Virus record (IMG/VR): IMGVR_UViG_3300011754_000016 | Location: 1-64,000 of that record | Origin: an uncultured virus (IMG/VR IMGVR_UViG_3300011754_000016) | Taxonomy: Duplodnaviria > Heunggongvirae > Uroviricota > Caudoviricetes | DNA: 64,000 nt | Direction: 5' to 3' (one strand) | Shown here: piece by piece, positions 1-64,000 of the stretch | Position numbering within the stretch: position 1 is the stretch's first letter | How the letters are laid out: every line of letters begins with the position of its first letter | Notes under the pieces: model-generated | What the model was told of the DNA's origin: nothing | Databases searched by the model: none | The model's input: only the letters and a program-made list of their open reading frames with translations | Position numbers and translations under genes: made by a program

Positions 1-2121
1 TTAGCTGGCTGCATCAAATAGCTTTGGGTTTACCTCAATAATCTTTTTGCGCCCATCGACTGATTGCTTAATGTGTCCTTTGCTTTCCAAGTTATCAAGC
101 TCACACTGTAGCAACTTGTTATTTTTCCGCATAGGCTTAGGTGCGCCGTTGAAAACATCAGTACGGTTCAAAATGGCGGGCTTTTTGTCTTTTGCCTTAC
201 TGACAAGCCAGCTACTTAGCATCTCACTGTCGTTCTGCTCACCTGTGGGCGTGGCATCAAGGTAGCGCAAGCGCTCACTGGTGGAATACTCAACCAACAA
301 AAAGGCGCGGGTTATATCATCTTTATTGATGACTTTACGCCCATCGAAAAAGGCTATCAGCGCGGCTATTCGGCTTGCATTTTCTGCCATTCGTGACGCA
401 TAGGCTTTTAGGTATTCCAAAGCTTGCCCGCTGGCTTGGCGGTTCTCAATCGCTTGCATCTGCTCGTAAAAGGCTTGTTCGGTGGCATCGTCTGCCCAGC
501 GCATCTTAATGCGTTCAGGCTGCCCTTGCGCTGTTGTAGGCTCATTGGCTGGGGTTGGGTCAAGTAAGCTTTGACAGCGTGACCAATAGGCGATTAGGTC
601 AGGATTATCATTAGGGTCATCACGGCGGCGGCTGGCATCGTTCCAAACGCGCTGCCCTCGCAAATCAGGCGGGCAAGCAATCAAAGCCCTTGCTAAAAAG
701 CCTTGCCCATTCATTAAAGGGTCAGTTAAAGCGGGTTCTAAGACGACACGCTGACCTTGTAAAAGTAGCGTCATGCGAACGTCATAAGCATCAGTTTTTG
801 GGGTAGCGAACGCTGATTTTTGTGACCTTACCCGCGATACCTCGCCATCACTATAAAGCGTGGTCAGTGATGATAAGGCATTGCCAGCGGTATCACCTTT
901 CATCGTATGACCGTTGAAAAACTGCCCTGCTTCGTCTGTTGTCCATGATGCGCTATTAATTTGACCGCTGATAAACATATCTAAAATAGGCTCTATGGTG
1001 GCTTCTTTAAACATGGTTTTAGGGTTCAAGGGCATGGGGTTTGCTTCTTTAAAGTCTGCAAGCTCCTTACCTTTAAGCCCTGCCTTATCGCTTTCCCAAA
1101 CGTCTATATCATCTAAGTATTGTTTGTATTTTTGGCGCTCATGCTGCTCTATCTTAAAGTGGGTCAGGCTCATGGCTTGAGTTTTGCCGCTACCGCTTTC
1201 CCCCTCCGTGATTAAGATAAGGCTTGCTGGCATGAAGCCATGACCAAAGGGCGCATCAATAAAGCGCTGCCCCATGTGCGCTAGTGCCCCTAAAACGCAT
1301 TGCCCCGCCATTGCTTGCGGTACTTGAGCATAATAAGCCACCCATTCAATGACACGCCGTAGCAGCCCATTAAAGGCGTGAATAGGGTAATCAGTGGGTT
1401 TGCTTGGGTCATTGGCTAAAGGTTCGGGGTCTGCCCACCCTGTCGCTTGCAGCTCTACTATGTCAGCCTCATTTTGAATGTCATCAAAGGTATTGCCACC
1501 ATCAAGCATGGTCACAATATCAGCTACGGTTATCCAAGCTTGAGCGTTCACGCCTGCCAATAATTTTTTGGTTCTATGATCATCAAGGGTCATTGGCACA
1601 ATAACGCGGCGATCATTGCCCCAATGATCAATAGCATCTTTAAACTGTTGGCGGTTGCGCTTTATGGGGCTGACAATGATAGTCTGCTTTAAGTGTACCG
1701 TGTGGCTGTAATATTCAAGCGCATAATCTAGGTCATTAAAGGCGATAACTTCGCTATTTGGGTCGTTCTCACCAATGATGATTGCGGCGTGGTCTGCATA
1801 GGTAATGACGGTAGGCAGTTGATTGCTGTTTGGCTGATAGAATACCGCGCCTATCGTTTCATCATGCTTATCAGTCAAGGCAAGCGCAATGCTGCCCGCT
1901 GTCTGTTCTATCTTGCCAGCATTCGCGCCATCGGTTATAGTTAGGTTTGCTGTGATTGCTAGCAGTCGTTCAGGCTCAAGCAAGCCATCAGCTTTTAGTA
2001 ACAAAGCATCATTTGCCAGTTCTTGCCGTGTGGCTGGCTTGAAAGTATGAAGCAAGTCCGAAAAGCCCGCGCCGCCATCGCGGGCTTTTTTCTTGCCTTG
2101 ATTTTGTGGTGTGGTGGTCAT
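1..2121 (-). CDS. DUF3987/YfjI-family replication protein (primase/helicase-associated P-loop NTPase)
   Basis: 706 aa; Walker A GESGSGKT, Walker B-like WTTDEAG, GFLARAL motif, C-terminal winged-helix-like segment. Confidence 0.8.
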   Translation of the reverse strand: MTTTPQNQGKKKARDGGAGFSDLLHTFKPATRQELANDALLLKADGLLEPERLLAITANLTITDGANAGKIEQTAGSIALALTDKHDETIGAVFYQPNSNQLPTVITYADHAAIIIGENDPNSEVIAFNDLDYALEYYSHTVHLKQTIIVSPIKRNRQQFKDAIDHWGNDRRVIVPMTLDDHRTKKLLAGVNAQAWITVADIVTMLDGGNTFDDIQNEADIVELQATGWADPEPLANDPSKPTDYPIHAFNGLLRRVIEWVAYYAQVPQAMAGQCVLGALAHMGQRFIDAPFGHGFMPASLILITEGESGSGKTQAMSLTHFKIEQHERQKYKQYLDDIDVWESDKAGLKGKELADFKEANPMPLNPKTMFKEATIEPILDMFISGQINSASWTTDEAGQFFNGHTMKGDTAGNALSSLTTLYSDGEVSRVRSQKSAFATPKTDAYDVRMTLLLQGQRVVLEPALTDPLMNGQGFLARALIACPPDLRGQRVWNDASRRRDDPNDNPDLIAYWSRCQSLLDPTPANEPTTAQGQPERIKMRWADDATEQAFYEQMQAIENRQASGQALEYLKAYASRMAENASRIAALIAFFDGRKVINKDDITRAFLLVEYSTSERLRYLDATPTGEQNDSEMLSSWLVSKAKDKKPAILNRTDVFNGAPKPMRKNNKLLQCELDNLESKGHIKQSVDGRKKIIEVNPKLFDAAS

Positions 2122-2264
2122 CTATTCCCCCTTAGCTGATAATGTGGCTCGTTGCAGTCGCTATAGTGCGGCTGCTTATGCTTTGGCGCTCGATTGTCAC
2201 GGTACTGCTTAAAGTGACGTTTGCGTTTGGCATACTTACGGCTTGGCTTTGAATAAGTTTTCAT
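2118..2264 (-). CDS. Small basic hypothetical protein (48 aa)
   Basis: MKTYSKPSRKYAKRKRHF...; start overlaps the upstream stop and the stop overlaps the next ATG (translational coupling); too short for the ORF track. Confidence 0.45.
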   Translation of the reverse strand: MKTYSKPSRKYAKRKRHFKQYRDNRAPKHKQPHYSDCNEPHYQLRGNR

Positions 2265-2863
2265 TATTCACCTGCCTTGCCGTATGACGTTTTGGCCAAG
2301 GTTTCGTTGATGTTATCTAAGCTTAAATAAAATAGTTCTGACCAGGTATTGGCGCTTTCATGAGCAAGTCTTGCCAATGATTTAGCGGTAAAGCTTTCCA
2401 CCTTTTCATAATGAATAAGCCCTAATACTTGCGCTATATCGTCCAAGGTGTCAGCGGCATGTTTAATATCACAAGCAAAGCTTTTCATGTTAAAAGCTGA
2501 AAGCATGATGATCTCTTGATCATTATCATCTGTGGTATCAATCACCAAAGGAGCGGGCTTGCCAGCACCCAATAGCGTTGCAATCGCTTGACGGTTGGCG
2601 GGCGTGTTATGGAATAGCGAGGGCTGAAAGTCGTCCGTTTCTGTGGAATCGGAACGCACCAAATAGCCGTTTTTATCGTAGTAAAAATAACTGCCCTCAA
2701 AGCTGATTGCCAAAAGGTCGCGCAAGCCGTGAGGGTCATTTAGCAGCATAAAGGGCTTTGGGCTTAATGACGGCGCAAGCACAGAAATACCCGCTTTGAA
2801 TGGGGTAGGCGCGTTGGTAGCAGCGTTTTGGGTATTTGATGGGGTGTTGATTGACTTAGGCAT
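2264..2863 (-). CDS. Satellite hypothetical protein
   Basis: 199 aa ORF with a GGAGG RBS that overlaps the C4 target repeat. Confidence 0.7.
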   Translation of the reverse strand: MPKSINTPSNTQNAATNAPTPFKAGISVLAPSLSPKPFMLLNDPHGLRDLLAISFEGSYFYYDKNGYLVRSDSTETDDFQPSLFHNTPANRQAIATLLGAGKPAPLVIDTTDDNDQEIIMLSAFNMKSFACDIKHAADTLDDIAQVLGLIHYEKVESFTAKSLARLAHESANTWSELFYLSLDNINETLAKTSYGKAGE

Positions 2864-3362
2864 GATTATGCCCTCCTAACAAGTTTTGAGTGAAAGCCAC
2901 GCTATACAATGAAAGTATAGGGTGACGGGTCTTACTCTCGGTCTTGTTAGAAACCGCCCCGCATATTCGCCTTTCGGCTGTTCTATTTTGCAGCGTCAAC
3001 CCGTCATAATCGGCTGGCAAGTGATTTGCCATAGATATGATGGTTTGCCCCCTTGAGGCGTTTTTAAGCGCGTTTGGGGCTGTACTTGATGGCATAGTGA
3101 CAGCTTGAGAGGCTGCACCATTATCAGGCACAAAAAAAGCCAAAGGGTTACGGATTGGCTGTCCGCTAACAAGTTTTGAGAGGCGTTCATCATAACCGCT
3201 TGCGCCATCGGTTGCAATCGCTTTAAGTGCTTGCTGACAGCCTACAATTGAGCAAATCACGCTAAGCCCTGCCAGCCATGCAATAGCGATTATAAGCAAT
3301 CTGCCTTGATTGGCTGAATGGGTTTGCGCCTTGTCAGTGGTTTTAAGGTCTTGATTAATCAT
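2856..3362 (-). CDS. Ash/Icd-like immunity-region protein
   Basis: 168 aa; RNPLAFFVP motif; overlaps a C4-like RNA and its two targets, as in P4/P1-type immunity regions. Confidence 0.55.
   Translation of the reverse strand: MINQDLKTTDKAQTHSANQGRLLIIAIAWLAGLSVICSIVGCQQALKAIATDGASGYDERLSKLVSGQPIRNPLAFFVPDNGAASQAVTMPSSTAPNALKNASRGQTIISMANHLPADYDGLTLQNRTAERRICGAVSNKTESKTRHPILSLYSVAFTQNLLGGHNHA
2923..3006 (-). ncRNA. C4/CI-like antisense RNA
   Basis: Closing stem TGACGGGT/ACCCGTCA, a GCC-GAAA-GGC hairpin, and a CGGT..ACCG hairpin whose loop CTAACAAG is complementary to CTTGTTAG in the 15-bp direct repeats at 2876-2890 and 3166-3180. Confidence 0.7.
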
Positions 3363-3591
3363 TATTGCCCCCGTTTACTTCGCTTGCATCTATCCAATAG
3401 CGCTTAAATCGTTTGCCATTGTGTTTGATAAATTCATCTTGAATGGCAATACCATTAGCGCGTAACTCGCTGATACGCTGGGGTAAGCAAGTCATTTTGT
3501 ATAAGCTAAAAGCTTGCATACTGGTAATAGACTTGCCCGCCATCAAGTGCGCCATGATGATTTGATGATAACTTTGCCGTGTAGTGGTCAT
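3355..3591 (-). CDS. Winged helix-turn-helix DNA-binding protein
   Basis: 78 aa; GKSITSMQAF...RISELRANG motif. Confidence 0.75.
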   Translation of the reverse strand: MTTTRQSYHQIIMAHLMAGKSITSMQAFSLYKMTCLPQRISELRANGIAIQDEFIKHNGKRFKRYWIDASEVNGGNND

Positions 3592-3593
3592 CG

Positions 3594-3872
3594 CTAAGCC
3601 TCGCTTGCCGTGTGGCTCTCAAGCCATGCTAAAACGTCAGCGTTACGCCATGCGCTCATGGTAGGGCTCAACTTCACTGGGGCAGGAAAGCGCCCATCTT
3701 TTGACCATTTCCAAAGCGTGGTGCTGCCAAAGGGCAGAAAGGGCAAAAGCTGGCTTGCGCGGCTCATGCCTTGCGGTGGCAAGTAAGGCATATCGCCATG
3801 ATTTTCGGCGGGGCTGTCAGCGCTTGGCTGATTGAAAGCGATTACTTCGCTATTGGTGGTAGGCTGTGCCAT
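3594..3872 (-). CDS. alpA: AlpA-family regulator / excisionase
   Basis: STTLWKWSKDGRFPAPVKLS..SAWRNADVLAWL signature. Confidence 0.9.
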   Translation of the reverse strand: MAQPTTNSEVIAFNQPSADSPAENHGDMPYLPPQGMSRASQLLPFLPFGSTTLWKWSKDGRFPAPVKLSPTMSAWRNADVLAWLESHTASEA

Positions 3873-3950
3873 CTGTATAACTCCATGCTATGCCGTAACG
3901 GTCTGCTACGGCTTACATGGGCTATGTTATGTAGTAGGATATTATGCAGC

Positions 3951-3987
3951 ACCCTAAATGGGGTAAAGTCATACCCTAAATGGGGTA
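3951..3987. repeat. Two 15-bp direct repeats ACCCTAAATGGGGTA upstream of alpA (likely operator)
   Basis: Exact copies at 3951-3965 and 3973-3987 (22-bp period). Confidence 0.7.
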
Positions 3988-4009
3988 TAGGTTTGTTTTG
4001 GGGTGGTTA

Positions 4010-4573
4010 TTAATTAGGTTTAGGGCGCTTCTTTTTGGCATCGGCTAGCATTAGATTTGCATCTCTAAAGCGATTTTCTAAAGTGGTTTTGCGCTGTCCT
4101 TGAATGTCCTTATCTAATATATCTCCTATTATGGTGGCTTGGCTTTGAAATGGTGCCTTACCGTCTATACCCTTTGGCGTGGTCATTAACTCCAATAGCA
4201 AGCCTATAGTGGTTTGATAACTCTTTTCGGTATGGTCATTAAGCTGGCTGGTAGCATTTTCCTGTGATGGCGCTGGCTTGTTGTTATTACAGTCTATCAA
4301 TACTGCTTCATCTAAGCTGTCGTTAAACCTCTCGAGCGTATAGCCTTTATCCGCTAAGTATCTTTTAACTTCATCTACTAAAATTAATCCCTCATCATTA
4401 AAAACTTTAAGCTTGCCTGCCTTTATACTCGTTTCAATCATTTTGATAATCTGTTTATATCCTCTATTACCAATATTGAGTGAAATTGGGTCTAAGTCGC
4501 AAACTAAACAAGCTATTTCATTTGGAGTAAATAAATCTAAATCTACTAAATAGCTTTGATGCTCTCCTAACAT
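4010..4573 (-). CDS. Satellite hypothetical protein, possible regulator of alpA
   Basis: Likely ATG at 4573 (MLGEHQ...), directly after a structured leader; helical C-terminus. Confidence 0.65.
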   Translation of the reverse strand: MLGEHQSYLVDLDLFTPNEIACLVCDLDPISLNIGNRGYKQIIKMIETSIKAGKLKVFNDEGLILVDEVKRYLADKGYTLERFNDSLDEAVLIDCNNNKPAPSQENATSQLNDHTEKSYQTTIGLLLELMTTPKGIDGKAPFQSQATIIGDILDKDIQGQRKTTLENRFRDANLMLADAKKKRPKPN

Positions 4574-4672
4574 AATCCACACCCCTACACCCTTTAATAA
4601 AAATAGGTGCAAGGCGCTGACAGCATTAGGGTGTGGTTTGCTGTCGTTCGGGTAATTACTCCTAGCCTTGCA
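4571..4672 (-). ncRNA. Structured pseudoknotted 5'-leader RNA, copy 1
   Basis: P1 TGCAAGGC/GCCTTGCA; GGCTAGG..CCCGAAC; P3 GACAGCA/TGCTGTC with a CCACACCC loop complementary to two GGGTGT tracts beside the ATG. Confidence 0.6.
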
Positions 4673-4678
4673 AAGTTG

Positions 4679-5026
4679 TTACGCCATGCCCTCACTTTTG
4701 ACAGCATTGGCAAGCGTGTCGGTTATCCACTGATTAAGGCTCATGCCGTGGCTGGTAGCAATCGTGCTGACTTGCTCATGCAACTCGCTTGGCATACGGG
4801 TTACAAATTTACCTGAAAAGGATTTGTAAGGGGTAATACCTTGCTCTTGGCAAACGTCCAAAAAGGCTTGTAGTGACTGCCTGCCCTCATGTTCTAAAGC
4901 GGTGATGCTGTCACCATAAAAATCAGCGCCACCGTTTAAGCCAACAAATTCACCACGGAATAGGTCTATTTCAGGGTCGTATTGAATGATGGCTTTATGG
5001 TCATTAATCATCATAATATTTTGCAT
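4679..5026 (-). CDS. hicB: HicB antitoxin
   Basis: YDPEIDLFRGEFVGLNGGADFYG plus C-terminal RHH FSGKFVTRMPSELH...SLNQW. Confidence 0.92.
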   Translation of the reverse strand: MQNIMMINDHKAIIQYDPEIDLFRGEFVGLNGGADFYGDSITALEHEGRQSLQAFLDVCQEQGITPYKSFSGKFVTRMPSELHEQVSTIATSHGMSLNQWITDTLANAVKSEGMA

Positions 5027-5028
5027 GA

Positions 5029-5328
5029 TTACTCCTTATTATCCGTTGTGGGGGCAGTAGCGCGGGCGTCATCAATAGGGCTATACCCTAAGCTATCTAA
5101 CCATTTGCGAACACTGGCAACCGCGCCCTTATCCGTTGTCGGCTGGGGGTGGGGTCGGTGATAAACTTGAACTTCACCATCTAACACTACCGCCACTCTT
5201 GAGCCTGCCCTTTCGCTAACTTCTGCCCCTAATGCGATAAATAGGGCTTCAATATCTGCCCATTTTATATTTGCTGATATAGGCTTAGTAAATATAATAT
5301 TGAGTGTTTTTAAGTGCTTACGCTGCAT
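5029..5328 (-). CDS. hicA: HicA toxin (mRNase)
   Basis: IKWADIEALF..GSRVAV..HRPHP motif; lies upstream of hicB. Confidence 0.92.
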   Translation of the reverse strand: MQRKHLKTLNIIFTKPISANIKWADIEALFIALGAEVSERAGSRVAVVLDGEVQVYHRPHPQPTTDKGAVASVRKWLDSLGYSPIDDARATAPTTDNKE

Positions 5329-5351
5329 ATCTTATCCTTAGCTTATGTTTT

Positions 5352-5380
5352 ATTATAGTACCACTTATTGATACTAACAA
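5352..5380 (-). promoter_or_regulatory. hicAB sigma70 promoter with an internal inverted-repeat operator
   Basis: TTGTTA-N17-TATAAT on the minus strand; TAGTA-N11-TACTA overlaps the spacer. Confidence 0.6.
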
Positions 5381-5443
5381 TAGCTATTTAGTATCGCAAT
5401 TGGATTGACAGCATTTGCTATCAAAACTGGTGGTTTAAGCAAT

Positions 5444-5555
5444 TTAGGCAAATAAAGGCAACTTAGGCACGCTTAGGCATTGGGTCTTAATGACTTAATC
5501 CTTTGCCATATAAGGGCTAGACGCTATTTAGGCAGTTTAGGCACGTTTTTAGGTA
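5444..5555. repeat. TTAGGCA iteron-like repeat cluster (possible satellite ori)
   Basis: Exact copies at 5444, 5463, 5473, 5528, 5537; variants at 5454 and 5549; about 10-bp phasing beside AT-rich DNA. Confidence 0.65.
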
Positions 5556-5654
5556 AGTATAAATAAGCCTTATATTTATATTGATGCCGTAAACATAGCC
5601 CCTACCTGTATTTAAAAAGCTATAAAAATTAAATATAGGTCTGCCATTGGCGGC

Positions 5655-6893
5655 TTAGCCTTGCTTTTGTGCCTTTGGTTTAAAGTCTGCATGAATGACG
5701 TTATCCAGCTTGCCCGCATGGGCGCTATCAATAAAGTCTGCCCATTGGTTCATCATGTCAATGCGATAAGGCAAGTGCTGTGCCCCATTGTAAGCGGCGC
5801 TAATCTTATTCTCTCTATCGTGGGCTAATTGCAGCTCAATAGCTTCATGCTTAAAGCCTTGTTCATGCAGCGTGGTGCTGGCAAGCCCTCTAAAGCCGTG
5901 CCCTGTCATGCGCCCCTTATAGCCCATGCGCCATAGGGCAGTAATAAAAGCGTTTTGGCTGTATGGCTTGCGGGTCGATGGATTAAAGAAAACATACTTA
6001 TCCGAAAAGCCAAAGGCGCGTATCTGCTCAAGAATGGCAATCACTTGCGGCGCTAGCGGTACGATATGCACCCGCCCCGCTTTCATCTTATCGGCGGGTA
6101 TTGTCCAAAGGCGGCGCTTGTAGTCAATCTCGCACCATTCCATGAAGCGTAGCTCACTGGTTCGCACAAACGTGTAGCACATCACCCAAAAGCCCAGCCT
6201 TACCAAAATATCACCCTCATAGGCGTTAATGCTTTGTAGCAGCTTTGGCAGTTCTTGCACGTTGATGCGCTTATGGTTCACGGTCTTATGAGGCTTGATA
6301 GCGGCGGCAAGGTCAATGGCTGGGTTATTTATTGCCAAGCCGTTTCTAACGGCGTGTTTGAATATCTGCCCTATCTCTCTAATGGTACGCTTTGCCATTT
6401 CATTAGCGCCGCGCTGCTCTACTGCTTTGCCAATGGCAAGCACATCAGGGGCGGTTATATCGTCTATATTAAGATGACCAATAGCGGGCTTTACATCGCG
6501 CAAATAGGCGGAATAGTTGCGGCTAAAGGTACTTTCAGCAAGGTAGGTCTTGCGCTCGCTATACCACTGTTGAGCAATGGCATCAAAAGACTTTGTGCCA
6601 TCACTATCAGCCTTGCGCCGCTTCTTATCCTGCTTTGGGTCAATGCCTTGCGCTAGTAAATCTTTTATTTGTTGGTTGCGCTGGCGGGCATCAGCAAGCC
6701 CCATTGCGGGGTATTTGCCAATGGTCAGGCTTTGGCGCTTACCATTAAAGCTATAATCACTTACCCATGCCTTACTGCCACTATGACGCACCCAAAGGCG
6801 CAAGTTATCGCCATCGCTATATTTATCAGGATTATTAGGGGTGCAAGCGCTTGATGGCTTTAGGCGTTTGATTTGGCTATCAGTTAAGGGCAT
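5655..6893 (-). CDS. int: P4-like tyrosine integrase
   Basis: 412 aa; arm-binding N-terminus (DGDNLRLWV..LTIGKYP); catalytic R (VRTSELR), HGFR, QLAH, AYN. Confidence 0.95.
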   Translation of the reverse strand: MPLTDSQIKRLKPSSACTPNNPDKYSDGDNLRLWVRHSGSKAWVSDYSFNGKRQSLTIGKYPAMGLADARQRNQQIKDLLAQGIDPKQDKKRRKADSDGTKSFDAIAQQWYSERKTYLAESTFSRNYSAYLRDVKPAIGHLNIDDITAPDVLAIGKAVEQRGANEMAKRTIREIGQIFKHAVRNGLAINNPAIDLAAAIKPHKTVNHKRINVQELPKLLQSINAYEGDILVRLGFWVMCYTFVRTSELRFMEWCEIDYKRRLWTIPADKMKAGRVHIVPLAPQVIAILEQIRAFGFSDKYVFFNPSTRKPYSQNAFITALWRMGYKGRMTGHGFRGLASTTLHEQGFKHEAIELQLAHDRENKISAAYNGAQHLPYRIDMMNQWADFIDSAHAGKLDNVIHADFKPKAQKQG

Positions 6894-6940
6894 GACGGTA
6901 TATTTCCATGACGGTATAAAATATACCGTAAAATATACCG
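6891..6940. repeat. Integrase arm-type binding repeats
   Basis: CATGACGGTATA twice, then AAATATACCG twice in inverted orientation, at the integrase start. Confidence 0.6.
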
Positions 6941-7006
6941 CAATTTTGCAAGGTTTGCCACGTATTAGGGCGGCTTATGGTGTAGGCTGATTGCCTTACA
7001 AGCCGC

Positions 7007-7043
7007 AAAAATAAAGGGCTGACGGTCTATGACGGTCAGCCCT
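7007..7043 (-). terminator. Rho-independent terminator downstream of the att/ssrA 3' end
   Basis: AGGGCTGAC/GTCAGCCCT stem followed by TTATTTTT on the minus strand. Confidence 0.7.
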
Positions 7044-7054
7044 AAATTAGTGTT

Positions 7055-7072
7055 TGGTGGAGATGGCGGGAG
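7055..7072 (-). other. att core identical to a tmRNA (ssrA) 3' end, CTCCCGCCATCTCCACCA
   Basis: Resembles gammaproteobacterial tmRNA 3' ends with CCA; similarity stops at 7072, so this is a duplicated fragment and not the gene. Confidence 0.8.
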
Positions 7073-7192
7073 CATGGACTGTCTTTATAATTAACTGATA
7101 TTTATAATATTAAATTCATTTTATATATTTGGTGTACTATAAGAGTACGTGAACAACAAGAAAATTTATTTAAAACTAAAGAAAACTAAGAC

Positions 7193-7246
7193 GTGTAATT
7201 TAGACATTGCGGTGTAATTTTAGACCAACTGCGGTGTAATTTAGAC
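7193..7246. repeat. Three direct repeats GTGTAATTT(T)AGAC
   Basis: Copies at 7193, 7212 and 7234 near the prophage end. Confidence 0.7.
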
Positions 7247-7364
7247 ATTTGGTTTCTTGATTTAGAAGCAAGCAAAAATGAAAAATCCATATCAAACCCT
7301 TGCTATTATTGACTCTTGTTGCTTGACCGTTGCTTGATTGCTAAGTGTACTTTTAGACATTAAT

Positions 7365-7398
7365 AGCTAAACTTAGCTACAGATGGCTAAGTTTAGCT
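7365..7398. repeat. Perfect 13-8-13 inverted repeat (lox-like geometry or RNA hairpin)
   Basis: AGCTAAACTTAGC-TACAGATG-GCTAAGTTTAGCT. Confidence 0.75.
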
Positions 7399-7406
7399 GT
7401 ATTTAG

Positions 7407-9857
7407 CTACAGAACAACCTCATGGTTAGCGCCGAAAATAGAATCCATCATTGCTTGGTCCTTACTTGCATTTTCAAATATTCGCTCTTGCTTGATTGTT
7501 TCAAACAGCCGATCAAAGGCTGCATTAATCAGCTTTCGTTCCTCGCCTTCCGGATAGGCTTTGTGGTTGCTATAAAGCGCATTGTCCGCGCCAAAGCTTA
7601 AATAGTCGTTACGGCGCTCTTTATTTTTTAGACTATCTTCTAAAAACGCTTGAAAGGACCGTGCCGCCATTTCATGCAGACTGGACCAATAAGGTTTTGA
7701 CTTGCCAGCGTCCAGCTCCTTTGAGTTGGCATAAAATTGCGACACACGCTCACCGGTATTGAGGTAAATTGTTTGGTCAATAAACGCCACGCTATGATAA
7801 GCGGCGGCTATTTTTCGCCATGTGTTATGGTTTTTAGTGCGCCGGCTGGCAGGTCGATTGCCTTGTAATCGATCATCAACCGCTAAGACTGCCGATTGCG
7901 CGTCTTTCGCATCAAAAATAATCTGACTCATCGTGTTGCGAGTACCATCTTTGATATTAAGGATGGCAAGGTCCACATCCTTTTGAGTAATGGCAAATTT
8001 TTCAGGAGATCGCGTGACACCAAGCGTCATGACATCCTGCAACTCTTTGAACCGCGTTCCGACAATATTGTCACCGACCAAATCAGGCGTTTGGCTCAAG
8101 AAGTTCCCTGCGCCTGTTGCGCCGTCAACACCCATCACCTCACCTAAAATATTATCAATAGCATGGAACCATTCATGCCCCAGTGAGCCGCCACCTTTCA
8201 TTTTGGTGATGTTAATAACGCGTCGATCCGACTCATAGTGTGCAAGCGCACCTGAGCGACCACGCGCGCCAAAAGCTAACGCCAATCTGCCACCAAACGC
8301 CAATGATTGCGGATCAATCCCTACCACATCGGACAGATCAAGCATACTTGCTGCCGCGTTTTCTACATGAAATTTTGCGCTATCTTTATCGTTTAATACC
8401 CAACTGCCTGATTGAATGTCACGAAAGCCAAAGGTGTTTTTAAGCTCGCTGGTTGAGTTGATTGTGACCGGCTCGCCGCCGATTCGGGTGATATTATCAG
8501 CAACAATTAGCTCAAACGTTTTTTTCTTTTTGCCTTTGGATGCCGGCTTGCCTGCATCATCTTTTGGGATCACAAGCCCCCAATCATTGTACTTACCGCG
8601 CAATCCTGCGTTGGCGTGCTTCACAAAAGCGGCTGAGGTCAGCTCGATAATCGCCCAAAAGCGCTCACCTAAAGACACCCACGCAAGGCTTGTCATATCA
8701 TTTTTAAGTGCGTCAATGCTATTGGTTACGCGCATTTTATCTAGCATTTTGAATTGAGCGAGATATGGCTCGTAATCTTTACGGCTGACAATGGCGCTGT
8801 CGGTTCGTGTGATTTGATAATTCTGATGGTCCGCTGATTTATCCTGATCGTCAAGCCAATCTATCATCGCGCGAGTTTTGAAATAACCACTACCCACCCA
8901 ACCGGTATAAACTTCAAAATCACCTTTATTGTAATACACCAAATCAGCGTCTTTGTCGCTTATATTCATAGACTTGATGGCTTGCCGGCGCGCGCGGTCA
9001 TAATCTGCTTCCAGTTTTTTGGACTTGGCAAGCAGATCACTCGCCATATCATCTTTTATTTTTAACTGCCGTAAATACTCATCACTCTCGCCTGCGCTAA
9101 GTTGAAAACCGCCCATTTCACTGGCAATCAGCTTTAATTCAGCGACCAACGACTTAATGTCTTTAATGTTGGTAATTCGCGCCTTAAGAGAATTGATGCC
9201 GGTCACGTAGGCTTTTCGCGCCATTTTTTGCTGATCTGCAATGCTGTTTTGTTCAAGCTGATCAAACACGGCTGCTAAGTCGCTAGGTCGCAAACCTTTA
9301 ATTATTTTGCGACCGGTATTGCTGTTTTTGACAAAATAGGACAAATCCCAATGCGGTGATGGGGCAATAGACGCCAGGACTTTTTGGATCATGAAAGCAG
9401 TTGCGGCATCACCGTCGCTATCCTTCATTGCTTGGTAGTCGATTTTACCCATGATGTTTGATTTTTTAATCACATCTTCAGCCAGTAGCGGATCAGCTTC
9501 GATCTCGTCCCATTCAATATCAGTGGATTTTACCGTTTGACCTTCTTGCGCCAACTCTTTGATCCGGTTTCGCGCCTGCTCCTTGTGGCTGCCTGAAATG
9601 TAACCTGTATCGGCGTAACGGTAGTTTTCGTCATTTACATTGTCGCTAAAGCTGTCCTCTGAGTCATCATCAATCAGGTCATCGTCAGGTGGGCTGGCGG
9701 GTTTAGTGTTGCCCAAATAACCAAGTTTGGTCAAAATATCGGTCAAATATTTGGCAGCGTTGGCGCGGGCAAGAAATCCGCTTGCAGATTTTAGGTCGGT
9801 TAAGGCGTTTTGTAGCAGCTTGATGTTTTCAAGGCGCTGCATTGTGTTTGATGGCAT
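7407..9857 (-). CDS. LPD1-domain polyvalent protein with a zincin metallopeptidase motif
   Basis: 816 aa; LAFGARG, GGGSLGHEWFHAIDN (HExxH), YWSSLHEMAARSF, AYPEGEER. Confidence 0.8.
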   Translation of the reverse strand: MPSNTMQRLENIKLLQNALTDLKSASGFLARANAAKYLTDILTKLGYLGNTKPASPPDDDLIDDDSEDSFSDNVNDENYRYADTGYISGSHKEQARNRIKELAQEGQTVKSTDIEWDEIEADPLLAEDVIKKSNIMGKIDYQAMKDSDGDAATAFMIQKVLASIAPSPHWDLSYFVKNSNTGRKIIKGLRPSDLAAVFDQLEQNSIADQQKMARKAYVTGINSLKARITNIKDIKSLVAELKLIASEMGGFQLSAGESDEYLRQLKIKDDMASDLLAKSKKLEADYDRARRQAIKSMNISDKDADLVYYNKGDFEVYTGWVGSGYFKTRAMIDWLDDQDKSADHQNYQITRTDSAIVSRKDYEPYLAQFKMLDKMRVTNSIDALKNDMTSLAWVSLGERFWAIIELTSAAFVKHANAGLRGKYNDWGLVIPKDDAGKPASKGKKKKTFELIVADNITRIGGEPVTINSTSELKNTFGFRDIQSGSWVLNDKDSAKFHVENAAASMLDLSDVVGIDPQSLAFGGRLALAFGARGRSGALAHYESDRRVINITKMKGGGSLGHEWFHAIDNILGEVMGVDGATGAGNFLSQTPDLVGDNIVGTRFKELQDVMTLGVTRSPEKFAITQKDVDLAILNIKDGTRNTMSQIIFDAKDAQSAVLAVDDRLQGNRPASRRTKNHNTWRKIAAAYHSVAFIDQTIYLNTGERVSQFYANSKELDAGKSKPYWSSLHEMAARSFQAFLEDSLKNKERRNDYLSFGADNALYSNHKAYPEGEERKLINAAFDRLFETIKQERIFENASKDQAMMDSIFGANHEVVL

Positions 9858-9890
9858 TAAGTTGTCCTTTTACGGGGTGGCTAATGCCTT

Positions 9891-9932
9891 ATTATCACAT
9901 TGATTGACGCCTTGAGTTGTCAGGCGTTCCAA
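9891..9932 (-). promoter_or_regulatory. Late promoter motif (LPD1 gene)
   Basis: TTGGAACGC, then GATAAT 29 nt after GGAAC. Confidence 0.7.
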
Positions 9933-9977
9933 CAAAAAGCCCCGCTTGTGCAAGGCTTGATGAGATCTTCGTAGGTA

Positions 9978-10853
9978 TTATAAGTATCGTAAGCATTTCT
10001 CAAGCGTTTGGCAAAACTCATCATAACCATTTAAGCCGCCGTTGACGGTTTGGCGAATAATGCGAGCGCCGTAGTTCATTTTATAATCTTTAGTTTCAAC
10101 GCCCTTGCTGTTCAACGTGTTGAGCGTATAGCCATTAGCGTAAGTATTGATCTTTTCGGCTTTTTCATTACAACCATTGATATTCCAAAATGCCATTGCC
10201 GCTTGAACTGAGTTATCCAAATCTTCAATTAGCTTTGGATTGTCACCAAACTTGATCCCCGTCATGTTTTGCAAAATGTAATAATTACTGCGGAAGGTGT
10301 TTTGAATAATGCCGCCGCCGCGATAATCCCAGCCGTCATCCGTGCCGGCGCGGTTGCCAAATCGCCCGCCATATAAGTGATTCGCTAAAGCTACTTGACC
10401 TTGAGCTACTATATTCCGTGCAAAAGCTAGGTTCGGTATGCGCGACTTTGGAAACACTTCTAACAAGCGCTCAGGGCGGTAATTAAAGCTTTCGCGCTTA
10501 GCATTAAAGCCGTTCGATTCAATCAAGCAGGTTGCGATAAACGCGCACATCTGCTTTTTAGTAAGGATTTTATACTTAGGCGCATACTTTAAAATGATAT
10601 CAATCGCTTTTGGATTGACGCTCGGGTAAACCTTTTTTAAATTTTCTAAGGTCAAGTTGTACGGTCGCTTGCCAGCCACGGCGTCAGCTTCTTTGGCAAC
10701 CACTTCCAAGCGATCAATGATTTCATCACGAAATTTATCATCATTCATTGCTTTATTGGTGATATCAACAACCAATTGCGATAGCTTTGCTGGCTCCAAG
10801 TGCTCGCGCAGTTTTTTAAAAATATCGGTATCGGTAATCGCTTGATTGCTCAT
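9978..10853 (-). CDS. Endolysin, glycoside hydrolase family 19
   Basis: IESNGF, LANHLYGGRFGN, DGWDYRGGGIIQNT, VNGGLNG. Confidence 0.88.
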   Translation of the reverse strand: MSNQAITDTDIFKKLREHLEPAKLSQLVVDITNKAMNDDKFRDEIIDRLEVVAKEADAVAGKRPYNLTLENLKKVYPSVNPKAIDIILKYAPKYKILTKKQMCAFIATCLIESNGFNAKRESFNYRPERLLEVFPKSRIPNLAFARNIVAQGQVALANHLYGGRFGNRAGTDDGWDYRGGGIIQNTFRSNYYILQNMTGIKFGDNPKLIEDLDNSVQAAMAFWNINGCNEKAEKINTYANGYTLNTLNSKGVETKDYKMNYGARIIRQTVNGGLNGYDEFCQTLEKCLRYL

Positions 10854-10858
10854 GTCAA

Positions 10859-11254
10859 TTAGTCTCCTTTTTGGTTAAGCCTGCATTGTAAGCATTTCAT
10901 GGTATTTTTTAATTGTTGATTTTCGGCGGCTAAGCGCTTGTTTTTGGCTCTTAAAAAACTCATCACTCGCGCCAGCATTCGCAGGTGATGCACAATTAGT
11001 AGTGCTGCCATCAATAAAAAAACGCGGGACAGCATGGATTGGTAGGATGGCTGAAATGTCACGCTTCCCCAGTCCGCCCAAATCAGCATCAACCAAATAA
11101 TGACCGACAGCGCCAAAGCGGATGATATGGTCCATTGCCTTGTGCAAATTTTGCCGCTAAAAAATAGATACAAGCATGAGCCGATACCGATAAACGGTAT
11201 CGATAAATTCACCCAGCGCCAATGCAAAAGTTCACGTAATAGATCTGCAATCAC
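10859..11254 (-). CDS. Membrane protein, putative holin/antiholin
   Basis: Three hydrophobic segments and a coiled-coil tail; next to the endolysin. Confidence 0.6.
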   Translation of the reverse strand: MIADLLRELLHWRWVNLSIPFIGIGSCLYLFFSGKICTRQWTISSALALSVIIWLMLIWADWGSVTFQPSYQSMLSRVFLLMAALLIVHHLRMLARVMSFLRAKNKRLAAENQQLKNTMKCLQCRLNQKGD

Positions 11255-11784
11255 TTGTTGCGACCTCCGAAAAATAACGTAATAAAGATCTTAAAACGCT
11301 CAATTAAAATGTCTTTAACTTCTTTTAGCAGTTCTTTTGCCATCGATTGAACCGCCAGCCAAAGCTCAGGACTGCGAACGAAGTCGCCAATATTTTTAAC
11401 TAAAATTGCGCCGACAAACGACATGATAAGCGCCGTGATCATCAAAAGTTGGACAGGCGGCTTGGCGGTGATGGCAGGCAGGACCACAAAAGAGCTGATC
11501 ACACCAACTGCAAAACCAAGCGTCAGGTTGATAACCTTTTGCCCAAACGTTAATGAAGGGTCTTTCATTAAGTCAGTCAGTAAAGAAAAGAGCGAGCCGA
11601 CAAATGATAAAAACAGCGCCAAGACAAAAAATATCCAAATCGGTAAATCAAGATATAAAAAATTGTGCGTTTGGTTGAGCTGCTGATTAAGCCCAATTGC
11701 GCCCGCTGCTGCAATTACGCCGTGTACCCCGCTTTGCATGATACTAATGACTGCCAGCTTTGCCGCTTCAATGCGGTGCGTCAT
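11251..11784 (-). CDS. Membrane protein, putative holin
   Basis: Three to four hydrophobic segments; within the lysis cassette. Confidence 0.6.
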   Translation of the reverse strand: MTHRIEAAKLAVISIMQSGVHGVIAAAGAIGLNQQLNQTHNFLYLDLPIWIFFVLALFLSFVGSLFSLLTDLMKDPSLTFGQKVINLTLGFAVGVISSFVVLPAITAKPPVQLLMITALIMSFVGAILVKNIGDFVRSPELWLAVQSMAKELLKEVKDILIERFKIFITLFFGGRNK

Positions 11785-11819
11785 CGCAATCCCCTGCTTA
11801 TTGTTGATTTGGTAATGAG

Positions 11820-12419
11820 TTACTCAGCAAGCTGCTGCTTGAGCAGAAAGCCGTAAGGCATCCACATTTTGCTTTTTGCGTTTTCAAAAGCGATTTTTTG
11901 ACCAATGACCTCATCAAAATTTTCAGGGTCAGCGCAAGCGGATTCACCAGTAAAAACAAAGCCGTTTTTTACTTCGATTTGACAGTGGGTTAAGGTTTTG
12001 CCTAACTGGGTATAAGTCACGCTTACGATTTGGCTTTCTAAAAACTCAGGAGTGATAGGGTTTGGTAATTCGCTATCATCACTGTCTACAAACTCATGAC
12101 AGTCGCACAGTGAGCCAGTTTCGCGTATGCGCTTGATTTCGTCATCGGTCAATTCGCGATCATCTTTTGGTGCGGTGCAAGCTTGTTGTCTACTGACTTC
12201 ATGAAATTGACTTTCAAACATCGCTTTTGGCGTCCACGACACGTAGCCATCATATCCAGCAAGGTTTGGCTCGGCATTAATATCTACGGTTAGATAGCCA
12301 TCATCACTACCATCTTCATCAGCCGGCAAATCCCAACCGCGTAAGTCGTTATACTCTTGGCGATTCATTGGCTTGGCTTGCACTTTTTTTAATGCGTTAT
12401 AGCGTTTGAGTTCTGACAT
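11820..12419 (-). CDS. Two-domain protein with a C-terminal N4 gp49/Sf6 gp66-family (Acb4-type sponge) domain
   Basis: LTHCQIEVKNGFVFTGESACADPENFDEVIGQKIAFENA..W..YGFLLKQ; N-terminal AKPM..RGW..GY..GYVSWTPK domain. Confidence 0.75.
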   Translation of the reverse strand: MSELKRYNALKKVQAKPMNRQEYNDLRGWDLPADEDGSDDGYLTVDINAEPNLAGYDGYVSWTPKAMFESQFHEVSRQQACTAPKDDRELTDDEIKRIRETGSLCDCHEFVDSDDSELPNPITPEFLESQIVSVTYTQLGKTLTHCQIEVKNGFVFTGESACADPENFDEVIGQKIAFENAKSKMWMPYGFLLKQQLAE

Positions 12420-12442
12420 GATCTTTCCTTTTAAGTGTTGTT

Positions 12443-12763
12443 TTATCGACGACTACTTGTGACCTTGATAAGCGCATTTAGACAACCAATGACGCCCGTT
12501 TTATAAAGTCGCTCGCTTTCCATCTTTTGCGTTGTGCGATCAAACGCATTGGACTTTTGATATATTTTTGCAAAAGACAGTCCTATTTTAAGCGCTTCCG
12601 GCAAGCTCATTTTCCCGTGTTCCATCATTGTGAAAACGTCGTCCAGCAACGCATTCTGATAATCGCTCGATGACCCCGTGTAGGCACTCAAGGGCGCAAA
12701 ATCGCGCCGGCGAGTTATCACCAGCACCTCCTTGCGGGACAATAGTGATGCCGTCATTATCAA
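12443..12763 (-). CDS. Small tail/baseplate assembly protein (start uncertain; overlaps the upstream gene)
   Basis: Open frame LLDDVFTMMEHG...; +1 frame relative to 12588-13382. Confidence 0.5.
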   Translation of the reverse strand: MIMTASLLSRKEVLVITRRRDFAPLSAYTGSSSDYQNALLDDVFTMMEHGKMSLPEALKIGLSFAKIYQKSNAFDRTTQKMESERLYKTGVIGCLNALIKVTSSRR

Positions 12764-13382
12764 AGCCTATGTTCAAAAAGTGCTCCAAATCAATCAGTGC
12801 CATATTAAAAACATTTGCCAAATTATTGAATTTGCTGACTGATAGGCTGCTGATAAAAGCAAAGCGCTCTTGGATCTTCTCGTTGATCTCAGTATCACTC
12901 ATGAACGGTGTAACCGGCTCCCAAATCATCGCCTCGCCACCAGTAAAATAAGCGACATTGCCAGATATTTGACATGCCATTTGCGCGGCTACCCAGTCCG
13001 CTACGTTTTCCGCCAAACTCTCGATCACGCAGGCATGAGCGCCGTATAAATGCGAGACCACTAACTCCCCTACCGCAGTCGTGGCGGGTATTTCGCGCTC
13101 AATCGTGTTTTTGGTATAGTCTTTTAGGTAGCCTTGACCGACCTGACCGATAAACTCACTTTCGGTAATCGCATGGTGATTAAGTAAAATAAAATAGCGC
13201 TCTTGAACGGTTAAGCTTGCGGCAAGCTTAGCGTCACCGCTCAAGTGAGCAATCATGGCGCTAATACGTTTTTCATTAAATTCAGGCGGGATTTTGGAAA
13301 TATCAATCGCCTGCTCATAATTGAGTTCAGGAAGGGTGATTTCGCGATCATTAAGCAATCGTAAGGTTGTGGTGGCTATCAT
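12588..13382 (-). CDS. Putative tail/baseplate assembly chaperone
   Basis: 264 aa; position in the late operon; weak resemblance only. Confidence 0.5.
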   Translation of the reverse strand: MIATTTLRLLNDREITLPELNYEQAIDISKIPPEFNEKRISAMIAHLSGDAKLAASLTVQERYFILLNHHAITESEFIGQVGQGYLKDYTKNTIEREIPATTAVGELVVSHLYGAHACVIESLAENVADWVAAQMACQISGNVAYFTGGEAMIWEPVTPFMSDTEINEKIQERFAFISSLSVSKFNNLANVFNMALIDLEHFLNIGFDNDGITIVPQGGAGDNSPARFCALECLHGVIERLSECVAGRRFHNDGTRENELAGSA

Positions 13383-13386
13383 GTTT

Positions 13387-14274
13387 TTACCGTCTCATTT
13401 TTAAAATATCGTTAGAGTCCCACGCCATAAGTGACAGTAGGGTGATTTGTACTCTGACTAAGATGCGATTGCCTTGCTTGTTCATGGGCGCTGTGATGGG
13501 CGCCGATACGTTCTCAATAACCATTGGGTTATAGGTTTTGCCGCCATATCTCAATTGCACCAACGGCGGGATTAAAGAGGGGAACAACCCCTTTGATATG
13601 CCGCTTTCAAGCGTCGATACAAAAAGCGACTGGTCGGACAATTCAATAGGGGAAGCCCAGCTTTGCAAAAGCTCGATGGCATCCTCAACCTCTGCTTTAG
13701 CATCCGCCCACGCATGAAAAACCAAACTTCCGGAAATGCGAACTGAGTTGCTTGAAGTATAAATTTGGCGGCTGTTGAGTTTAGTAAAGTTGGAGCGACC
13801 CATGAGACCGCGTAGGGCAGTATCTGCTTCGCCAAACGCTGAGCTTGCTGCGTCACTGATTCCGGTTACCTCACCTACGGCGGAGGCAACATCGCCCACG
13901 CTTTCAGCTAACGCGCCCGCCATACCTGTTGGATCACCTGCCATTGCAAACACGTTATAAAGCGCTGCGCTTGCCTGCCCTGATTGGATCATCCCCATGA
14001 GGTTTGGCAATCGACTTTCAGGGTTTGAGGCTTCAAAGGGGGTGCTATATTGCGATTCAATAGTAAAGTCAGCATCCTCAAACAGCCCCTCAACAAATGG
14101 TTGAGTGGTATCCACGTTGTAAGTTTGCTTACCCTGCCCGCCCTCAATATTGCCTTCAGTAACTCGGCGTATTCGAGCAATCAAATGGGGGTTTAACCCC
14201 TTTTGTTGCCAAACCGTTCCTACTGACGGGCTTTGGGTAGTGGGTTTGCTTGCATTTTTGGGCGTCTTTTTCAT
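13387..14274 (-). CDS. Putative tail tube initiator / baseplate protein
   Basis: 295 aa; beta-rich tube-like C-terminus (PPLVQLRYGG..PMVIENVSAPI). Confidence 0.55.
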   Translation of the reverse strand: MKKTPKNASKPTTQSPSVGTVWQQKGLNPHLIARIRRVTEGNIEGGQGKQTYNVDTTQPFVEGLFEDADFTIESQYSTPFEASNPESRLPNLMGMIQSGQASAALYNVFAMAGDPTGMAGALAESVGDVASAVGEVTGISDAASSAFGEADTALRGLMGRSNFTKLNSRQIYTSSNSVRISGSLVFHAWADAKAEVEDAIELLQSWASPIELSDQSLFVSTLESGISKGLFPSLIPPLVQLRYGGKTYNPMVIENVSAPITAPMNKQGNRILVRVQITLLSLMAWDSNDILKMRR

Positions 14275-17200
14275 GATGTGCTTGCCATATCTTGCAGCGC
14301 TTTGATGCTAATTTCAGCAAGTCTTTTCTGATACGCTTCACTAATGGCATTTACTTTGATCATGAGCGCTTCATCACTTGCCACTTCATCAGCGATTTGG
14401 ATTAGCTCCTCAAGCAGTTCATTGTTTGGCTCAAAGTCGTCTGAATTAACCAGTTTTTCAATGTCATCTAAGCGGTTTTCAATGGTCATGTCAGGCTCGT
14501 TTTGTTGGGGCGCGTTTTCCTCTACGCCTTGCGGTTCGGGCGTGGGGGTAGTTTGTGCTTCGGGTTCGTTTTCAAGTTGGCTGAATAAATCATTGTCGGC
14601 AATAACTTGGTTGGCGTGACTAATAACATCGGCAAGTTTTAGCGGCTCAGGCTCGCCAAACATATCAAGCGTTTGGCGCTTGTTGGCATCACTGTCAATA
14701 AATCCTGCCATTGCTTTAAAATACTCTGCCATTTTTTTAGCGCTTCGGGCGTTTTGAGCAAGGAATACTGCAAGTTCGGCGGTGGCGTCATCAATATCAC
14801 CAAATAAGCCTTGCTGCTTAACATACTCGGCAACGTCTTGGTTGTTGCGCTTGGCGCTTAATAGCACGTTGCTTGCTTCCACAATCGCGCTTTTGACTTC
14901 ATCATCAATAGATTTTTCAATGCCGTTAACAAGACCATCTGCCACATCTTGAGCTTGAGCGCGGTTGCTGGCTTGCGCCTCGACAAACTTGCCAGCAGCA
15001 AGGCTTAGCGCGTTAATCATGTTTTGCAATTCAGGGTTGGTTTGATCCGCCATCATTTCAAGCAAGCGATCATCATCGTAAGCTTTGCTAAATACCGCCG
15101 CTTTCATTCGTGTGGCTAAAGCTTGCGTTGGCTGACCGTTACTGTCGGTATATTGCGCCGCTTCCGTTTCACCAAGGCTTGCTAAAAACGCTTTAACAAA
15201 CTGCTGATTACTTGCAGCAAGCAGGTCGCCGTTTTCGCTTGGTGTGAACAACTCAAGCATTCCACCAGTCAAGCGTTTGGCGTCACTTTTGGCGCGCTCT
15301 GACGCGGTAAAGCTCAGCTTGTCGTCTTGGTTGGCTTCAACAGTAAAGGCGGCGCGGTCAATGTTGGTGATGCGGATTCGTACCAAAATAGGGTGCTTGT
15401 ATTTTTCGACCTGCTCAGCACTAAAGCCAAACATATCAGCGTTATCAGCAAGCCAATTACGATACTCGCCAGCATCACCATTGGCGTACGCCATCTTGAT
15501 AGCAATGGTGCGACCGTTGCCGCTTTCCACGATTAAGTCATCACCAACGATAGGCGCGCCGGTATCAACGCGACTACTGCGACCCAAGCTTTCAGGATCA
15601 AGCTCTTTTGAGGTTTTTTGCACCCATGCAATTGAGGCGTCACGGCTTCGGTCACGCGGCTGTAATTCTTGCGGGTAATCAGGGTTTTCAGCGCCGCTTG
15701 CAGAATGCGAGGCGACCAACTTTTCGGCTTCAACCAAAGCAAATTTACTACTGATTTTTGTGCCTTTAGGGGTTTTGGCTTGGCTTGTTTTGCCGGTGGT
15801 AATACTGTTGCTTGGGGTTGCTGCTTGCTCGGTAGGCGCGGCTGATTCATCTTGAGCGCTTGCCAGCGTGTTTTCATCTTGAGTGGCGTTATCCTCAATA
15901 ACAGGCTCGGGTTTACGACCATCTTCAGGAATAGAGAAGTTGTAACTCTTGTCCTTATTAAATAAGTCGATTAATTCTTCTAAGTAATTGACGTTGTACT
16001 TATCAGCCATAGCTACGATGAACTTTGAGGTTCGTGCGGCATTCATTTGAGTATAAGGGTACTTAGTGCTTGGTGCTCTAACGTCCACAAGCTCGCTATC
16101 TTCAAGATAAAAGCGACCCATTTTGTCAAACATACCTTTGGGGTGTAGCTTTCTGTCTTTTAGCAAGGTATAAACAGTTTTAATATCAGCCTTGCTTAAA
16201 GTATGACCTCTTGACTTGATTGCGGCTACCAGTTGCTTTAGCCCATCATAGGCGTTTTTAGCATCTTCGTTTTCGGACAAATCTTTGGCGTAATCATCAT
16301 CCAAAAACTCAAGGAATCGTTCGAGATAGACGCTGTTCTTGGGGTTGAATTTAGTGTCTTTTTCGGAAAGCGATAATTCAAAAGCAAGGGTATCTATATA
16401 ACCCTCAGTATCATCGATTGTTTTATTGGTGATTTCTTGCGGTGAGATTGGTGTATCTTGAGTGCTTGCCGGCGCATTTTCTTCTACCGCTACGGTTTCC
16501 ACAGTTTTTTCGATTTTCGGCGCTTTCATTGCTGCGTCGATCTTTTTATTTAAGTCGTCAATGGTGCTATCTAAGTCGCTGATGGTTTTAGTTTTATCGC
16601 TAATGCGCTGCTCAGCATCGCTAATGTCTTGATCCATTTGCAGCTTGCGGGCTTGCGCGGATTTAAAGCGCTTACTGTTTTTAGCAGCCACACGCATGAT
16701 GCGATTCGCCAATACTGGCAATTGAACATTATCCCCATTTTTCGGTGACAGTACGGCGGTCACATCACGCTTGTTCAACATCCATTTCCAAGAAATCATA
16801 ATGTCGCTTGGTGCAAGCTTTAGCGGGGTGCTGTCAGGATTATGGAACCAAATAGAAACGCTTTGACCGTCGGATAAGTCAAAAACAAAGGCGATATTCG
16901 ACACGCCTTGACGCTTAAACGGCTTGGTTTGAGTGACGTTAACCACCGATAAACTGTCATTGCTGGCACGGCTCATGGCGGCAAAAAGGCGGTCTTTTAG
17001 TAGCGGCAACCGGTTTTTGGTTTCCATCAAAGCATCAAAGCTTTCTTCTTCAGCGCCCAAATCTTGCAATTCTGCGGTCAAATCAAGCGCGTTGATTAAC
17101 TCATGGCGGCTATCAGCGCGAACCATATCAAGATATAACGTGCTATCGCTGCCGCCGTGGCTGGCAAGCGCTAAGCTTTCGATAGAGTCCCATTGGACTT

Positions 17201-17717
17201 CATCAAAAGTGACGCGCCGGCGCTCCGCCTCAAGCTCGCTTGCGGTGATGATAGGTAAGTAGTTTTTATTCTGTGATGGGTTATCTAATAGCTTGCTGAT
17301 CGCGTCAATTGACCAGCCGTTATCGCAATCTGCGCTATCAAACTGGCTTGCTTCGGAACTGACCAGTACAAAGCTATAGCTGTCATCACTTGTTAAGCTA
17401 TCAAACTGACTGCGCGCCACTTGCAGGGCATGAGCAGCATCAAGCGCTCCGCCAATAGCAAAGCTGTCGATATAGGCACCGTTTTCATCAAAGCTGTTAA
17501 GCAGATACCAATTGTCATCATCACTGCCAACGCTTGCGTCAAACCCTAAGCCATCAAAGCCGGTCGTGTCTGCAATGACGGCGTTAAGGTTTCGGTAATT
17601 GCCGGTGATGACGCCGGACTCATAACGACTGTAACGCGGTTTGATTTCGCCATCTGCTTGCAAAATATTGCGCTTGGTATGAGCTTTATAAGTGGTTTGG
17701 TACGCCATGATTGCCAT
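14271..17717 (-). CDS. DarA-like / DdrB-ParB-like fusion, internal virion protein
   Basis: 1148 aa; acidic FD-rich N-terminus, PFKRQGV..LSDGQSVSIWFHNPD (P1 DarA-like), coiled coil, NPDYPQELQPRDR..GAPIV..VESGNGR (DdrB-like ParB domain). Confidence 0.75.
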   Translation of the reverse strand: MAIMAYQTTYKAHTKRNILQADGEIKPRYSRYESGVITGNYRNLNAVIADTTGFDGLGFDASVGSDDDNWYLLNSFDENGAYIDSFAIGGALDAAHALQVARSQFDSLTSDDSYSFVLVSSEASQFDSADCDNGWSIDAISKLLDNPSQNKNYLPIITASELEAERRRVTFDEVQWDSIESLALASHGGSDSTLYLDMVRADSRHELINALDLTAELQDLGAEEESFDALMETKNRLPLLKDRLFAAMSRASNDSLSVVNVTQTKPFKRQGVSNIAFVFDLSDGQSVSIWFHNPDSTPLKLAPSDIMISWKWMLNKRDVTAVLSPKNGDNVQLPVLANRIMRVAAKNSKRFKSAQARKLQMDQDISDAEQRISDKTKTISDLDSTIDDLNKKIDAAMKAPKIEKTVETVAVEENAPASTQDTPISPQEITNKTIDDTEGYIDTLAFELSLSEKDTKFNPKNSVYLERFLEFLDDDYAKDLSENEDAKNAYDGLKQLVAAIKSRGHTLSKADIKTVYTLLKDRKLHPKGMFDKMGRFYLEDSELVDVRAPSTKYPYTQMNAARTSKFIVAMADKYNVNYLEELIDLFNKDKSYNFSIPEDGRKPEPVIEDNATQDENTLASAQDESAAPTEQAATPSNSITTGKTSQAKTPKGTKISSKFALVEAEKLVASHSASGAENPDYPQELQPRDRSRDASIAWVQKTSKELDPESLGRSSRVDTGAPIVGDDLIVESGNGRTIAIKMAYANGDAGEYRNWLADNADMFGFSAEQVEKYKHPILVRIRITNIDRAAFTVEANQDDKLSFTASERAKSDAKRLTGGMLELFTPSENGDLLAASNQQFVKAFLASLGETEAAQYTDSNGQPTQALATRMKAAVFSKAYDDDRLLEMMADQTNPELQNMINALSLAAGKFVEAQASNRAQAQDVADGLVNGIEKSIDDEVKSAIVEASNVLLSAKRNNQDVAEYVKQQGLFGDIDDATAELAVFLAQNARSAKKMAEYFKAMAGFIDSDANKRQTLDMFGEPEPLKLADVISHANQVIADNDLFSQLENEPEAQTTPTPEPQGVEENAPQQNEPDMTIENRLDDIEKLVNSDDFEPNNELLEELIQIADEVASDEALMIKVNAISEAYQKRLAEISIKALQDMASTS

Positions 17718-17746
17718 GCCTTAATAAAAAATTGGTAGATGGTGTT

Positions 17747-17788
17747 ATTCTGCCAAAGATTTTAAGGTCGGCGTAGGCGCTGTTCCAA
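17747..17788 (-). promoter_or_regulatory. Late promoter motif (darA-like gene)
   Basis: TTGGAACAGC, then CAGAAT 29 nt after GGAAC. Confidence 0.75.
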
Positions 17789-17801
17789 AAGCGCTGGCAA
17801 G

Positions 17802-17827
17802 AAAAAAACCCCGCGAGGTGCGGGGTT
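17802..17827 (-). terminator. Rho-independent terminator
   Basis: AACCCCGC/GCGGGGTT stem plus a T run on the minus strand. Confidence 0.75.
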
Positions 17828-17844
17828 CGGTTGGTTTAAAAAGG

Positions 17845-18165
17845 TTAGCAAATCGTGCAGTCTATATCATCCTCACCCATGACAGCACTTAGCGTTACAT
17901 CGCCATCGCAGTCGTAATCTTTAAAATACTTTTTGCCGTCTGTGTCGATAATCGTGTAGCTATAGCCTTCCTTGTCCAGCTTATGCGCCATCTTAGCTGC
18001 CGCCCGCTCACTCATGTGAGTGGTGTAACCTTTTCCGCCGTAGTAGTCAGCAAGAACCACTGCGTAGATACATCCAGCGGCGAATTTAATTTCGCGCTCG
18101 CAATCCTTGCTATGGATTGAGTGAATAGACGCCATTGGCTTTTGATCCAAAATTAAAGTAGTCAT
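17845..18165 (-). CDS. Hypothetical protein, candidate anti-CRISPR/anti-defence
   Basis: 106 aa with an acidic C-terminus; GGAG RBS; own promoter carrying the shared operator. Confidence 0.65.
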   Translation of the reverse strand: MTTLILDQKPMASIHSIHSKDCEREIKFAAGCIYAVVLADYYGGKGYTTHMSERAAAKMAHKLDKEGYSYTIIDTDGKKYFKDYDCDGDVTLSAVMGEDDIDCTIC

Positions 18166-18222
18166 GATTTTTTACTCCGTATTAAGTCTTGCTATTTAAG
18201 TTATCTTGCTTGATATGGGTAC

Positions 18223-18251
18223 AATATAAGGGTAATTTTACCCCATGTCAA
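18223..18251 (-). promoter_or_regulatory. Sigma70 promoter with operator GGGTAATTTTACCC
   Basis: TTGACA-N17-TATATT; palindrome at 18230-18243 in the spacer. Confidence 0.8.
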
Positions 18252-18351
18252 CACCTATTTTAATTTACTTTTAAATATCTATTTTTAATAAATCCTTTTT
18301 ATATATGCCAAAAAAATTATAAAAAGGATTTAAATTATTTTATAATCGCGC

Positions 18352-18380
18352 TTGACTTAGGGTAATTTTACTCTTAATAT
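18352..18380 (+). promoter_or_regulatory. Sigma70 promoter with operator GGGTAATTTTACTC
   Basis: TTGACT-N17-TAATAT; near-identical palindrome at 18360-18373. Confidence 0.8.
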
Positions 18381-18488
18381 ATGAATCGTCAACTGGACGA
18401 CAGATGATACGGCAACAGATTATTTAACAGACGAAACAAACAGCAATCAAGCTGGCATGACTTGCCAGCAAACAAAAGGATTACGATC

Positions 18489-18986
18489 ATGACAAACTTA
18501 ACTTTATCAAACGGTCAATCAATTACTACTACTGATTTTGATCACAACTATCACAGCAGTCAAAAACACTCATCAAACTTTGTTTCTGAGTACGTGCTTC
18601 ATAATCTTGATGTTTATAACGAGGTTATGGGTATGTCAGCAGTTTACCAAGCAGGTCAATCTTACATTCACGGCGACTACTCAACGCCAAGCGCTAAACT
18701 TGAGCTTAGTGAGGACGGTGGCGCAGACGGACGACTTATTAAAATCAACAATCTATATGAGGCTGATTTTGATGATGAAACTTGCAGCGAATATTTGCAA
18801 GAAATGGTTGGTGACTTAGAAATCGAGGGCATTAACACTGTTAGCGACTTGAGAAACCTATACTTAGAACTTATGGATAATAACTCTCTCGCTCAGCAAT
18901 ACGCCGACAACCTTGACATTGAGCCGGTTTTTCTGAGCGACGAGCCAGATTTTACCGACGCTCCTGACCACTCTGATATTTATTAA
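18489..18986 (+). CDS. Highly acidic hypothetical protein, candidate anti-CRISPR
   Basis: 165 aa from ATG 18489 after an AAGGA RBS; D/E-rich; first gene of the aca2-acrVA2 operon. Confidence 0.75.
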   Translation: MTNLTLSNGQSITTTDFDHNYHSSQKHSSNFVSEYVLHNLDVYNEVMGMSAVYQAGQSYIHGDYSTPSAKLELSEDGGADGRLIKINNLYEADFDDETCSEYLQEMVGDLEIEGINTVSDLRNLYLELMDNNSLAQQYADNLDIEPVFLSDEPDFTDAPDHSDIY

Positions 18987-18995
18987 ACCAACCCT

Positions 18996-19021
18996 AAGCG
19001 CTCTAATCGGGGCGCTTTTTT
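18996..19021 (+). terminator. Internal terminator/attenuator before aca2
   Basis: AAGCGCTCT/GGGGCGCTT stem plus a T run. Confidence 0.6.
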
Positions 19022-19040
19022 GCTTTAAGGAAAAAAAATC

Positions 19041-19511
19041 ATGAACGATACAACATTAAAGCTTATTGCCATGCGCCGAGCGCTTGGCTTAAACGCTTCT
19101 GAGCTTGCTGAACTACCCGCTGTGCAACTTAACAAGCGCACCATTGCAACGTATGAGCGTTTTGAGCGTCTGCCTGCGCAATCCTACATTGAGTCAATGC
19201 ACGGCTTGAGCGTGTTTTATCAGCTGCTACTCTCAAATCTTAATGCAGACATTACGCTGCACAAATTGCAAGCTGGCAAGCCTGAACTGCCCTACTTTAA
19301 AGAGTTTGCCGACTTTGAGCGCGTAACGGGTAACGACTGCCAAACTTATTGGCGACTCTGGCAAGCAGTCATTGGTCATCTTGTGATGACCGGCGCTATT
19401 GATAGCATTAACGATGACGCGCCACTCCCTGCCAGCTTCAAGCAGTCCAAATTTTGGCTTGATAAGGGCTATGATGTGACCGATTTAGATAAGATGGAGG
19501 ACGCGCAATGA
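19041..19511 (+). CDS. aca2: Aca2/YdiL (DUF1870)-family anti-CRISPR-associated HTH repressor
   Basis: N-terminal HTH (AMRRALGLNASELA..RTIATYE) and LPYFKEFADFERVTG..YWRLWQAV, matching the Aca2 pattern. Confidence 0.8.
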   Translation: MNDTTLKLIAMRRALGLNASELAELPAVQLNKRTIATYERFERLPAQSYIESMHGLSVFYQLLLSNLNADITLHKLQAGKPELPYFKEFADFERVTGNDCQTYWRLWQAVIGHLVMTGAIDSINDDAPLPASFKQSKFWLDKGYDVTDLDKMEDAQ

Positions 19512-20548
19512 CGCCATTTGAGCAGATGCAAGCGTTTAACCGCGAGTTTGATGACGCCAAGCCGATTTACCGGCAGATGCAGGAGTGGCAAATCAAAAAT
19601 GCGCCGGACAATGGTGTATTTTACCCCTCAAGCCATATTTACAGCGCATCACCACGGCTAATGTCAGCCGTGATTGCTGGCAAGATCGGTAATACCACAG
19701 TTGACAGTATGAGCGCCGAGCAATTAACGCTGCTCAGGTATTTTTGGGGATTGCACTTGTTTGGCGCGTGGCGCAACACGCTTGGTGTTTACCGCATTGA
19801 CCCCGATATTTTTAGCCAAATCATCAAATCACCCATCCCGGATGATACACCGTCGATTGTTTTTGAGCGCTTGCCTGAGTGGTGTGTTTATATCGAGATG
19901 CCGCCAAAGGCGCTGACAGTGATTGCAGGCAGTGGCAGGCAAGCGGTTTGTAGTGGGTTTTGGGCGCTGTTTGATCTGCAGAACGTCAATGGCAAAATGC
20001 AGCCGGCGCTTAATTTAGTGCTTGATGTCGATGATGATGTTAAGACGACTCACGACGCTTATCAGCCGCTTATCCTGCCCATTGATAAAAATATGACCAT
20101 TCGTGAGGCGGTTTTAGCGATCTTTGATAGCGATTTGCACCGCGTCAACGATGCCCTACTGAGTCGCGCCAATGCCGAAACCGAAATGAAGATCATGTTT
20201 CACTTGCTATCATTGCTACTTTGGCTTTGCGCTGAAGAACCGGATATTAGCAATATCAAGGGCGAGCCAATTAGCGGCGATCAGCTTAGACTACCAAAAT
20301 ACCGGGTCAATAAAAAAACAGGCGTCTTTATTCCGCCAAGCCAGCCGATCATCTACAATATCGGTAAGCGACTTGGCGGTGAGGTCAGGCAGTTTAATGA
20401 AAAATGCGGCGCTGGTGACAGCCGCATATCAGCACGAAAGCGACCACATATCAGGCGCGGTCACTGGCATGGCGTTTGGTCGGGAATCGGTCAAGATAAA
20501 CAGTTTCGGGTTTATTGGCAGCCAGCGATTTTTGTTAATGCAAATTAA
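19508..20548 (+). CDS. acrVA2: AcrVA2-family anti-CRISPR protein
   Basis: GAWRNTLG, PDDTP..LPEWCVY, GFWA, LLWLC.EPDI, NKKTG.F, KRPHIRRGHWHG.W, WQPA.FVN, collinear with Moraxella AcrVA2 as recalled. Confidence 0.9.
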   Translation: MTPFEQMQAFNREFDDAKPIYRQMQEWQIKNAPDNGVFYPSSHIYSASPRLMSAVIAGKIGNTTVDSMSAEQLTLLRYFWGLHLFGAWRNTLGVYRIDPDIFSQIIKSPIPDDTPSIVFERLPEWCVYIEMPPKALTVIAGSGRQAVCSGFWALFDLQNVNGKMQPALNLVLDVDDDVKTTHDAYQPLILPIDKNMTIREAVLAIFDSDLHRVNDALLSRANAETEMKIMFHLLSLLLWLCAEEPDISNIKGEPISGDQLRLPKYRVNKKTGVFIPPSQPIIYNIGKRLGGEVRQFNEKCGAGDSRISARKRPHIRRGHWHGVWSGIGQDKQFRVYWQPAIFVNAN

Positions 20549-20570
20549 TTTAATTCTTTTAAAATATCAC

Positions 20571-20599
20571 TTGTAATCTAAGTCGGCTTAGATTACAAT
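20571..20599 (+). promoter_or_regulatory. Sigma70 promoter covered by a perfect 12-bp inverted repeat
   Basis: TTGTAA-N17-TACAAT; TTGTAATCTAAG-TCGG-CTTAGATTACAA. Confidence 0.8.
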
Positions 20600-20668
20600 A
20601 CAAACATCAAGACAAGATACGTGCAGGTATTTCTTGATAATTAAACACACCAAACCGGAGTAAACATT

Positions 20669-20890
20669 ATGAACACTACTAAAATCACCAAGCCTTTCGC
20701 CAAATCTTTTAATACCTTGCTCGGCGGCGAAACTGTCAGCTACAGCCCTCGCTACAACAAAGTAGCTATTGGTAATGATGCTGTTGAAGTCTCAGAAGAA
20801 ACGATGGACGAAATTCTTGATACAAGCGACGCTTACGGCGATAAATTCCGCTTGGTAGTCAGCGCTTTTGAACAAGCAGCATCAAACTAA
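20669..20890 (+). CDS. Small hypothetical protein, candidate anti-defence
   Basis: 73 aa, GGAG RBS, acidic C-terminal half. Confidence 0.7.
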   Translation: MNTTKITKPFAKSFNTLLGGETVSYSPRYNKVAIGNDAVEVSEETMDEILDTSDAYGDKFRLVVSAFEQAASN

Positions 20891-20905
20891 ATCGCCAAGA
20901 AAAGA

Positions 20906-20936
20906 AAAAGCCCTTGATGTGCAGTCAAGGGCTTTT
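20906..20936 (+). terminator. Rho-independent terminator
   Basis: AAAAGCCCTTGA/TCAAGGGCTTTT. Confidence 0.7.
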
Positions 20937-21022
20937 AGCCATCTAAGCGATGGTAAACACACCAACTCGGTAAACCGAATCAGTAAAGCGATTATGCAAT
21001 ATTTGGTCGCTAAAGACAAGGA

Positions 21023-21685
21023 GTGAAAATGGCAAAATTCAAAATGTGCGAACGATGCCAGCAGGAAAAAGAGATCGAGCTATTCCGCCTAAAAAATAGA
21101 AAGCTTGGAAAAATTTGCCTAGATTGCCGCAAAAAATGTGTAGTTTGCAACAATCCAATCGCCAATCAGACCAGTTTAGGAACCAAGTATTGCAGCGATA
21201 ATTGCCGCCGAACTTTTGACTATCAACAAAGAGCGCGGAAGCGAGCGGAGGCTATTTTTGAAGACCCTGATTACTACAAAAAGCAGTATGAAAAGGCAAA
21301 GGCGCGAGGCTGGAAAACGTACAATCCTGATAATAAGCGTGAGTATTATTACAGTGTCGCAAAGCAAAGACGGCAATCATCGCCTGAGTTGATGCAAAAG
21401 CAATGCGAAGCTGCAAAGGCGTATTACCGTCGAAATCGTGAAGAAATCCTTACAAAGAAACAAAATGTGACGCCCGAACAAAGAGAGATTTATAACCGTG
21501 GCGTGAGAAATTGGCGAAGAACCCGGCTTGAGAATATGACTGCTGAGCAGATTGCCGCTGACAAACGCCATGCAAATGCAATTAATAGGCAATCAAGAGC
21601 ACGATCAAGACTTGAGAAAATGCGGCTAGACTTCGCAAAAATTGAAAATTTAACCATACAAAATAAGGAACAGAATGATGAATGA
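21023..21685 (+). CDS. Basic zinc-finger protein
   Basis: Three CxxC and one CxxxC motif, then R/K-rich helices. Confidence 0.7.
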   Translation: MKMAKFKMCERCQQEKEIELFRLKNRKLGKICLDCRKKCVVCNNPIANQTSLGTKYCSDNCRRTFDYQQRARKRAEAIFEDPDYYKKQYEKAKARGWKTYNPDNKREYYYSVAKQRRQSSPELMQKQCEAAKAYYRRNREEILTKKQNVTPEQREIYNRGVRNWRRTRLENMTAEQIAADKRHANAINRQSRARSRLEKMRLDFAKIENLTIQNKEQNDE

Positions 21686-22307
21686 ATTAATCAACAAAGA
21701 CGATTTGCAACAATTAGATGATAACCAATTATTAAAAGAGTTTAAAAACTCCTTAAGCCTGACTGTTTTTCATTTGCAAAAAATGGCAGTTATTTGGGAT
21801 ATTTTGACCAATCGGGGTATAGATTTATCAGAATACAAAAAAGGTTTGATTGAGTTTGTACCGCTGATTGCTCAAAACAAGCTTATCCCTGAGTTTGTGA
21901 CCGACTTTGCAGGTCAGAGAAATCTCATTAACCATGTATCAAGAATCCCGGTTGAAGAACAGCGGCGACTATTAAAGGTTGGGAAAGTTGAAAAACTGAC
22001 CATTTTGGAAGATGGTGCTGAGGTCGTACAGAATTTAGACCTCAACGAAATTAAAAGCGGCGAACTTTATCAGATTTTTGGCTCAGATAAATTGCGAACA
22101 ATAGAGGATCAGCGATTACTGCTTATAAAGCAAATGCCAAAATCAAAACCTAAAAAGCAACCAAAGCTAAAAACTTATCGCAAAGTTAGTATTGATAATA
22201 ACCAAGAATATTTGGTGCTGGGTAGCGAGGCTAAAGTTAAATTATCGGAGGTTTTAGAATTGATTAAAGCAACTTACAACGTTGATATCCCCAAAGAGGT
22301 AAAATGA
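21675..22307 (+). CDS. Hypothetical protein
   Basis: 210 aa, translationally coupled to both neighbours. Confidence 0.7.
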   Translation: MMNELINKDDLQQLDDNQLLKEFKNSLSLTVFHLQKMAVIWDILTNRGIDLSEYKKGLIEFVPLIAQNKLIPEFVTDFAGQRNLINHVSRIPVEEQRRLLKVGKVEKLTILEDGAEVVQNLDLNEIKSGELYQIFGSDKLRTIEDQRLLLIKQMPKSKPKKQPKLKTYRKVSIDNNQEYLVLGSEAKVKLSEVLELIKATYNVDIPKEVK

Positions 22308-22495
22308 TGACAAGCAGAAAATCAGACAGTGAATACACGTCAAAATATAACAATAAGAGGCAAGCCGAACGCTTTGAAATCAAATTTTATCTTGATGACG
22401 ATAAGGAGCGGCGGATTTATGAGCAGCTATCAAAAGAGCCGAATCGCAAGCAGCTAATCTTGGAGTTGCTTAAAAATCATTATAGTGATGAATGA
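22304..22495 (+). CDS. Small ribbon-helix-helix-like protein, candidate Aca-type autorepressor
   Basis: 63 aa; helix, RFEIKFY strand, two helices; last gene of the operon. Confidence 0.55.
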   Translation: MMTSRKSDSEYTSKYNNKRQAERFEIKFYLDDDKERRIYEQLSKEPNRKQLILELLKNHYSDE

Positions 22496-22497
22496 CC

Positions 22498-22523
22498 AAA
22501 ACCCCGCCTAACCGCGGGGTTTT
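22498..22523. terminator. Bidirectional terminator
   Basis: AAAACCCCGC/GCGGGGTTTT between convergent genes. Confidence 0.8.
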
Positions 22524-23179
22524 TACTTTAAAAATATCGTTGGCATCAGCTTTTGAAAAGTAATGGTGCTTTTAATGATTTCACTTCGACCGGCTGATGA
22601 TACCTCCGTGCGCCCCTCTTTGACACCGACAATCCAAGCACGACCAACAGGGGCGATGTTGGTATGTTTCTTAGGATTAATAATAGCGATAGACAATTTA
22701 AACGCATATTTTCTAGGCTCGTTTACTGTCCCGTCTTCATTAAAAGCCCGCTTTCGACACGCTCGAAAAGATTTAAAAATATCACCGTTAATCGTTTCAA
22801 TAAACGTCATATCCATATCATCTGCGGTGCGTTTGGTTAACAGGCTAAATTCATACGATCCGGCATGACTATTCTCAGCTTCTGCGCCGCCAAACGACAC
22901 GTCCGACTCGGTCACCAAATAGCCGATGTTTTTGTTTTTAAACCACGGAATATCGCCACCAATCCCAAAGACATCCTCAATTTTTACTTGGTACATACAC
23001 TGACTGAGCACATCCATTGCGCGCATCGTGCCATACAGTTTTTTAAGCGTTTTTAGATCAATAGCCGCGGGTCCTGCGCCCGTGCTTGCACCGCCCTTGC
23101 TGCCGATCTTAATGCTGCCTTTCTTGCCGCTGGCTCGGATATTTAGTGCAAAATCGGGAAGCAATAATTCGTCTCTCAA
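22523..23179 (-). CDS. Tail tube-like / baseplate protein
   Basis: 218 aa; MDMTFIET..G and a final ITFQK strand typical of tube folds. Confidence 0.5.
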   Translation of the reverse strand: MRDELLLPDFALNIRASGKKGSIKIGSKGGASTGAGPAAIDLKTLKKLYGTMRAMDVLSQCMYQVKIEDVFGIGGDIPWFKNKNIGYLVTESDVSFGGAEAENSHAGSYEFSLLTKRTADDMDMTFIETINGDIFKSFRACRKRAFNEDGTVNEPRKYAFKLSIAIINPKKHTNIAPVGRAWIVGVKEGRTEVSSAGRSEIIKSTITFQKLMPTIFLK

Positions 23180-23190
23180 GATATACCGCC

Positions 23191-24831
23191 TTAATAGTTA
23201 TCATCGTCAAAATCATCATCAAAACCATCAAGGTCATCATCGACATCACCGTCAAGGCTGCCATCGGGATTTTCGCCACCGTTGCCTGTTGTTACGCCTT
23301 GGGCGTCCATAGACTGACCTTCGCCATCACCCTGAGTACCAATCACAATAGCCAAACGCTTAGCAAGTGTATTATCAAGCGCCATTTCATCCTCAAGCAA
23401 CAGTTGCGCGGTGGCACGGTCAACACCGAGTTCTTTTAACGTCATAAAGGCTTGAGTTTGAATGGTTAGAGTGTTGGCGCGGCTTTGTTTGTTATTGAGC
23501 GCTAAAGCTGCCGCCGCGCTTTGCTCGCTAAAAAAGTCAAACTGCCAAGGATATTCACCGTGATCAAATTTTTCACCGTACTTGATTCCCCAATGAATGG
23601 TCATTAAGTGGTTAAAGGTATCGATCAGGGCTTGGCGGATTAAAAACGAGCGGCGCATGATTTGCGCGGAGGTATAAAAAGACGCCCCATCACCCAAACC
23701 GCCTGCCAGCATTTCCGCCCAGCCAATTAAGGACAAATCAAGCCCCAAGCCGCCGGCAAGTCGCTTTAGCGCTAACATCAAAAGCCCTTCATTGAGTGGA
23801 GCATTGCGTTGTGACAAGTCACCGATAGATTGGATAATCTGTTTGTCACCCCATTGCGGCAAAATATGGTGAGTTGTGCCATAAAGCGCCTCGCCGCCGT
23901 TGAACGCATCTTCCACTTGATTGCGGTAATTGGTCAGCACCCCTTCAATCGCGGCTTTGTATTTTTTTTGCTGAGCGGGCGGCATACCTTCCATATTGAC
24001 GGTTAAAAACGCTTGGCGAACACTGTCTGCAATTTGTTGGTTGTTGAGTCCGGCGCGGGCAATGGTCACATCTTGCCATGGTTCCTCAACCGGATATAAA
24101 AACGAGCCGCCAACCTCACTTGGCAGCACCGGAACATCAAAGCGATTGTTGTAGCCTAAAATCTTTTCATCCTGCCAAATCTGTAGCGGCATTTGTGGTA
24201 CCAGCTCAATCCGCTGCATTTTTACCCGTAGCATTTGCATTGGTGTCAGTTTTTCGACCGTTCGCGTGAGGTTTTCCGACTCTAGCGCATGGTAGCCGAC
24301 CGTAATATCGCCTTGCTCAAATGGCATGATCAAGGTCGGTGAGGTATGGCGATTGTTCATCAGTCCCACCACACCTAAGCGCTTGTCGCTATAGATTCTT
24401 GCAAAGCTATCACCATAGCCGATCGCTTGTCTTGCCAGCGAAAACGCATGACGGTTGAGCAGTGGTGCGATGGTGCGGGCTTCACGCTCCACCTTATCGC
24501 GCAAGTCTTTAGCGCGGCGACCACCGCTTCGGATGCGGTCATGAGGTGTGATAAAAATCACCTCACCGGTCGTTTCGTGACCACCAAGGGCGGCGGTGAC
24601 ATGAAGGCTTAAGGCTTCTGCAATTTGCGGGTCTTTTTGCATCAGCTCCCACATTGACATGATTTGCTGGCGGGTTCGCATGGGTTTTGTTTGCGACTGA
24701 TACGTGCCAAGCCCGAACTGGTTGAGCATTTCATACTGATTATTGACATCATGAATGCTTGCCGGCGTGTTATTTTGTGCAATCTCACGCTTTGAAATCA
24801 GCATTCCAGCAAGTCGTTTTCCAAAATCCAT
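23191..24831 (-). CDS. Portal protein
   Basis: 546 aa; WELMQKDPQIAEALSLHVTAALG, YGDSFARIY, GGLGDG; acidic tail; P1 Prt-like. Confidence 0.75.
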   Translation of the reverse strand: MDFGKRLAGMLISKREIAQNNTPASIHDVNNQYEMLNQFGLGTYQSQTKPMRTRQQIMSMWELMQKDPQIAEALSLHVTAALGGHETTGEVIFITPHDRIRSGGRRAKDLRDKVEREARTIAPLLNRHAFSLARQAIGYGDSFARIYSDKRLGVVGLMNNRHTSPTLIMPFEQGDITVGYHALESENLTRTVEKLTPMQMLRVKMQRIELVPQMPLQIWQDEKILGYNNRFDVPVLPSEVGGSFLYPVEEPWQDVTIARAGLNNQQIADSVRQAFLTVNMEGMPPAQQKKYKAAIEGVLTNYRNQVEDAFNGGEALYGTTHHILPQWGDKQIIQSIGDLSQRNAPLNEGLLMLALKRLAGGLGLDLSLIGWAEMLAGGLGDGASFYTSAQIMRRSFLIRQALIDTFNHLMTIHWGIKYGEKFDHGEYPWQFDFFSEQSAAAALALNNKQSRANTLTIQTQAFMTLKELGVDRATAQLLLEDEMALDNTLAKRLAIVIGTQGDGEGQSMDAQGVTTGNGGENPDGSLDGDVDDDLDGFDDDFDDDNY

Positions 24832-24871
24832 AACTGCGCCTTATTTTTTAGATTATCGCTATACAGCGCTT

Positions 24872-24912
24872 ATTTTACCTTGGAGTGCTTGTGGTGCTGC
24901 CGCCCGATTCCA
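24872..24912 (-). promoter_or_regulatory. Late promoter motif variant (portal)
   Basis: TGGAAT variant, then TAAAAT at the same spacing; lies inside the end of the spike gene. Confidence 0.5.
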
Positions 24913-25486
24913 CGCCGCCATGTCTGTGACCTTTGAGCGATACCCCTGCCGCCTTAACATCTTGAGTGGCACTGATACTGCCGTTAATCGTCTGATTGCC
25001 GTAAGATACGCTGTCACCATTGATAGTTTGACCGCCGTTAATTGTTTGAGTGCCAGTGGTCACTTGGTCACCCGTTTGGGTAATATCGCCAATGACAGTT
25101 ACATCACCCTCAAGGCGAATTGACTTGGCTTTAATATCCACCAAATCATTTGCCTTGAGCGTGATATTGGCGCGGGCAAGCAGCTCAATATTCTTTTGAC
25201 GAATACGGCGGGTATCAACCACCGCAAGACCTTTGCCGTGACGCCGATAAAAGGCAATCACTGGCATGGATTTATCGCCTTGCTCAAAAAACACCCAAAC
25301 GTCCGCGCCGGCTTGTAGCTCAATTTCAGTATCGCGGTCATCATGACCAATGGGGTAAGCAAGCATTGCCTCGATACCCTCTTTTAGCCCATCGGTTAAA
25401 CCGGCAATCGCCACTTGCGCGGTGCGGTTTACCGCGTCATAACTGATTAAGGTTGCCGGCTGCAAGTAAGGTGACGTGTTGCTCAT
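24875..25486 (-). CDS. Baseplate central spike (gpV/gp5-like)
   Basis: OB-fold N-terminus, beta-helix repeats (QTINGGQTINGD), apex HRHGGV; likely start MSNTSP. Confidence 0.85.
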   Translation of the reverse strand: MSNTSPYLQPATLISYDAVNRTAQVAIAGLTDGLKEGIEAMLAYPIGHDDRDTEIELQAGADVWVFFEQGDKSMPVIAFYRRHGKGLAVVDTRRIRQKNIELLARANITLKANDLVDIKAKSIRLEGDVTVIGDITQTGDQVTTGTQTINGGQTINGDSVSYGNQTINGSISATQDVKAAGVSLKGHRHGGVESGGSTTSTPR

Positions 25487-26376
25487 TGGCGAGACTCCTC
25501 GATTTGAGCAAGCCAAGCTTTACTGGCGGTAATGGCTTGCCCGCCAAGCGCCCCTGAGTCATAGCGGTGGGCGGCGGTTAATATGGCAAGTTTTTTATCC
25601 TCAACTGTCACCAAGCGCCCGGCTTCAAGTCGGTCATCAAGGGGGCGGTTAATTGTGGCTTTGGTGATTAAGACGCGCCGCAAGTTTTGCAATTCTCGAT
25701 TGTCAGCGCGTGGAAAGTAGCGGACGGTTCGATTGGCGCGGGCACTGCCTAAAATATCCGTGCCGTTGTCGTCGATAGATAGATAATTGGTGTTGTCATG
25801 ATGAATAAGATTTGGGTTTTCGACCCATTGTACGGCGCTTTTGTCAAACAAGATGGTGTCACCGACAAATAATTCATTTAAACGAGTGACGTTTAAACCG
25901 CTGTTTTGATACACCATGACCGCCGCTTCTTTTTGTAGCGCCATAGCGATTGCCGCTGTTGGTGACTGACCTTTTAGGCAGACAAAGCGGGCAAGTTTAA
26001 TGTCGCGCTTGATGCGAATTTTTGCGCCCAAAGCACGGTAAACTTCGTTAAAACTTGTGCCTTTAAGCTCAATGGCGCGTGGTGCGACGCTAAGCAATGC
26101 CTCACAGCCGGCAAGCACCGCAATCACATGAATGGCGGCGATTCTGCGCCCCATCTTGATGGATTGCTCATTGATAACTTGTGATTTTACTACCGTGACC
26201 ACAGCACCACTTGGCAAGGTCAGCAGGGATGATACACTAAGCAGTTTTTGCAGACGATCATCGGCTTTGACGACCAATTCAAGGCTAATTGGTACGGGTA
26301 CCAAGTCACTGCGATAAATCACACTGATTAAACCACTTGCCGGAATGCCGCCGCCGTCTGATAGTAAGATATTCAT
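25483..26376 (-). CDS. Putative baseplate hub protein
   Basis: 297 aa directly upstream of the spike gene. Confidence 0.55.
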   Translation of the reverse strand: MNILLSDGGGIPASGLISVIYRSDLVPVPISLELVVKADDRLQKLLSVSSLLTLPSGAVVTVVKSQVINEQSIKMGRRIAAIHVIAVLAGCEALLSVAPRAIELKGTSFNEVYRALGAKIRIKRDIKLARFVCLKGQSPTAAIAMALQKEAAVMVYQNSGLNVTRLNELFVGDTILFDKSAVQWVENPNLIHHDNTNYLSIDDNGTDILGSARANRTVRYFPRADNRELQNLRRVLITKATINRPLDDRLEAGRLVTVEDKKLAILTAAHRYDSGALGGQAITASKAWLAQIEESRQ

Positions 26377-26384
26377 CTTTTACC

Positions 26385-26660
26385 CTAGCTGAACGCATGA
26401 AGCGGTGTTTTTGGATAAACACGGTAAGCATCAAGGGCGCTATTTTTCTCACGCAATCTTAAATCTACAAACCAACCATCATCTAAAATGGTAACGATAG
26501 GTGGTGCTTCTAAATCGTTTTCATCGTATTGAAAAGATTTAGGGATACCAATCACATAAATCACATATTGTGATGGGTGTAAGTCTTTAGTAGCTTCCGC
26601 AACAACTTGATTGGCTTCTGCTTCGTCTTTAAATTTAAGTTTATAATCAAGCACTACCAA
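26385..26660 (-). CDS. Fibre-associated small protein/chaperone
   Basis: 91 aa; LKFKDEAEA..IG..GWFVDLR..PKTPLHAF. Confidence 0.55.
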   Translation of the reverse strand: MVVLDYKLKFKDEAEANQVVAEATKDLHPSQYVIYVIGIPKSFQYDENDLEAPPIVTILDDGWFVDLRLREKNSALDAYRVYPKTPLHAFS

Positions 26661-27448
26661 ACCTCCATGCTGCGAATTTTACCGTAGCCGCTATGGTTTA
26701 ATTGGCCATTTACGATAGTTAATTTTAAAGTAGAATCCCAATCACCTGTTACTGATTTAGCATCTACAATATTCATTAAGGATAGGTAGTCAGCGGGACG
26801 AGTAACTGGAAGATTTATTGTGGGGATAGGTGAAGTTTGGTAACTTCCCTTTTCCAACTGGGGATTTCTTAAAAATAAATTTCCTTTTACTGCTTCAATC
26901 CCAATACCCTTACGCGGAACGTTAGCAGATACAAAATCGTAATTAACTCTAAGAAGCTCTTTTGAAACATTTACCGTTTTACCCTTTCCGTTATGACTCA
27001 AAAATATTGATTCTAAGCTATCGGTTTTAGTATAAACAGAAAAAACATAATCAGAATTGTTTTGATAATCAAAAAAACTAAACATGAGAGAGGCTTGGCT
27101 AAACTTAACGTTCCAATCTTTTTCTAACGGAATTACTTCTATACTACTTGGTATAGTCCAATAATTAATATTTGAAACAATATTTGTGGCTTGTTCTTCA
27201 ATCAATAAACCATTATCAAATCTTGGTGTGTCAACTAAATACTCTTGCAATCCTGTATCTAACACAAGCCAAGCTTTTCCTGCACGGTTAAACGTAAAAA
27301 CTTCCGCAAACGTGCTAGGTTTTCCGTCTTTTATAACATTACCTGTAACGAAGTCAGCGCTGATTCTAGGCATATTTTTAAGTAGTGGTTGACCATTAAG
27401 GTAAGCTTGCTTGATGGCTTGACCTTGGTAATAAACCTGCTTAATCAT
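26654..27448 (-). CDS. Accessory fibre / head-spike-like protein
   Basis: FTFNRAG, PRFDNGLLIEEQATN, QLEKGSYQTSPIPT..VTRPAD; AT-rich. Confidence 0.65.
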   Translation of the reverse strand: MIKQVYYQGQAIKQAYLNGQPLLKNMPRISADFVTGNVIKDGKPSTFAEVFTFNRAGKAWLVLDTGLQEYLVDTPRFDNGLLIEEQATNIVSNINYWTIPSSIEVIPLEKDWNVKFSQASLMFSFFDYQNNSDYVFSVYTKTDSLESIFLSHNGKGKTVNVSKELLRVNYDFVSANVPRKGIGIEAVKGNLFLRNPQLEKGSYQTSPIPTINLPVTRPADYLSLMNIVDAKSVTGDWDSTLKLTIVNGQLNHSGYGKIRSMEVW

Positions 27449-27717
27449 GACTGCACCATGTAAACAACATCAGCAGCTTTTGGTATGATAGCGTCATACT
27501 CTGCCTGTGTTCCCAGCCAAAGCTTTAATGGCATACCGCCTTTTTGGTTTACAACGGCGTTAGGTATGCTGCTTAAATTTGTAAGTTTTGATTTCTCGGC
27601 GTCGGTAAATGCGTTGGTATTGGTGTTTGATTCATACTTCTGCTTGATGCTTGCTGCAGTTTCAACCTCTATTGGCGCAACTGCTTTTGGTTTTGGACTG
27701 CCAAATTGCTGACTCAT
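27445..27717 (-). CDS. Short fibre-related protein
   Basis: IKQKYESN..AFTDAEKSKL and LWLGTQAEYDAI motifs. Confidence 0.55.
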   Translation of the reverse strand: MSQQFGSPKPKAVAPIEVETAASIKQKYESNTNTNAFTDAEKSKLTNLSSIPNAVVNQKGGMPLKLWLGTQAEYDAIIPKAADVVYMVQS

Positions 27718-27995
27718 GCGACCTCCTTCACGACGACCACAGGCTGATCTTTATCCGCGTTTTTGCGGTTAAGCCGCAACCAAACAGTCGCTTCAGGATA
27801 AAAATTAGCGTGCTCAAACAAGGTGATTCGTAAAAACGTAGTGGTGTCGCTGGCGGGTTTTGCGCCACCAATCACCAAATCAAAAAACAATTTATCAAAC
27901 GCTTCTCGATCATTGACTGATTGCACGATACACGCGCCGTCTGCCACTTTGACCCATTCCGGCGTGATGGTTACCTCAACTGTTTGTACTGCCAT
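27714..27995 (-). CDS. Small virion-associated hypothetical protein
   Basis: 93 aa, coupled within the operon. Confidence 0.6.
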   Translation of the reverse strand: MAVQTVEVTITPEWVKVADGACIVQSVNDREAFDKLFFDLVIGGAKPASDTTTFLRITLFEHANFYPEATVWLRLNRKNADKDQPVVVVKEVA

Positions 27996-27997
27996 AA

Positions 27998-28486
27998 CTA
28001 CCTCAACATCCCAAACCGCCCAAAGGGCAGCCGATTATTCTTATCATTGGTTTCAATGCTATATGGCTCACATTGGAACGCCTCTTTTTTCATGCGCTCA
28101 AGCGATTCTTTATAGTCCTGCTCAGCTTCACTTGATGACCTGCCAGCCGGCGCGCCGCCCAAAGCCTGAAAACCCTCCATCCGCCGAGCCTGAACGAGGT
28201 CGCAATGGGCGCGGATAACTGGCTCAAGAATTGCCCAGTCATCAACGCCCAAAACGGTATTGGCGGTTATCACTAAAAGCGGCGATTTGCAGCTTGCATC
28301 AGCCATAGGGCAGTGCTGAAGCTCCCCTGACCACGCGGCATACTTTTTCGTGTTGTCGATAAACACCTTAATCACTTCCTCAAAAGTTACCGAGGAGTTG
28401 GAGGTGACAAGCTCGTCATAAAGCGCTTGGGCGGCGTCATTGATGGTTCCGATAACGTGGTTGGCGTCTGTCGTGCTTGTACTCAT
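27998..28486 (-). CDS. Putative head-tail connector
   Basis: 162 aa helical protein following the tube gene (P1 tub-pmgC-like order). Confidence 0.5.
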   Translation of the reverse strand: MSTSTTDANHVIGTINDAAQALYDELVTSNSSVTFEEVIKVFIDNTKKYAAWSGELQHCPMADASCKSPLLVITANTVLGVDDWAILEPVIRAHCDLVQARRMEGFQALGGAPAGRSSSEAEQDYKESLERMKKEAFQCEPYSIETNDKNNRLPFGRFGMLR

Positions 28487-28491
28487 ATCGA

Positions 28492-29121
28492 TTAACCGTA
28501 AAAAATCACATCATCGGTGCCAAAGGTCGGGGTCATACCGCCTAACTTATTAAATGCGTCGATCAAGGTGTTGGCGAACAAGTCACCAGCACTGTTGCCG
28601 GTTGCCCCAATCTTGCCACTATTACCAAAGTAGTTGTATCGGCATGACGCTTGAACTTGCAGGATTTGGCTTCGGCTTGCAGAATCAATCTCACCGCCAC
28701 CATCGCCAAAGGTGATGGCACAATCAATTAAATCGTACTGGCGCAAACCTTTAATTGAACTGCCATCACCAACAAACCCATCATAAACGCGAGCAAGTGG
28801 CAAGATGCCGCCGTGCTTTACCACGATTTCTTCAGCAAATTTGCTGATCATACCGGATTCAGTTTCAATCAAGGTCCATTGCGATTCAAAGTTGGTTTTA
28901 GGCGTCCCCGCAACGTGGGCTTGCAAGCCGCCAGCATAATCAACGTCAGCGGCGTCATTATTTGATGTGATGGGGCGCTGAAAGTTTTGGATAAGAATAT
29001 GAAGGTCGTTATACCCTTCAGGCACCAGAAGCGCATTACACGCCAGCATTGCTGAGCCAAGCGACTTAGCAGTTTCATATCTTTTTCGGAGCGCTTGCAG
29101 CGTCGGGAGGTTGGTTTTCAT
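28492..29121 (-). CDS. Putative major tail tube protein
   Basis: 209 aa; TLIETESG..RVYDG..EIDSASRSQILQV..YNYFG; own late promoter. Confidence 0.65.
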   Translation of the reverse strand: MKTNLPTLQALRKRYETAKSLGSAMLACNALLVPEGYNDLHILIQNFQRPITSNNDAADVDYAGGLQAHVAGTPKTNFESQWTLIETESGMISKFAEEIVVKHGGILPLARVYDGFVGDGSSIKGLRQYDLIDCAITFGDGGGEIDSASRSQILQVQASCRYNYFGNSGKIGATGNSAGDLFANTLIDAFNKLGGMTPTFGTDDVIFYG

Positions 29122-29152
29122 GGATCAGCCTTATTCGGTAAGTAATAAGGCT

Positions 29153-29194
29153 ATTTTGCCAAAGATTTTTAAAGGGTCTTGAGTGCTGTTCCAA
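29153..29194 (-). promoter_or_regulatory. Late promoter motif (tube)
   Basis: TTGGAACAGC, then CAAAAT 29 nt after GGAAC. Confidence 0.75.
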
Positions 29195-29252
29195 GTGGTA
29201 GGTAAAGAAAAACCCCGCCATTTAATCGGCGGGGTTTTCTTTGTGCTTTATT

Positions 29253-29310
29253 AATGACATGGTAATTATGTCATTGACGCAATTATAAAATGACATTATT
29301 ATAGTGTCAT
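29253..29310 (+). promoter_or_regulatory. Two ATGACA-N9-TGTCAT operators upstream of the Arc-like gene
   Basis: Inverted repeats at 29253-29275 and 29290-29310, flanking TTGACG. Confidence 0.7.
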
Positions 29311-29333
29311 CTATATTTTTTTAAGGATTAGCA

Positions 29334-29819
29334 ATGACTGATAATATTGGACGAATTAGAAATCAAGATGATTGGAAACGCACTCAAGTAAGAATACCTC
29401 AAGAGCAATATGAGGCAATTGCTGAGCACGCCAGTGAGAATGATTTGTCACTAAATTCTGCAATGATTGAACTTATGGATAAGGGTTTAACAGTAGATGG
29501 TAGATACGCAACACCATCTAATATTAGAATCCACCGCTTAAAAAATGGCATCAAGCGCGTTGTTTTTGGCAAATTGGTGAATAGTTTTGATATTGATTAC
29601 ACCAATCCAAACTTAACAGAGCTTAAAGGTGATATAGAGTATTGTCTTGAGATTTTGGCGAATACTGGCTCTTTAAAAGATCGTTTTATGTTTTTTAATA
29701 AAAAAGTCGGTGTATTTCAAGGTGGGAGTCATCTTGATGTTATCGATGAGGGTGTCGGCAGTCTTAATTGGCTAATTGTAGAAGATCACCACACGCAGGA
29801 ATATATTGATCAGTTATAG
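29334..29819 (+). CDS. Arc-family (RHH) DNA-binding protein with an unknown C-terminal domain
   Basis: RTQVRIPQEQYEAIAEHA..SLNSAMIELM. Confidence 0.75.
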   Translation: MTDNIGRIRNQDDWKRTQVRIPQEQYEAIAEHASENDLSLNSAMIELMDKGLTVDGRYATPSNIRIHRLKNGIKRVVFGKLVNSFDIDYTNPNLTELKGDIEYCLEILANTGSLKDRFMFFNKKVGVFQGGSHLDVIDEGVGSLNWLIVEDHHTQEYIDQL

Positions 29820-29908
29820 TTCTAGCAACAAAAACCCCACTTGCTGGCGGGGCTTTGTTTTGATGCAGATGGGTTAAAAAAATAAACTACCGAGGATTGC
29901 TAGGCAGT

Positions 29909-30388
29909 TTAAGCTACTTTTGGGTCACCATTAACCCAAGCTTCCTGAAATTTGCATTCAGCTGGCGGCTTCCTTTCTGCAATAAATGTTCTATCCTTCA
30001 CATCCGCCCAATTCATGTTATTTTGCGCCCAATCAACAATTTCAAAATCGCTATTCAAAAACAGAGGTATGGTGTCATTTGTTAAACTATCGGAAAAACT
30101 ATTGTTAAACTTACTACCTGCATAATGATTTGCTCTATGCCGCGCAATCACCTCAACAGGTAGGACATAAGTACGACCATCAGGCATGTCAAGGTAAAGC
30201 ATTTTTTCAAACAAAGGCGTATCGTAAACTTCTTCGCAATCCCAAATATCAGAAGTATTTACGTAAGGCTTAATATCACGTTCCCAAATATCGCAAGCAG
30301 CATCTTCGCTTTCGGCTTCGACAACCTTTGTTGCAAAAGCATGGTCGCCATCATGATTCTCTAACCATTTAATTCTATATTTCTTCAT
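29909..30388 (-). CDS. Acidic hypothetical protein (moron)
   Basis: 159 aa; own promoter and structured leader. Confidence 0.7.
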   Translation of the reverse strand: MKKYRIKWLENHDGDHAFATKVVEAESEDAACDIWERDIKPYVNTSDIWDCEEVYDTPLFEKMLYLDMPDGRTYVLPVEVIARHRANHYAGSKFNNSFSDSLTNDTIPLFLNSDFEIVDWAQNNMNWADVKDRTFIAERKPPAECKFQEAWVNGDPKVA

Positions 30389-30484
30389 ATCCTCAACACC
30401 TATTCAGATAGACACCCTAAGATGTTGGCAATCGGGGGTGTAATCCGACTTTCGGGAGCGACCCTAGCCAACCCTCAAATTATA
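30386..30484 (-). ncRNA. Structured pseudoknotted 5'-leader RNA, copy 2, with an extended -10 promoter
   Basis: TGCTATAAT; P1 GTTGGC/GCCAAC; GGCTAGGGTCGCTCCCGAAAG; P3 AGTCGG/CCGATT with an ACACCC loop; downstream GGGTGT and GGTGT next to the RBS. Confidence 0.6.
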
Positions 30485-30530
30485 GCACAATCAAGCGGTT
30501 ACAAGGTCGATAAACGTAGTGGTATGGCAA

Positions 30531-31157
30531 TCAATAAGGCGAAAAATCCGCCACCGCAAACAACTGCCCTGCCACGGCAACCGCCACGCCCATATCTTCG
30601 GTTTCAACGCCAACGGCAACTTCAGGAACGATATTCCAAGGCACAAGGCGCGAAAGCGTTGGTGTTAGCTCTGACAATTCCGCAACGTCAATGTCTGAAC
30701 TGAGCTTGATGCGAATGCGGCTGGTCAAAAACCGACTACTGGCTGCGCTTTCGCTAAGATAATTTGGGTAATCCGCTGAGCGCGCTTTTGAGTGCCAAAG
30801 CCTGATAATTTGATTTTGATTGGGGTATAGCATATCAAGCACAAATTGCAAAAACGCCAGTCCGCGAGCGCTTGCCATCGCCTCCCAGTTGGCGTAAATC
30901 ACCGCCATAAGAGTATCGGCTAAACTGTCCTCACGCCGCAATACCGCCAAGCCGTTGAGCTTGGTGAAGCGTTCAACCACCGTTCGGCTGCCCTGCCACG
31001 GCGCACCGTAGTTATAGATGTCGTTTAGCGCATTGATTTGCTGCTCTTGAATGACCTTGATAAACACGCCTGCCATCGCGCGCTCAAGCTCACCCGCTTT
31101 ATGCGTATGAGCGATGGGCGCTAAAAAATCAGCTGCACTTAATACTGGATAATCCAT
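30531..31157 (-). CDS. Baseplate wedge protein (gpI-like)
   Basis: 208 aa; RGLAFLQFVLDMLY, FLTSRIRI; follows the J-like gene. Confidence 0.55.
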   Translation of the reverse strand: MDYPVLSAADFLAPIAHTHKAGELERAMAGVFIKVIQEQQINALNDIYNYGAPWQGSRTVVERFTKLNGLAVLRREDSLADTLMAVIYANWEAMASARGLAFLQFVLDMLYPNQNQIIRLWHSKARSADYPNYLSESAASSRFLTSRIRIKLSSDIDVAELSELTPTLSRLVPWNIVPEVAVGVETEDMGVAVAVAGQLFAVADFSPY

Positions 31158-31180
31158 ACCATCTTTTCCATAATGCTAGC

Positions 31181-32644
31181 CTACATCGTCCAAACTGCAT
31201 TGCCACTGTCAGCGGTTCGCGTGAGATTTACCGTAATACTGGCTTCGTTTAAAAACGCCCATTCATGTGGCTTGACCGGATTGTCTGCCACGTTCTCGCC
31301 ATCTACCGTAAAGTCACTAATGCGGTCTTGAAACGCTGAGATATTGCCGCGAAGCCGTGTGGCAATCTCTTGCAAGTTAAAGCCGTCGGGGTTGTGATGG
31401 TTGGCAGTTAATGAGCCTTTGCCGTAATCCGCAAGTAGCAGCTCTTTGATTTGCAACCGTACCGCGTCCATATCGTGAACGGGCGCTAAACGACCATTGA
31501 TGACAATTTGATAAGGGCGCTCAACCACATTAACCACATGGACGCGACCATCAAGCAAGCTGTCCGCCCTTGCGATAAGCTGCTTAATATCGTTGATTAA
31601 CTGGCTTTGCTCGCCGCCTGTATTGTTTTTGGCGCGAACGGCTAGGTTTAGATGATTGATGTTATCAAGGCTTGCGCCATAGTAGCGATCATGGATTGTT
31701 TCATTCCAAACCGCCATATAGTCTAAGCGGCTCATGAAATGCTGCATCACCAAAAAGGTAAAGTTGCCCATAAATACGGCGCTTTTGTCATACATTGAGG
31801 GAAAGCTTGCCAAAAGCCGCAACTGATTGATGGTCAGTGGATTTGCGCCGGCGCGAACCATGTCACCGGCTTTAAAGTAAATATTCAGCTTGCTTTCATC
31901 AACTGTGAATATTTCACCAAGCGCGGCTGCACCAAGGCTTGAGGGGTCAACCTCGCCGTAGCATTGCGTGATGGCAAACTCATAAACCTCACCGGCTTGA
32001 ACGGTCTTGCCGGCGCGGTCGGTCGCCCCAAATATCACGTTAATATCGGTTAAATTATCACTTTGCAACGTATAAACGGGCGCATTAATGGGCGCGTTCA
32101 TAAACTTTGGCGCATGGGTGAATATCTCGCCACTGGTTTTATTGGTCACGCCAAGCGCTGCAAAATAAGCGTCCTCAGTCGTTGATAGGGTCACCATATA
32201 AAACGGCTCATTTATCGGAATAGTGAGCCTTTCAAGCTGAATGATGCTTTGTTCTGCCAGTACGGTTTTGGTCTCGCCGGCAAGTACCGTGACCGATGAC
32301 AGTAGCCGCCATTGTCTACCCGTGCCATCCTCAACCAACCGACCTTGTGACAGCGTGACCGTGCTTGCGGCATCGTTTTCAATGGTAAGTAAGTGCTGGC
32401 AAGGGGTCGCGCTTGGTAAAATACCTTTATTGATGGCATCGGCAATGATAGTGCGGTTTTTAGACTTGATAAAAGGCTCAACGGCGTTCACGTCATTATC
32501 GCGCTTTAGATAAATCACCGCCTCAACAATTGACGTTAGCATGGCGCGAACGGTTGGGTCACCCACGCGCCAGCGCTCTGCAATCTCCGGATAATCATTA
32601 ATTTGGCTATTGATTGCCGCTAAAATACTATTGCGCTCTGACAT
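31181..32644 (-). CDS. Baseplate wedge protein (gpJ-like)
   Basis: 487 aa; EPFIKSKNRTIIADA; follows the gp25-like gene. Confidence 0.65.
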   Translation of the reverse strand: MSERNSILAAINSQINDYPEIAERWRVGDPTVRAMLTSIVEAVIYLKRDNDVNAVEPFIKSKNRTIIADAINKGILPSATPCQHLLTIENDAASTVTLSQGRLVEDGTGRQWRLLSSVTVLAGETKTVLAEQSIIQLERLTIPINEPFYMVTLSTTEDAYFAALGVTNKTSGEIFTHAPKFMNAPINAPVYTLQSDNLTDINVIFGATDRAGKTVQAGEVYEFAITQCYGEVDPSSLGAAALGEIFTVDESKLNIYFKAGDMVRAGANPLTINQLRLLASFPSMYDKSAVFMGNFTFLVMQHFMSRLDYMAVWNETIHDRYYGASLDNINHLNLAVRAKNNTGGEQSQLINDIKQLIARADSLLDGRVHVVNVVERPYQIVINGRLAPVHDMDAVRLQIKELLLADYGKGSLTANHHNPDGFNLQEIATRLRGNISAFQDRISDFTVDGENVADNPVKPHEWAFLNEASITVNLTRTADSGNAVWTM

Positions 32645-32957
32645 CGTAATAATCCTGATTGGTGGTGTCTGTTTGCGGCTCGCTAAGCATGATTTCGATA
32701 CTGCCGACCCTTAAATAAACCAGTAGCGTATCAAAGCCTTGGGTGGCAGTCTCAATGCGTAATTGGCTGTCATTGAGTCCTGCGAGCAATGGAATGTCTT
32801 GGCGTAATTTTTCAAGCAGCGCGTCGGCATTATCCGCCGACAGCTCACGAAGCAGCATAGCTTTAACGTCCGAGCCGTAGCCTTGGGCGAAATAACCGTT
32901 TGGTGGGGTATTAAGCCAATGCACGATCATGCGCCGAATGTCGTTTGAGTCAATCAT
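32628..32957 (-). CDS. gp25/gpW-like sheath initiator
   Basis: HWLNTPPNGYFAQGYGSD motif. Confidence 0.65.
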   Translation of the reverse strand: MIDSNDIRRMIVHWLNTPPNGYFAQGYGSDVKAMLLRELSADNADALLEKLRQDIPLLAGLNDSQLRIETATQGFDTLLVYLRVGSIEIMLSEPQTDTTNQDYYDVRAQ

Positions 32958-33447
32958 AGCGCCCTCGTCCGCCTAAATCACTGCGGTCTTGGTTTAAGGC
33001 TTTTTGCAGCAAGCTTTGGGCAGGCGTGACTTGGCTTGCACCTTGTCCTATACCTTGCTTTAGCCTTTCTTGGCGCTGATGATCAAGCTCAAACTCGTAT
33101 TGGCATTGGTGCTTAACACCTCTTAGCAACACGTCAAGCCAAATCAATATAACCCCTGCAACTGACAGCATCGCAAGCAGTCCTGCGCCGCCCACGCCCA
33201 TGCTGTCAAAATGCACCATCACCGCCCAAAATCGGTTGAGCAAAAACCCCCAAACCATCATTAACGGAAGGCAAATTATAAAAACTACCTTCATCACGCT
33301 ACCGGTGATGACGCTTAGCTTATCAACATCACCGGCAAACACGCGGTTGGTTTGTCCAAGCCTTGCCCGAACATCAACCACCAAAAACAGCACAAACGAC
33401 CAAAGCGCTGCGGTTAAAAGTATGTCAATGATATAGCTATTTTGCAT
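32950..33447 (-). CDS. Membrane protein
   Basis: Three hydrophobic segments. Confidence 0.65.
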   Translation of the reverse strand: MQNSYIIDILLTAALWSFVLFLVVDVRARLGQTNRVFAGDVDKLSVITGSVMKVVFIICLPLMMVWGFLLNRFWAVMVHFDSMGVGGAGLLAMLSVAGVILIWLDVLLRGVKHQCQYEFELDHQRQERLKQGIGQGASQVTPAQSLLQKALNQDRSDLGGRGRYD

Positions 33448-33496
33448 GGTATCGCCCTATGTATATCGCTTTGCGTAGTGCTACCTTGTGATGTTT

Positions 33497-34054
33497 TTAT
33501 ACTGATGCGCTGGCAAGATCAGCTTGCAGCTCTATTTGCTCAAGTTGCTGCTCAAGCTCGCTGATTTGCGTCTGCTTTTGCTCAATCGTGACATCAAGCT
33601 CTTTTTCTTGAGCCAGTAGCGCATTTCGCTGTTGTGATTTATTTTGTGGGGCGCGACCTGTGGTTTTATTGTTGCTTGGCGGCTTGACGCGCTTCATGGC
33701 TAGCTTTTTGGTAAATGCCGCCTGACCTGTCTTGATGGTATTGGCAACCATATCAACCGAAGCGTTAAACACCGGCTTATAGCTGTTGTCAAAATCGCCT
33801 GATAGCGGTTGTGATTTGCCGTTAATGTCAATGCGAAAAATATCGAAATGGTCATCGGTCACGCGCAAATAGATCATCACGACCTGACCATTTTCAAGCA
33901 TGATTCGCACCGGTCTTGCTGATGCGCCTGATACGCGCTTGATCTTTTCAACCTCGACAATCGGAATGGCTTGTTTGGCAGATCGCTTGAGCCTTGCTAC
34001 AAAATCTTTGACCAGTGGGGTTTTTTCGGTAATGTCGGATAACTTTACGCTCAT
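33497..34054 (-). CDS. Hdf / DarA-N-terminal-like head protein
   Basis: KRVSG..LENGQVVMIYLR..DIFRIDINGK plus a C-terminal coiled coil. Confidence 0.65.
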   Translation of the reverse strand: MSVKLSDITEKTPLVKDFVARLKRSAKQAIPIVEVEKIKRVSGASARPVRIMLENGQVVMIYLRVTDDHFDIFRIDINGKSQPLSGDFDNSYKPVFNASVDMVANTIKTGQAAFTKKLAMKRVKPPSNNKTTGRAPQNKSQQRNALLAQEKELDVTIEQKQTQISELEQQLEQIELQADLASASV

Positions 34055-34083
34055 GGCTTTTCCTAAATTCGTTAATATTTCTT

Positions 34084-34125
34084 ATTGTAAGCCACGATAA
34101 AGCGCTTGCCGGCTTGCTGTTCCAA
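34084..34125 (-). promoter_or_regulatory. Late promoter motif (hdf-like/baseplate operon)
   Basis: TTGGAACAGC, then TACAAT 29 nt after GGAAC. Confidence 0.75.
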
Positions 34126-34182
34126 ACGCTAGATAAAGAAAAACCGCCTAAGATAGACGGTTTTTCAATCCTAACTCAACCT

Positions 34183-34341
34183 TCATTTGAAAACACTTAA
34201 AGCGAAAATAGCGCCAAAGGTAGCAAAAAACCCAAATACCATAGAAACCAAAGCGGTAGTAATTACTAGGTTTGCTACGGTATTAACTGCTTTTGACCAA
34301 CTATCTTTTTCTTTCGGCTTGTCACCGCCTTCATCAACCAT
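34183..34341 (-). CDS. Small membrane protein (52 aa)
   Basis: MVDEGGDKPK... with a hydrophobic C-terminal half; not in the ORF track. Confidence 0.45.
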   Translation of the reverse strand: MVDEGGDKPKEKDSWSKAVNTVANLVITTALVSMVFGFFATFGAIFALSVFK

Positions 34342-34358
34342 AGTTATTTACCCAAATA

Positions 34359-34730
34359 TTAAATTGAATGTTTTTTGATAATATCCACGATAAAAACCTC
34401 GCCTTCAAAAAGCGTTCCTTTTTCAAAAACACCACCATCCGGTTCGCGCTCACACCACGCCAAAAACTCCTCATAGTGCTCGACAGGTATGTAATAGTTA
34501 TTACCTTCGCAATCCGTGGTGATGATCACATTTTTAGCGATGGGCGTCTCTTCAAGCAACGCATTTGCTATTTCTCTATAGCTGTTTCGAGTGTGGATTT
34601 TTTGACGCTTTTCACCCCAAAGCTCGATAATCGCTAGACCATTATCATCTTGAGATACCTTTTTCACTTGGCTTTTATTTAAAATATTGCTAACACCTTC
34701 CCAAGTGCTTATGTTTATAAAATCGCTCAT
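34359..34730 (-). CDS. Hypothetical protein (moron)
   Basis: 123 aa from MSDFINIS; AT-rich. Confidence 0.6.
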   Translation of the reverse strand: MSDFINISTWEGVSNILNKSQVKKVSQDDNGLAIIELWGEKRQKIHTRNSYREIANALLEETPIAKNVIITTDCEGNNYYIPVEHYEEFLAWCEREPDGGVFEKGTLFEGEVFIVDIIKKHSI

Positions 34731-34795
34731 AAACCCATACCTTTTGTTAAAAAAACCGCCCAAACAGACGGTTTTTATATGACAAACTTAATCGC

Positions 34796-34939
34796 TTAAG
34801 TCTTAGTCTTATCGCTTGATACAAAAAGCGACTTAATATCATAACGGCAGATGAAGTATGCTACTGCCGCGCCAATAAGCAGCGCTTCAAGCGGTGGTGT
34901 GCTGGCAAGCTCACTTGCAATCATTGCGCATTGATTCAT
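34796..34939 (-). CDS. Small membrane protein (47 aa)
   Basis: AAGGA RBS; one hydrophobic segment. Confidence 0.45.
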   Translation of the reverse strand: MNQCAMIASELASTPPLEALLIGAAVAYFICRYDIKSLFVSSDKTKT

Positions 34940-34949
34940 GATTTTATCC

Positions 34950-35879
34950 TTAAATTCCCAGTGATTTTGAATGGCGCTTTAAGGAGGCTTGCTGTAAGCC
35001 TTTTAGGTTGCCGCCACGACCTTTATATAGATTCATCTTGATACCACGACCAAGCGACTTCATTTGCTTACGAATAGCTGATGACATACCGGACTTACGT
35101 TGCGCCTTACGAAGCGCCGCTTTTTGCTTGGCGTTAAGTCGGATATTGCCGCTAATGCGCTTATTGATCGTGACCTTTTTGCCATTACGGATTGCTTTAA
35201 CTGCTTTATAGACAAGCGTTTTACCGTTTACTTTCTTAACGGTTTTCTTGCCGGCGCGAAGTTTGGTTTTCTTAGCGGCGTCAAATTGCGGTTCGCCTAG
35301 TTCGTCGTGACCATCTAAGCCATCAAATCCCGATTCATCAAGATCATCTTCATAGTCGCTGTAAACAAAGGTGGCAACAAAGTTTTCAAAGTCCTCGCCA
35401 TCGTCCGGCATACCCTCAAGCACCGATTCAGCAGCGCCAAGGCTTGCCGCGTCCGCAATCTCAACGTCCGTATCGAACATATCTTCGATGACATCATCGC
35501 TCACGCCAAAGGTGGATAAAGCGTCGGCAACGTGGGCGGATAGCGTAGTTTTAACCCCATCGTCAATATCGCTATCGTCTTCATCATCGTCATCATCAAA
35601 CGCCTCAAGCATGAGCGTATCAAGTACTTCAGATGGCAATAAATCTTCATCATCGAAATCATCTTCGGTCAAGATGGCAGCAAAGCTAAACACAATAGAC
35701 AAAGCAGCAAGGCGCATTTGCTCATTGCTTGCCTGCGCCATGCGCTTACTGATCAACTCGGCGCCAATCAATTCAGCGGCTTCTTGTGGTGACATTCCAT
35801 CAAACGCGCTTTCTTGGGCTTGCTGGGTTCGCGCGTAGTTGCGATCAATGCGGCGCTGGGTCATTTGTGAGCTAAACAT
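34950..35879 (-). CDS. Charge-bipartite putative internal head protein
   Basis: 309 aa; very acidic N-terminal two-thirds, very basic C-terminal third after PQFDA. Confidence 0.65.
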   Translation of the reverse strand: MFSSQMTQRRIDRNYARTQQAQESAFDGMSPQEAAELIGAELISKRMAQASNEQMRLAALSIVFSFAAILTEDDFDDEDLLPSEVLDTLMLEAFDDDDDEDDSDIDDGVKTTLSAHVADALSTFGVSDDVIEDMFDTDVEIADAASLGAAESVLEGMPDDGEDFENFVATFVYSDYEDDLDESGFDGLDGHDELGEPQFDAAKKTKLRAGKKTVKKVNGKTLVYKAVKAIRNGKKVTINKRISGNIRLNAKQKAALRKAQRKSGMSSAIRKQMKSLGRGIKMNLYKGRGGNLKGLQQASLKRHSKSLGI

Positions 35880-35941
35880 AATATATCCTTAATTTTAAAA
35901 TGGATGGAATCGCGCCAATTTGAGCGCGACGAGGTTAAAAA

Positions 35942-37318
35942 TTAGCGAACAACGGTAGTATCAAGGAATACTTGGCGCGCACAGCCTTCGGGTCGGCGGC
36001 TAAATTTCACGTCGGCTTTTTCAAACGGGTTATCTTGCCGGCGCGTGATCTGCAAGCCATAGTACAATCCGCCAAGCTCGCTTGATGGCATCAAAAGCCC
36101 AGCATCAACACAAGCGTTCAAAAAGCGCTCACAATCGGCGGTGGCATCTTCGATAAAGCTGCTCATGGCTTTAAGTAAGTGCTTTTTAATAATTGAGATA
36201 ATGCCGTTGGTGGTGTAGGTTTCAATCTCTGAGCTATTAATTAAGCGCAAAGCCGACGTTTGGCTGTCATATTGCGTCAAGGCATCGCCAAAAACCCAGC
36301 GATCCCCACCTTCAAAACGCTCATTCATCACCACGTTAATTCCGGCTTTGGCTAAGGCGTTTTGGGCTTCTTCATCAAGATTCACGCCTGCCAATTTTTC
36401 CATATCGCGGAAGTTTAGCGGGAAGTCGTAACCGGCAACAGGGCGAGCAATCGGCGGGATTCCTGATGCGTTGGTGTTGGCATTGCGTAGTAGCAATTGC
36501 GCTAATAAATCCCCAACGCAAGGTCGCCATTTTTTACGGGCAAGCACACTGGCGCTGCCGGCAGGTCGTGATTTGTTTGGGTTCCAAAACACCCAAAAGC
36601 GGTGATCGTTGATGCTGATTGACTCAACCAACGCTACCGCCGCCGTCCAATCAGTGATTGCACCAATATCAAGCAAAACATGACAATTAAGCTTACTCAT
36701 CACCTCAGCGGTCGCTTCGATAATTGGCAAGCTATCCACTTCACAAAGCGCGATATAACGTGGGCGCTCCTTCATATCCACAAGCTTTGCGCGAACCTCA
36801 AGCGGGGTTAAATCGGTCACCTCGCTTGCCGGCACGTCAACCGTGGCAGACTTGATGCGGTAGTCGCCAATGACGTTATAAGCACCAATAGTTTCAAGCG
36901 CAGTCTTGATCGCAGCGGCACTTGATGCGCTGTATTTTGTTTCTACCGCTTCAAAGAAATCATTCTCGCCATCAAGCGCGCCGCTAAAATCAAGCTTTTG
37001 CGTGATATAGCCAAAGTTTCCGGCATGGTTTTCTTCCAAAGCCTCAACGCCGCCGCCGGTGTAAAGCCGACCGCGAAGCTCAGTGATGATGCCGCCGTCA
37101 ATCTTGTCAATAAAACTGATACTAAATAGCAGGCTGTTTAGCGGGTCGGTTGGCGTTGCGCCGGATTTTTCATCGGTGACCACAAGTTTAACCTGAGCGT
37201 TATTGTCAAAGCCGTAATGCGTGGCAAGCTTGATGCTGGCAAGTGCATCAAGTGCTTCAATGTCGGTGAGCGTCAGGGATGACGCCGTGATGTTAAGATA
37301 AAGGGTTTGAGCGTCCAT
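35942..37318 (-). CDS. Tail sheath protein
   Basis: Sheath C-terminus (LAKAGINVV..FGDALT..LRLIN..FLNACVDAGLL..RRPEG); likely start MDAQTL downstream of the late promoter. Confidence 0.8.
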   Translation of the reverse strand: MDAQTLYLNITASSLTLTDIEALDALASIKLATHYGFDNNAQVKLVVTDEKSGATPTDPLNSLLFSISFIDKIDGGIITELRGRLYTGGGVEALEENHAGNFGYITQKLDFSGALDGENDFFEAVETKYSASSAAAIKTALETIGAYNVIGDYRIKSATVDVPASEVTDLTPLEVRAKLVDMKERPRYIALCEVDSLPIIEATAEVMSKLNCHVLLDIGAITDWTAAVALVESISINDHRFWVFWNPNKSRPAGSASVLARKKWRPCVGDLLAQLLLRNANTNASGIPPIARPVAGYDFPLNFRDMEKLAGVNLDEEAQNALAKAGINVVMNERFEGGDRWVFGDALTQYDSQTSALRLINSSEIETYTTNGIISIIKKHLLKAMSSFIEDATADCERFLNACVDAGLLMPSSELGGLYYGLQITRRQDNPFEKADVKFSRRPEGCARQVFLDTTVVR

Positions 37319-37352
37319 AATAAAAAAGCCTATACGATTGAAGTATAGGCTT

Positions 37353-37392
37353 AGTATAGGGCTAGTTTTGGTGATGGCTTTTGTGCTGTTCC
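37353..37392 (-). promoter_or_regulatory. Late promoter motif (sheath)
   Basis: GGAACAGC, then TATACT 29 nt after GGAAC. Confidence 0.75.
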
Positions 37393-37751
37393 GAGTTTTA
37401 ATAGCACATACCATACCTATATTGGCTTTAGCCTAACTTATACTGCCGTGCTGCTACCAAACCAAGCTTTATAACCACTTTGAGTTTTCAAGCTAATAAA
37501 TCTTAATTAAAAAATCAAAAAATAGTAAAACTTCTCAGGTTAGTCTTTAAATAGTTGTAAAGGCTGTAGAGAAGCTGATTAATAGCAATCCATTAAGAAG
37601 CCTAATCTTTTTGTAGAGTACTGCATGTAAAAATACACAAAAGTCTTTTATAAGTGTTTTCATAAATTTTTAATTTCTCAGTGGACACTGGTTGGATTAA
37701 AGAGCATGGTTCAATTAACAGGTTAAAACATTCATAAAAATTAAATTTTTG

Positions 37752-38228
37752 TTAACTATCATTAGATGTATCACGTACACTAGTTTGTTTTATATAGCTG
37801 CATCCTTTCATACTTCTAGTACCTTGTTGATGAAACATAATAGTAGACACATCAAAAATATCCGCCCACCATGCCGATTCTTCAAAATTCAGAGTTATCC
37901 TTTCATTGATGGCTTCAATGCTGTGAACAGGTAATAAAGGATCTTCTAAAATATCCATTGCATTTGTTAATTCGTTTATATATCCATTTTTACCAAAGGT
38001 ATAAAAAGACACGGTGAAAAATGGTGCTTCATCAATTTTATTAATCTTAAAAGCACCAAAAGTATATTGTTCAATTGTCTCTATAGGTGATCCAACATTA
38101 AGAGACATAGCTACTGCCCTTATTGGAATAAATGTATCATATATTAGTTCATCTTCATTTATAGAAGTGATGTCATCTAATATAATTCCTGAAGCTAGAT
38201 TAACTACAGCATGAAAATTTAATTGCAT
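37752..38228 (-). CDS. AT-rich hypothetical protein
   Basis: 158 aa, acidic. Confidence 0.6.
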   Translation of the reverse strand: MQLNFHAVVNLASGIILDDITSINEDELIYDTFIPIRAVAMSLNVGSPIETIEQYTFGAFKINKIDEAPFFTVSFYTFGKNGYINELTNAMDILEDPLLPVHSIEAINERITLNFEESAWWADIFDVSTIMFHQQGTRSMKGCSYIKQTSVRDTSNDS

Positions 38229-38232
38229 AGGT

Positions 38233-39573
38233 TTATCCTAGTAGATTTAAAGTATTATCTATTTTGTATTCATATATTGTGTAACTCATATTAGGATAAT
38301 AATCAAAGTTACATACTTGAGTAAATTTAATGCAAGGATATATGTGAGTGGACTTACCTGCCGTTGAGACATTTTCTAATACCTCAGCAGGGTCGTAACT
38401 TAAATCCTCAATTAAACTTATGAAATAAGATTCTGCAAAACCTCTGAAGTTACCATTAGAAGTACTATTCGTATTTATAAAAGCAGCGCCAGTATAATAA
38501 GTAATGCTTGTAGATATTGTAATGCTACCAAATTTATTGGCTAAGGTAATTACACCATCCCCATACCCTACATCTTCAAGATAAGTTTTATATTCTTTTA
38601 TTTTTTCTTCACTTAGGCTCAGGGTGGATGTTGATATATTGGTTAAGTTAGTTATATTCGTAACACCCAAACCTAAAGGGGTATAAATTACCTTGTTTAA
38701 ATAATCTTCAAATAACTTTAAAATATATGAAGTATTTGATGTAATAAAATCATCAAATTTAATTATTCCAACATCCACTTTTAATGAAGATGCTTTAGCA
38801 GATTCTGTCGCAGTTTCTTCAGTAGCTGGGATATAAGTAATAGTATAGTTTTTATATTCCCTAACTTCATTATTACAGGCAATTTCAATACTTACTAATA
38901 TATCCCAAGTGTCTAAATCTTCTTTTGAAACTACCCCTGCATCAAAGATATACTGGGGTTTGTGATGCGTTTGTAACTTAACCGTGGAGTCTAATAAGCT
39001 GTTATATTCACCTTGACACACTTCATCAAAAGAAGTTTTAGCAATCGTCAAAATAGCTTCTTCTATAGAAATCTCTTTATGGAGTACACTATTAGAAATA
39101 ATAGGATACTCTGTGGGCATTCCCCAACCTAACTGTAAGTTTTGAATAATTACTGCTGGAATAATACTTAAAGATTCTCCTAGGCAAACATCTTCAGGAA
39201 AACTTAAGACGAAATAACTACAAGAATTTAATGTTTTTTCACCATTAAATTCAAAGATATGGCTCATATCTGTTTCATGGTTCACAGAAAGCAATTTAAA
39301 TTCACAACTCTCTTTCCTAACTGATATCTCAGCGTTCAGAAAAGAAGCTAATAATTCACCTTTTAATTGCTCAAATGTTAGCTGTTTAAATGACAAATCT
39401 GATTCAAACCCTCCAATACTTATATTACTTTCTTCAAGATACGCCAAACCATAAATATGCATTAAAGAATCTGATACTCTTTCCCCAATAAATAATATGG
39501 GATTGTCATCATTTAGCGTAGAGCTATTTAACATTTCATATGGTAATGGTACAGTTATTAAAGCTGCTCTCAT
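38233..39573 (-). CDS. AT-rich hypothetical protein
   Basis: 446 aa, acidic, GGAG RBS. Confidence 0.7.
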   Translation of the reverse strand: MRAALITVPLPYEMLNSSTLNDDNPILFIGERVSDSLMHIYGLAYLEESNISIGGFESDLSFKQLTFEQLKGELLASFLNAEISVRKESCEFKLLSVNHETDMSHIFEFNGEKTLNSCSYFVLSFPEDVCLGESLSIIPAVIIQNLQLGWGMPTEYPIISNSVLHKEISIEEAILTIAKTSFDEVCQGEYNSLLDSTVKLQTHHKPQYIFDAGVVSKEDLDTWDILVSIEIACNNEVREYKNYTITYIPATEETATESAKASSLKVDVGIIKFDDFITSNTSYILKLFEDYLNKVIYTPLGLGVTNITNLTNISTSTLSLSEEKIKEYKTYLEDVGYGDGVITLANKFGSITISTSITYYTGAAFINTNSTSNGNFRGFAESYFISLIEDLSYDPAEVLENVSTAGKSTHIYPCIKFTQVCNFDYYPNMSYTIYEYKIDNTLNLLG

Positions 39574-39590
39574 TTAATTGTCCTCCCCAC

Positions 39591-40610
39591 TTAGTAAAAT
39601 AAAATAAAATGCTCCGTTGAAATAACAACAGAGTCTTGAGTAACGTAATTTCCTAAGTCATCTACTAAATAATCTAAAATGTTTTTAGAAGTATCGTTAA
39701 CAGGGTCACGATAAAGAGTTGTTATCATATTAGATTCCTGAAACCATTTAGGGGTCATAATTTGACCTGAATCATCAAATACCCAACCGTTTTCTAATGA
39801 ATAACTAACACCGTCAATGACCACATCTCTAGCTCCAATGGCGTAAAAATCTATATATAAAAACTCTTCATCAACTTTGTTTATACCAACCATTTGCCCA
39901 AATGCCATAACTATTGATGGTGCTCCACCTGCTGTTGCAATAAACCGCATTACTGATTCAAGGTCTGAGGTAAGATTGCCATACCACAAATCTTCTTCAA
40001 GTCCTACTTCATATGCTTTAAGACTAATTGATACAGAGCTGTCAGAAACAACTTCTGCTATAGGAATCTTAAATGAAAAGTTTTTAACTATTTCCTGAAC
40101 TACAGGCTCTACATCTTTAACAATACCAGTAATACAATCAGGTATGCATGCTATAGAAGGTAATACTCCTGTAACTCTCACATAACTACAAACATTAAAT
40201 CTCTTGGTTTTTATAGTACTGTATGCATCATCTCTTAAATCATTAATAAATCCTTTCTGGTCTTCAGCAGGGCTTGGAACAATATTAAAGAAAGCTTCTT
40301 CTTTAATATGCTCAACCTTTAGAGAATCACCATAAGTATTTCTCAGTGAGTCATACATACTATCCAAAATATTTGTAGGGTTAAACCTACCGTTAAATGC
40401 CGTTCCTTCAGAATCTAAACCATCAATAGAATATAAATCCCCTGTATCCTTTTTTATAAACCCAAATATATACATATCTAAGACAGGTACAGGAGGTTTT
40501 TCAATAACTTCAGCGAATACCCAAGAAGAGTTGTCAAAATTTCCCCCTACGCTGTTGGTAGTTATTAATTCTTTTTTTGAATCTGTTAGATACTTAATAG
40601 TAAATATCAT
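39591..40610 (-). CDS. AT-rich hypothetical protein
   Basis: 339 aa, acidic; ATGA overlap with the upstream gene. Confidence 0.7.
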   Translation of the reverse strand: MIFTIKYLTDSKKELITTNSVGGNFDNSSWVFAEVIEKPPVPVLDMYIFGFIKKDTGDLYSIDGLDSEGTAFNGRFNPTNILDSMYDSLRNTYGDSLKVEHIKEEAFFNIVPSPAEDQKGFINDLRDDAYSTIKTKRFNVCSYVRVTGVLPSIACIPDCITGIVKDVEPVVQEIVKNFSFKIPIAEVVSDSSVSISLKAYEVGLEEDLWYGNLTSDLESVMRFIATAGGAPSIVMAFGQMVGINKVDEEFLYIDFYAIGARDVVIDGVSYSLENGWVFDDSGQIMTPKWFQESNMITTLYRDPVNDTSKNILDYLVDDLGNYVTQDSVVISTEHFILFY

Positions 40611-40939
40611 CTTAGATCGCCTTTAAAACTAAAAACTTCTTTTGTAGGCAAGCATCTAACCTTGGACTTAGGTGTAGCTAACCGCATCACTTTAAGCTCA
40701 CTGATCCCGCGACTAAAGGCATCTTCAACTGCCAAATAACTTGCATTGGTCGGATCATAGCCCAGTAGTGCCCGATAGTTGTTTTTAGTGACCGTAAACG
40801 GCTTATCAGTGCGACCACGCTTAAACTTGCCGACGATCACACCGTTATTGAGCGATGGCAGCACCACGCCTTCAGTTTTATCACTGACGCCTTGATACTG
40901 GATGCCAACTGCTAAGCCTAATGTTTTGCTTTCAATCAT
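40607..40939 (-). CDS. Sheath N-terminal-domain-like small protein
   Basis: GVIVGKFKRGRTDKPFTV..YRALLG..VMRL resembles sheath N-termini. Confidence 0.55.
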   Translation of the reverse strand: MIESKTLGLAVGIQYQGVSDKTEGVVLPSLNNGVIVGKFKRGRTDKPFTVTKNNYRALLGYDPTNASYLAVEDAFSRGISELKVMRLATPKSKVRCLPTKEVFSFKGDLR

Positions 40940-41010
40940 GATGATTTTTCCTAAATAAATTTTATTGAATGCTAAATCGGCTGAAAGCTTGTCCGCTCAC
41001 AGCCTTTGGG

Positions 41011-41964
41011 TTAATTTATCACTTTTAAAATATTGCCGCGAGTTCGATTAAACTGCTCAATATTACCCATCACTTTAGCCTTGCTAACATTGCGCTTAAT
41101 GGTGATTTTGGTCACCTCACGCGCCTTAAGCAAAGTCATACTGGCAGGCTCTAGCATATTAAACGCGCCGGTATTTTCGACCGAGATTACTTCATTATCT
41201 GATACCACGTTTGGCGCTTTTGGCGCGTCATCTTGTACGGTCTTAGCATCATCTTTTGGCGCTTGCGACTGAGCATCACCGTCTTGATTGGCTTTGCCAT
41301 TCTTATCATCACTTGCCGGCGTGCTGGTTTCGGTAGCGTCTGCTTTAGCGTCGGTGTCAGTGCTATCAGCGACAGTTGGCGTGCTCGTGCCGCCTTCCAT
41401 AGCTTCGCTTGCGCTAGTATCGTTTGCAGTGCTTTTGTCTTGAGTTGAAGCACTTGCATCAATTGAGCTGCCAGCATCTTTTTTATTAGACTGATCATTA
41501 GCATCACCTGATTGCATCGTTTGATTTTCGACTGGCTTGTCGGCTTGATTTTGGTCAGTTACACTACCGACTTTGCCGCCATCCGGTGTGTCTTGGGTGC
41601 TGTGATCAACAACGGTGTCGTCGCTATTGGCGTCCGGCGCATTGGTTGCCGGCGAGTTTTCGGTTGTGCTTTCAGTTGCGCCTTGGTTGGCATCATCAGC
41701 GGTGCTTTCGGTAGCAGTTTGCGTATCTTGCGGCGCATCAGTCGTTGTTTGACTGGTGGCATCAAGATAACGCCAAACAAGCATTGCTTTGTTGTCTGAG
41801 CTTAAATAAGTCACGCCAGCGTCGCGCAATTTAGCTTCAAGCTGCTTGACCGTGTTTGCCTTATCGATGGCTTTAAAATCATCTTGCAATTCAATTTCGC
41901 TTAAATTGCTTGGAATGGCTTTTGCTTTGGTGGGCGTTGCCGCGTCATTTTGAGTGGTCATCAC
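41011..41964 (-). CDS. Low-complexity acidic protein with a HeH/LEM-like motif
   Basis: TVKQLEAKLRDAGVTY..NKAMLV; long D/T/A/S-rich linker; follows the capsid gene. Confidence 0.65.
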   Translation of the reverse strand: MMTTQNDAATPTKAKAIPSNLSEIELQDDFKAIDKANTVKQLEAKLRDAGVTYLSSDNKAMLVWRYLDATSQTTTDAPQDTQTATESTADDANQGATESTTENSPATNAPDANSDDTVVDHSTQDTPDGGKVGSVTDQNQADKPVENQTMQSGDANDQSNKKDAGSSIDASASTQDKSTANDTSASEAMEGGTSTPTVADSTDTDAKADATETSTPASDDKNGKANQDGDAQSQAPKDDAKTVQDDAPKAPNVVSDNEVISVENTGAFNMLEPASMTLLKAREVTKITIKRNVSKAKVMGNIEQFNRTRGNILKVIN

Positions 41965-41986
41965 AATATCCTTGTTGTTATCGGTT

Positions 41987-42022
41987 AAAAAGCCCTGCCG
42001 CCATTGGCAGACAAGGCTTTTT
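41987..42022 (-). terminator. Terminator after the capsid gene
   Basis: AAAAAGCC..CTGCC/GGCAG..GGCTTTTT. Confidence 0.65.
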
Positions 42023-42039
42023 GGGTTATCGCGGCAAGC

Positions 42040-43851
42040 TTATAGCGCCGGCAAGTTAATCATTTCGATCAAGATAAATTGACCTGCAAACTTATCGATT
42101 GGGTTCACATCCGCCGCCATTCGTGAGTACGTGGCAACGTCTTTGGTGAACGCATCTTTGTTTGAAGTTAAAACGATTGGCGGAACGGCAACCATACCCA
42201 CAAACGGCGCTTGCATTGGCTGCAAGCTGCGAGCAACCATCAGCGCGTGAGCTGTGGTGTCGCTTGCACTTTCATGGAATACGCCCATCGATTCAGGAAC
42301 GAAATAAACATTTGCGCCGGTATTCTTCAAGCGACCGATGCGGTAAACGCTGTATTGGTCGCCATAAGGCTCATTGGTCGGCTCATAGTTTTCACCGCCA
42401 AGCGCTGAGAAGAACGCGGCGCCGCGAGCTGACACGTACAAGTCGTAACCGGCAATCGCAAGGTTGATTTCGCGTGACAAGCGAGTTCGACCATTGCCAA
42501 GCGTGATGTTAATTTTTGATACTGCATCAGCAATGTTGGTTGGCGACACGCCAGCGGTGGTAAAATCAAAAGTAACTACGCGGGTGTCTTGGTTGGCTTG
42601 GCAGTAGTTCACCGCATCACGAAGCAAGCGTGAAGTTTGCTCAAAAAAGTAGCGCTGCATTGAAATGGTTTGCGCCGCGGCGAACCAGTTAAGACCAAGT
42701 TCATTTTCCATCTGAGTGATGGCATCGATGGTCGCTTTTGAACGTGAACGGCTTGGGTAAGCGTAAAGCGAGCGGTGCATAAAACGCATATCAACACCAG
42801 GGGCGCGCAAGATCGGATTGCCTTGGGCGTCTTCACGCTCATAGTCAAAGATTAGATCAACGGTCACATCATCAGCTGCCGGATCAGCGTTACCGCCCGT
42901 CAAGTCAAACTGAACATCAACCTTATGAGTGTCAAGGTTGGCAGTTGCGGACTTCACTTTAAACTTATCCGCGCCAATTTCGATTGCATTACGGGCTTGC
43001 AAGGTGCTAATACCGCTAAAGGTTGCGTGGTCGTAGTGCTTATCGTTGGCAACTTCAACACCTTTGACTTTGACAACAACGCGCCCGCCTAAGAATGGGG
43101 CAGCAAGCGAGGATTTATCAACAACAAATTTAACTGTACCGTTTGCACGAGTTTCAGCGTCATAAGCAACGTGTGATTCAAGGCTGAACGCGCCGGAGAG
43201 CCCTTTTTCCATTGTCAAAGTATGGCGGTTTTCAAGGTATGGCATCCCTGCGTGAGCGCCATCAATCAGTTCACCACGGCGCATCACGCCCATATCGATG
43301 TCAGCAACGGCTTCACCAAATACGATAGGCAGCTCATTGCTTCCGGTTGGGTTTGGTAGCATAACCACAAGCGGTAAATTGGTTGCGATACCATAAGAGA
43401 TCAGAACCTGAACCGCGCCGGGAACAACAGACAATGCTTCATGATGGCTAAAGCTTAAGCTGTCGAACGTGTACTCTCGTTCGCTTGAGCTTTGGTTTTC
43501 AAGGTTGCCCAACGCACAAGCCGCCATCGACAAGCCAGCTGCAATTGCGTGGGCTGGTGGCTCATCACCGCCGTTACGACGTTTGTATTCAGCAATGCCA
43601 TCTTCAATACCATCAAAAATTGGCTGTTTGTTATCGCCAATGTTTGGGTTTTTAAAAATATGCTGCAATGAGCTTGGTAATTCAGTCATTCCCGACTCAC
43701 GGTTGCCATTGCCGATCGCCACAAGCATTGAGTCAAAAGCCGCAATATCATTTCCAGTCTTTTGCTCGTTAAAGTGGCGGATAAATCGACGAGTTGCCGC
43801 GATTTCTTTTTCGGCGGCTGCATTCAAACTGGCAGCTTGTTTGGTATCCAT
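42040..43851 (-). CDS. Major capsid protein (P1 gp23-like)
   Basis: 603 aa; own late promoter and terminator; size and N-terminal prodomain like P1 gp23; YRIGRL, APFVG motifs. Confidence 0.75.
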   Translation of the reverse strand: MDTKQAASLNAAAEKEIAATRRFIRHFNEQKTGNDIAAFDSMLVAIGNGNRESGMTELPSSLQHIFKNPNIGDNKQPIFDGIEDGIAEYKRRNGGDEPPAHAIAAGLSMAACALGNLENQSSSEREYTFDSLSFSHHEALSVVPGAVQVLISYGIATNLPLVVMLPNPTGSNELPIVFGEAVADIDMGVMRRGELIDGAHAGMPYLENRHTLTMEKGLSGAFSLESHVAYDAETRANGTVKFVVDKSSLAAPFLGGRVVVKVKGVEVANDKHYDHATFSGISTLQARNAIEIGADKFKVKSATANLDTHKVDVQFDLTGGNADPAADDVTVDLIFDYEREDAQGNPILRAPGVDMRFMHRSLYAYPSRSRSKATIDAITQMENELGLNWFAAAQTISMQRYFFEQTSRLLRDAVNYCQANQDTRVVTFDFTTAGVSPTNIADAVSKINITLGNGRTRLSREINLAIAGYDLYVSARGAAFFSALGGENYEPTNEPYGDQYSVYRIGRLKNTGANVYFVPESMGVFHESASDTTAHALMVARSLQPMQAPFVGMVAVPPIVLTSNKDAFTKDVATYSRMAADVNPIDKFAGQFILIEMINLPAL

Positions 43852-43899
43852 AAGATAGTCCTATTGGTGGTGGATGGATAAGTAGTAACGTATAGGGCT

Positions 43900-43941
43900 A
43901 TCTTAATATCGTTTCAAAAAGCCGATTTAGTGCTGTTCCAA
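43900..43941 (-). promoter_or_regulatory. Late promoter motif (capsid)
   Basis: TTGGAACAGC, then TAAGAT 29 nt after GGAAC. Confidence 0.75.
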
Positions 43942-44036
43942 AATGCAAAAACCGCCGATTAAGGCGGTCTTGATAAGATAAGTTGTTGTTGCTATTGGTA
44001 ATGCAAAATTGCATCGGCTTCACTTATATGTCAATG

Positions 44037-44603
44037 CTACTCATAAGGCACAGCCACATCACCTACCGCATTGGCACCAAACGCATCTAAGAAATCAAGG
44101 TTAAAGCGCTGCGCTAGTGCATAGCGATTTGTGCCACTTGCCAGCATCGACGTTCCCATGATTCCGGTAACTTCGTGATATTCCTTATGACCATTTAGCA
44201 GCAAGCAAAGCAAGTCATCTTTTTGCGGCTCCCAATCCGGTTTTAGCTTTAATCTATCATCACCTTGCAGGGTAATATCGTAAGGCTCGATCAAAGCAAG
44301 TGAGGTTAACTCCTCCGGCAATACCACCATGCCGCTGTCGTGCATCGCCCCGCCTAAGCTGTCTAAAATAAGCACCATGGCATGACCTAACGGCTCATAA
44401 TCGATGGCGTGTTCATCGGTGTCTGATACCGCGCCCAGCCCCGACCAAGTATCGCGTTCGCGCTTGTTGTTGCTTGCGCCTACTGGCAATACCACACGCC
44501 GAAAGGCAAACGCCGGAATGACCGCTTGGCTTCGCAAAGTGATAATGCGATTGCTTAGCCTTTGACCCAAAGCAACCTGAGTGTTCTCTATTCTCAAACT
44601 CAC
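44037..44603 (-). CDS. Putative head closure/neck protein
   Basis: 188 aa beta-rich protein in the late operon. Confidence 0.45.
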   Translation of the reverse strand: MSLRIENTQVALGQRLSNRIITLRSQAVIPAFAFRRVVLPVGASNNKRERDTWSGLGAVSDTDEHAIDYEPLGHAMVLILDSLGGAMHDSGMVVLPEELTSLALIEPYDITLQGDDRLKLKPDWEPQKDDLLCLLLNGHKEYHEVTGIMGTSMLASGTNRYALAQRFNLDFLDAFGANAVGDVAVPYE

Positions 44604-45799
44604 GATTTACCGCCCCATTTTTTCTGATAGTTGTTAATCTCAGCTTGATACAGCGCTTTAAAATTATCCGGAACGCCTTTTCGCTTGATTTGCGTTCGCG
44701 CATATTGGTAGCTTGCGCTTTCCGCTTGCGTTGGTATGTTTTTAGGCTGGCTTGCCGCTTGGCGTTTTTGCTCCGCCTTGACCTCTTTTGCCGCCTGATT
44801 TGCCGCCTGCTTAATCTTTTTCGACCAATGCAACCGACCTTTCCAGTTGTTTAGAGCTTCGGTTTGCTGCTTGATTTCACGCTCAAGCTGTTTTGGTGTT
44901 CGTCTGTGCGGCTTAATTTGGTTATTGGCGCGTGCAATATCATCGCGGCTATAACCTTGGATAACCGCGATCATGTGGGCACTGGTCAGGTACTTCATCA
45001 CGCGCAAAGCGTGCTTGCAAGCCACCCCGGTTACTTGTGGGTTGCGTGTCGATGGGTAGCGGTTTTCGTCAATGCCAAAGTTATACTTGCCAATGGTGGC
45101 AACATAACGATACCAATAGCGGTGCCGACCGCAATCACAATCAAAACGGATTTTACCCTCAATCACCGCTTTTTTGACATCTTGCAGGCTTGGTGCCTTT
45201 GTTCGACCCAAGAGCAATTGCGGATAATCAAGCAATTGCACCGTGACATAGTGGTGAGTGTCGCGACTCCCCACGCCGGCATTGGTCATAAACTTAATCA
45301 CATTGCCTTGGCGCTTAAAGACGCTGGCAAGGTGAATTTGGGTATTGGCGCGCTTGATGTCCTCAAGCCTTGAGTGGTTAATGACTTCTTGCGGGGTGAT
45401 GCCGCCTAAGAACTTAACAGAAGCCTTTTTGACGTTATCAAGATACGCCCTAAGCACCGCTGCGTTAAGCGTTTTTTTAAGCTCACGGTTGCGCTTGGTG
45501 TCGCCTAAGGTAAACTCAAGCAGCTCACTTGCGCTAATTCCTGCCTTGTTTTTGGCAGACTGTATCAGCGACTCAAGCTTTTTTGTGGTAAGCCTTTGAC
45601 CACTTTCGATATCGTCAAGCGTATCTTTAACGTATTGATTGTGGCGGCTGGCATGACGGCGTTGATCAGCAAGCATTTTGCCGGTTTTAATGCGCCACGC
45701 CCGCAACTCATCAAGCGTCATGTTATCCATGCGCCGGTCTTGATAACTTGGCTTATCTTTGGTTTCCGGCTGCAAAAAAGACTTGGGGTTAATCGCCAT
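44600..45799 (-). CDS. SWIM-type zinc-finger morphogenesis protein (P1 gp7-like)
   Basis: FDCDCGRHRYWYRY...RNP..GVACKH. Confidence 0.6.
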   Translation of the reverse strand: MAINPKSFLQPETKDKPSYQDRRMDNMTLDELRAWRIKTGKMLADQRRHASRHNQYVKDTLDDIESGQRLTTKKLESLIQSAKNKAGISASELLEFTLGDTKRNRELKKTLNAAVLRAYLDNVKKASVKFLGGITPQEVINHSRLEDIKRANTQIHLASVFKRQGNVIKFMTNAGVGSRDTHHYVTVQLLDYPQLLLGRTKAPSLQDVKKAVIEGKIRFDCDCGRHRYWYRYVATIGKYNFGIDENRYPSTRNPQVTGVACKHALRVMKYLTSAHMIAVIQGYSRDDIARANNQIKPHRRTPKQLEREIKQQTEALNNWKGRLHWSKKIKQAANQAAKEVKAEQKRQAASQPKNIPTQAESASYQYARTQIKRKGVPDNFKALYQAEINNYQKKWGGKS

Positions 45800-46088
45800 A
45801 GCTTAGCCGCCCTTGTCTATTGTGACTGTTTTTGATTTGCATCAAGCTGATCGGCAATGGCAAGTAAATATCGCGCTTTGGTATTGCCTCGCCAATGCGG
45901 TTCGTGCCAGCGCAAAGCATGACCACATCAACATCATCACGATTGCCATAAATGCGATTGGCAATCAAGGTTGGGTCATAAACTTCATCGTTTGTAACCT
46001 CCCAAATTACAAGCTTGTCCGTGCGACCACGCCGCTTTAAAACATCGACGTGGTTTCTAATGGCGTTTAGGTAACTGTTGGTTAGCAT
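45789..46088 (-). CDS. LysM-like baseplate protein (gpX/gp53-like)
   Basis: DPTLIANRIYG..IYLP. Confidence 0.65.
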   Translation of the reverse strand: MLTNSYLNAIRNHVDVLKRRGRTDKLVIWEVTNDEVYDPTLIANRIYGNRDDVDVVMLCAGTNRIGEAIPKRDIYLPLPISLMQIKNSHNRQGRLSYGD

Positions 46089-46089
46089 A

Positions 46090-48492
46090 TCAACGCCCCT
46101 TGGTTATACCATTGCCAAGATTTCGGATAGTCACATCACCTTCTTTGACGAAGCCGGCAAGACCACCGGGGGCGCTTTGGGCGGCAATATGAACGGTTGA
46201 TGCGGATGCTTTTTGTATGCCAGTCACACTGCCACTGCTGTTATGAACTGGCTTGAATAGTGTTTGCATCTGACCTTGTTGACCATTTTCACCAAAACTA
46301 CCACCGTCCCCGCCATGATTATCATAAACACTGATACTAGGGTTTTGTATTGAAGGGAATAATTGCCACTGAAATATACCTAGACCATATTGCGCGCCAC
46401 CTAACCCCTTATCTAATTTGGTAGCATCGGTTGACATGCGAAACGGCAGTGTTTTATTCTGCGATGAAGTTCCTAAATATAAATAATATTCGTTATATGA
46501 AGAGGTATACGGCTCAATAGGTTTAAGGTTCTTATCAAGTGGTATAACAAACCAACGCGTATTATCTTGATTGTCTGCCTTATCCGACAAAGGGAAGTCG
46601 TAATCGTCAAGACCAGCACTACTTTTGCCTAATACATTCGCCAAAGCCTTATCAGCATTTTGTTGAATGTCAAAGTAAGGTGGATCTCTAAATGGTGGTT
46701 TGTTTCTAACCTTGTTCAAAACCGTGGGATCAGATAAATGAGATTTTACTGTATGCTCATTTGGCGAACTTAATCCGAAAGGCGCGCCGCCACCTGTGCC
46801 GCCACCGCCGCAAATTAATTCTTCATGCGAGGCATCAAGGTTGAAAAACATCCCCATACCGCCACCACCACCACCACCGCCAGCAACGACGCCATAGTTA
46901 TCGACGTTAAAATCACCCTTTAAACATATACCGCCATCTTTTCCGGCTTCAGCGGGTACAACCTGCTTGGTTTGGGCGACAGTGTTGATATATCCATCAG
47001 TGCCAAATGGCGCAATAAATGCTTTTTTAATGTAAGCGCTTCGCCCGCCATCACCACCGCGACCTAAAATACGACCTCGGTTCTCGACCGTTGGTGGCGA
47101 CTCCGCCGACCAATTCACGCCCGCTTGAATGGCAGGTGTTTGCGTGTCCGGCGCAACAATATCTACGCCATTATCCACGATAAAGCGAATGTTATCGCTT
47201 GCCAGCGGATAAGCGCCGAACTGCGCTTTGTAGTATTCATCAAGAACAATGCCGTCATTGGTAGACTGGCTGATATGAACCACGGTTTCGTTGTGACCAG
47301 CATCAGCAATGGGCACGTTGATCGATAGATTGGCTGGCGCGCCGACCGTCAGTCGAACGTATTTTTGCGGATCGACTTCGTTATTATCTGCAACGGTTTG
47401 AAAGTCAATGACCGCTTGAGCATTTTTGATAATCACGGTTCCGCTATCTGTTTTTTCAGGCGTCGTGATGTCGTCATTGGTTGGATTAAGCTCACCCTCT
47501 TTCACCGTCCAGTCTAGAATCTGACCATCAGGCAAGTTATTAACCGTAATCGTAAATCGTACCGCCTCACCTTCACCAATCGCCACTTTGTTTGATGCCA
47601 CATTCCAAACGGTTTCAATCGGCGCTGATGGGTCGTAACGCTCAAAAACATTGCTCGTTTGCACTGGATAAACGTGTGGGCGGTTAGCTTCGGCTTCCGT
47701 AGTCAAGCCGCGCTGACCAAGTACCAAACTATGCGTTCTAATAAACGGATCGTTTGGGTCACTTGCCAGCATGATTTTGCCAGTGATACGCCGCCAAGCG
47801 GTATCAAGCCCCATCAATTCATCAAATAAGGGTTTTGGATTGGCAGTTTCGTGGGTGTAGTGCAAATAACCAAGCGGAATCATGGTTTGCAAGAGTAATT
47901 GAAAGCGGCTTTTGTCTAAATACTGTGGATGCGGATCAGCGGCGCTTAAATGATTGTCTTGCCACTGTTCAATCGCGCCAATCTTATCATCCACCAAAGT
48001 TTTTGAGGCGTATTGTGGATGCGGATTGGCAGCGGCTAGGTGCTGCTGCATTAGTACGATAGACAAAGCCCCGTTTGGATCAATGCTAACCGTGATATTA
48101 CGGGCATCAATCTCACCAAAAGATAAACCAAATCCCGTCACAAAAGTAACATCGGGATGCAAAGTTATCAGGGGCGCGGTGGCGGAAGCTGCGACCGCAA
48201 ATAAAACGTTGTTATCGGTCATTAAACCGATTTCATACACCTCGGTCACCGTATCAGCCGTTAAGCTACCAGTAAATCTAAGTGTATTGCTGGCAAGCTC
48301 AACGCCGCCACTAACAATCGCTTCACGCTTGATCTCGGTCTTAAGCGTGGTTTCATTGCCATCTGGCGTGTATTTTTCCGAACCAATAGCGACTTGGGTA
48401 AGGTTGACTTTGATTTGCGCCGAATCAGCATTGGCATTGAGCGCGGCTTGCTTGCCAGCTTCCGTGATTTTAAAAATAATAGGTTGACTCAT
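46090..48492 (-). CDS. Tail fibre with a glycine-rich gp38-like adhesin C-terminus
   Basis: ITEAGK..EIGL..LFAV collar domain, HLAAANPHPQY/HLSAADPHPQY repeats, NRGRILGRGGDGG, AGGGGGGGG, GGGAPFG. Confidence 0.85.
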   Translation of the reverse strand: MSQPIIFKITEAGKQAALNANADSAQIKVNLTQVAIGSEKYTPDGNETTLKTEIKREAIVSGGVELASNTLRFTGSLTADTVTEVYEIGLMTDNNVLFAVAASATAPLITLHPDVTFVTGFGLSFGEIDARNITVSIDPNGALSIVLMQQHLAAANPHPQYASKTLVDDKIGAIEQWQDNHLSAADPHPQYLDKSRFQLLLQTMIPLGYLHYTHETANPKPLFDELMGLDTAWRRITGKIMLASDPNDPFIRTHSLVLGQRGLTTEAEANRPHVYPVQTSNVFERYDPSAPIETVWNVASNKVAIGEGEAVRFTITVNNLPDGQILDWTVKEGELNPTNDDITTPEKTDSGTVIIKNAQAVIDFQTVADNNEVDPQKYVRLTVGAPANLSINVPIADAGHNETVVHISQSTNDGIVLDEYYKAQFGAYPLASDNIRFIVDNGVDIVAPDTQTPAIQAGVNWSAESPPTVENRGRILGRGGDGGRSAYIKKAFIAPFGTDGYINTVAQTKQVVPAEAGKDGGICLKGDFNVDNYGVVAGGGGGGGGMGMFFNLDASHEELICGGGGTGGGAPFGLSSPNEHTVKSHLSDPTVLNKVRNKPPFRDPPYFDIQQNADKALANVLGKSSAGLDDYDFPLSDKADNQDNTRWFVIPLDKNLKPIEPYTSSYNEYYLYLGTSSQNKTLPFRMSTDATKLDKGLGGAQYGLGIFQWQLFPSIQNPSISVYDNHGGDGGSFGENGQQGQMQTLFKPVHNSSGSVTGIQKASASTVHIAAQSAPGGLAGFVKEGDVTIRNLGNGITKGR

Positions 48493-48540
48493 GAAATCGT
48501 CCGGTAGTCCAATTCAGTGATGCAGTATTGCCTTAGTTTT

Positions 48541-48581
48541 ATTCTACCGTGACTTTTTACTGCTACTTTCTGCCGTTCCAA
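48541..48581 (-). promoter_or_regulatory. Late promoter motif (tail fibre)
   Basis: TTGGAACGGC, then TAGAAT 28 nt after GGAAC. Confidence 0.7.
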
Positions 48582-50546
48582 TCAAAGCGCATCGGCAATC
48601 GCATCTAACTCATTCCAATCATCAGCCGTTGCGCTGGTACCGCTAAACTCAACCGCGCGAACCGGTGAATAGCTAATGCCTTCCAAGTTGCCAAAGGCGA
48701 AGGTATCGGCAATATCCGGTGACTCAATACCTTGCTTTTCCATGTCTTTTTTACTGACCAAGCCCCACCGTGATTGATCGTCAAAATAATACGGCAATCG
48801 GCTAAGCTGAGTTTCAAGATTGCTTATCAGGTTAAACTTGCGCTTCACTTTTTTATCAATACTAAAAATACCGCGTTCAATATTTCGCGCGGTGGTGACA
48901 TAGGCGTGACTGCGCTTATTCACGTACTCACGCTTTAAGCTGTTATTAAAACAAGGCACGCCCCAATGCACTTCATGAAAATGCAAACCTTCAGCCTTGA
49001 GTGATTGGCAAAGCCCAAGCCCCGCCCCAATGGGATCAATGACTACGGTTGCGCCAGGGTATTCAGCAACGGCGGCATAAATCTTGGCTTTAATTTCAGT
49101 GATGATGGCGCGGCTGTCAAACAGCGGAATATCCACCACGTGAATATGACGCTCAATTCGCCCTTTGTATTTCTTATCAACGACTTTAAGCACCGTAATC
49201 ACGCTGCTATCGCGCCCAACGCCGCCGCCAACGTCGCAAGTGATGATATAGCCGTAATCATCGTCATCGGTCACTACCGGCGCGCGCGCCAGCATAGCAC
49301 TGACTTCTGAACGCGTGAGTAGATACTTGCCCTTTAACTCAGGGAATTTGCCGCGGATGCGGATCAGGTAGCCGGGATGATCGCGGCTACCATACTGATA
49401 CAGCGCCTCAACAAGCTTTTTCTCGCTGACCAGTGGCGACATTTCGCCGTTAAACTCAAGCGCAATCCAAACGCCGCCGTTTTTGTAGCTTAACTTGTGG
49501 TGAGTATCATAAAAAAAGCCAGTTTCAAGCGCGGGCTGGCTGGTTAATACGGCGCGGTTATTTTCATGCGTCAACGCGCCAATAGCAACTTCCATCACCG
49601 CGTCATCAATACCGCAAGCTTCATCTGCCCAAACCATGTAATGATCGCCATGCTGACCGGCAATGTTGGTTGGTTGGTGCTTTGGTGCGGTTTTAGCAAA
49701 GACAAACCACGTATCTTTAAACCCCTTGATGTAGATTTTTTCAGCTTGGTTGACCACAAAGTCTGCAAGCCAGCCCAAATCTTTATTATTTTTCAATCGC
49801 TGCAAACAGATATTAATCTCTTTCCAAACGACCGTTTTTAGCTGACCGATTTGAGGCGCGGTAAACAGCATGACCGATTCGGGATAAAAAAGCAGATGCC
49901 AAAGCGCGATGATTCCAGCGGAGCGTGATTTTCCGGTATTGTGCAAAACCGTGCCATCAGCACCTAAAAACTGACCGTTGCCATCTAAAGCAAAGCCGTA
50001 ATAATCACCCTCGCCAAGCGCTTCAACGCGGCAAACTGGCAAGTCAATATAGATGCCATTGATAAAGCGATAGCAATAAAACCCAATGCCGCCACCATCT
50101 TGCAGATACTCTCGAACCGAAAGCGTTTTAACCTTGCCGGCGCGTCGCAAGCATAGAATATGACTTTCGTTAAATACATGGCTTGAGCCGTCGCTATAAG
50201 TGAAGCGATATAGATTTTCACGCCCCCTTACCAAATCAATCACATCACGCGGCGTTACCCCGTCATCACCCATGATTGCATCATCAACGGTGATGTCTTG
50301 AATAGCTTTATTGCTACCATCAGCAAGCTTGATTAAAGTACCATAACCAAAGCAGCCATGACCTGACGCCACCGACGTTCGACTGCCGGGAATAGCGATT
50401 GAGTCAAACAGCAATTCTTGCTGCCAAGTCACCGCCTGACCTTGCTCAGCGGTCATCCCTAAAGCTTCTACCGCAAAGCGCGTGATGTCGTAGCGATAGC
50501 GCTCGCAAGCCTCAAACCACTCGGGCAACTCAAGCAAGTTATTCAT
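48582..50546 (-). CDS. terL: Terminase large subunit (PacB-like) containing an intein
   Basis: Walker A SGHG|TGKS, Walker B VWADEA, nuclease DVGGGVGRD..SPDIAD. Confidence 0.92.
   Translation of the reverse strand: MNNLLELPEWFEACERYRYDITRFAVEALGMTAEQGQAVTWQQELLFDSIAIPGSRTSVASGHGCFGYGTLIKLADGSNKAIQDITVDDAIMGDDGVTPRDVIDLVRGRENLYRFTYSDGSSHVFNESHILCLRRAGKVKTLSVREYLQDGGGIGFYCYRFINGIYIDLPVCRVEALGEGDYYGFALDGNGQFLGADGTVLHNTGKSRSAGIIALWHLLFYPESVMLFTAPQIGQLKTVVWKEINICLQRLKNNKDLGWLADFVVNQAEKIYIKGFKDTWFVFAKTAPKHQPTNIAGQHGDHYMVWADEACGIDDAVMEVAIGALTHENNRAVLTSQPALETGFFYDTHHKLSYKNGGVWIALEFNGEMSPLVSEKKLVEALYQYGSRDHPGYLIRIRGKFPELKGKYLLTRSEVSAMLARAPVVTDDDDYGYIITCDVGGGVGRDSSVITVLKVVDKKYKGRIERHIHVVDIPLFDSRAIITEIKAKIYAAVAEYPGATVVIDPIGAGLGLCQSLKAEGLHFHEVHWGVPCFNNSLKREYVNKRSHAYVTTARNIERGIFSIDKKVKRKFNLISNLETQLSRLPYYFDDQSRWGLVSKKDMEKQGIESPDIADTFAFGNLEGISYSPVRAVEFSGTSATADDWNELDAIADAL
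49938..50354 (-). other. Mini-intein (139 aa) in the TerL P-loop
   Basis: Starts CFGYGT, block B FNESHIL, block F YYGFALDG, ends VLHN before +1 Thr; no endonuclease domain. Confidence 0.92.
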
Positions 50547-50564
50547 AATTAAAACCGCTAAACG

Positions 50565-51098
50565 CTAAACGCTAAACGGCAATATCCCGCCGTCAAAATC
50601 ATCATCGCCATCATCAACCGCATCGTCAGGCAAGGTAATGATGTAACCGCCATGCGCCATCCTTGCCGCCCAAACTGCAAGCAAAATGGCAATATGACCG
50701 TTATTCATTCCCATTGAGTCAAACTCTAATGCGCGCCCGCGCTCATCAACCTTTCGCGTTTGAATGACGTTTGACGGCTCATAATGGCGCAGTGAATCAT
50801 CAATCTTAAGCGTTTTGGCACTGACCGCTGCCTTATAAGCCGCCATCACCGCCTGCATATTGTCTTTTTCAGAAAAAGACAACCCCCAATGCTTAAACAC
50901 CGCTGGCGTGTCGGTCACCACCATGGTGTCGTCCTTTGGCTTGGGCTGCTCGCTCCAATCTGCAGTGCGCCGAATGTTTATCAAGCTGCTATTGCTCAGC
51001 GTCACACCAAGAACGCGCACCGGCTCACCATCGTAACCGGCAGCGCGTGAATCAATGATGATGATGTTTGGGTTTTTTTCTGCTGCCGGCGCTGTCAT
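50565..51098 (-). CDS. Hypothetical late protein
   Basis: 177 aa, coupled to the upstream gene. Confidence 0.65.
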   Translation of the reverse strand: MTAPAAEKNPNIIIIDSRAAGYDGEPVRVLGVTLSNSSLINIRRTADWSEQPKPKDDTMVVTDTPAVFKHWGLSFSEKDNMQAVMAAYKAAVSAKTLKIDDSLRHYEPSNVIQTRKVDERGRALEFDSMGMNNGHIAILLAVWAARMAHGGYIITLPDDAVDDGDDDFDGGILPFSV

Positions 51099-51985
51099 CG
51101 GGTCATGTCCGTTTCGGTGATAATTCGGGTTTCAGGGTCAATGGTGACGCGCGTATGGCGTCCAGCCTCCTCCTCGATGGCGTCCGCCTCGATCACGTAC
51201 TTGCCCAAAACATCCGGCGGCGTGATATTACCTTCAATCGGCGGCAATCCCGGTGGAATACTACCGTCCGGCTCGCCAGTGTCGGTAATGTCATCACCAT
51301 AAGCGCCCAGACCTACAATAATTGGCTCAGTACCTGCAATCACGCAATCAATTGTCACCGCAAAGACGTTTTTAATGCCGGTATCGGCTTTGTCCGGATA
51401 AAGCGTGTTCTCGATCACCCGAAAATCCCAAATATCGCGGATAACGCTTGTTCCGGCGTAGCCCACCTCATAAGCCACTTTGACGGCGCGTTTGCCTTCA
51501 TGTTTCCAAAAGTTAACAAACTGATTGGCGATGGCAGCGCAGGCATGCTCACTTGGCGCAAAAAACGCCACCTGACAGCGGTAACTTGCTGGCGTGGTTC
51601 GCATTTGAACGGCGCGCTGCAAAGGGTCGCTAGGTACAACAACGTCCTGCCAGTTTGGAAAGCCAATCACCACATCACGCTCAGGTGGATTTTCAAGAGC
51701 GCTGATGGCGGTGATCATGACCGGCAAGCTGACCGACGCGCCGGCATGACTCTTGCCAGCATTGGCAGCGTTATCGGTTTGCTGAACGCTTTTAAGCAGC
51801 GCCTCAACATCATCCATCATGTTGGTTCGTGACACGATAATGGCTTGCTCGATGCGCCGGCGCTTCCAATTAGTGATGGCGGTTTGGCTGGATGGCGAGC
51901 ACCATTGGCGAAAATCACGAAGCTTTAAGCCCCACGCCATTTGAATCGACTCACGCGGCGATAGTAAGCGGCTAATATTACTCAT
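51095..51985 (-). CDS. Putative tail terminator/completion protein
   Basis: 296 aa; LPVMIT..YRCQVAFF pattern. Confidence 0.5.
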   Translation of the reverse strand: MSNISRLLSPRESIQMAWGLKLRDFRQWCSPSSQTAITNWKRRRIEQAIIVSRTNMMDDVEALLKSVQQTDNAANAGKSHAGASVSLPVMITAISALENPPERDVVIGFPNWQDVVVPSDPLQRAVQMRTTPASYRCQVAFFAPSEHACAAIANQFVNFWKHEGKRAVKVAYEVGYAGTSVIRDIWDFRVIENTLYPDKADTGIKNVFAVTIDCVIAGTEPIIVGLGAYGDDITDTGEPDGSIPPGLPPIEGNITPPDVLGKYVIEADAIEEEAGRHTRVTIDPETRIITETDMTR

Positions 51986-51994
51986 AACGCCTCC

Positions 51995-52912
51995 TTAGCG
52001 GTGTCTAAACACGCGTGGGCGTTCGCGTTGGGCAGTTGTTGTTTCTTGCTTGGCTTGCTGGCTTGTTTTGAGATCATTATCACTGGTGCCTTGACTCATA
52101 AAGCCGTCCCAATCTGCCACAAGTTCGCTAAACGGCTGGCTTGGACAAATTAAGCTGTCAAACACTTCAAGCTCACGCGCCGCGCGTTTTTGGCGCAATT
52201 GCTCAAGCTTTTGATCACGATTAATCAAGGCATTTTGAGCAGCCATTGCCTCGTTTTGGTAGTGATTAACTATCGTTTGCGAGGATAGGGCGGTACTGAT
52301 GCTGTCAAACTGGCTTAAGATTGCCGTTTCAAGGGCGCTAAGCAGGGCGGCGCGCTCAGGCGTGATGTTATCTGTGCTATCAAACGCCATTTCGCCATCG
52401 GCATTTTCGACAAATAAAGCGTCAAACATACCGCCACCACGATTGGTATTGTAGTTGGGGCGGTTGACGTAATCGTAACCATGAAATCCGGTCACATCAT
52501 AAAGACCAGTATTATTTTTACGGCGGATAATAGCGCTGCTAAAGCCGCCGGCATTGCTACTATAAAGTCCTAGTGAGTACTTGCCGGCGTCCGTTTCTAA
52601 AAACTCATGCTGAGTGGTGACCGTACCATCACTGCTAGCCGATAGTTTGATGGTACGAAAAGCAGGCTCAATGCGGATATTCTCACCAGTTTGTGGATTA
52701 ACCCAAACGTCCGGCGGATTCATGCCAAATCGCGCCCGCGTTTCGTGACCGTAATAGCCAAACATATCGCCATTTTTAACCAATTCTTGCGTATCAGGCG
52801 CGTTAATACGCTCAATCATTGACGCAATATCTAAATCCGACCTATCCGTTCCCGTGTGAGCGCGGTCACGGTCAGCTAGATTGTAGCTAATAACCCGTGT
52901 TTTTTTTAACAT
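51995..52912 (-). CDS. Putative prohead protease (P1 Pro-like)
   Basis: GYYGH, HEFLET..G, GGFSSA, GYDYVNRPNY; likely start MLKKTR downstream of the late promoter. Confidence 0.75.
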   Translation of the reverse strand: MLKKTRVISYNLADRDRAHTGTDRSDLDIASMIERINAPDTQELVKNGDMFGYYGHETRARFGMNPPDVWVNPQTGENIRIEPAFRTIKLSASSDGTVTTQHEFLETDAGKYSLGLYSSNAGGFSSAIIRRKNNTGLYDVTGFHGYDYVNRPNYNTNRGGGMFDALFVENADGEMAFDSTDNITPERAALLSALETAILSQFDSISTALSSQTIVNHYQNEAMAAQNALINRDQKLEQLRQKRAARELEVFDSLICPSQPFSELVADWDGFMSQGTSDNDLKTSQQAKQETTTAQRERPRVFRHR

Positions 52913-52947
52913 GAAAAAACCCCTTAAAACTATGATGATTGCCATCT

Positions 52948-52989
52948 ATTTTAAGGGGTGATTAAGGAGTGGCTGGCTTGCTGTTCCAA
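52948..52989 (-). promoter_or_regulatory. Late promoter motif (protease-terL operon)
   Basis: TTGGAACAGC, then TAAAAT 29 nt after GGAAC. Confidence 0.75.
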
Positions 52990-52995
52990 GCTTAG

Positions 52996-53871
52996 TTATT
53001 CATACTCCGGCGCATCAACAGTCACTTGGTCGGCAGCGTCAGCACTTGCGGAGTCAACTTCGTAATCATCATAATTGTTATTCGTATCATCCGCTTGCCG
53101 GCGCGCCTCGTTGTCTGCCACCATATCGCGGAAATGCTGATCAACCTCTGCAATATGTTTTTTAGTTTCAATATCGCGCTGTTCTTGCGCCGCCATTGCC
53201 TCTTGCTTCTTGGTGGCATTGCGCTCAAATAATTGCCTCTGAAATACATCCGCGCCAGCAACCGTTGCAAGCATCTTGGTCAAGCCGTTATCCCAATAAC
53301 GGTAGCTTTGTTGTTGATCACCATTTTCAGTAAAACTTGATGCGATCTTATAGCGGATCTGCGTGCTAATTGTATTATCTTGGACGCTCATTTCGGTCAC
53401 ATTGTAAGGGTTTAGCCCCAATCCCAAATATGAGCCGTTATACCTGTGGTTTTCGATGGAATTGGCGGTTTTAGTGACGATTTTAGGGTCAGTTTCATTG
53501 TCACCATAGTAGCTGATAGTTGTCTGGGCGGTGCAGTCCACGCTGTCATCAACCTGATAGTTAGGCGCACTGATATAGTCAAACTCAATAGCGATATTAT
53601 CAATCAGGCTTACAAATTCCGGCTGAGCACCGCGCTTGTTGCTTAGCAGCTCAAACGCCCTTGATTTAAAGTTATCACGAATACCATCAAGCACCCAAGA
53701 TTGCAGGCATGGATTGTCGCTTTTCGCTTTTTCATCTGCCGAAAAAGGCAAGCCGGCAGCATCATCTGCCACCGGCTCAACTTCATCGTCAATATTTTTC
53801 TGAGCACAAGCACTTAATAATAACGCCAAACTAACCCCACCGATCTTGCCCCAAACCGCCGGTAATTGCAT
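52996..53871 (-). CDS. Lipoprotein
   Basis: Signal peptide with lipobox LLLSAC; the ORF-track extension to 54216 overlaps the tape-measure gene and is unlikely. Confidence 0.7.
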   Translation of the reverse strand: MQLPAVWGKIGGVSLALLLSACAQKNIDDEVEPVADDAAGLPFSADEKAKSDNPCLQSWVLDGIRDNFKSRAFELLSNKRGAQPEFVSLIDNIAIEFDYISAPNYQVDDSVDCTAQTTISYYGDNETDPKIVTKTANSIENHRYNGSYLGLGLNPYNVTEMSVQDNTISTQIRYKIASSFTENGDQQQSYRYWDNGLTKMLATVAGADVFQRQLFERNATKKQEAMAAQEQRDIETKKHIAEVDQHFRDMVADNEARRQADDTNNNYDDYEVDSASADAADQVTVDAPEYE

Positions 53872-56413
53872 GAGCCAATCCTCTATCTGATATGTTTTGC
53901 GAGATTGTATCACTACTTGCCTGCAACACGATAGGCTTATTGCTGCCACCGCTGTCGAGTCTTTCAGTAATCTTTGGCATGCTTGGGATGACAATATTGG
54001 GGATAATAGGTAGACGTGATGGCGTTGCGCCAAAATTTTGGCTTGCCGGCATAAAGCTTGAGGCAGCTTTGATGTTACTGCCTTTGGGTGCGGCAGTTTT
54101 TGGCGGGGCAGTGGTTGCAGTAGTAGCGTGACTGCGATAAATACCCTCAGCCAACTTTGCTCGCTCTCGCTTTTCCGCCTCAACGGCAGCTGGGCGCTCA
54201 TAGTATTGCGACACAATTGCGCCGGCTTGAGCGGCTGAAGTTGCCCGTTTAAGCTTATTGCCCGCGCCTTGCTCAGTGCCGCGAGTCAGCTCGTAGTTAA
54301 CGAACTTAAGCTGATCCTGAAAAGTTGATTGCGAAATGCTTTTACCAAACGCTTTTTTAAAATTAGCTTGACGATCCGGATGCCACTGCGCCAAACCATA
54401 CGCTTTGCCGCCATCGCCCTTTTTGCGTCCTGAAATTACATCGTTTGAAAACTGACTTTCTTTTTGCAAGTTGCCAACAATGCCAGCTGCTTGCGCTTTC
54501 GTCCAGCCCTGACTCATAAAATAGTCCATGGCTTGTTTTGCCTTGCCGCTTGATGTTGCTGATGCAGGCGCACTAGATCCGCTAGATCCCGCATTAGGGT
54601 TTACCATTCTTGCGATAACTGGCTTAATCCGCCCTGATTTAATATCTTCATAATAAGTTTTGCTTGGCGCACCGGTATTGCCATATTTATTGCCTTGTTT
54701 AAAATCTGAAACCCAACCGTCGCGAGTATAAATTGCCGCATGACCTGCGCCATTTTTTGAGTTACTGCTTGGCGTCATGCTCATAACATCACCAATTTGC
54801 GGAACGTAATTATCGCTGTATTGAACCTGCTTAAATTTACCCTTGTTAAGCGCAATTAGGTTGCCAGCAACGTCTTTACCATTTCCTTGTGCTTGCAAGC
54901 CTTGTGATCTAAAAGCGTTGTTTACATACTCTGCGCACTTACCAAGCGATACCATAGCTGCTTTTTGAATAGCATGATCCGACGCTTTCATAGCAGCGTC
55001 AGCCGGCGTTCCATCCGCTGAAAAACCAGCATTACCACCAAAACCCATTGTCGCCTTGATGCGGTCCCATAGGCTGCCGCCGCCATCACCGCCGGCGCTA
55101 CCCTCGTCATAGCCGACCATGTTTGACAGCTTGCCTTTAAACCAACCCCAAACCGTTTTTGAGCCAAGAAAAAAAGGATTCAACCCACCCAAAAAACCTT
55201 TAAGCATAGCTTTTGGCAGATCAGCGCGGTTAAGATTTGTGGTCCATCTTGAAATATAAGGCGAAACGGTGGTTGCTAAAACCTCACCACCTTTGCTGCC
55301 AATCCAGCCGCCAATAGTCGCGCCGGCAATTGTCCCAATAGGACCACCTAATGATCCTACCACACCGCCAATGACCGCACCCGCGCCACCGCCTGCAACC
55401 GAACCAACTTGTTCGGTTTTTTCTTGCTTGCTCAAGCCTCCCCAATCCATTGCAAGGCTACCTGCGCCGGCAAGCGCTGCTAATGCCCCCAATCCTTTGA
55501 CGCTGCCAAGCGCACCAAGACCACGACCACCAAGTTCACCCAATCGTCCCAAGGTCCCACGCCAGCCACCTCGACCGCGACCACGCCGGCGGCGGTTTCT
55601 ATCACGACCGCCGCGACCGCCCAGCAAGCCACCACCAAAGCCGCTGGAATTACGATTACTTTTTAGTATTGCCTTCCAAATCTTATCAAGCAACTTCTCA
55701 TTTTCACGATTGTGCCGATCTTGATCTTGTGGCAATGGCTCACGGCGCTTCATTGAGCGAAACTTTGACACGCTAAACTTAGCGCCACGACCAATCATTT
55801 TTGCACCGCGTCCAAGCGGGCTGAGTAATGTCTTGGCTTCATTAAGACTGTCAAGCACCGGATCGACGCCGCCAGCATTGACTCCGGTTTGACCTAGATT
55901 TTTAATACTTTCATTTAGCTTGCTGGCAAGTCTATCATCCGCACCGCTACTTCCTGACGTAAATCGTCCGTTACTGTCACGTTCGCGCCGGCGCGGCGTT
56001 TGGCTATCCGTTCCAGTATCAGCAAGATCGGCGCTGTTTTCTCCACCTTGTGAGTCACGCTGCAACCGCTCACGCTGTTCAGCGCGTTCGCGAGCGCTTA
56101 CAGACCCGGCGCTTATCCGTGATGGCGGTTGTGGATTGCGGTTTAAGGGCGCATTACTTGGCGGACGTGGATTGTTATTTCCCGCTGATTGCCTTTGACG
56201 CTCAGCGCGATTGCTTGCCGCTTGCTGATTGTTTGATTGGATTAAGCGGTTCTCAAGCGTTCGTGTCAGTTTTGCCATGCGCGTATTGGCGATTTGCATC
56301 TGACTTTTTAAGACTTGGATAATCTCTTGCGTGTCATCATGAACGCGGTCAATCCCCTCGCGCATTTTATTGATGCCGACAATGAAGCCGGCGTCATCAT
56401 ACTGAATAGCCAT
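53831..56413 (-). CDS. Tape-measure-like protein with CHAP/NlpC-like and phage-tail-lysozyme domains
   Basis: Gly-rich hydrophobic core; GKCAEYV..GHAAIY..WVSDFKQ; QAAGIVGNLQKES..AYGLAQW..YYERP. Confidence 0.8.
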   Translation of the reverse strand: MAIQYDDAGFIVGINKMREGIDRVHDDTQEIIQVLKSQMQIANTRMAKLTRTLENRLIQSNNQQAASNRAERQRQSAGNNNPRPPSNAPLNRNPQPPSRISAGSVSARERAEQRERLQRDSQGGENSADLADTGTDSQTPRRRERDSNGRFTSGSSGADDRLASKLNESIKNLGQTGVNAGGVDPVLDSLNEAKTLLSPLGRGAKMIGRGAKFSVSKFRSMKRREPLPQDQDRHNRENEKLLDKIWKAILKSNRNSSGFGGGLLGGRGGRDRNRRRRGRGRGGWRGTLGRLGELGGRGLGALGSVKGLGALAALAGAGSLAMDWGGLSKQEKTEQVGSVAGGGAGAVIGGVVGSLGGPIGTIAGATIGGWIGSKGGEVLATTVSPYISRWTTNLNRADLPKAMLKGFLGGLNPFFLGSKTVWGWFKGKLSNMVGYDEGSAGGDGGGSLWDRIKATMGFGGNAGFSADGTPADAAMKASDHAIQKAAMVSLGKCAEYVNNAFRSQGLQAQGNGKDVAGNLIALNKGKFKQVQYSDNYVPQIGDVMSMTPSSNSKNGAGHAAIYTRDGWVSDFKQGNKYGNTGAPSKTYYEDIKSGRIKPVIARMVNPNAGSSGSSAPASATSSGKAKQAMDYFMSQGWTKAQAAGIVGNLQKESQFSNDVISGRKKGDGGKAYGLAQWHPDRQANFKKAFGKSISQSTFQDQLKFVNYELTRGTEQGAGNKLKRATSAAQAGAIVSQYYERPAAVEAEKRERAKLAEGIYRSHATTATTAPPKTAAPKGSNIKAASSFMPASQNFGATPSRLPIIPNIVIPSMPKITERLDSGGSNKPIVLQASSDTISQNISDRGLAHAITGGLGQDRWG

Positions 56414-56446
56414 AATTGTGCCTTTTTAATCTAAGATTGTTCTTAG

Positions 56447-56486
56447 ATTATGGCACTTGCAAGCGTGAAAGCCGCGCCAGTGTTCC
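56447..56486 (-). promoter_or_regulatory. Late promoter motif (tape measure)
   Basis: GGAACAC, then CATAAT 29 nt after GGAAC. Confidence 0.65.
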
Positions 56487-56499
56487 TTTGGCGTGCCAG

Positions 56500-57354
56500 C
56501 TAGTCATCAACTGCCGTATAGTCAATCTCATCAATCTCGCTGTCCATTTCAGCGTCTAAGTCGTCAAGGGCTACGCCTGATTCGTCCATCTGCTCCATTC
56601 GGCGCAAACGCTCTTTGAGTTCAGGAAGCATTTTGTCGCGCGCGGCACGTTCTGCAATATCAATACCCTTAAGTTTATCAAGCGCTCCTAGGCGGCGGTC
56701 TTGCTCGGACTCTTTAAAGTCTTCAGGTGCAATACCGCAAAGCGGCATTTCAACTTCGGCGATCATTTTCATTGATCGTGAAAACTTATCAAGTGTGGTG
56801 GCGATACTGTCCGTCAAGACAAGCGCTTTTTGGATTTCTTCGCCATCGCCCCCAAACTCAACATCGTGGATCATTTGCTCAGTTATCTCTATACCTTTGT
56901 CGGCAAGATGACCAAGACGAGCAAAGCGCCGGCGCGTCTTTTGGATGATGGCGGCACGAGCCTTGCTGTCCATCACCACCTTGTCGTAAATTTCCACTAT
57001 TTTTTGCTGCATTGGTTCCAAACTGGTTCTTGGTTCCACCGCTTCGACATTATTAGTTTTTGATGGAACCACTTCGCTTCTTGGTTCCAACTGGTTCCGT
57101 TTTTTCGCCTGTTTTGATGGTTTTGGTTCCACTGGTTCCGCCACTGGTTCCACTTTTCTAACTGTTTTGACCTTTTCCCACCCCTCTTTATTTCTTTTCT
57201 TACTGATGGTTCCATTCGACTTTGGTGCATCATCACCAAAGTGAATCGTTAGTTCCTCAACCATTTCACGGTCGCTGATGTTTGGTGTATTCTCCCAAAT
57301 AAACCTAGCAGCTGCCCAAACATCATCAAGCGGCATATCCTTATACTTCATCAA
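56500..57354 (-). CDS. Putative terminase small subunit (PacA-like)
   Basis: N-terminal HTH (WAAARFIWE..TISKKRNKEGW), helical core, internal DNA repeat cluster. Confidence 0.6.
   Translation of the reverse strand: MMKYKDMPLDDVWAAARFIWENTPNISDREMVEELTIHFGDDAPKSNGTISKKRNKEGWEKVKTVRKVEPVAEPVEPKPSKQAKKRNQLEPRSEVVPSKTNNVEAVEPRTSLEPMQQKIVEIYDKVVMDSKARAAIIQKTRRRFARLGHLADKGIEITEQMIHDVEFGGDGEEIQKALVLTDSIATTLDKFSRSMKMIAEVEMPLCGIAPEDFKESEQDRRLGALDKLKGIDIAERAARDKMLPELKERLRRMEQMDESGVALDDLDAEMDSEIDEIDYTAVDD
57013..57214. repeat. TGGTTCC repeat cluster (candidate pac site)
   Basis: Copies at 57013, 57031, 57082, 57092, 57124, 57133, 57145, 57207; variant at 57024; inverted copy at 57064. Confidence 0.75.
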
Positions 57355-58093
57355 TCACTCCATCATCAATCACCTGTGGGCGTGGTAGTGGCAAAGAAAA
57401 CTGATAACCTCTACGCCGATCCAGCATCATGTGGTGTTTGTCTTCTAAATCGACACGCTCCATTCGCTGCGACAATTGAGTTTGCACCGCCATTTGCTGC
57501 TTTAATATTTCATCTTCGATAATTCGGATCGTATCTTGAGCATCACGCAAAGCCTTTGCCATTTGAATTGATGGGATTTGACCTGCCGGCAAGTCGCTTT
57601 TGATTTGATTGCAAAGCGCCTTAGCGTTTTCAAGCAGCGCACCTAAATTGTCCTGCGATACGCTTTTAACATGACCGATCAAAACCTCTGCCATCTGATT
57701 GGTCAAAAAATCCACCATATCACGCGATTGGTTGACCACATGATTAACCGTCCCTGCCAGCGCATCAAGCTCAGGCTCAACCGACAAGCCGCATAAGTAA
57801 TCAAGTGAGCAGCCGTAAAGCTCCTGAAACTTTAAAATCTCAATCACGGTTAAGCTTTTGCGCCCCTTTTCAATCTCGCAAATGCGGTTACGGTTGTCAG
57901 TCACACCCCAAATTGCTTTCATAACATCCGATTGACTAAGCCCTGCATTGTTTCGCGCGGCTCTTAAATTCGCTCCCAAAACCTCGTTAACGTCTTTAAT
58001 ATCACGATTTGTATAAATTATCCTTTTTGTCACAACGTCCCCCAGCTTGCCCGCCAATCCCAAACCCTCTATAATCTCGTTGTGACTCACCAT
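57341..58093 (-). CDS. XRE-family HTH protein
   Basis: NLRAARNNAGLSQ..ICEIEKG..YGCSLDYLCGL. Confidence 0.8.
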   Translation of the reverse strand: MVSHNEIIEGLGLAGKLGDVVTKRIIYTNRDIKDVNEVLGANLRAARNNAGLSQSDVMKAIWGVTDNRNRICEIEKGRKSLTVIEILKFQELYGCSLDYLCGLSVEPELDALAGTVNHVVNQSRDMVDFLTNQMAEVLIGHVKSVSQDNLGALLENAKALCNQIKSDLPAGQIPSIQMAKALRDAQDTIRIIEDEILKQQMAVQTQLSQRMERVDLEDKHHMMLDRRRGYQFSLPLPRPQVIDDGVIDEV

Positions 58094-58147
58094 CGCACCA
58101 AAGCCACGCCCGCCAGCGTGGGTTTTTGCTTTTTTAATGCCTACAAA

Positions 58148-58363
58148 TCAAACCCTATCAATCGCGCTGTTTTGCCAATCACTCCCATCGTATTCATCGC
58201 CCAGATGGCACACCCCTCTAGGGCTGCCGAAAAACTCCTCAAGACCCTGCATGAGTTCGGACTTGCTTTTGTCATAACCCCAGACCCAACCGTCAGCGTC
58301 AATAGCCGCACTTTTAACCCAATCCGGCGCACCATTAAAAACATCTTGCGTTAACTTTTTCAT
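58148..58363 (-). CDS. Small phage hypothetical protein
   Basis: 71 aa; APDWVKSAAIDADG motif. Confidence 0.65.
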   Translation of the reverse strand: MKKLTQDVFNGAPDWVKSAAIDADGWVWGYDKSKSELMQGLEEFFGSPRGVCHLGDEYDGSDWQNSAIDRV

Positions 58364-58370
58364 AATTCCC

Positions 58371-58676
58371 TCAACACTTATAAATTGAGTCGCTAACCGA
58401 CCCCAAATTCAAATCAGCACAATCCGTCAATGCGCCACCTTCAGCATCCCAGCGGTGGCTATCGCCTTCGGTATCGATCTTGCCATCCTCACCGATTAGG
58501 TAGGTGCAGCTATAGCGCTGCAAATCATGGTTGTAGCTCATACCAACACAAAGCACACCATCAACCGTAAGCGCGATATTTTTAAAGTATGCCCAAGCAT
58601 TTGGCTTGTTGGCTCGCGCAGCATCACGCCGTTTGAGCCACTCTTTTTGACCAGCCGTAAAAGCTTTATCGCTCAT
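58371..58676 (-). CDS. Hypothetical protein
   Basis: 101 aa in a coupled early-gene run. Confidence 0.6.
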   Translation of the reverse strand: MSDKAFTAGQKEWLKRRDAARANKPNAWAYFKNIALTVDGVLCVGMSYNHDLQRYSCTYLIGEDGKIDTEGDSHRWDAEGGALTDCADLNLGSVSDSIYKC

Positions 58677-58860
58677 TTGCCATCACCGCAATCAAGCTTG
58701 CCAGCGCAGAACCGCCCAAAACGCAAACTACGCCACCGTAAAAGCAGCTCATGCTACCGCTGAAATACCACTGCCAAAGCATTAATGCGGCGGCAAGCGC
58801 TTGAAATAAGCTGCTAAAAGTTAGGATTGGTCGGCGTGCGAACTTGTCAATCAGTTTCAT
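58666..58860 (-). CDS. Small membrane protein
   Basis: 64 aa, two hydrophobic segments. Confidence 0.55.
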   Translation of the reverse strand: MKLIDKFARRPILTFSSLFQALAAALMLWQWYFSGSMSCFYGGVVCVLGGSALASLIAVMANER

Positions 58861-59033
58861 TTCGCACCCGCCTTTGCCTTACTATCGCGCACCAAATACC
58901 ATGCGCTAAATAATGCACAAACCACTCCGCAAAACAGGCTCAGCCAATTGCCGTCAGCCACGCCTGCCAGCGCCAGTCCGACCGCAGCAATAGCCGCGAT
59001 CAACGCTATGACTTGATTAAAGCTGAGATTCAT
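58857..59033 (-). CDS. Small membrane protein
   Basis: Two hydrophobic segments; start MNLSF after a GGAG RBS. Confidence 0.55.
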   Translation of the reverse strand: MNLSFNQVIALIAAIAAVGLALAGVADGNWLSLFCGVVCALFSAWYLVRDSKAKAGAK

Positions 59034-59205
59034 GATGTGCTCCTTGTGCCTCATAGTCGTTTACCGCCTCCACCAGTAAATCCACCGATTCCACCATCAT
59101 TTCAGCGTAAAAAATTTCACCAGTTGCGGTCTTATCGCTTTCATACTCCTTAAGCGAATCCCTTACTTTTTTCGCCGCCTCAATAACCGCTTGTGATCTA
59201 TCCAT
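59017..59205 (-). CDS. Hypothetical protein
   Basis: 62 aa, coupled. Confidence 0.55.
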   Translation of the reverse strand: MDRSQAVIEAAKKVRDSLKEYESDKTATGEIFYAEMMVESVDLLVEAVNDYEAQGAHHESQL

Positions 59206-59818
59206 GGGTCACACTCTCCATTGCCGCTTCACCTGCCAGCGCCATATAAGCCGCCCCATCAATGTAATTGTCCGGCTTGTCCTCGCCTTGCTCTGAGCGC
59301 ACCAATTTGACGATGACCATAAACTTATTGCCCTGCTCAGGCGTGAGCTTAATGCCCGTTACTGCCTCAAAAGCAGCTACAATTTGCGGCATTGAGCGTT
59401 CTTTATCGTTGCCGTTTTTATCGTAAGACTTGCCACGTTCAACCATGATGGCAATGGCGTCTTTTAGGATTTGGTCGGCGGTTGATCTCTTAGAAAAAGT
59501 TTTTAAAAAATCCGAAATCGGTAGCGCCATAAAGCCCGGTCCACCAGTATATTGATACTCAATAACCGTTGATGTGATCCGCGTTACTTCACACTCATAC
59601 CCGCTTTCGTTAAACCATCCACGACCAAGCTCTATCTGCTTCATAGGCGCGGTATCTTCTATACCGTCAATATCCGCGCTATCGTCTGAGCAGTTTTTAA
59701 TGAACTGGCACATTTGGCAGACACCACCATTTTTAATAGCGATAGCATCAATGCTTTGCGGCGCTTGGATCTTGCCGCAACTTGGGCAATAATCTTTCCA
59801 TTCTTTAACATCACTCAC
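59198..59818 (-). CDS. DUF6378-domain protein with an N-terminal zinc ribbon
   Basis: ERGKSYD..ERSM..FMVIVKLVR..DNYIDGAAYMALAGE; two CxxC motifs. Confidence 0.7.
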   Translation of the reverse strand: MSDVKEWKDYCPSCGKIQAPQSIDAIAIKNGGVCQMCQFIKNCSDDSADIDGIEDTAPMKQIELGRGWFNESGYECEVTRITSTVIEYQYTGGPGFMALPISDFLKTFSKRSTADQILKDAIAIMVERGKSYDKNGNDKERSMPQIVAAFEAVTGIKLTPEQGNKFMVIVKLVRSEQGEDKPDNYIDGAAYMALAGEAAMESVTHG

Positions 59819-60162
59819 AGCCCTGCTCCTTGTTTGATCGCTTCTGATAATTCATTAAGTTTTTCGCTACGGTCGCTCAAATAACCTACCTGAGACAACA
59901 CTTCGGGACGCGCCGGCAAGTCGTAGCCCTTTGATCTGCAAAAACTGCTAATCGCATTGGCGTCATCAAGACACGTTAATGCGCCGATTTTATTTTCAAT
60001 TTTTGATAGCTTTGATACTTGCCAGCCCATCACGTCAGCCATACTTAGCAGCGTTAAGCCGCATTTTTGGCGCATTTTTCTGATCTCAACACCCAAAGCG
60101 CAGGCAAGGTTTACATCATCAGGACTTTTAATCATTAAGTCGTACTCATTCACAACTTCCAC
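59815..60162 (-). CDS. XRE-family HTH protein
   Basis: IRKMRQKCGLTL..SKLSKIEN. Confidence 0.7.
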   Translation of the reverse strand: MEVVNEYDLMIKSPDDVNLACALGVEIRKMRQKCGLTLLSMADVMGWQVSKLSKIENKIGALTCLDDANAISSFCRSKGYDLPARPEVLSQVGYLSDRSEKLNELSEAIKQGAGL

Positions 60163-60620
60163 TCCTTCAGATTTTTATTGTTTGTTTCGTAAATCTCGAT
60201 GCCGTACTTATCAAGCATATTTTTTGCTTTATTGATATAGGTTTGCGTTCGGCGACCTTTGAAATCCTCAACCACCTCGCGCCCTGTTTGGTTATTGAAA
60301 TAAACAAAGTCGGCGATATAAAACATAGCGCGAACGGTCACGCCGCTGTCTGTTTTGGTTTTTGGTGTCAGCTTGTACTTGACCTGCAAGCGCAAATCTT
60401 TAACCAAACCCTTGCGCTCAAAATCTCGCAATTGCTTGTAACGCTCACCTTCGCCAATTGAGTCAAATTTAATGCCGTCAATAACTACCGGCTCATTGTT
60501 ATATTTGCGCTTGGCTGGCTTGTCGGTAGCAAACGCGGCAAGTTTGGCTTTGTTTTTAAGACCCACCTTGCTTGCCGCAATATCCGACCAAGACAGCTTT
60601 GATTTTGGTCGCTTAGCCAT
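60150..60620 (-). CDS. DUF1064 PD-(D/E)xK nuclease-like protein
   Basis: KYNN..DGIKFDS..YIADFVY..VVEDFKG. Confidence 0.85.
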   Translation of the reverse strand: MAKRPKSKLSWSDIAASKVGLKNKAKLAAFATDKPAKRKYNNEPVVIDGIKFDSIGEGERYKQLRDFERKGLVKDLRLQVKYKLTPKTKTDSGVTVRAMFYIADFVYFNNQTGREVVEDFKGRRTQTYINKAKNMLDKYGIEIYETNNKNLKEWKL

Positions 60621-61329
60621 GCTGCTTGCCCGCCTTAACGATCTGCGCAACTGTGGTGGCGTTCGCCTTGGCGATCACCTCAAACTGAGAATAAGCTTCG
60701 CTCAACGTCGCTTTTTTGATGCTGTTAATTTCTGCCACCAAAGCATCAAGGTCCATGCCGCCAAGCTTGAATTTCAACCAAGCACGTTCAAGCAATAGCC
60801 CTTGTTTTTCTTTCGCACTTAAACCCTTAGCGATAACCGGCTCAGGTTGAGCCATAATCTTGCGCTCAGGCGCTTTTGGAAGGTCTTTTGGCGCATTGGT
60901 CGCTTTTACACTTTTAAGCGGCTTATATGGCGTTTTTGGCTTATCTAGGATTTCAGCTTTTGGCTTTTCGGATTCTTGAACTGTCCGGATTTTCCGGATA
61001 GTTGGTTTTGTCTCGCCTGCCGGCAAGTCGAAATTTTGGTTGATAACATCTGCCCTAGTCCGTCTCACTGCCCTTACTTGGTTGTAAGTCAAAGCAAGTG
61101 GAGCGCTGCCAGTTTCGAGGTTTTGCTTAGCCTTGTTGTAATTCGTTTTGGCTTTGGCATGGGCTTCATCGTTTGCTTTGTAGCCATTAAATTTAGGTTT
61201 GTACTCACCAAACTTGCGCTTTTGCTCAGGATCGTCTAGGTCCGTATAGCCTTTTTCAGCCATGTGCCGCTCGATCTTCTGCTCCCAAGTTTCTTCTTCG
61301 ACCTCGGGATTTTGGGGTTTAGTAGTCAT
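60613..61329 (-). CDS. Hypothetical protein
   Basis: 238 aa from MTTKPQ after a GGAGG RBS. Confidence 0.65.
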   Translation of the reverse strand: MTTKPQNPEVEEETWEQKIERHMAEKGYTDLDDPEQKRKFGEYKPKFNGYKANDEAHAKAKTNYNKAKQNLETGSAPLALTYNQVRAVRRTRADVINQNFDLPAGETKPTIRKIRTVQESEKPKAEILDKPKTPYKPLKSVKATNAPKDLPKAPERKIMAQPEPVIAKGLSAKEKQGLLLERAWLKFKLGGMDLDALVAEINSIKKATLSEAYSQFEVIAKANATTVAQIVKAGKQHG

Positions 61330-62753
61330 GCAACCTCCTTGAGGTAAACTTTGATTGCTACTGCTTGCTGAATCCGCTGACCGATCCATGCCATCACATT
61401 AACCGCCATTGAGTTGCCAAGCGCTTTGTAACGTGGACTATCAGGACAATCGCTTGCCGGCTTGCCGCGATAAGGAATTTTGGTAAATCCATCGGGAAAT
61501 CCTTGTAATCGCTCACACTCCATCGGCGTAAGCCTACGGACAACGCTTGGCGGTTGGAAAACCGATTGCGGCTGCTTGGCGTTGTGTGCGCACAGTGTTG
61601 CTGCAACCTCTTCATTCAAGCTAAGGCTCATATTTGCACTGTCAAAAGAATGAACGTTGGCTTTCTGCGGAATCAAAACTAATGGCTTGGTTTCTAAATC
61701 TGCGCCGCCCTGACCATAGGAGGCGGTGATAGCATTAACCTTAGCTGCATCCAAGGCGGTAGGCGAACAGCCGTAAGCCACGCCATGACGATCAGTTGCT
61801 GTCAATGTGTAGCAAGCGCCTGAAGCATCAAAGCCATTACCATTGCCACCATTACCTTCTGAGCGACCAATGATGTTGCCAGCGATAGCAATGACATTTT
61901 CCTGACCGCTATTGCGACCAAGCGCGTTAGCTACATGAGAGTTGCAAATCGGGTCTTGCGAGCCATGGCAGACGATCAGGTCTGTGGCATCTTTATAGTC
62001 ACGAGCGGCGCAAGTTGATGCGATCTCGCCGTCCTTGTATTCGCCTACTCTTTGCTTTGCAAAGCCCTTAACTCCAAGGCGTCCTTAAGCATTGGTGGTA
62101 GCACTTTGCCGCGTTTCTCGGCTCGGCGCAGAATCCCCGCGCAAGCTTTCGCGCTCAAGTAATATCGGTGGTCGACTTGCCCACTCTCCAAAGTCGATGA
62201 CAGCAAACACACGCTTGCGCCGCTGCGCCAATCCGAAGAATTGTGCGTCCAAAACTGCCCATTCGAGCAATCCATGATCGCCCAACGCCGCGCCTTCGCG
62301 TCCCCAACCGTGTTTGGGTGTTTCAATGTCGCTGAGTCCTGCCATGTGGCTAACCACTGCTGCAAAGTCTGCGCCCTTGTTTGAGCTGAATGCGCCCGGT
62401 ACGTTTTCCCAAAGTGCAAATCTTGTGTTGCAGTGTTTTCTTGCATGCTTAATAACTTCCATTGCTGCGTAAAATAGTGAGGAGTGCTTGCCGGCAAGCC
62501 CCATACGGTTTCCGGCGACCGATAAATTTTGGCAAGGCGAACCAAAGACCACCAAGTCAATCTGCCCTAAATCCTTGATTTGCTGCTCAGTGATTTTGGT
62601 CACGTCACCTAAATTTGGAACGCTTGGGTAATGATGCTCAAGCACGGCGCAAGGGAACGGCTCAATTTCGCTGACTGCGACACATTCCCAACCAAGTGGC
62701 GCCCATGCCTGCGTTGCTGCTTCGATTCCGCTGAACAAACTTAGATACCTCAC
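61326..62753 (-). pseudogene. C5-cytosine DNA methyltransferase interrupted by one in-frame TAA (62085-62087)
   Basis: Motifs I (LFSGI), IV (GSPCQ), VI (ENVPG) and VIII (QRRKR) come before the stop; the same frame stays open to RRLTPMECERLQGFPD and YKALGNS. Confidence 0.75.
62045..62446 (-). CDS. Nested alternative-frame MTase beta-subunit-like protein
   Basis: GQFWTHNSSDW..CLLSSTLE..YYLSAKACAGILRRAEKRGKVLP resembles the M.EcoHK31I beta polypeptide. Confidence 0.6.
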   Translation of the reverse strand: MQENTATQDLHFGKTYRAHSAQTRAQTLQQWLATWQDSATLKHPNTVGDAKARRWAIMDCSNGQFWTHNSSDWRSGASVCLLSSTLESGQVDHRYYLSAKACAGILRRAEKRGKVLPPMLKDALELRALQSKE

Positions 62754-62917
62754 GCGCTCACCTCCTCAAATCCCTGCATTAATGTCTTGAGCGACACGAT
62801 GCCATTAAAGCAGCCGTTTAGATGTTTGTACTCAAAGCGACCATGCTCAAGTTTTTCGACAATCTCAATTCTCATACCACCATCCGCGATCCACTGACTA
62901 CCGATCTTGATTTTCAT
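62750..62917 (-). CDS. Small hypothetical protein (55 aa)
   Basis: MKIKIGSQW.. after an AAGGAG RBS. Confidence 0.55.
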   Translation of the reverse strand: MKIKIGSQWIADGGMRIEIVEKLEHGRFEYKHLNGCFNGIVSLKTLMQGFEEVSA

Positions 62918-62927
62918 GCCTAGCTCC

Positions 62928-63281
62928 TTAAAACTCTTTCGTTGCCATTTCAGCGTGAACTTCCCAAAGTGTCGGTTGCTTGATTCTGACTTCCGTGACT
63001 TGGTTGCAGTGGTGGCACTTGGTTTTTCTCTTACCATCAAGCCGGCGCTCAATAATTTTATTCTTAGCTGCTTCGCGCTTAGTGTCTTCAGAATATCGCT
63101 CAAGTCTTTTAGCCCAATCATCTAACGCATCTGAGTAACTCATGATGGCGTCAAAAGGGTCTAACGCTGTTTTGCAATCCTTGCAAGTGATGGATTTATT
63201 GGCTCTATCGATCACAAGGTTGTCATGCTCGCAAGAGTTAACGACCTGAAATTCTTTTTGCTCAAACTTGATAACACTCAT
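62928..63281 (-). CDS. Zinc-binding hypothetical protein
   Basis: CEH, CKDC and CHHC motifs. Confidence 0.65.
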   Translation of the reverse strand: MSVIKFEQKEFQVVNSCEHDNLVIDRANKSITCKDCKTALDPFDAIMSYSDALDDWAKRLERYSEDTKREAAKNKIIERRLDGKRKTKCHHCNQVTEVRIKQPTLWEVHAEMATKEF

Positions 63282-63283
63282 GC

Positions 63284-63451
63284 CTAGCCCTCCACTAATT
63301 CACCAATCAAAACAGAGGTCATTACACCCAAGCCAAACGCCCAGCTATTAAGCCCCGTGACAACAAGCGCAAAAAGATTCACTAAGAACCAAAACACCAA
63401 GAACGGTTGCCAATAGCGCGAGTTACTAAAATTATTTAATAGATTCATCAT
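63284..63451 (-). CDS. Small membrane protein (55 aa)
   Basis: Hydrophobic ORF filling the gap, coupled to the upstream gene. Confidence 0.45.
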   Translation of the reverse strand: MMNLLNNFSNSRYWQPFLVFWFLVNLFALVVTGLNSWAFGLGVMTSVLIGELVEG

Positions 63452-63987
63452 TGCACCGCCGCCTTACCTTTACTGCCAAACTGCTCAAAAAAGGCGTCAA
63501 TCTTGGCGTTAAATGGGCTGTTTGGTTGGACTGGCGTGTGTGAGTAGCTCAGTTGGCGCTCTTTCGGTAGTGCAAACTGAGCGCCGCTGGCGTGCTCACT
63601 ACAGACCTTGGGGTAATGCTGTTGCCAAGACTTGTAAGTCACGCTTTCCGATTTGGATTTCAAATCCCAAAACCCAACGCGGCGGGCAGTCTCATAAATC
63701 ACCGCATGGGCGCTGTAGTTGCTGTTGGCAGCGTCAAGGTAGGCTTGGCGCATATCAGGGTAGTTGTTAATTAATTCGCCTCTGATCACGTTGATAAAAT
63801 CCGTTGCGGTCGTCGGTGGCCAGCCGTTTAACTCTCTTGCAAAGCAAGCTTTAGTTGTTCCCTCAATCAGCTCTTTTTCTGTGATGGCAAATTCATTCAA
63901 TACTGACGTCCAAAGCAAGATATTGGTCAGCCCCCATTCCTCATCTTTCATTTTTGATTTAAAGTAAATCTTCCACTTAGCGAACAT
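63448..63987 (-). CDS. Lambda P-like replication protein (helicase loader); N-terminus may lie outside the window
   Basis: WPPT..DF, PDMRQAY..A..YSAHAVIYETARRVGFWDL. Confidence 0.6.
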   Translation of the reverse strand: MFAKWKIYFKSKMKDEEWGLTNILLWTSVLNEFAITEKELIEGTTKACFARELNGWPPTTATDFINVIRGELINNYPDMRQAYLDAANSNYSAHAVIYETARRVGFWDLKSKSESVTYKSWQQHYPKVCSEHASGAQFALPKERQLSYSHTPVQPNSPFNAKIDAFFEQFGSKGKAAVQ

Positions 63988-64000
63988 TTCAGCGACCTGG

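What the first reader, a model, noticed from the sequence alone, without database searches (positions are those of the whole stretch)
4571..4672. The same pseudoknotted leader RNA architecture in the satellite and the prophage (copy 1)
Seen: this leader and the one at 30386-30472 share P1-stem, GGCTAGG-N6/8-CCCGAA(A/C)G, a P3 stem with an ACACCC loop, P1 closure, and then two G(G)GTGT tracts, the second touching the ribosome-binding region. The stems differ almost completely in sequence but both pair (TGCAAGGC/GCCTTGCA vs GTTGGC/GCCAAC; GACAGCA/TGCTGTC vs AGTCGG/CCGATT), which is natural covariation. The downstream genes are unrelated. Inferred: a cis-regulatory RNA (riboswitch-like or protein-responsive) in which the loop pairs with either tract to hide or free the RBS. 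I cannot assign it to a named family from memory.
Basis: partly seen in the sequence, partly recalled or inferred. Interest (0 to 1): 0.85.

Follow-up and report, generated by a model that had tools for sequence, protein, structure and literature searches.

The report
Self-targeting antisense leader RNA, int-alpA type
Both leaders belong to a widespread small-RNA family of phages and phage satellites (related to the Rfam motif int-alpA) whose variable loop matches two sites just downstream, one on the ribosome-binding site, so it most likely shuts off the next gene much as the c4 RNA of phage P1 does.

Summary
Both leaders have P1, GGCUAGG-N6/8-CCCGAA(A/C)G, a P3 hairpin with an ACACCC loop, P1 closure, and two G(G)GUGU tracts, the second at the Shine-Dalgarno (SD) site.

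It is not chance. The motif occurs twice in the window and 0 times in 100 shuffles. In viral contigs, 52 of 106 bare-motif instances carry P1+P3, against 1.2 expected.

It is not unnamed. Copy 2 is a sub-threshold match to Rfam int-alpA (RF02996; 21.9 bits, cut-off 35.8), and 5 of 20 scaffold siblings pass the cut-off. Copy 1 is a divergent Psychrobacter satellite subtype in the int...alpA position.

The P3 loop is hypervariable across the family. It is complementary to two downstream tracts in 30 of 51 members, against 7.5% with swapped loops. The 3' tract ends 2-12 nt before an ATG in 22 of those 30.

Best reading: a self-targeting antisense translational repressor that works like P1 c4 / P4 CI. 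It is not a member of Rfam C4. A riboswitch reading has no support. Expression, processing and action in trans are untested.

The satellite and prophage copies share loop specificity, so cross-talk is possible.

The parts
4608..4672 (-). Copy 1 RNA core. Three-way junction: P1 4672-4665/4615-4608; CUAGG-P2-CCCGAAC 4664-4646; P3 4645-4639/4625-4619; antisense loop AACCACACCCUAA 4638-4626.
   Evidence: Sequence. MFE fold z = -4.0. R1 model 20.3 bits, E 8.6e-4. 13 Psychrobacter/viral homologues aligned.
4594..4607 (-). U-rich spacer after P1 (CCUAUUUUUAUUAA). Possible terminator or Hfq-type tail that would release a free sRNA. This is inferred.
   Evidence: Conserved as CCTATTTT(G/T)A in the copy-1 subfamily. 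Rfam int-alpA consensus has a U-run at the same place. The terminator scan did not call it.
4587..4593 (-). Copy 1 target tract 1 (AGGGUGU), complementary to the loop.
   Evidence: 7-nt exact complement. Duplex -11.9 kcal/mol.
4577..4584 (-). Copy 1 target tract 2 (GGGUGUGG), in the Shine-Dalgarno position. It ends 3 nt before AUG 4573-4571.
   Evidence: 8-nt exact complement. Duplex -18.1 kcal/mol. Covaries with the loop in Psychrobacter homologues.
4010..4573 (-). First ORF downstream of copy 1 (187 aa), function unknown. It occupies the variable cargo slot before alpA.
   Evidence: No Pfam, PHROG or PADLOC hit. Atlas shows only hypothetical-protein clusters. A different ORF sits at this slot in L170, L182, L190 and L192.
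3594..3872 (-). AlpA-family regulator of the satellite.
   Evidence: PF05930, E 1.4e-5.
4679..5328 (-). hicA (5328-5029) and hicB (5026-4679), a toxin-antitoxin pair inserted between int and the RNA. A promoter-like site lies at 5380-5352.
   Evidence: Pfam HicA_toxin and HicB. PHROGs. Promoter scan 10/12.
5655..6893 (-). P4-type tyrosine integrase of the satellite.
   Evidence: Arm-DNA-bind_3 + Phage_int_M + Phage_integrase. The same integrase type lies directly upstream of the RNA in L170, L182 and L190.
30424..30472 (-). Copy 2 RNA core. P1 30472-30467/30429-30424; P2 GGG/CCC; P3 30450-30445/30435-30430; antisense loop AUUACACCC 30444-30436.
   Evidence: R1 57.6 bits, E 1.6e-14. Rfam int-alpA 21.9 bits, E 0.017, full length. 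The block is 88% conserved in Psychrobacter phage vB_PmaS_Y8A and MT836429 while the flanks are not.
30479..30487 (-). Extended -10 promoter element (TGCTATAAT), 6 nt upstream of P1 of copy 2.
   Evidence: Sequence. The same element is present in L001 and L002. A -10-like hexamer lies 4-15 nt upstream of P1 in 25 of 75 members, against 1 of 75 in a control window.
30412..30417 (-). Copy 2 target tract 1 (GGGUGU).
   Evidence: -10.0 kcal/mol with its own loop; -13.7 with the copy 1 loop.
30396..30400 (-). Copy 2 target tract 2 (GGUGU, within UAGGUGU). This is the likely SD, 7 nt before AUG 30388-30386.
   Evidence: In L001 and L002 the alternative GAGG is absent, so AGGUGU is the only SD-like element.
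29909..30388 (-). ORF downstream of copy 2 (159 aa), function unknown. A moron-like gene set among tail and baseplate genes.
   Evidence: C-terminal part hits phrog_17928, function unknown. No Pfam hit. Atlas gives no usable family.

Best explanation
Both elements are self-targeting antisense leader RNAs of the int-alpA type.

A conserved three-way-junction scaffold (P1, CUAGG-P2-CCCGAAAG, P3) displays a hypervariable P3 loop. That loop base-pairs with two short tracts 5-45 nt downstream on the same transcript. The 3' tract overlaps the Shine-Dalgarno sequence of the first ORF, so pairing blocks ribosome binding and keeps the downstream gene off.

Shown here:
- the structure
- the loop/tract complementarity and its covariation
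- the position of the 3' tract at the SD

Inferred by analogy with P1 c4 and P4 CI:
- The RNA is released as a stable small RNA, either by termination at the U-rich tail after P1 or by processing.
- It then acts in trans as well as in cis.
- Because one loop can occupy only one tract at a time, the proximal tract probably captures the cis loop, and the SD tract is closed by further copies of the RNA. This would give dose-dependent, immunity-like repression.
- In the satellite this would gate the cargo gene-alpA-primase operon. In the prophage it would gate a moron of unknown function.
For: Architecture is not chance:
- The motif occurs twice in the window and 0 times in 100 shuffles.
- 52 of 106 unique bare-motif instances in viral contigs have P1+P3, against 1.2 +/- 1.1 (maximum 6) with shuffled flanks.

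Stem covariation on a MAFFT alignment of 40 members:
- 92.5% of cells are paired, against 67.5% shuffled and 36-52% with slid partners.
- Five P1 pairs and four P3 pairs show changes on both sides.
- The pair closing P3 is G-U in 31 of 40 members, which marks RNA and this strand.

Loop and targets:
- The mean longest exact complement is 6.14 nt, against 3.42 +/- 0.28 with swapped loops (1000 permutations).
- A second tract of at least 5 nt is present in 30 of 51 members, against 7.5% (maximum 20.8%).
- The 3' tract ends 2-12 nt before an ATG in 22 of those 30.

Compensatory classes within the copy-1 lineage in Psychrobacter:
- CACACCC / GGGUGU
- CAUGCC / GGCAUG
- CACACACCUUU / AAAGGUGUG
- GCAUCC / GGGUGCG
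- AUGCACCC / GGGUGCAU

Other support:
- 70 of 73 members have a same-strand ORF starting 10-67 nt after P1.
- The topology is the same as Rfam C4, which recognises P1 c4 and P4 CI. The annotated P1 target b2 lies at the icd SD.
- P4, P1, P7 and N15 antisense immunity and RNase P processing are described in passages of PMC3632133 and PMC5499578.
- Downstream genes are of kinds that are kept tightly off: HNH endonucleases in 10 of 51 and antirepressors in 4 of 51. RBS sequestration of T4 homing-endonuclease genes is described in passages of PMC2988022.
Against: - There are no expression, end-mapping or binding data.
- Whether the RNA acts in trans at all is untested.
- Copy 2's core fold is not more stable than shuffles (z = -0.6), and the full leaders fold no better than shuffles (z = -1.24 and +0.16).
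- 21 of 51 members lack a second exact tract of at least 5 nt.
- Copy 2's SD tract pairs weakly (5 nt, -6.7 kcal/mol).
- The conserved junction sequence is unexplained by a pure antisense model.
- Members were collected with a motif taken from the two copies, and my P1/P3 filter inflates the percentage paired.
- Neither Rfam C4 nor my model links this family to c4/CI by sequence.
Confidence: 0.65

Rival explanations
1. A purely cis-acting conformational switch, riboswitch-like or responsive to a protein or temperature. The conserved junction would bind a ligand or factor that decides whether the loop pairs with the decoy tract 1 (RBS free) or with tract 2 (RBS hidden).
For: About 16 junction nucleotides (GGCUAGG...CCCGAAAG...UGCC) are invariant or nearly so across distant phyla while everything else varies. 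This is what a binding pocket would look like. Two alternative partners for one loop is a classic switch layout. In copy 1 the full-leader MFE already uses the loop-tract 2 pairing in place of P1/P3.
Against: The downstream genes have no common function, unlike the genes of known riboswitch classes. No riboswitch family matches. The P2 loop and all helices vary freely. The conserved junction could equally serve folding or recognition by a nuclease or chaperone.
Confidence: 0.13
2. A trans-acting sRNA gene whose real targets lie elsewhere, in the host or a helper phage. The adjacent tracts would be incidental or serve only as a cis 'sponge'. This is how Rfam types int-alpA (Gene; sRNA).
For: Rfam type. 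A promoter directly at P1 in 25 of 75 members, and a U-rich tail in 13 of 75.
Against: The tracts sit at a fixed place, the second at the SD of the very next ORF, and they covary with the loop. 70 of 73 members have that ORF.
Confidence: 0.08
3. A tRNA-like processing or stability module, for example an RNase P site, that merely separates the upstream and downstream parts of a polycistronic transcript.
For: A 7-9 bp P1 followed by NCC in 26 of 75 members. c4 and CI are RNase P substrates (passage of PMC5499578). Copy 1 starts about 7 nt after the hicB stop codon and has no promoter of its own.
Against: NCC is no more frequent in members without a promoter (17 of 50) than in those with one (9 of 25). 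This model does not explain loop/tract covariation. ARAGORN finds no tRNA-like gene in the window.
Confidence: 0.07
4. A DNA-level site, such as an attachment, homing or recombination site, linked to integrases and HNH endonucleases.
For: Neighbours include integrases and homing endonucleases.
Against: G-U pairs are tolerated on this strand only: 31 of 40 at the P3 base. Orientation relative to the ORF is fixed. Stems covary while their sequence is free.
Confidence: 0.02

Closest known systems
Rfam RF02996 int-alpA RNA motif (Weinberg et al. 2017, PMC5737381). I read main-text passages only; the supplement that describes the motif could not be opened.
   Same: Same scaffold and order: P1, CUAG, P2 hairpin, CGAAA(A), P3 hairpin with a 7-12-nt loop, P1 closure, a U-rich stretch, then AGGG. 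Copy 2 aligns over the whole model. 5 of 20 siblings sharing the GGCUAGG...CCCGAAMG scaffold pass the gathering score, and 6 more score 27-35 bits. Copy 1 lies between a P4-type integrase and alpA.
   Different: Copy 2 scores 21.9 bits against a cut-off of 35.8, and it lies in a phage tail module rather than between int and alpA. Copy 1 and its subfamily get no hit at all; their P3 is 7 bp with a 13-nt loop. Rfam gives no function. The loop-to-two-tracts complementarity is my result. I could not check whether the 2017 supplement already notes it.
Rfam RF01695 C4 antisense RNA (P1/P7 c4; P4 CI RNA), clan CL00128 with c4-a1b1
   Same: Works alike. A three-way junction lies in the leader of the operon it controls. 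A hairpin loop is complementary to sites on the same transcript, one at the SD of the first ORF (P1 b2 before icd). It is carried by a P1-like phage and by a satellite, as here.
   Different: There is no sequence or model relationship. C4 does not hit the window, and my model hits neither P1 c4 nor P4 CI. c4 has a 17-bp P1 and uses two antisense segments, one of them in the junction. P4 has one target upstream and one downstream (recalled from the P4 literature). Here one loop serves two tandem downstream tracts.
RBS-sequestering hairpins of T4-type homing endonuclease genes (I-TevI, segB, mobE; PMC2988022, passages read)
   Same: An RNA structure hides the SD of a free-standing endonuclease gene inserted among phage genes. 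10 of 51 downstream genes in this family are HNH endonucleases.
   Different: Those are simple local hairpins without a conserved scaffold, a separate antisense loop or duplicated targets.

Membership tests
Rfam RF02996 int-alpA | Covariance-model score at or above the gathering score (35.8 bits) | tested here: not met
   Copy 2: 21.9 bits, E 0.017, full-length alignment. Copy 1: no hit at E up to 10. No hit in the whole window at gathering threshold.
Rfam RF02996 int-alpA | Three-stem junction with CUAG after P1 and CGAAA between P2 and P3 | tested here: met
   Both copies. Siblings with the identical junction score 38.5-50.6 bits for RF02996.
Rfam RF02996 int-alpA | Location between an integrase gene and an alpA gene (taken from the family's name) | tested here: inconclusive
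   Copy 1: int 5655-6893, then hicAB, the RNA, orf187, and alpA 3594-3872, all on the minus strand. So it lies between int and alpA, but with cargo on both sides. In L190 the order is int-RNA-orf281-alpA. Copy 2 is not met: it lies between baseplate and tail-tube genes.
Rfam RF01695 C4 antisense RNA | Covariance-model score at or above 45 bits | tested here: not met
   No hit at E up to 10 on either leader or on the whole record. Positive controls: P1 c4 68.8 bits and P4 CI 74.9 bits.
Rfam RF01695 C4 antisense RNA | Antisense segment complementary to a site at the SD of the first downstream ORF on the same transcript | tested here: met
   for both copies. P1 annotation for comparison.
Rfam RF01695 C4 antisense RNA | Processing from the leader by RNase P, and action in trans as an immunity factor | not testable with these tools
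   No RNA sequencing run was listed for this sequence.
Riboswitch (any class) | Match to a known aptamer family, and a coherent set of regulated genes | tested here: not met
   No Rfam riboswitch hit. Downstream genes are heterogeneous.

The most novel reading that the evidence does not exclude
The satellite and the co-resident P1-like prophage use the same loop specificity, so their RNAs can regulate each other.

- The satellite loop matches the prophage tracts by 9 + 5 nt (-13.7 / -7.4 kcal/mol). This is better than the prophage's own loop (6 + 5 nt; -10.0 / -6.7 kcal/mol).
- The prophage loop matches the satellite tracts by 7 + 7 nt (-11.0 / -14.8 kcal/mol).

This would be RNA-level cross-talk between a satellite and its presumed helper. 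Either the helper's RNA holds the satellite's cargo-alpA-primase operon silent until the helper is induced, or the satellite's RNA silences a helper gene.

More broadly, the family would be a natural programmable repressor: one scaffold with a 6-10-nt exchangeable seed, used across several phyla.
Probability: 0.15. Interest if true: 0.8.

Novelty: new member of a known kind. Interest (0 to 1): 0.55.

Why it matters
In the Rfam copy used here, int-alpA is typed only as an sRNA gene, with no function stated. The loop/target covariation found here gives it a concrete, testable mechanism: c4-like self-targeting antisense control of translation.

The family also reaches well beyond int-alpA intergenic regions. 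It sits in front of homing endonuclease, antirepressor, integrase and unknown cargo genes, in phages and satellites of several phyla.

For satellites of Psychrobacter it marks the likely immunity or induction checkpoint upstream of alpA. The shared specificity with a co-resident prophage suggests a simple experiment on satellite-helper communication.

Tried and rejected
- Rfam at gathering threshold on the whole window gave nothing.
- The genome search with RF02996 and RF01695 on the provirus record gave nothing at E up to 10.
- My model R1 on P4 and on the P1 c4 region gave noise only. Homology with c4/CI is therefore not shown.
- The supplement of PMC5737381, which describes int-alpA, could not be opened. 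A full-text search for 'int-alpA' found 2 papers. In the one I opened (PMC13612085) the term is only a gene order. The other (PMC12370729) I saw as a search listing only. I therefore cannot say whether the loop/SD complementarity is already in print.
- No RNA holder was listed among sequencing runs, and read laying was not used.
- PADLOC, Pfam and the protein Atlas gave no function for the two downstream proteins.
- The NCC tail as an RNase P hint showed no difference between members with and without a promoter.
- Heteroimmunity of co-resident satellites was inconclusive. Of 8 Psychrobacter genomes with two elements, the loops clearly differ in about 5 and share a CACAC core in 3. This was judged by eye, the sample is small, and there are no statistics.
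- tRNA scan of the window found none.
- MAFFT misaligned copy 1 with the copy-2 type (A1), so that alignment was not used.
- Relatives could not be drawn for a virus record.

Full report
**Observation**

Both elements lie on the minus strand.

Copy 1 (4672 down to 4571) reads: P1 UGCAAGGC, UAGG, an 8-nt P2 region, CCCGAAC, P3 GACAGCA, loop AACCACACCCUAA, UGCUGUC, AGC, then P1' GCCUUGCA. After that come a U-rich spacer, AGGGUGU, A, GGGGUGUGG, AUU and AUG.

Copy 2 (30472 down to 30386) has the same order with other stems: GUUGGC/GCCAAC and AGUCGG/CCGAUU. Its loop is AUUACACCC. Its tracts are GGGUGU and GGUGU, the latter 7 nt before the AUG.

The shared 15-letter motif GGCTAGG-N4-10-CCCGAAMG occurs exactly twice in 64 kb, with none in 100 shuffles. 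The whole 76.7-kb provirus record holds only these two copies. The downstream proteins (187 and 159 aa) are unrelated.

**Is it a named family?**

Rfam at gathering thresholds finds nothing in the window. With permissive thresholds on the leaders alone:
- Copy 2 aligns end to end with RF02996, the int-alpA RNA motif, at 21.9 bits (cut-off 35.8, E 0.017).
- Copy 1 gets no such hit.

The int-alpA consensus has the same parts in the same order: P1, CUAG, P2, CGAAAA, P3 with a 9-nt loop, P1', a U-run, and AGGG.

**Relatives**

A blastn search of 1.4 kb around copy 2 against phage genomes matched only the RNA block. It was 88% identical in Psychrobacter phage vB_PmaS_Y8A and in MT836429, with unrelated flanks and a TATAAT box just upstream in each.

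Of 106 unique instances with full flanks, 52 have both a P1 closing helix and a P3 hairpin. Shuffled flanks give 1.2 +/- 1.1, with a maximum of 6 in 300 trials.

I gave 20 of these loci to Rfam:
- 5 pass the int-alpA gathering score (38.5-50.6 bits).
- 6 score 27-35 bits.
- 9 get nothing at E up to 0.1. Both homologues of copy 1 are among these.

So the collected family overlaps Rfam int-alpA and extends beyond its model.

**Structure**

I aligned 40 cores with MAFFT, leaving out the window copies and their close homologues. Results:
- 92.5% of cells are paired, against 67.5% after shuffling partners and 36-52% with slid partners.
- The covariation score is 0.644, against 0.148.
- Five P1 pairs and four P3 pairs show changes on both sides.

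Caveat: I had selected these sequences for at least 3 P1 pairs and at least 4 P3 pairs, so the percentage paired is inflated. The unbiased control is.

The base pair of P3 is G-U in 31 of 40 members. This fits RNA on this strand and not the complementary strand.

A covariance model from this alignment (R1) scores copy 2 at 57.6 bits (E 1.6e-14) and copy 1 at 20.3 bits (E 8.6e-4). These are the two best hits in the window, and the next is a plain hairpin at 13.4 bits.

**The loop and its targets**

The P3 loop is the most variable part of the family, and it matches what follows. Among 51 members with distinct loops:
- The longest exact Watson-Crick complement between loop and the next 50 nt averages 6.14 nt. 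With loops swapped among members it averages 3.42 +/- 0.28 (1000 permutations, maximum 4.41).
- A second, non-overlapping tract of at least 5 nt is present in 30 of 51. Swapped loops give 7.5% (maximum 20.8%).
- In 22 of those 30 the 3' tract ends 2-12 nt before an ATG, which is the SD position.
- 21 of 51 lack a second exact tract by this strict measure.

Of 73 unique members from a second scan, 70 have a same-strand ORF of at least 40 codons starting 10-67 nt after P1.

**The copy-1 lineage**

Thirteen homologues from viral contigs and Psychrobacter genomes align with copy 1. R1 finds a match in 53 of 141 species genomes of that genus. Almost all are of the copy-1 length. One locus, L378, is of the copy-2 type.

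The lineage falls into specificity classes in which loop and both tracts change together:
- CACACCC with GGGUGU
- CAUGCC with GGCAUG (L364, L371-L375)
- CACACACCUUU with AAAGGUGUG
- GCAUCC with GGGUGCG
- AUGCACCC with GGGUGCAU

On the 14-sequence alignment, the loop-tract 2 helix is 87% paired. Three of its pairs change on both sides, even though MAFFT misaligns the tracts of the divergent classes.

**Context**

Copy 1 sits in an integrative element with the order: P4-type integrase, hicA, hicB, RNA, orf187, alpA, a wHTH protein, two unknown ORFs, and a DUF3987 primase-helicase running off the window.
- In three homologues the integrase gene lies directly upstream of the RNA.
- In a fourth, a RelA_SpoT-domain gene is intercalated.
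- In L190 the order is int, RNA, orf281, alpA.
- The ORF after the RNA differs in each element (187 to 487 aa) and has no Pfam or PADLOC hit at E 0.001 or better.
- Copy 1 has no promoter of its own. The nearest promoter-like site precedes hicA.

Copy 2 has an extended -10 box 6 nt upstream of P1 and lies between baseplate and tail-tube genes of a myovirus. That phage has P1-like accessory genes (DarA_N/Hdf-like, LPD1).

Family-wide:
- A -10-like hexamer ends 4-15 nt before P1 in 25 of 75 members, against 1 of 75 in a control window. A U-rich tail follows P1 in 13 of 75.
- I gave 51 of the 70 downstream ORFs to Pfam. Results: 10 HNH-type endonucleases (plus 2 with only AP2 or NUMOD3), 4 KilA-N/AntA antirepressors, 2 integrases, 2 HTH_36, 2 PAPS reductase-like, 1 TnpB, 5 other, and 23 with no hit. 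Some of these are close relatives of each other, so the counts are not independent.
- I gave 36 of the 40 upstream ORFs to PHROGs. The other 4 are the copy-1 type and are covered. Results: 13 structural or packaging genes, 6 DNA-metabolism genes, 1 integrase, 4 of unknown function, and 12 with no hit.

In phages, then, the RNA and its ORF form a cassette set between conserved genes, like a moron or a free-standing homing endonuclease gene.

The genome scan adds members in Alpha-, Gamma- and Deltaproteobacteria, Planctomycetota, Acidobacteriota, Poribacteria and Thermodesulfobacteriota. There, 41 of 120 motif matches pass the P1 filter.

**How it most likely works**

The anatomy is that of an antisense RNA encoded in the leader of the gene it controls.

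The well-studied examples are c4 of P1/P7 and CI of P4. Rfam C4 recognises both (68.8 and 74.9 bits). It draws them as a long P1 enclosing two hairpins, the second with a 12-nt loop. In the P1 record, target b2 lies at the SD of icd and a2 lies just after c4. Passages of PMC3632133 and PMC5499578 describe this antisense immunity in P4, P1, P7 and N15, and the processing of CI and c4 by RNase P.

By analogy, the P3 loop here pairs with the SD tract and blocks initiation. That step is strongly supported by covariation.

Further steps are inferred and untested:
- That a free small RNA is made, either by termination at the U-rich tail or by processing.
- That it acts in trans.
- That the proximal tract serves as the preferred cis partner, so the SD is closed only when further RNA copies accumulate.

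Translation control of this kind is plausible for the genes concerned. T4-type homing endonuclease genes are known to be held off by structures that sequester the RBS (passages of PMC2988022).

**Membership versus likeness**

The family works like c4/CI but is not a member of Rfam C4:
- C4 does not hit the window.
- R1 does not hit P1 c4 or P4 CI.
- Rfam lists no clan for int-alpA in these outputs. C4 and c4-a1b1 are both listed in clan CL00128.

The design also differs. Here one loop serves two tandem downstream tracts.

With respect to int-alpA, the scaffold and (for copy 1) the context fit. However, both copies fail the curated score. They are best called divergent members, or a sister subtype, of that family.

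**Rival readings**

A ligand- or protein-responsive switch is not excluded. The junction nucleotides are strikingly conserved and are not explained by antisense function alone. But nothing positive supports it, and the regulated genes share no theme.

A DNA-level site is unlikely because of the strand-specific G-U pairs and the fixed orientation.

**Shared specificity of the two copies**

Exact complements and duplex energies:

| Loop | Tracts | Exact complement (tract 1 + tract 2) | Energy (kcal/mol) |
|---|---|---|---|
| Copy 1 | own | 7 + 8 nt | -11.9 / -18.1 |
| Copy 2 | own | 6 + 5 nt | -10.0 / -6.7 |
| Copy 1 | copy 2's | 9 + 5 nt | -13.7 / -7.4 |
| Copy 2 | copy 1's | 7 + 7 nt | -11.0 / -14.8 |

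Among 2162 ordered pairs of unrelated members, only 1.0% reach at least 7 nt plus at least 5 nt.

Caveat: the CACACCC class is by far the commonest in Psychrobacter elements, so the coincidence is much less improbable within this genus.

Cross-regulation between the satellite and the prophage is therefore possible and easily tested, but it is not shown.

**Limits**

- There are no expression data. No RNA run was listed.
- The description of int-alpA in the 2017 supplement could not be read.
- The host assignment to Psychrobacter rests on the nearest relatives of both RNAs.

Noticed in passing
window 4679-5328 (-): A hicA-hicB toxin-antitoxin pair is inserted between the satellite integrase and the RNA. 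In related elements this slot is empty (L170, L182, L190) or holds a RelA_SpoT-domain gene (L192 423-1475). It looks like a cargo insertion point upstream of the RNA.
   Followed up: partly
window 4010-4573 (-); L170 1595-2842; L182 2-1462; L190 1594-2436; L192 1585-2997: The ORF directly after the RNA differs in every related satellite (187-487 aa). None has a Pfam hit at E 0.001 or better (one weak DUF948 hit, E 0.0076, for L170) and none has a PADLOC hit. This variable slot before alpA could be a hotspot for accessory or defence genes.
   Followed up: partly
L139 (IMG/VR contig), RNA at about 1501-1545 (-): The RNA plus an HNH/NUMOD3 endonuclease gene follows an ORF that matches only the N-terminal part of tape-measure proteins. 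The cassette may interrupt or split a tape-measure gene.
   Followed up: no
window 6893-6945 and 7190-7260, 7360-7415: Short repeats lie next to the integrase end: ATGACGGTATA twice with inverted ATATACCG copies, then three copies of GTGTAATTTAGAC-like words and repeated TTAGCTACAG words. These may be integrase arm sites, attachment-region repeats or iterons at the satellite/prophage junction.
   Followed up: no
window 7407-9857 (-), 33497-34054 (-): An 816-aa protein with an LPD1 polyvalent-protein domain, and a DarA_N / Hdf-like antirestriction protein. These are P1-like accessory functions in the prophage.
   Followed up: no
window 29334-29819 (+): A 161-aa ORF with an Arc/ParG-like N-terminus (phrog_795, Arc) lies convergent to the 159-aa ORF that copy 2 controls.
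   Followed up: no
L142 (IMG/VR contig): One family member precedes a TnpB/IS605 OrfB-type gene (439 aa).
   Followed up: no
L406 (G051:C1:2142040-2142360): A copy-1-type RNA whose downstream tracts look degenerate: one tract, then unrelated sequence. This may be a decayed element.
   Followed up: no

What the first reader, a model, noticed from the sequence alone, without database searches (positions are those of the whole stretch)
17845..22495. Anti-CRISPR island inside the structural region: acrVA2, aca2 and several unknown genes
Seen: a terminator-bounded block, mostly on the opposite strand, with three promoters and eight genes. Known: AcrVA2 inhibits Cas12a biogenesis and was found in Moraxella acr loci; Aca2 marks acr operons. 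I do not recognise the other ORFs as any Acr I recall (AcrVA1, VA3, IF11, IF13, IF14, IC1). By guilt-by-association, the 106-, 165-, 73-, 220- and 210-aa proteins are candidate new inhibitors of CRISPR or other defences.
Basis: partly seen in the sequence, partly recalled or inferred. Interest (0 to 1): 0.85.

Follow-up and report, generated by a model that had tools for sequence, protein, structure and literature searches.

The report
Prophage anti-defence island with AcrVA2 homologue
A 4.7-kb block of eight foreign genes sits at a variable spot in the structural genes of a P1-like prophage; it carries a clear relative of the anti-CRISPR AcrVA2, its likely repressor, and six unknown genes, two of them good candidates for new counter-defence proteins.

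Summary
Eight ORFs lie at 17845-22495, seven of them on the strand opposite to the flanking genes, with strong hairpin terminators at both ends.

- **AcrVA2 homologue (346 aa):** PDB 7CI1, E 3.8e-71. All five residues whose mutation impaired AcrVA2 are kept.
- **Aca2-like protein (156 aa):** a divergent Aca2/YdiL member. It is weak as a single sequence, but a profile of it and 36 relatives hits the Aca2 structures at E 8e-24. Its stop overlaps the acrVA2-like start.
- **Shared operator:** a 13-nt word holding an inverted repeat occurs only twice in the window. Each copy lies between the -35 and -10 of one of two divergent promoters, so the 106-aa gene and the 165-aa/aca2/acrVA2 operon look co-repressed.
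- **Hotspot:** in related phages the same site is empty (2) or holds other cargo (1).
- **Six unknown genes:** they match no Acr, defence or solved-structure family.
- **Association strength:** good for the 106-aa family (23 viral loci, 5 with a coupled small HTH/RHH gene, 3 beside AcrVA2-family genes) and for the 165-aa gene. It is weaker for the 73-, 220-, 210- and 63-aa genes, which form separate units.
- **Target:** Cas12a is not shown to be the target. Only 1 of 14 Moraxellaceae genomes with this family also has Cas12a, and the host genome is not held.

This is a new member of a known kind, with worthwhile candidates.

The parts
17806..17828 (.). Left boundary hairpin terminator, usable on both strands; ends the 106-aa gene's transcript
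   Evidence: - strand -16.0 kcal/mol, z -3.65, followed by UUUUUUUCUU
17845..18165 (-). g106: 106-aa protein of an unnamed family with an invariant YYGGKGYTTH motif; candidate counter-defence protein
   Evidence: 31 clusters; invariant R24, Y41-H50; AF2 pLDDT 90.6; no fold match; contexts
18223..18251 (-). Promoter of g106 (TTGACA-17-TATATT) with operator copy 1 (AGGGTAATTTTACCCC, 18229-18244; arms GGGTAA/TTACCC) between its -35 and -10
18289..18332 (.). Perfect 15-nt inverted repeat (14-nt spacer) midway between the divergent promoters; role unknown
   Evidence: I4
18352..18380 (+). Promoter of the g165/aca2/acrVA2 operon (TTGACT-17-TAATAT) with operator copy 2 (AGGGTAATTTTACTCT, 18359-18374) between its -35 and -10
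   Evidence: same layout in L101
18389..18403 (+). Leader word TCAACTGGACGACAG, identical in the leader of a related aca2-like operon from a metagenome
   Evidence: 15 of 15 identical in L101
18451..18469 (+). 7-bp leader hairpin about 10 nt before the g165 ribosome-binding site
   Evidence: -13.4 kcal/mol, z -3.21; absent from L101
18489..18986 (+). g165: acidic (pI about 4) 165-aa protein, first gene of the aca2 operon, which is the usual position of an acr gene; candidate inhibitor
   Evidence: 10 clusters; His-rich conserved N-terminal block; model pLDDT 64.8, no fold match; no PDB sequence match
18996..19017 (+). GC-rich hairpin plus T-run between g165 and aca2; likely attenuator or terminator, kept in sequence in L101
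   Evidence: -12.6 kcal/mol, z -1.47: weak on energy alone
19041..19511 (+). Aca2-like helix-turn-helix regulator (156 aa), putative repressor of both divergent promoters
   Evidence: weak alone; profile hits Aca2 PDB entries at E 8e-24 to 5e-19; 32 of 37 aligned sequences hit PF08965
19508..20548 (+). AcrVA2-family protein (346 aa), start overlaps the aca2 stop by 4 nt
   Evidence: phrog_6160, E 1.5e-53; 7CI1, E 3.8e-71, residues 5-345 against 7-318; PHIRRGHWHG motif invariant
20571..20599 (+). Promoter-like site (TTGTAA-17-TACAAT) wholly covered by a perfect 12-bp palindrome (20571-20582 / 20587-20598): candidate operator of the g73 unit
   Evidence: I10; -13.1 kcal/mol, z -6.61
20669..20890 (+). 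g73: acidic 73-aa protein, single-gene unit
   Evidence: no family; 68.6% identical gene among structural genes of Acinetobacter phages NL and SR
20906..20936 (.). Terminator hairpin after g73
   Evidence: -21.3 kcal/mol, z -4.82
21023..21685 (+). g220: basic (pI 9.9), 9-Cys protein with zinc-ribbon-like N-terminus and a long K/R-rich helical tail; likely start at ATG 21029
   Evidence: (DUF2116 treble clef, E 4.5e-4, below cut-off)
21675..22307 (+). g210: 210-aa protein of a tiny family (6 clusters), lowest GC of the island (35%)
22304..22495 (+). g63: 63-aa last gene of the right-hand operon; possible ribbon-helix-helix regulator
   Evidence: nearest named clusters are all RHH, score 0.85-0.86, a lead only; 53% homologue about 450 nt upstream of the AcrVA2 homologue in an Acinetobacter genome
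22498..22523 (.). Right boundary hairpin terminator, usable on both strands
   Evidence: -16.4 and -18.2 kcal/mol, z -4.65 and -4.22

Best explanation
The block is horizontally acquired counter-defence cargo at a variable site between the portal-adjacent gene and the DarA-like virion gene of a P1-like Moraxellaceae prophage. It is a mosaic of units.

Left module (best supported): two divergent sigma-70-type promoters drive g106 leftwards and g165, a hairpin, the aca2-like gene and the acrVA2-like gene rightwards. Each promoter carries the same inverted repeat (GGGTAA-TT-TTACCC) between its -35 and -10. I infer that the Aca2-like helix-turn-helix protein binds both copies and shuts both promoters after an early burst, as Aca2 does in phage ZF40. 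The 346-aa protein is a true AcrVA2-family member. By analogy it binds the nascent N-terminus of one target protein and causes loss of that protein's mRNA through the conserved C-terminal HxR..H motif. The target is Cas12a if the host has type V-A, and otherwise another host or mobile-element protein. g106 and g165 are co-regulated candidate inhibitors of unknown target.

Right module (weaker): g73 is a single-gene unit whose promoter is covered by a perfect 12-bp palindrome. g220, g210 and g63 form an operon that ends in a small, possibly ribbon-helix-helix, regulator, which is the layout of an acr-aca operon.

Shown here: gene content, homologies, repeats, hairpins, and the hotspot. Inferred: every binding event, the regulation, and all targets.
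For: AcrVA2 homology: E 3.8e-71, near full length. W79, D89, H286, R288 and H291 of AcrVA2 (mutations impair function; passages of bioRxiv 10.1101/2022.11.29.518452) align with W88, D98, H314, R316 and H319.

Aca2: a profile of the protein and 36 relatives hits four Aca2 PDB sequences at E 7.9e-24 to 5.3e-19 and YdiL at 2e-14. 32 of the 37 aligned sequences hit PF08965. There is a 4-nt stop/start overlap with the acrVA2-like gene.

Operator: the 12-nt core GGGTAATTTTAC occurs twice in 64 kb with up to 1 mismatch allowed (0.38 expected; 4 of 100 shuffles reach 2). Both copies lie inside the 296-nt divergent region, each between a -35 and a -10. A related aca2-like operon (L101, 42% identity) has the same layout: an inverted repeat between -35 and -10, an identical 15-nt leader word, an unrelated first gene, then the same GC-rich hairpin before aca2.

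Hotspot: of three related phages, L096 and L097 join the 218-aa homologue to the DarA-like gene with a 140-150-nt gap, and L095 has a different 2.6-kb five-gene cargo there.

g106 family: 23 viral loci. In 5 of 23 (L011, L012, L015, L016, L025) a 61-70-aa HTH_31 or NikA-like RHH gene starts at the homologue's stop. In 3 of 23 (L010, and the near-duplicates L023 and L024) an AcrVA2-family gene of only 25% identity to the window's lies just downstream. Others sit beside terminase, integrase or DNA methylase genes.

g63: a 53% homologue lies about 450 nt upstream of a 51% AcrVA2 homologue in an Acinetobacter genome.

Mosaic composition: genes range from 35% to 49% GC.

Literature: Aca proteins, including Aca2 and the RHH protein Aca14, are reported to control neighbouring anti-defence operons through repeated operators (passages of PMC13551039).
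Against: - No function was tested and nothing shows expression.
- The Aca2-like protein alone is below Pfam's cut-off (18.4 against 23.8 bits). Its inverted repeat differs from the TTCG-core repeats of ZF40 (passages of PMC6765145).
- Cas12a as target is unsupported. Among 401 Moraxellaceae genomes, 14 have Cas12a and 14 have the AcrVA2 family, but only one (G189) has both. The genomes holding the closest homologues (G001, G002, G056, G300) gave no Cas12a hit.
- E98, D129 and D195 of the crystallographic AcrVA2-Cas12a interface align with P, G and A, although the preprint reports that interface as dispensable.
- 341 spacers from 12 type V-A arrays gave no convincing match to the prophage.
- g73's closest homologue sits among virion genes of lytic Acinetobacter phages.
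- g63 relatives also lie next to DNA methyltransferases and on plasmid-like contigs, so that family is a general small regulator.
- g106's invariant motif is unusual for fast-evolving inhibitors that work by simple binding.
Confidence: 0.7

Rival explanations
1. The AcrVA2 homologue is not an anti-CRISPR here. Like FinQ, it silences some other target (a rival plasmid or phage gene, or another defence protein), and the island serves conflict between mobile elements in general.
For: 527 plasmid records hold relatives, nearly all annotated FinQ on conjugative enterobacterial plasmids. Only 1 of 14 family carriers among 401 Moraxellaceae genomes has Cas12a. The preprint states that homologues typically occur without Cas12a. 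It is 40-43% identical to homologues in Moraxellaceae prophage and plasmid records, including L035, the closest to the solved AcrVA2 seen here. 0 of 3 crystallographic interface residues are kept.
Against: It aligns with AcrVA2 over its whole length, including the N-terminal region that differs in distant members. Cas12a does occur in the family Moraxellaceae (14 of 401). W79, which is needed for AcrVA2 function, is kept.
Confidence: 0.4
2. Only the left module is counter-defence. The right-hand genes (g73; g220, g210, g63) are unrelated morons, for example lysogen-benefit, exclusion or regulatory genes, that merely landed in the same hotspot.
For: They are separate units with their own promoter-like site, palindrome and terminators, different GC, and no copy of the Aca2-type operator. 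A g73 homologue lies in a structural gene cluster of lytic phages. g63 relatives lie beside methyltransferases and on plasmid-like contigs.
Against: A g63 homologue lies next to an AcrVA2 homologue in another genus. The operon ends in a small regulator-like gene, as acr-aca operons do. No PADLOC defence family is hit.
Confidence: 0.35
3. The unknown ORFs are not real genes and the block is mostly non-coding filler around two real genes.
For: Six of the eight have no family match. Promoter-like sites are not enriched.
Against: Four of the unknowns that were searched have homologues elsewhere at 30-87% identity with conserved motifs: g106 31 clusters, g165 10, g210 6, and g73 and g63 in Acinetobacter phages. 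For g220 only Atlas look-alike clusters of viral hypothetical proteins were seen (score 0.90-0.91, a lead). The ORFs tile the block with short gaps or overlaps.
Confidence: 0.03

Closest known systems
AcrVA2 of Moraxella bovoculi prophages (PDB 7CI1, 7CI2)
   Same: Homologous over nearly the full length (E 3.8e-71). The C-terminal PHIRRGHWHG motif and W79/D89 equivalents are kept. It is prophage-borne in Moraxellaceae, next to other small unknown genes and a regulator.
   Different: 346 aa against 322, with insertions. About 40-43% identity to close homologues in Moraxellaceae records. The three residues of the crystallographic Cas12a interface are not kept. Its neighbours share nothing with the M. 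bovoculi-type loci seen here (L033-L036, L042, L086). Presence of Cas12a in the host is unknown.
FinQ of IncI/F-like plasmids (AcrVA2-family fertility inhibitor)
   Same: Same family and same C-terminal motif; encoded on a mobile element.
   Different: Only 22% identity over residues 85-344; different N-terminal region; plasmid rather than prophage.
Aca2 of Pectobacterium phage ZF40 and relatives (PDB 7B5J, 7EZY, 7VJO, 8W35; Pfam PF08965)
   Same: N-terminal HTH plus Aca2/YdiL-type dimerisation region by profile. It sits in an operon with an acr-type gene, with an inverted repeat over the promoter and a hairpin in the transcript before a ribosome-binding site.
   Different: 156 aa with a roughly 30-aa C-terminal extension. 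Below Pfam's cut-off alone. The operator sequence is unrelated to the TTCG-core repeats. aca2 lies upstream of the acrVA2-like gene rather than last. The same operator also sits on a divergent second promoter.
Aca14, a 66-aa ribbon-helix-helix Aca of Pasteurella multocida (PMC13551039)
   Same: g63 is of similar size, is the last gene of an accessory operon, and gives an RHH lead. Aca14 operons lack HTH aca genes and control neighbouring operons.
   Different: The palindrome in this block differs from the published Aca14 site.
P1 Dar anti-restriction system (DarA, DdrB, Hdf)
   Same: The island abuts a 1148-aa DarA_N plus ddrB-ParB protein, and an Hdf-like gene lies at 33497-34054, so the phage also carries virion-borne anti-restriction functions.
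   Different: Those are conserved phage genes on the other strand, present in relatives that lack the island.

Membership tests
AcrVA2/FinQ family | Full-length sequence homology to AcrVA2 | tested here: met
   E 3.8e-71, query 5-345 against chain 7-318; phrog_6160, E 1.5e-53
AcrVA2/FinQ family | C-terminal HxR..H motif (H286, R288, H291) needed for mRNA down-regulation | tested here: met
   H314, R316, H319 within an invariant PHIRRGHWHG; the residue roles come from passages of bioRxiv 10.1101/2022.11.29.518452
AcrVA2/FinQ family | W79 and D89 equivalents | tested here: met
   W88 and D98 conserved
AcrVA2 as a Cas12a inhibitor | Crystallographic Cas12a-interface residues E98, D129, D195 | tested here: not met
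   alignment: they pair with P109, G141 and A223 (the last in a poorly aligned stretch); the preprint reports this interface as not needed in vivo
AcrVA2 as a Cas12a inhibitor | Host carries type V-A, and the protein lowers Cas12a mRNA and protein | not testable with these tools
Aca2 (Pfam PF08965 Aca2_YdiL) | Sequence membership of the Aca2/YdiL family | tested here: met
   Alone: 18.4 bits, below the 23.8 cut-off, and 7EZY at E 1e-3. With relatives: the profile hits Aca2 chains at E 7.9e-24 to 5.3e-19, and 32 of the 37 aligned sequences hit PF08965
Aca2 | Encoded in one operon with an acr gene | tested here: met
   4-nt overlap with the AcrVA2 homologue; g165 lies upstream in the same unit
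Aca2 | Inverted-repeat operator overlapping the operon promoter | tested here: met
   the repeat lies between -35 and -10 of both divergent promoters; binding itself is not testable here
Aca2 | Canonical TTCG-core IR1/IR2 operators and the published 5' UTR RNA motif | tested here: not met
   the operator and the leader hairpins have a different sequence; Rfam gave nothing above cut-off
Aca14 / ribbon-helix-helix regulators (for g63) | RHH fold or homology to Aca14 | tested here: inconclusive
   the nearest named clusters are all RHH but score 0.85-0.86; Pfam and PDB give no hit; comparison with Aca14 was not run
Known anti-CRISPR or anti-defence families (for g106, g165, g73, g220, g210, g63) | Sequence match to a described family or a solved Acr structure | tested here: not met
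   (Pfam, PHROGs, NCBIfam) for all six; PDB sequence searches for g106, g165, g210, g220 and g63, not for g73; fold searches for g106 and g165 are inconclusive. Anti-CRISPRdb, AcrHub and dbAPIS are not held here
Known anti-phage defence systems (PADLOC) | Match to a defence-system protein model | tested here: not met
   0 of 8 island proteins hit at E <= 0.001

The most novel reading that the evidence does not exclude
The g106 family (about 90-106 aa; invariant YAVVLA-YYGGKGYTTH core; confident predicted fold with no match in the PDB) is an undescribed, widespread phage counter-defence family. It is regulated like an acr gene, by coupled small HTH/RHH repressors in other phages and by the shared Aca2-type operator here. 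Its strict motif conservation suggests that it acts on a conserved small ligand or by catalysis (for example as a signal-nucleotide sponge or modifier) rather than by simple steric blocking. In parallel, g165 would be a new inhibitor in the classic acr position.
Probability: 0.35. Interest if true: 0.65.

Novelty: new member of a known kind. Interest (0 to 1): 0.5.

Why it matters
AcrVA2 is the only anti-CRISPR reported so far to act on Cas protein biogenesis (passage of bioRxiv 10.64898/2026.02.23.707548). Most of its relatives have unknown targets. A 40-43%-identical relative with its own regulator, at a mapped phage hotspot, is a tractable case for asking what sets target choice in this family.

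The shared operator gives a concrete, testable regulon: one Aca2-like repressor and two promoters. It singles out two unknown proteins, g106 and g165, as the best candidates out of six. The g106 family recurs in 23 other viral contigs in acr-like settings, so a result would apply beyond this phage.

If none of this holds up on testing, the island is an ordinary moron cluster.

Tried and rejected
- **tblastn against 50,697 phage records:** no match for g165, g106, g220 or g210.
- **Fold searches:** the g106 model (pLDDT 90.6) gave best Foldseek PDB E 0.75, best VIA Z 4.0, and best BFVD E 0.024 to an unnamed protein. The g165 model is mediocre (pLDDT 64.8) and gave best Z 3.1. No family can be named from either.
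- **Obligate partner of the AcrVA2 family:** neighbours in 41 viral loci are almost all different. g106 relatives occur in 3 of 41 and weak Aca2-profile hits in 4 of 41, so no fixed partner exists.
- **g165 relatives:** found in 1 of 301 Moraxellaceae genomes, in a P4-like island after a primase. This is uninformative about function.
- **g63 relatives:** none in viral contigs; 3 of 401 Moraxellaceae genomes.
- **Aca2-like subfamily loci:** only L098 and L101 were useful.
- **Spacer search:** 341 spacers from type V-A arrays in 12 of 14 Cas12a loci gave no convincing match to the 76.7-kb record (best 19 of 26-29 nt with 2 mismatches, E about 0.24). The sample holds one genome per species.
- **Rfam:** nothing above any gathering score.
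- **Complex prediction:** the AcrVA2 homologue with Cas12a N-termini (alignment A10) was not available, so no binding test was made.
- **PF26125 'AcrVA2-like':** The Pfam scan gave no family for the 346-aa protein.
- **g220 as a CasPR-type zinc-finger silencer:** considered, but no domain match supports it.

Full report
**What is there.** The window is the first 64 kb of a 76.7-kb IMG/VR provirus record. PHROGs and Pfam name a P1-like myovirus: portal, PmgG-like head protein, sheath, tube, baseplate, an Hdf-like anti-restriction gene, and a 1148-aa DarA_N plus ddrB-ParB protein. Almost all long ORFs are on the - strand.

Seven are on the + strand. The block is closed by GC-rich hairpins with U-runs at 17807-17828 and 22498-22523. 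Two more hairpins lie inside it, at 18996-19017 and 20906-20936.

**It is cargo at a hotspot.** Three related phages were found with the 218-aa protein as query.
- In L096 and L097 the homologue is followed by the DarA-like gene after 140-150 nt, with no island.
- In L095 a different 2.6-kb set of five genes fills the gap.

Gene-by-gene GC runs from 35% to 49%. The island is therefore a mosaic that was acquired, not core phage content.

**The two named genes.** The 346-aa protein matches AcrVA2 (7CI1) at E 3.8e-71 over residues 5-345 and phrog_6160 at 1.5e-53. The local Pfam has no family for it.

I read passages of the preprint 10.1101/2022.11.29.518452. It reports that AcrVA2 binds the nascent N-terminus of Cas12a and triggers loss of its mRNA. 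It also reports that W79A, D89A, H286A, R288A and H291A impair function. All five positions are kept here, as W88, D98, H314, R316 and H319. The chain numbering offset of one was checked. Three residues of the crystallographic Cas12a interface, which the preprint calls dispensable, are not kept.

The 156-aa protein is weak on its own: PF08965 at 18.4 bits against a 23.8 cut-off, and 7EZY at E 1e-3. An exhaustive search found 40 relatives. A profile of the protein and 36 of them hits four Aca2 PDB sequences at E 8e-24 to 5e-19 and YdiL at 2e-14, and 32 of the 37 aligned sequences hit PF08965. Some rows may themselves be ordinary Aca2 proteins, which helps the profile. Its stop overlaps the acrVA2-like start by 4 nt.

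**Regulatory anatomy.** The 296-nt gap between g106 and g165 holds two divergent promoter-like sites: TTGACA-17-TATATT on the - strand and TTGACT-17-TAATAT on the + strand.
- The 13-nt word AGGGTAATTTTAC occurs at 18229 and at 18359. Its 12-nt core is found nowhere else in the window, even with one mismatch allowed (0.38 expected).
- Each copy lies between a -35 and a -10 and forms the inverted repeat GGGTAA-TT-TTACCC. The second copy has one mismatch.

This is what an Aca-type autorepressor site looks like (ZF40 Aca2, passages of PMC6765145), although the sequence differs. A 2026 paper reports that Aca proteins often control neighbouring operons through repeated sites (passages of PMC13551039).

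A metagenomic relative (L101, 42% identical regulator) shows the same plan:
- an inverted repeat between -35 and -10;
- an identical 15-nt leader word;
- an unrelated first gene;
- the same GC-rich hairpin before the regulator gene.

So the first-gene slot is exchangeable, as expected for acr genes.

**The unknown genes.** None matches Pfam, PHROGs or NCBIfam convincingly, or PADLOC at all. The five searched against PDB sequences (all but g73) match none of them.

*g106* belongs to a family of 31 clusters with an invariant YYGGKGYTTH core. Its model is confident (pLDDT 90.6) and has no fold match. In 23 viral loci:
- 5 have a 61-70-aa HTH_31 or NikA-like RHH gene starting at its stop;
- 3 (two of them near-duplicates) have an AcrVA2-family gene only 25% identical to the window's just downstream;
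- others lie by terminase, integrase or methylase genes.

That is independent support for a counter-defence role.

*g165* is acidic, has 10 clusters of relatives with a conserved His-rich block, and sits in the acr position. Its model is poor.

*g73* has its own promoter-like site under a perfect 12-bp palindrome and its own terminator. Its 69%-identical homologue lies among the virion genes of lytic Acinetobacter phages.

*g220* is basic and Cys-rich, with zinc-ribbon-like motifs.

*g210* has only 6 clusters of relatives.

*g63* gives only an RHH lead. Its relatives lie upstream of an AcrVA2 homologue in Acinetobacter, beside methyltransferases and on plasmid-like contigs.

**Is it anti-CRISPR?** This is not shown.
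- Among 401 Moraxellaceae species genomes, Cas12a is in 14 and the AcrVA2 family in 14, but both occur only in G189, about 32 kb apart.
- The genomes with the closest homologues gave no Cas12a hit.
- 527 plasmid records carry relatives, mostly FinQ.
- 341 type V-A spacers gave no real match to the prophage.

**Verdict.** The block is an anti-defence-type cargo island of a known kind. It has a well-defined Aca2-like regulon and two good candidate inhibitors (g106 and g165). The target of its AcrVA2 homologue is uncertain, and the counter-defence role of its right-hand half is unproven.

Noticed in passing
window 35942-40939: The tail sheath looks split. A 110-aa ORF (40607-40939) matches the sheath N-terminus, and a 490-aa ORF (35942-37414) matches profile positions 174-530. 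Between them lie about 3.2 kb of low-GC DNA (30-37%) with three genes (158, 446 and 339 aa) that have no Pfam, PHROG or PADLOC match. This may be an insertion into the sheath gene, or a second cargo hotspot.
   Followed up: partly
window 14271-17717 and 33497-34054: P1 Dar-type anti-restriction genes: a 1148-aa DarA_N plus ddrB-ParB protein directly beside the island, and an Hdf-like protein. The phage therefore carries virion-borne anti-restriction functions as well.
   Followed up: partly
window 20642-20658 and 20954-20970: A 17-nt direct repeat (TAAACACACCAAACCGG / TAAACACACCAACTCGG, 88% identical) lies upstream of both g73 and g220. It may be a shared leader or control element of the right-hand units.
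   Followed up: no
window 1-6893: A primase-helicase-like gene, a HicB-like antitoxin (4679-5026) and a tyrosine integrase (5655-6893) sit at the window's start. This may be a second, P4-like element or the prophage's integration module.
   Followed up: no
L086:6396-7562 (genome G056): A 388-aa protein with Cas_Csy2 (30.9 bits, above cut-off) and weak Cas_Csy1 matches lies just downstream of an AcrVA2 homologue. It could be a Cas-derived decoy in an acr locus.
   Followed up: no
L095:4007-6445: Alternative cargo at the same phage hotspot: five same-strand genes (286, 87, 112, 91 with DUF1456, and 162 aa). The last resembles a 70-aa gene seen in L098 near another aca2-like operon.
   Followed up: partly
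L088:1577-2050 (genome G300): A 157-aa protein with a C-terminal HTH_3 domain overlaps the start of a 45%-identical AcrVA2 homologue by 4 nt. This is the same coupling as in the window but with a different regulator architecture.
   Followed up: partly
window 61326-62753: DNA methyltransferase-like ORFs (159 and 222 aa) that look like pieces of one larger methylase. This may be a split or frameshifted gene.
   Followed up: no

Follow-up and report, generated by a model that had tools for sequence, protein, structure and literature searches.

A strongly acidic protein of an undescribed family encoded in first position of a putative acr-aca2-type operon of a provirus

What does a small, extremely acidic protein do when its gene lies directly in front of a gene for an Aca2-like regulator? 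The question is raised by gene 1 (18489..18986, + strand), found in a stretch of 64,000 nucleotides (hereafter the window) that is part of a provirus record of 76,678 bases. An earlier note on this DNA had ranked the gene as the top candidate for a new anti-CRISPR (Acr) protein. The anti-defence setting of the operon is indeed well supported, but nothing ties the gene product, here called P0001, to CRISPR.

The acidic gene and its surroundings

The reading frame of gene 1 extends from the ATG at 18489 to the TAA at 18984-18986 and encodes 165 amino acids. Since 133 representative homologs were found, the frame is regarded as coding. The ATG at 18489 is favoured as the start over a TTG at 18462, because the homologs begin at the equivalent position. 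A ribosome-binding site, AAGGA, is located at 18476-18480, 8 nt 5' of the ATG. The protein contains 32 acidic residues (19 Asp and 13 Glu) and only five basic ones (3 Lys and 2 Arg), resulting in a net charge of -27 and a pI of 4.05. This pI is the lowest among the 77 ORFs of at least 100 aa in the 64-kb window that start with Met. Thus, the open reading frame, the ribosome-binding site and the richness in Asp and Glu with very few Lys and Arg, all of which had been pointed out before, were recovered here.

The window holds 78 non-overlapping ORFs, nearly all of them on the - strand. An inverted island of seven + strand genes extends over 18462-22495 and is positioned between a protein of 1148 aa with DarA_N and ddrB-ParB domains and the structural genes on the - strand. 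The GC content is 0.38 at 18-19 kb as compared to 0.44-0.49 in the flanks. Gene 1 is followed by gene 2 and gene 3, described below, and the rest of the island (20669..22495, + strand) comprises genes for 73, 220, 210 and 63 aa, of which the 220-aa product is zinc-ribbon-like and basic. The 63-aa gene (22304-22495, + strand), the last one in the island, encodes a protein that is 56% identical (E 5e-21) to the product of a 66-aa gene located two genes upstream of the AcrVA2 homolog in an Acinetobacter prophage. It is also weakly similar (E 0.006) to the product of another 66-aa gene, which in Moraxella phage Mcat5 immediately follows the AcrVA2 homolog. In the compared loci the two 66-aa genes are found at 3353-3553 in L006 and 4348-4548 in L015. 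Possibly, the 63-aa protein is a small regulator that accompanies AcrVA2 islands.

Further genes of the window are mentioned for orientation. Two polyvalent-type proteins are encoded on the - strand, the above-mentioned protein with DarA_N and ddrB-ParB (14271-17717, 1148 aa) and a protein of 816 aa with an LPD1 domain (7407-9857). Proteins of this kind have been proposed to be packaged anti-restriction proteins. The region 1-6893 (- strand) encodes a DUF3987 primase/helicase-like protein (706 aa), a winged-HTH protein, a HicA/HicB pair and a tyrosine integrase; it is either one end of the provirus or a separate, adjoining integrative element. A protein of 654 aa at 48582-50546 (- strand) contains a Hint (intein-type) domain. 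At 62085-62753 (- strand) a C-5 cytosine methyltransferase of 222 aa is encoded, which has the look of an orphan methylase.

Promoter-like sites, putative operator and partner genes

A promoter-like site is located ahead of the gene 1 operon at 18352..18380 (+ strand, module 2). It has the form TTGACT-17-TAATAT and contains the near-palindrome GGGTAATTTTACTC (18360-18373) in the spacer. Its consensus score is 9 of 12. In the region 17700-20800 ten promoter-like sites were detected, as compared to 5.8 +/- 2.8 in shuffled sequences; hence, the consensus match alone is weak evidence for a promoter of gene 1. A twin of this site, module 1, is found at 18224..18251 on the - strand, where the -35 element TTGACA is followed by the palindrome GGGTAATTTTACCC (18230-18243) in the spacer and then by the -10 element. 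With TTGACA-17-TATATT it scores 11 of 12 and is the stronger of the two. The complete 28-nt module, i.e. a -35 element, the palindrome GGGTAA-N2-TTACCC within the spacer and a -10 element, occurs in two copies in the 64 kb (18224-18251 on the - strand and 18352-18379 on the + strand), with 0.01 expected by chance. The palindrome by itself yields two matches, as compared to 0.06 expected, and has no other copy in the 64 kb. It is this duplication of the whole promoter-plus-palindrome module that renders the gene 1 promoter credible. A promoter had been predicted as strong in the earlier note; the site is present and belongs to a duplicated module, but "strong" overstates its score.

As in an acr-aca2 operon, an inverted repeat overlaps the operon promoter; here it is situated inside the -35/-10 spacer. 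We infer that the Aca2-like protein binds the GGGTAA-N2-TTACCC palindrome, which would then be the putative operator. Module 1 precedes a divergent gene of 106 aa (17845..18165, - strand, pI 5.01), for which no match was found in the family libraries. Probably, this gene under the stronger twin promoter is a co-regulated second cargo candidate.

The 5' leader of gene 1 is approximately 100 nt long and carries a hairpin of 7 bp at 18451..18469 (+ strand), directly ahead of the ribosome-binding site. The MFE and centroid structures both contain this hairpin, and the z-score of the leader is -2.49. A second, weak hairpin is present at the 5' end of the leader. The hairpin at 18451-18469 may be a regulatory or stabilising element. 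A comparison of 17700-22600 with Rfam gave nothing near the thresholds.

Between gene 1 and the aca2-like gene a terminator-like hairpin with a T-run is located at 18996..19027 (+ strand). The hairpin proper (18996-19017) comprises nine pairs, of which five are G-C, with TTTTTTGC following it. Seven terminator-like sites were detected in the scan, as compared to 3.0 +/- 1.7 in shuffled sequences, and the fold z-score of the hairpin is only -1.98. An internal terminator at this position had been claimed before, and a terminator-like hairpin does separate the two genes, with the modest z-score just given. The promoter-like scan listed no + strand site between the hairpin and 19041, so genes 2 and 3 probably depend on read-through. 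In this case the hairpin would probably act as an attenuator.

Gene 2 (19041..19511, + strand) encodes a divergent Aca2/YdiL-like HTH regulator of 156 aa. Its match to the Pfam family Aca2_YdiL (PF08965) spans positions 1-110 of the 118 in the profile but scores 18.4 bits, where the gathering cutoff is 23.8. Only three relatives of gene 2 were found, and these show full-length PF08965 matches that are also sub-threshold (19.8-23.4 bits). In the PDB, the Aca2 entry 7ezy is matched over its length with an E of 9.7e-4. A model of the protein has low confidence (pLDDT 52.8), and the top seven Foldseek matches of this model are all Aca2/YdiL structures with TMt values of 0.65-0.73. A search for related loci with the Aca2-like protein found none. 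We accept gene 2 as a divergent Aca2, and gene 1 is, as had been noted, the first gene of an aca2 operon.

Gene 3 (19508..20548, + strand), which was absent from the earlier note, encodes a full-length AcrVA2 homolog of 346 aa. Its start overlaps the stop of aca2 (ATGA), i.e. it is translationally coupled to aca2. Residues 5-345 match PDB entry 7ci1 with an E of 3.8e-71, the match to phrog_6160 has an E of 1.5e-53, and at the DNA level the gene matches one annotated as AcrVA2 in Shewanella phage Y11. At its C-terminus the homolog shares the stretch RPHIRRGHWHG with AcrVA2, without any exchange. According to the accessible part of 10.1101/2022.11.29.518452, H286, R288 and H291 are needed for AcrVA2 activity; judged from the sequence, these residues appear to be contained in RPHIRRGHWHG of gene 3, with a presumed numbering offset of one residue. 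The same part of that source describes that most AcrVA2 orthologs are from hosts that lack Cas12a, and that FinQ, which inhibits conjugation by blocking F transfer, is an ortholog as well. Therefore, the theme of the operon may be conflict between mobile elements, not anti-defence. Furthermore, since the operon already holds an AcrVA2 homolog, the presence of Aca is not a specific pointer to gene 1. The AcrVA2 homolog alone could account for the Aca2 control.

The closest described arrangement is the acrIF8-aca2 operon of Pectobacterium phage ZF40 (PDB entries 7b5j and 7vjo-7vjq; 7ezy is from Oceanimonas). Both have a regulator of the Aca2/YdiL fold, an inverted repeat over the promoter and a cargo gene upstream of aca; a long leader with a hairpin ahead of the ribosome-binding site is likewise shared, as far as the accessible text of PMC6765145 describes it. 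In contrast to ZF40, the regulator here is divergent and below the Pfam cutoff, and the cargo is unrelated to AcrIF8. The putative operator is GGGTAA-N2-TTACCC instead of the core TTCG-N6/N8-CGAA given for ZF40 in that part of PMC6765145. Moreover, aca2 is located in the middle of the operon, behind the terminator-like hairpin and coupled to the downstream acrVA2-like gene, and a second copy of the operator-promoter would drive a divergent gene. Conserved paired RNA hairpins in the 5' UTR that are bound by Aca2 are a mark of ZF40-type operons; the leader of gene 1 has the stable hairpin at 18451-18469 and the weak one close to its 5' end.

AcrVA2 loci (7ci1; Moraxella phages Mcat4/5; Shewanella phage Y11) resemble the present one in the full-length homolog with its conserved C-terminal stretch and in the location of the genes within small islands of unknown genes. 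They differ in that neither an acidic-family member nor an Aca2-like gene was found at the seven other AcrVA2-homolog loci read (L006-L010, L014, L015). AcrVA2 and gene 1 themselves are unrelated. In Shewanella phage vB_SbaS_Y11 an ArdA-family gene (250-867 of locus L014; PF07275, 1.1e-13) and an HTH_3 gene are located divergently beside the AcrVA2 island, so AcrVA2 homologs there also occur in mixed anti-restriction/anti-CRISPR islands.

Protein family and predicted structure

P0001 has 17 relatives in a collection clustered at 90%, and in a library clustered at 50% the family comprises 133 representatives at E <= 1e-3. In the sources searched all members carry only the name "hypothetical protein". 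P0001 belongs to no family in Pfam, PHROGs, NCBIfam or PADLOC, and a sequence search of the PDB with P0001 alone gave nothing. When the family profile was compared with the PDB, the best match was NheA (E 0.024); it was rejected as a helical low-complexity match. A tblastn search with P0001 against phage records had no match, and the central member P0053 matched one plasmid and no phage. The profile search for related loci found none in viral and genome contigs and four in metagenomes, and a search with a degenerate DNA pattern found one viral locus. Among isolate genomes the family was present in 1 of 401 in a family-level sample and in 0 of 400 in a class-level sample, in which one further genome was unscored; it is rare in isolate genomes. 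A literature search found neither the motifs of the family nor the term "AcrIF31".

The family is confined to mobile elements and uniformly acidic. The pI is below 5 in 142 of 146 proteins of up to 400 aa (median 4.24), a set that includes a few non-family entries. In an alignment of 100 members no column is invariant. Each of F17, Y35, N44, Y53, Q54, D63, P67, L73 and N131 is retained in 80-99 of the 100 members, and H38 in 77. H22 and D41 also belong to the conserved polar or aromatic positions, and residues 53-80 form a highly conserved loop region. In the same alignment no position with Lys or Arg is conserved, which favours binding of a protein over binding of a nucleotide or nucleic acid.

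The ends of the family members vary. The closest relatives of P0001 have a zinc-ribbon-like extension at the N-terminus. Many members end in the acidic motif DDY-x-[DE]E-x-TG-x-L-x-LK, which is missing in the clade of P0001, where the C-terminus consists of LDIEPVF and an acidic tail. An SSB-tail-like acidic C-terminus with a terminal aromatic residue was also considered, but the idea was given up, since Phe, Tyr or Trp is the last residue in only 10 of 100 members. A comparison of 100 family members with Pfam and PHROGs gave only single sub-threshold matches in fusions. The longer member P0043 contains an AcrF31-like N-terminal segment (26.3 bits, gathering cutoff 27), and P0059, likewise a longer member, has a DinI-like C-terminus (21.9 bits, cutoff 24.2). 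P0032 has a C-terminal extension similar to that of P0059.

With an alignment of 100 sequences AlphaFold2 predicted the structure of P0001 with a pLDDT of 93.7 and a pTM of 0.84. The predicted architecture is a three-stranded sheet with a helical bundle. Strands are formed by residues 18-27, 35-46 and 49-54, followed by an ordered loop region (55-80) and helices comprising residues 81-87, 91-95, 97-110 and 118-140. Approximately residues 10-146 make up the globular core of the protein; for the acidic tail (150-165) the confidence is lower (pLDDT 67).

Fold searches with this model gave no convincing match. The best hit of Foldseek in the PDB had an E of 0.54 with TM values of at most 0.18, and in BFVD the best E was 0.039 at a TM of 0.12. 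In the ESM Atlas, whose own model of P0001 has a pLDDT of 0.36, TM values were at most 0.34 and no feature match was usable. VIA-align against 48,161 chains had a best Z of 4.0 and no hit at Z >= 5. Models that are unmatched typically reach a best Z of 7-8 in VIA-align; since P0001 stays below this range, the model has no recognisable counterpart. For a predicted model, the missing match should not be taken as proof of a new fold. Among the Acr families with a structure, AcrF10 was the best match, at a Z of 2.8, which is noise. P0001 matched no described Acr in Pfam, PHROGs, NCBIfam, PDB sequences or the fold searches, as far as Acr families are represented there by a profile or a structure.

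The gene neighbourhoods of relatives were compared at seven other family loci (L002-L005, L012, L013, L016), several of which are on short contigs. At L002, whose member is 60% identical, the gene follows a Q-antiterminator-like gene and its 3' end is overlapped by an HTH gene of 71 aa. In L012 it is located after the set of AlpA, zinc-finger and DUF927-primase genes of a P4-like island. The gene in L013, a Shewanella plasmid, is downstream of an orphan C5 cytosine methyltransferase and ParAB. At L016 and L003-L005 it lies within runs of small phage genes; a small neighbour gene in L016 is methylase-like when read by eye. In the DNA fetched, Aca2-like and AcrVA2-like genes were found at none of these seven loci.

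Possible functions and significance

For P0001 we propose an anti-defence function as the most likely role, as an early, abundant and protein-binding inhibitor from mobile elements; in our judgement the chances for and against this proposal are about balanced. Gene 1, closest to the promoter, would be expressed more strongly than the other cargo of an anti-defence operon that represses itself in the acr-aca2 manner. The operon would consist, in this order, of a promoter with operator, the acidic gene, a leaky terminator, the aca2-like gene and the acrVA2-like gene. It would be regulated by the Aca2-like protein and attenuated at the terminator. P0001 would be synthesised early and in excess, and the compact alpha/beta protein would most likely act stoichiometrically. 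It would bind and block a nucleic-acid-binding protein of the host, such as a component of restriction, CRISPR or another DNA-targeting defence. The negative surface and the conserved patch of F17, Y35, H38, N44, Y53, Q54, D63, P67 and N131 might mediate this binding.

Ocr (gp0.3 of T7) and ArdA (PF07275) share the size of about 165 aa and an extreme negative charge with P0001. An early or leading-region position on mobile elements is a further likeness. P0001 has the strong negative charge of an Ocr/ArdA-type mimic (-27, pI 4.05). None of 100 family members matched ArdA at E <= 0.01, a comparison by hhalign with an ArdA-family protein of Shewanella phage Y11 gave a probability of 0.2%, and neither Ocr nor ArdA was listed in the fold searches with P0001. 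It is the charge, and only the charge, by which DNA mimicry is suggested for P0001. The missing fold match leaves room for a mimic with another fold.

One specific form of inhibitor would be an anti-CRISPR in the strict sense, directed against a Cas effector or a surveillance complex of the host and perhaps mimicking DNA in the way of some small acidic Acrs; we consider this possible but rather unlikely. The first position in an Aca2-type operon with putative operators, the adjoining AcrVA2 homolog and the strong acidity of P0001 are consistent with it. So are the sub-threshold AcrF31-like segment of one relative and the small HTH gene that directly follows the homolog in L002 in an acr-aca-like manner. 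However, no similarity to any Acr was detected in sequence or fold, where the Z of 2.8 for AcrF10 is noise, and nothing links P0001 to CRISPR. The plasmid with the orphan methylase and the satellite in which the gene follows a primase fit anti-restriction or early functions at least as well. In addition, the accessible part of PMC13551039 (2026) indicates that Aca-regulated cargo is not restricted to Acrs: many genes without an assigned function are located downstream of Aca operators and were proposed as anti-defence candidates. Thus, of the earlier designation as top candidate for a new Acr, the anti-defence setting is well supported but the assignment to CRISPR is not.

Instead of a defence component, a housekeeping protein or another mobile element may be the target, which is a serious rival to the proposed anti-defence function. 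P0001 would then be a factor for host takeover or for competition between elements, either as an acidic decoy for a housekeeping DNA-binding protein (nucleoid protein, RecA, RNA polymerase or a repair enzyme) or, like FinQ, directed against rival elements. We regard both this role and these targets as tentative, at a low probability. The DinI-like fusion in P0059 and the similar C-terminal extension in P0032 point in this direction, but the DinI match remains below its cutoff (21.9 versus 24.2 bits). Members of the family are located in the early or leading regions that also house takeover genes, and the inhibition of F transfer by FinQ as well as the typical lack of Cas12a in hosts of AcrVA2 orthologs, as described in the accessible part of 10.1101/2022.11.29.518452, agree with such a role. 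The neighbours of gene 1, i.e. Aca2, AcrVA2 and the DarA-like protein, are in contrast of the anti-defence type. It is very improbable that P0001 partners its operon neighbours, be it as an adaptor, an antidote or a modulator of either the Aca2-like repressor or the AcrVA2-like protein, because no co-occurrence was seen: in the DNA fetched, neither of the two genes was found at the seven other family loci, and no family member at the seven other AcrVA2 loci. There is also hardly any likelihood that P0001 is an enzyme or a sponge for a small molecule, for example an immune signalling nucleotide. The conserved residues H22, H38, D41, N44, Y53, Q54, D63 and N131 could line a pocket of His, Asp, Asn, Gln and Tyr, and a compact fold with the highly conserved loop region 53-80 would be suitable for this purpose. 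A conserved basic residue for phosphates is missing, however, and none of the positions is invariant in the 100 aligned members. In the PDB searches there was no fold match to known sponges or phosphodiesterases, an absence that is not proof.

A more far-reaching version of the proposed anti-defence function is that an acidic decoy family with a new fold, distributed over phages, satellites and plasmids, blocks a DNA-targeting defence of the host such as restriction or CRISPR and forms a conserved two-pronged cassette with Aca2 and the AcrVA2-like protein. In this cassette the abundant decoy would neutralise the defence protein that already exists, and the AcrVA2-like protein would stop new synthesis of a chosen target. 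We think that this version is distinctly unlikely.

The general kind of locus is already known, since operons that are regulated by Aca2 and contain unannotated cargo are in print, as are Aca2 sites ahead of adjacent operons, both seen in the accessible part of PMC13551039; within that part of the text AcrVA2 does not occur. To the extent of our searches, the family of the cargo, the structure predicted for it and the putative operator are new, although the supplement of PMC13551039 may list the cluster.

No route to new anti-defence proteins has been more productive than Aca-controlled operons. The cargo family described here was in no profile library searched, comprises 133 representative clusters, has a confidently predicted structure for which no known counterpart was found, and is small and easy to express. 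If P0001 inhibits restriction or CRISPR, it would represent a structurally novel class of inhibitors, perhaps a new kind of nucleic-acid mimic, and would offer a handle on the roles of AcrVA2-like proteins in hosts without Cas12a. Otherwise, the locus still documents a variant of Aca2 with a new putative operator, an aca gene in the middle of an operon behind a probable attenuator, and one putative operator common to two divergent promoters.
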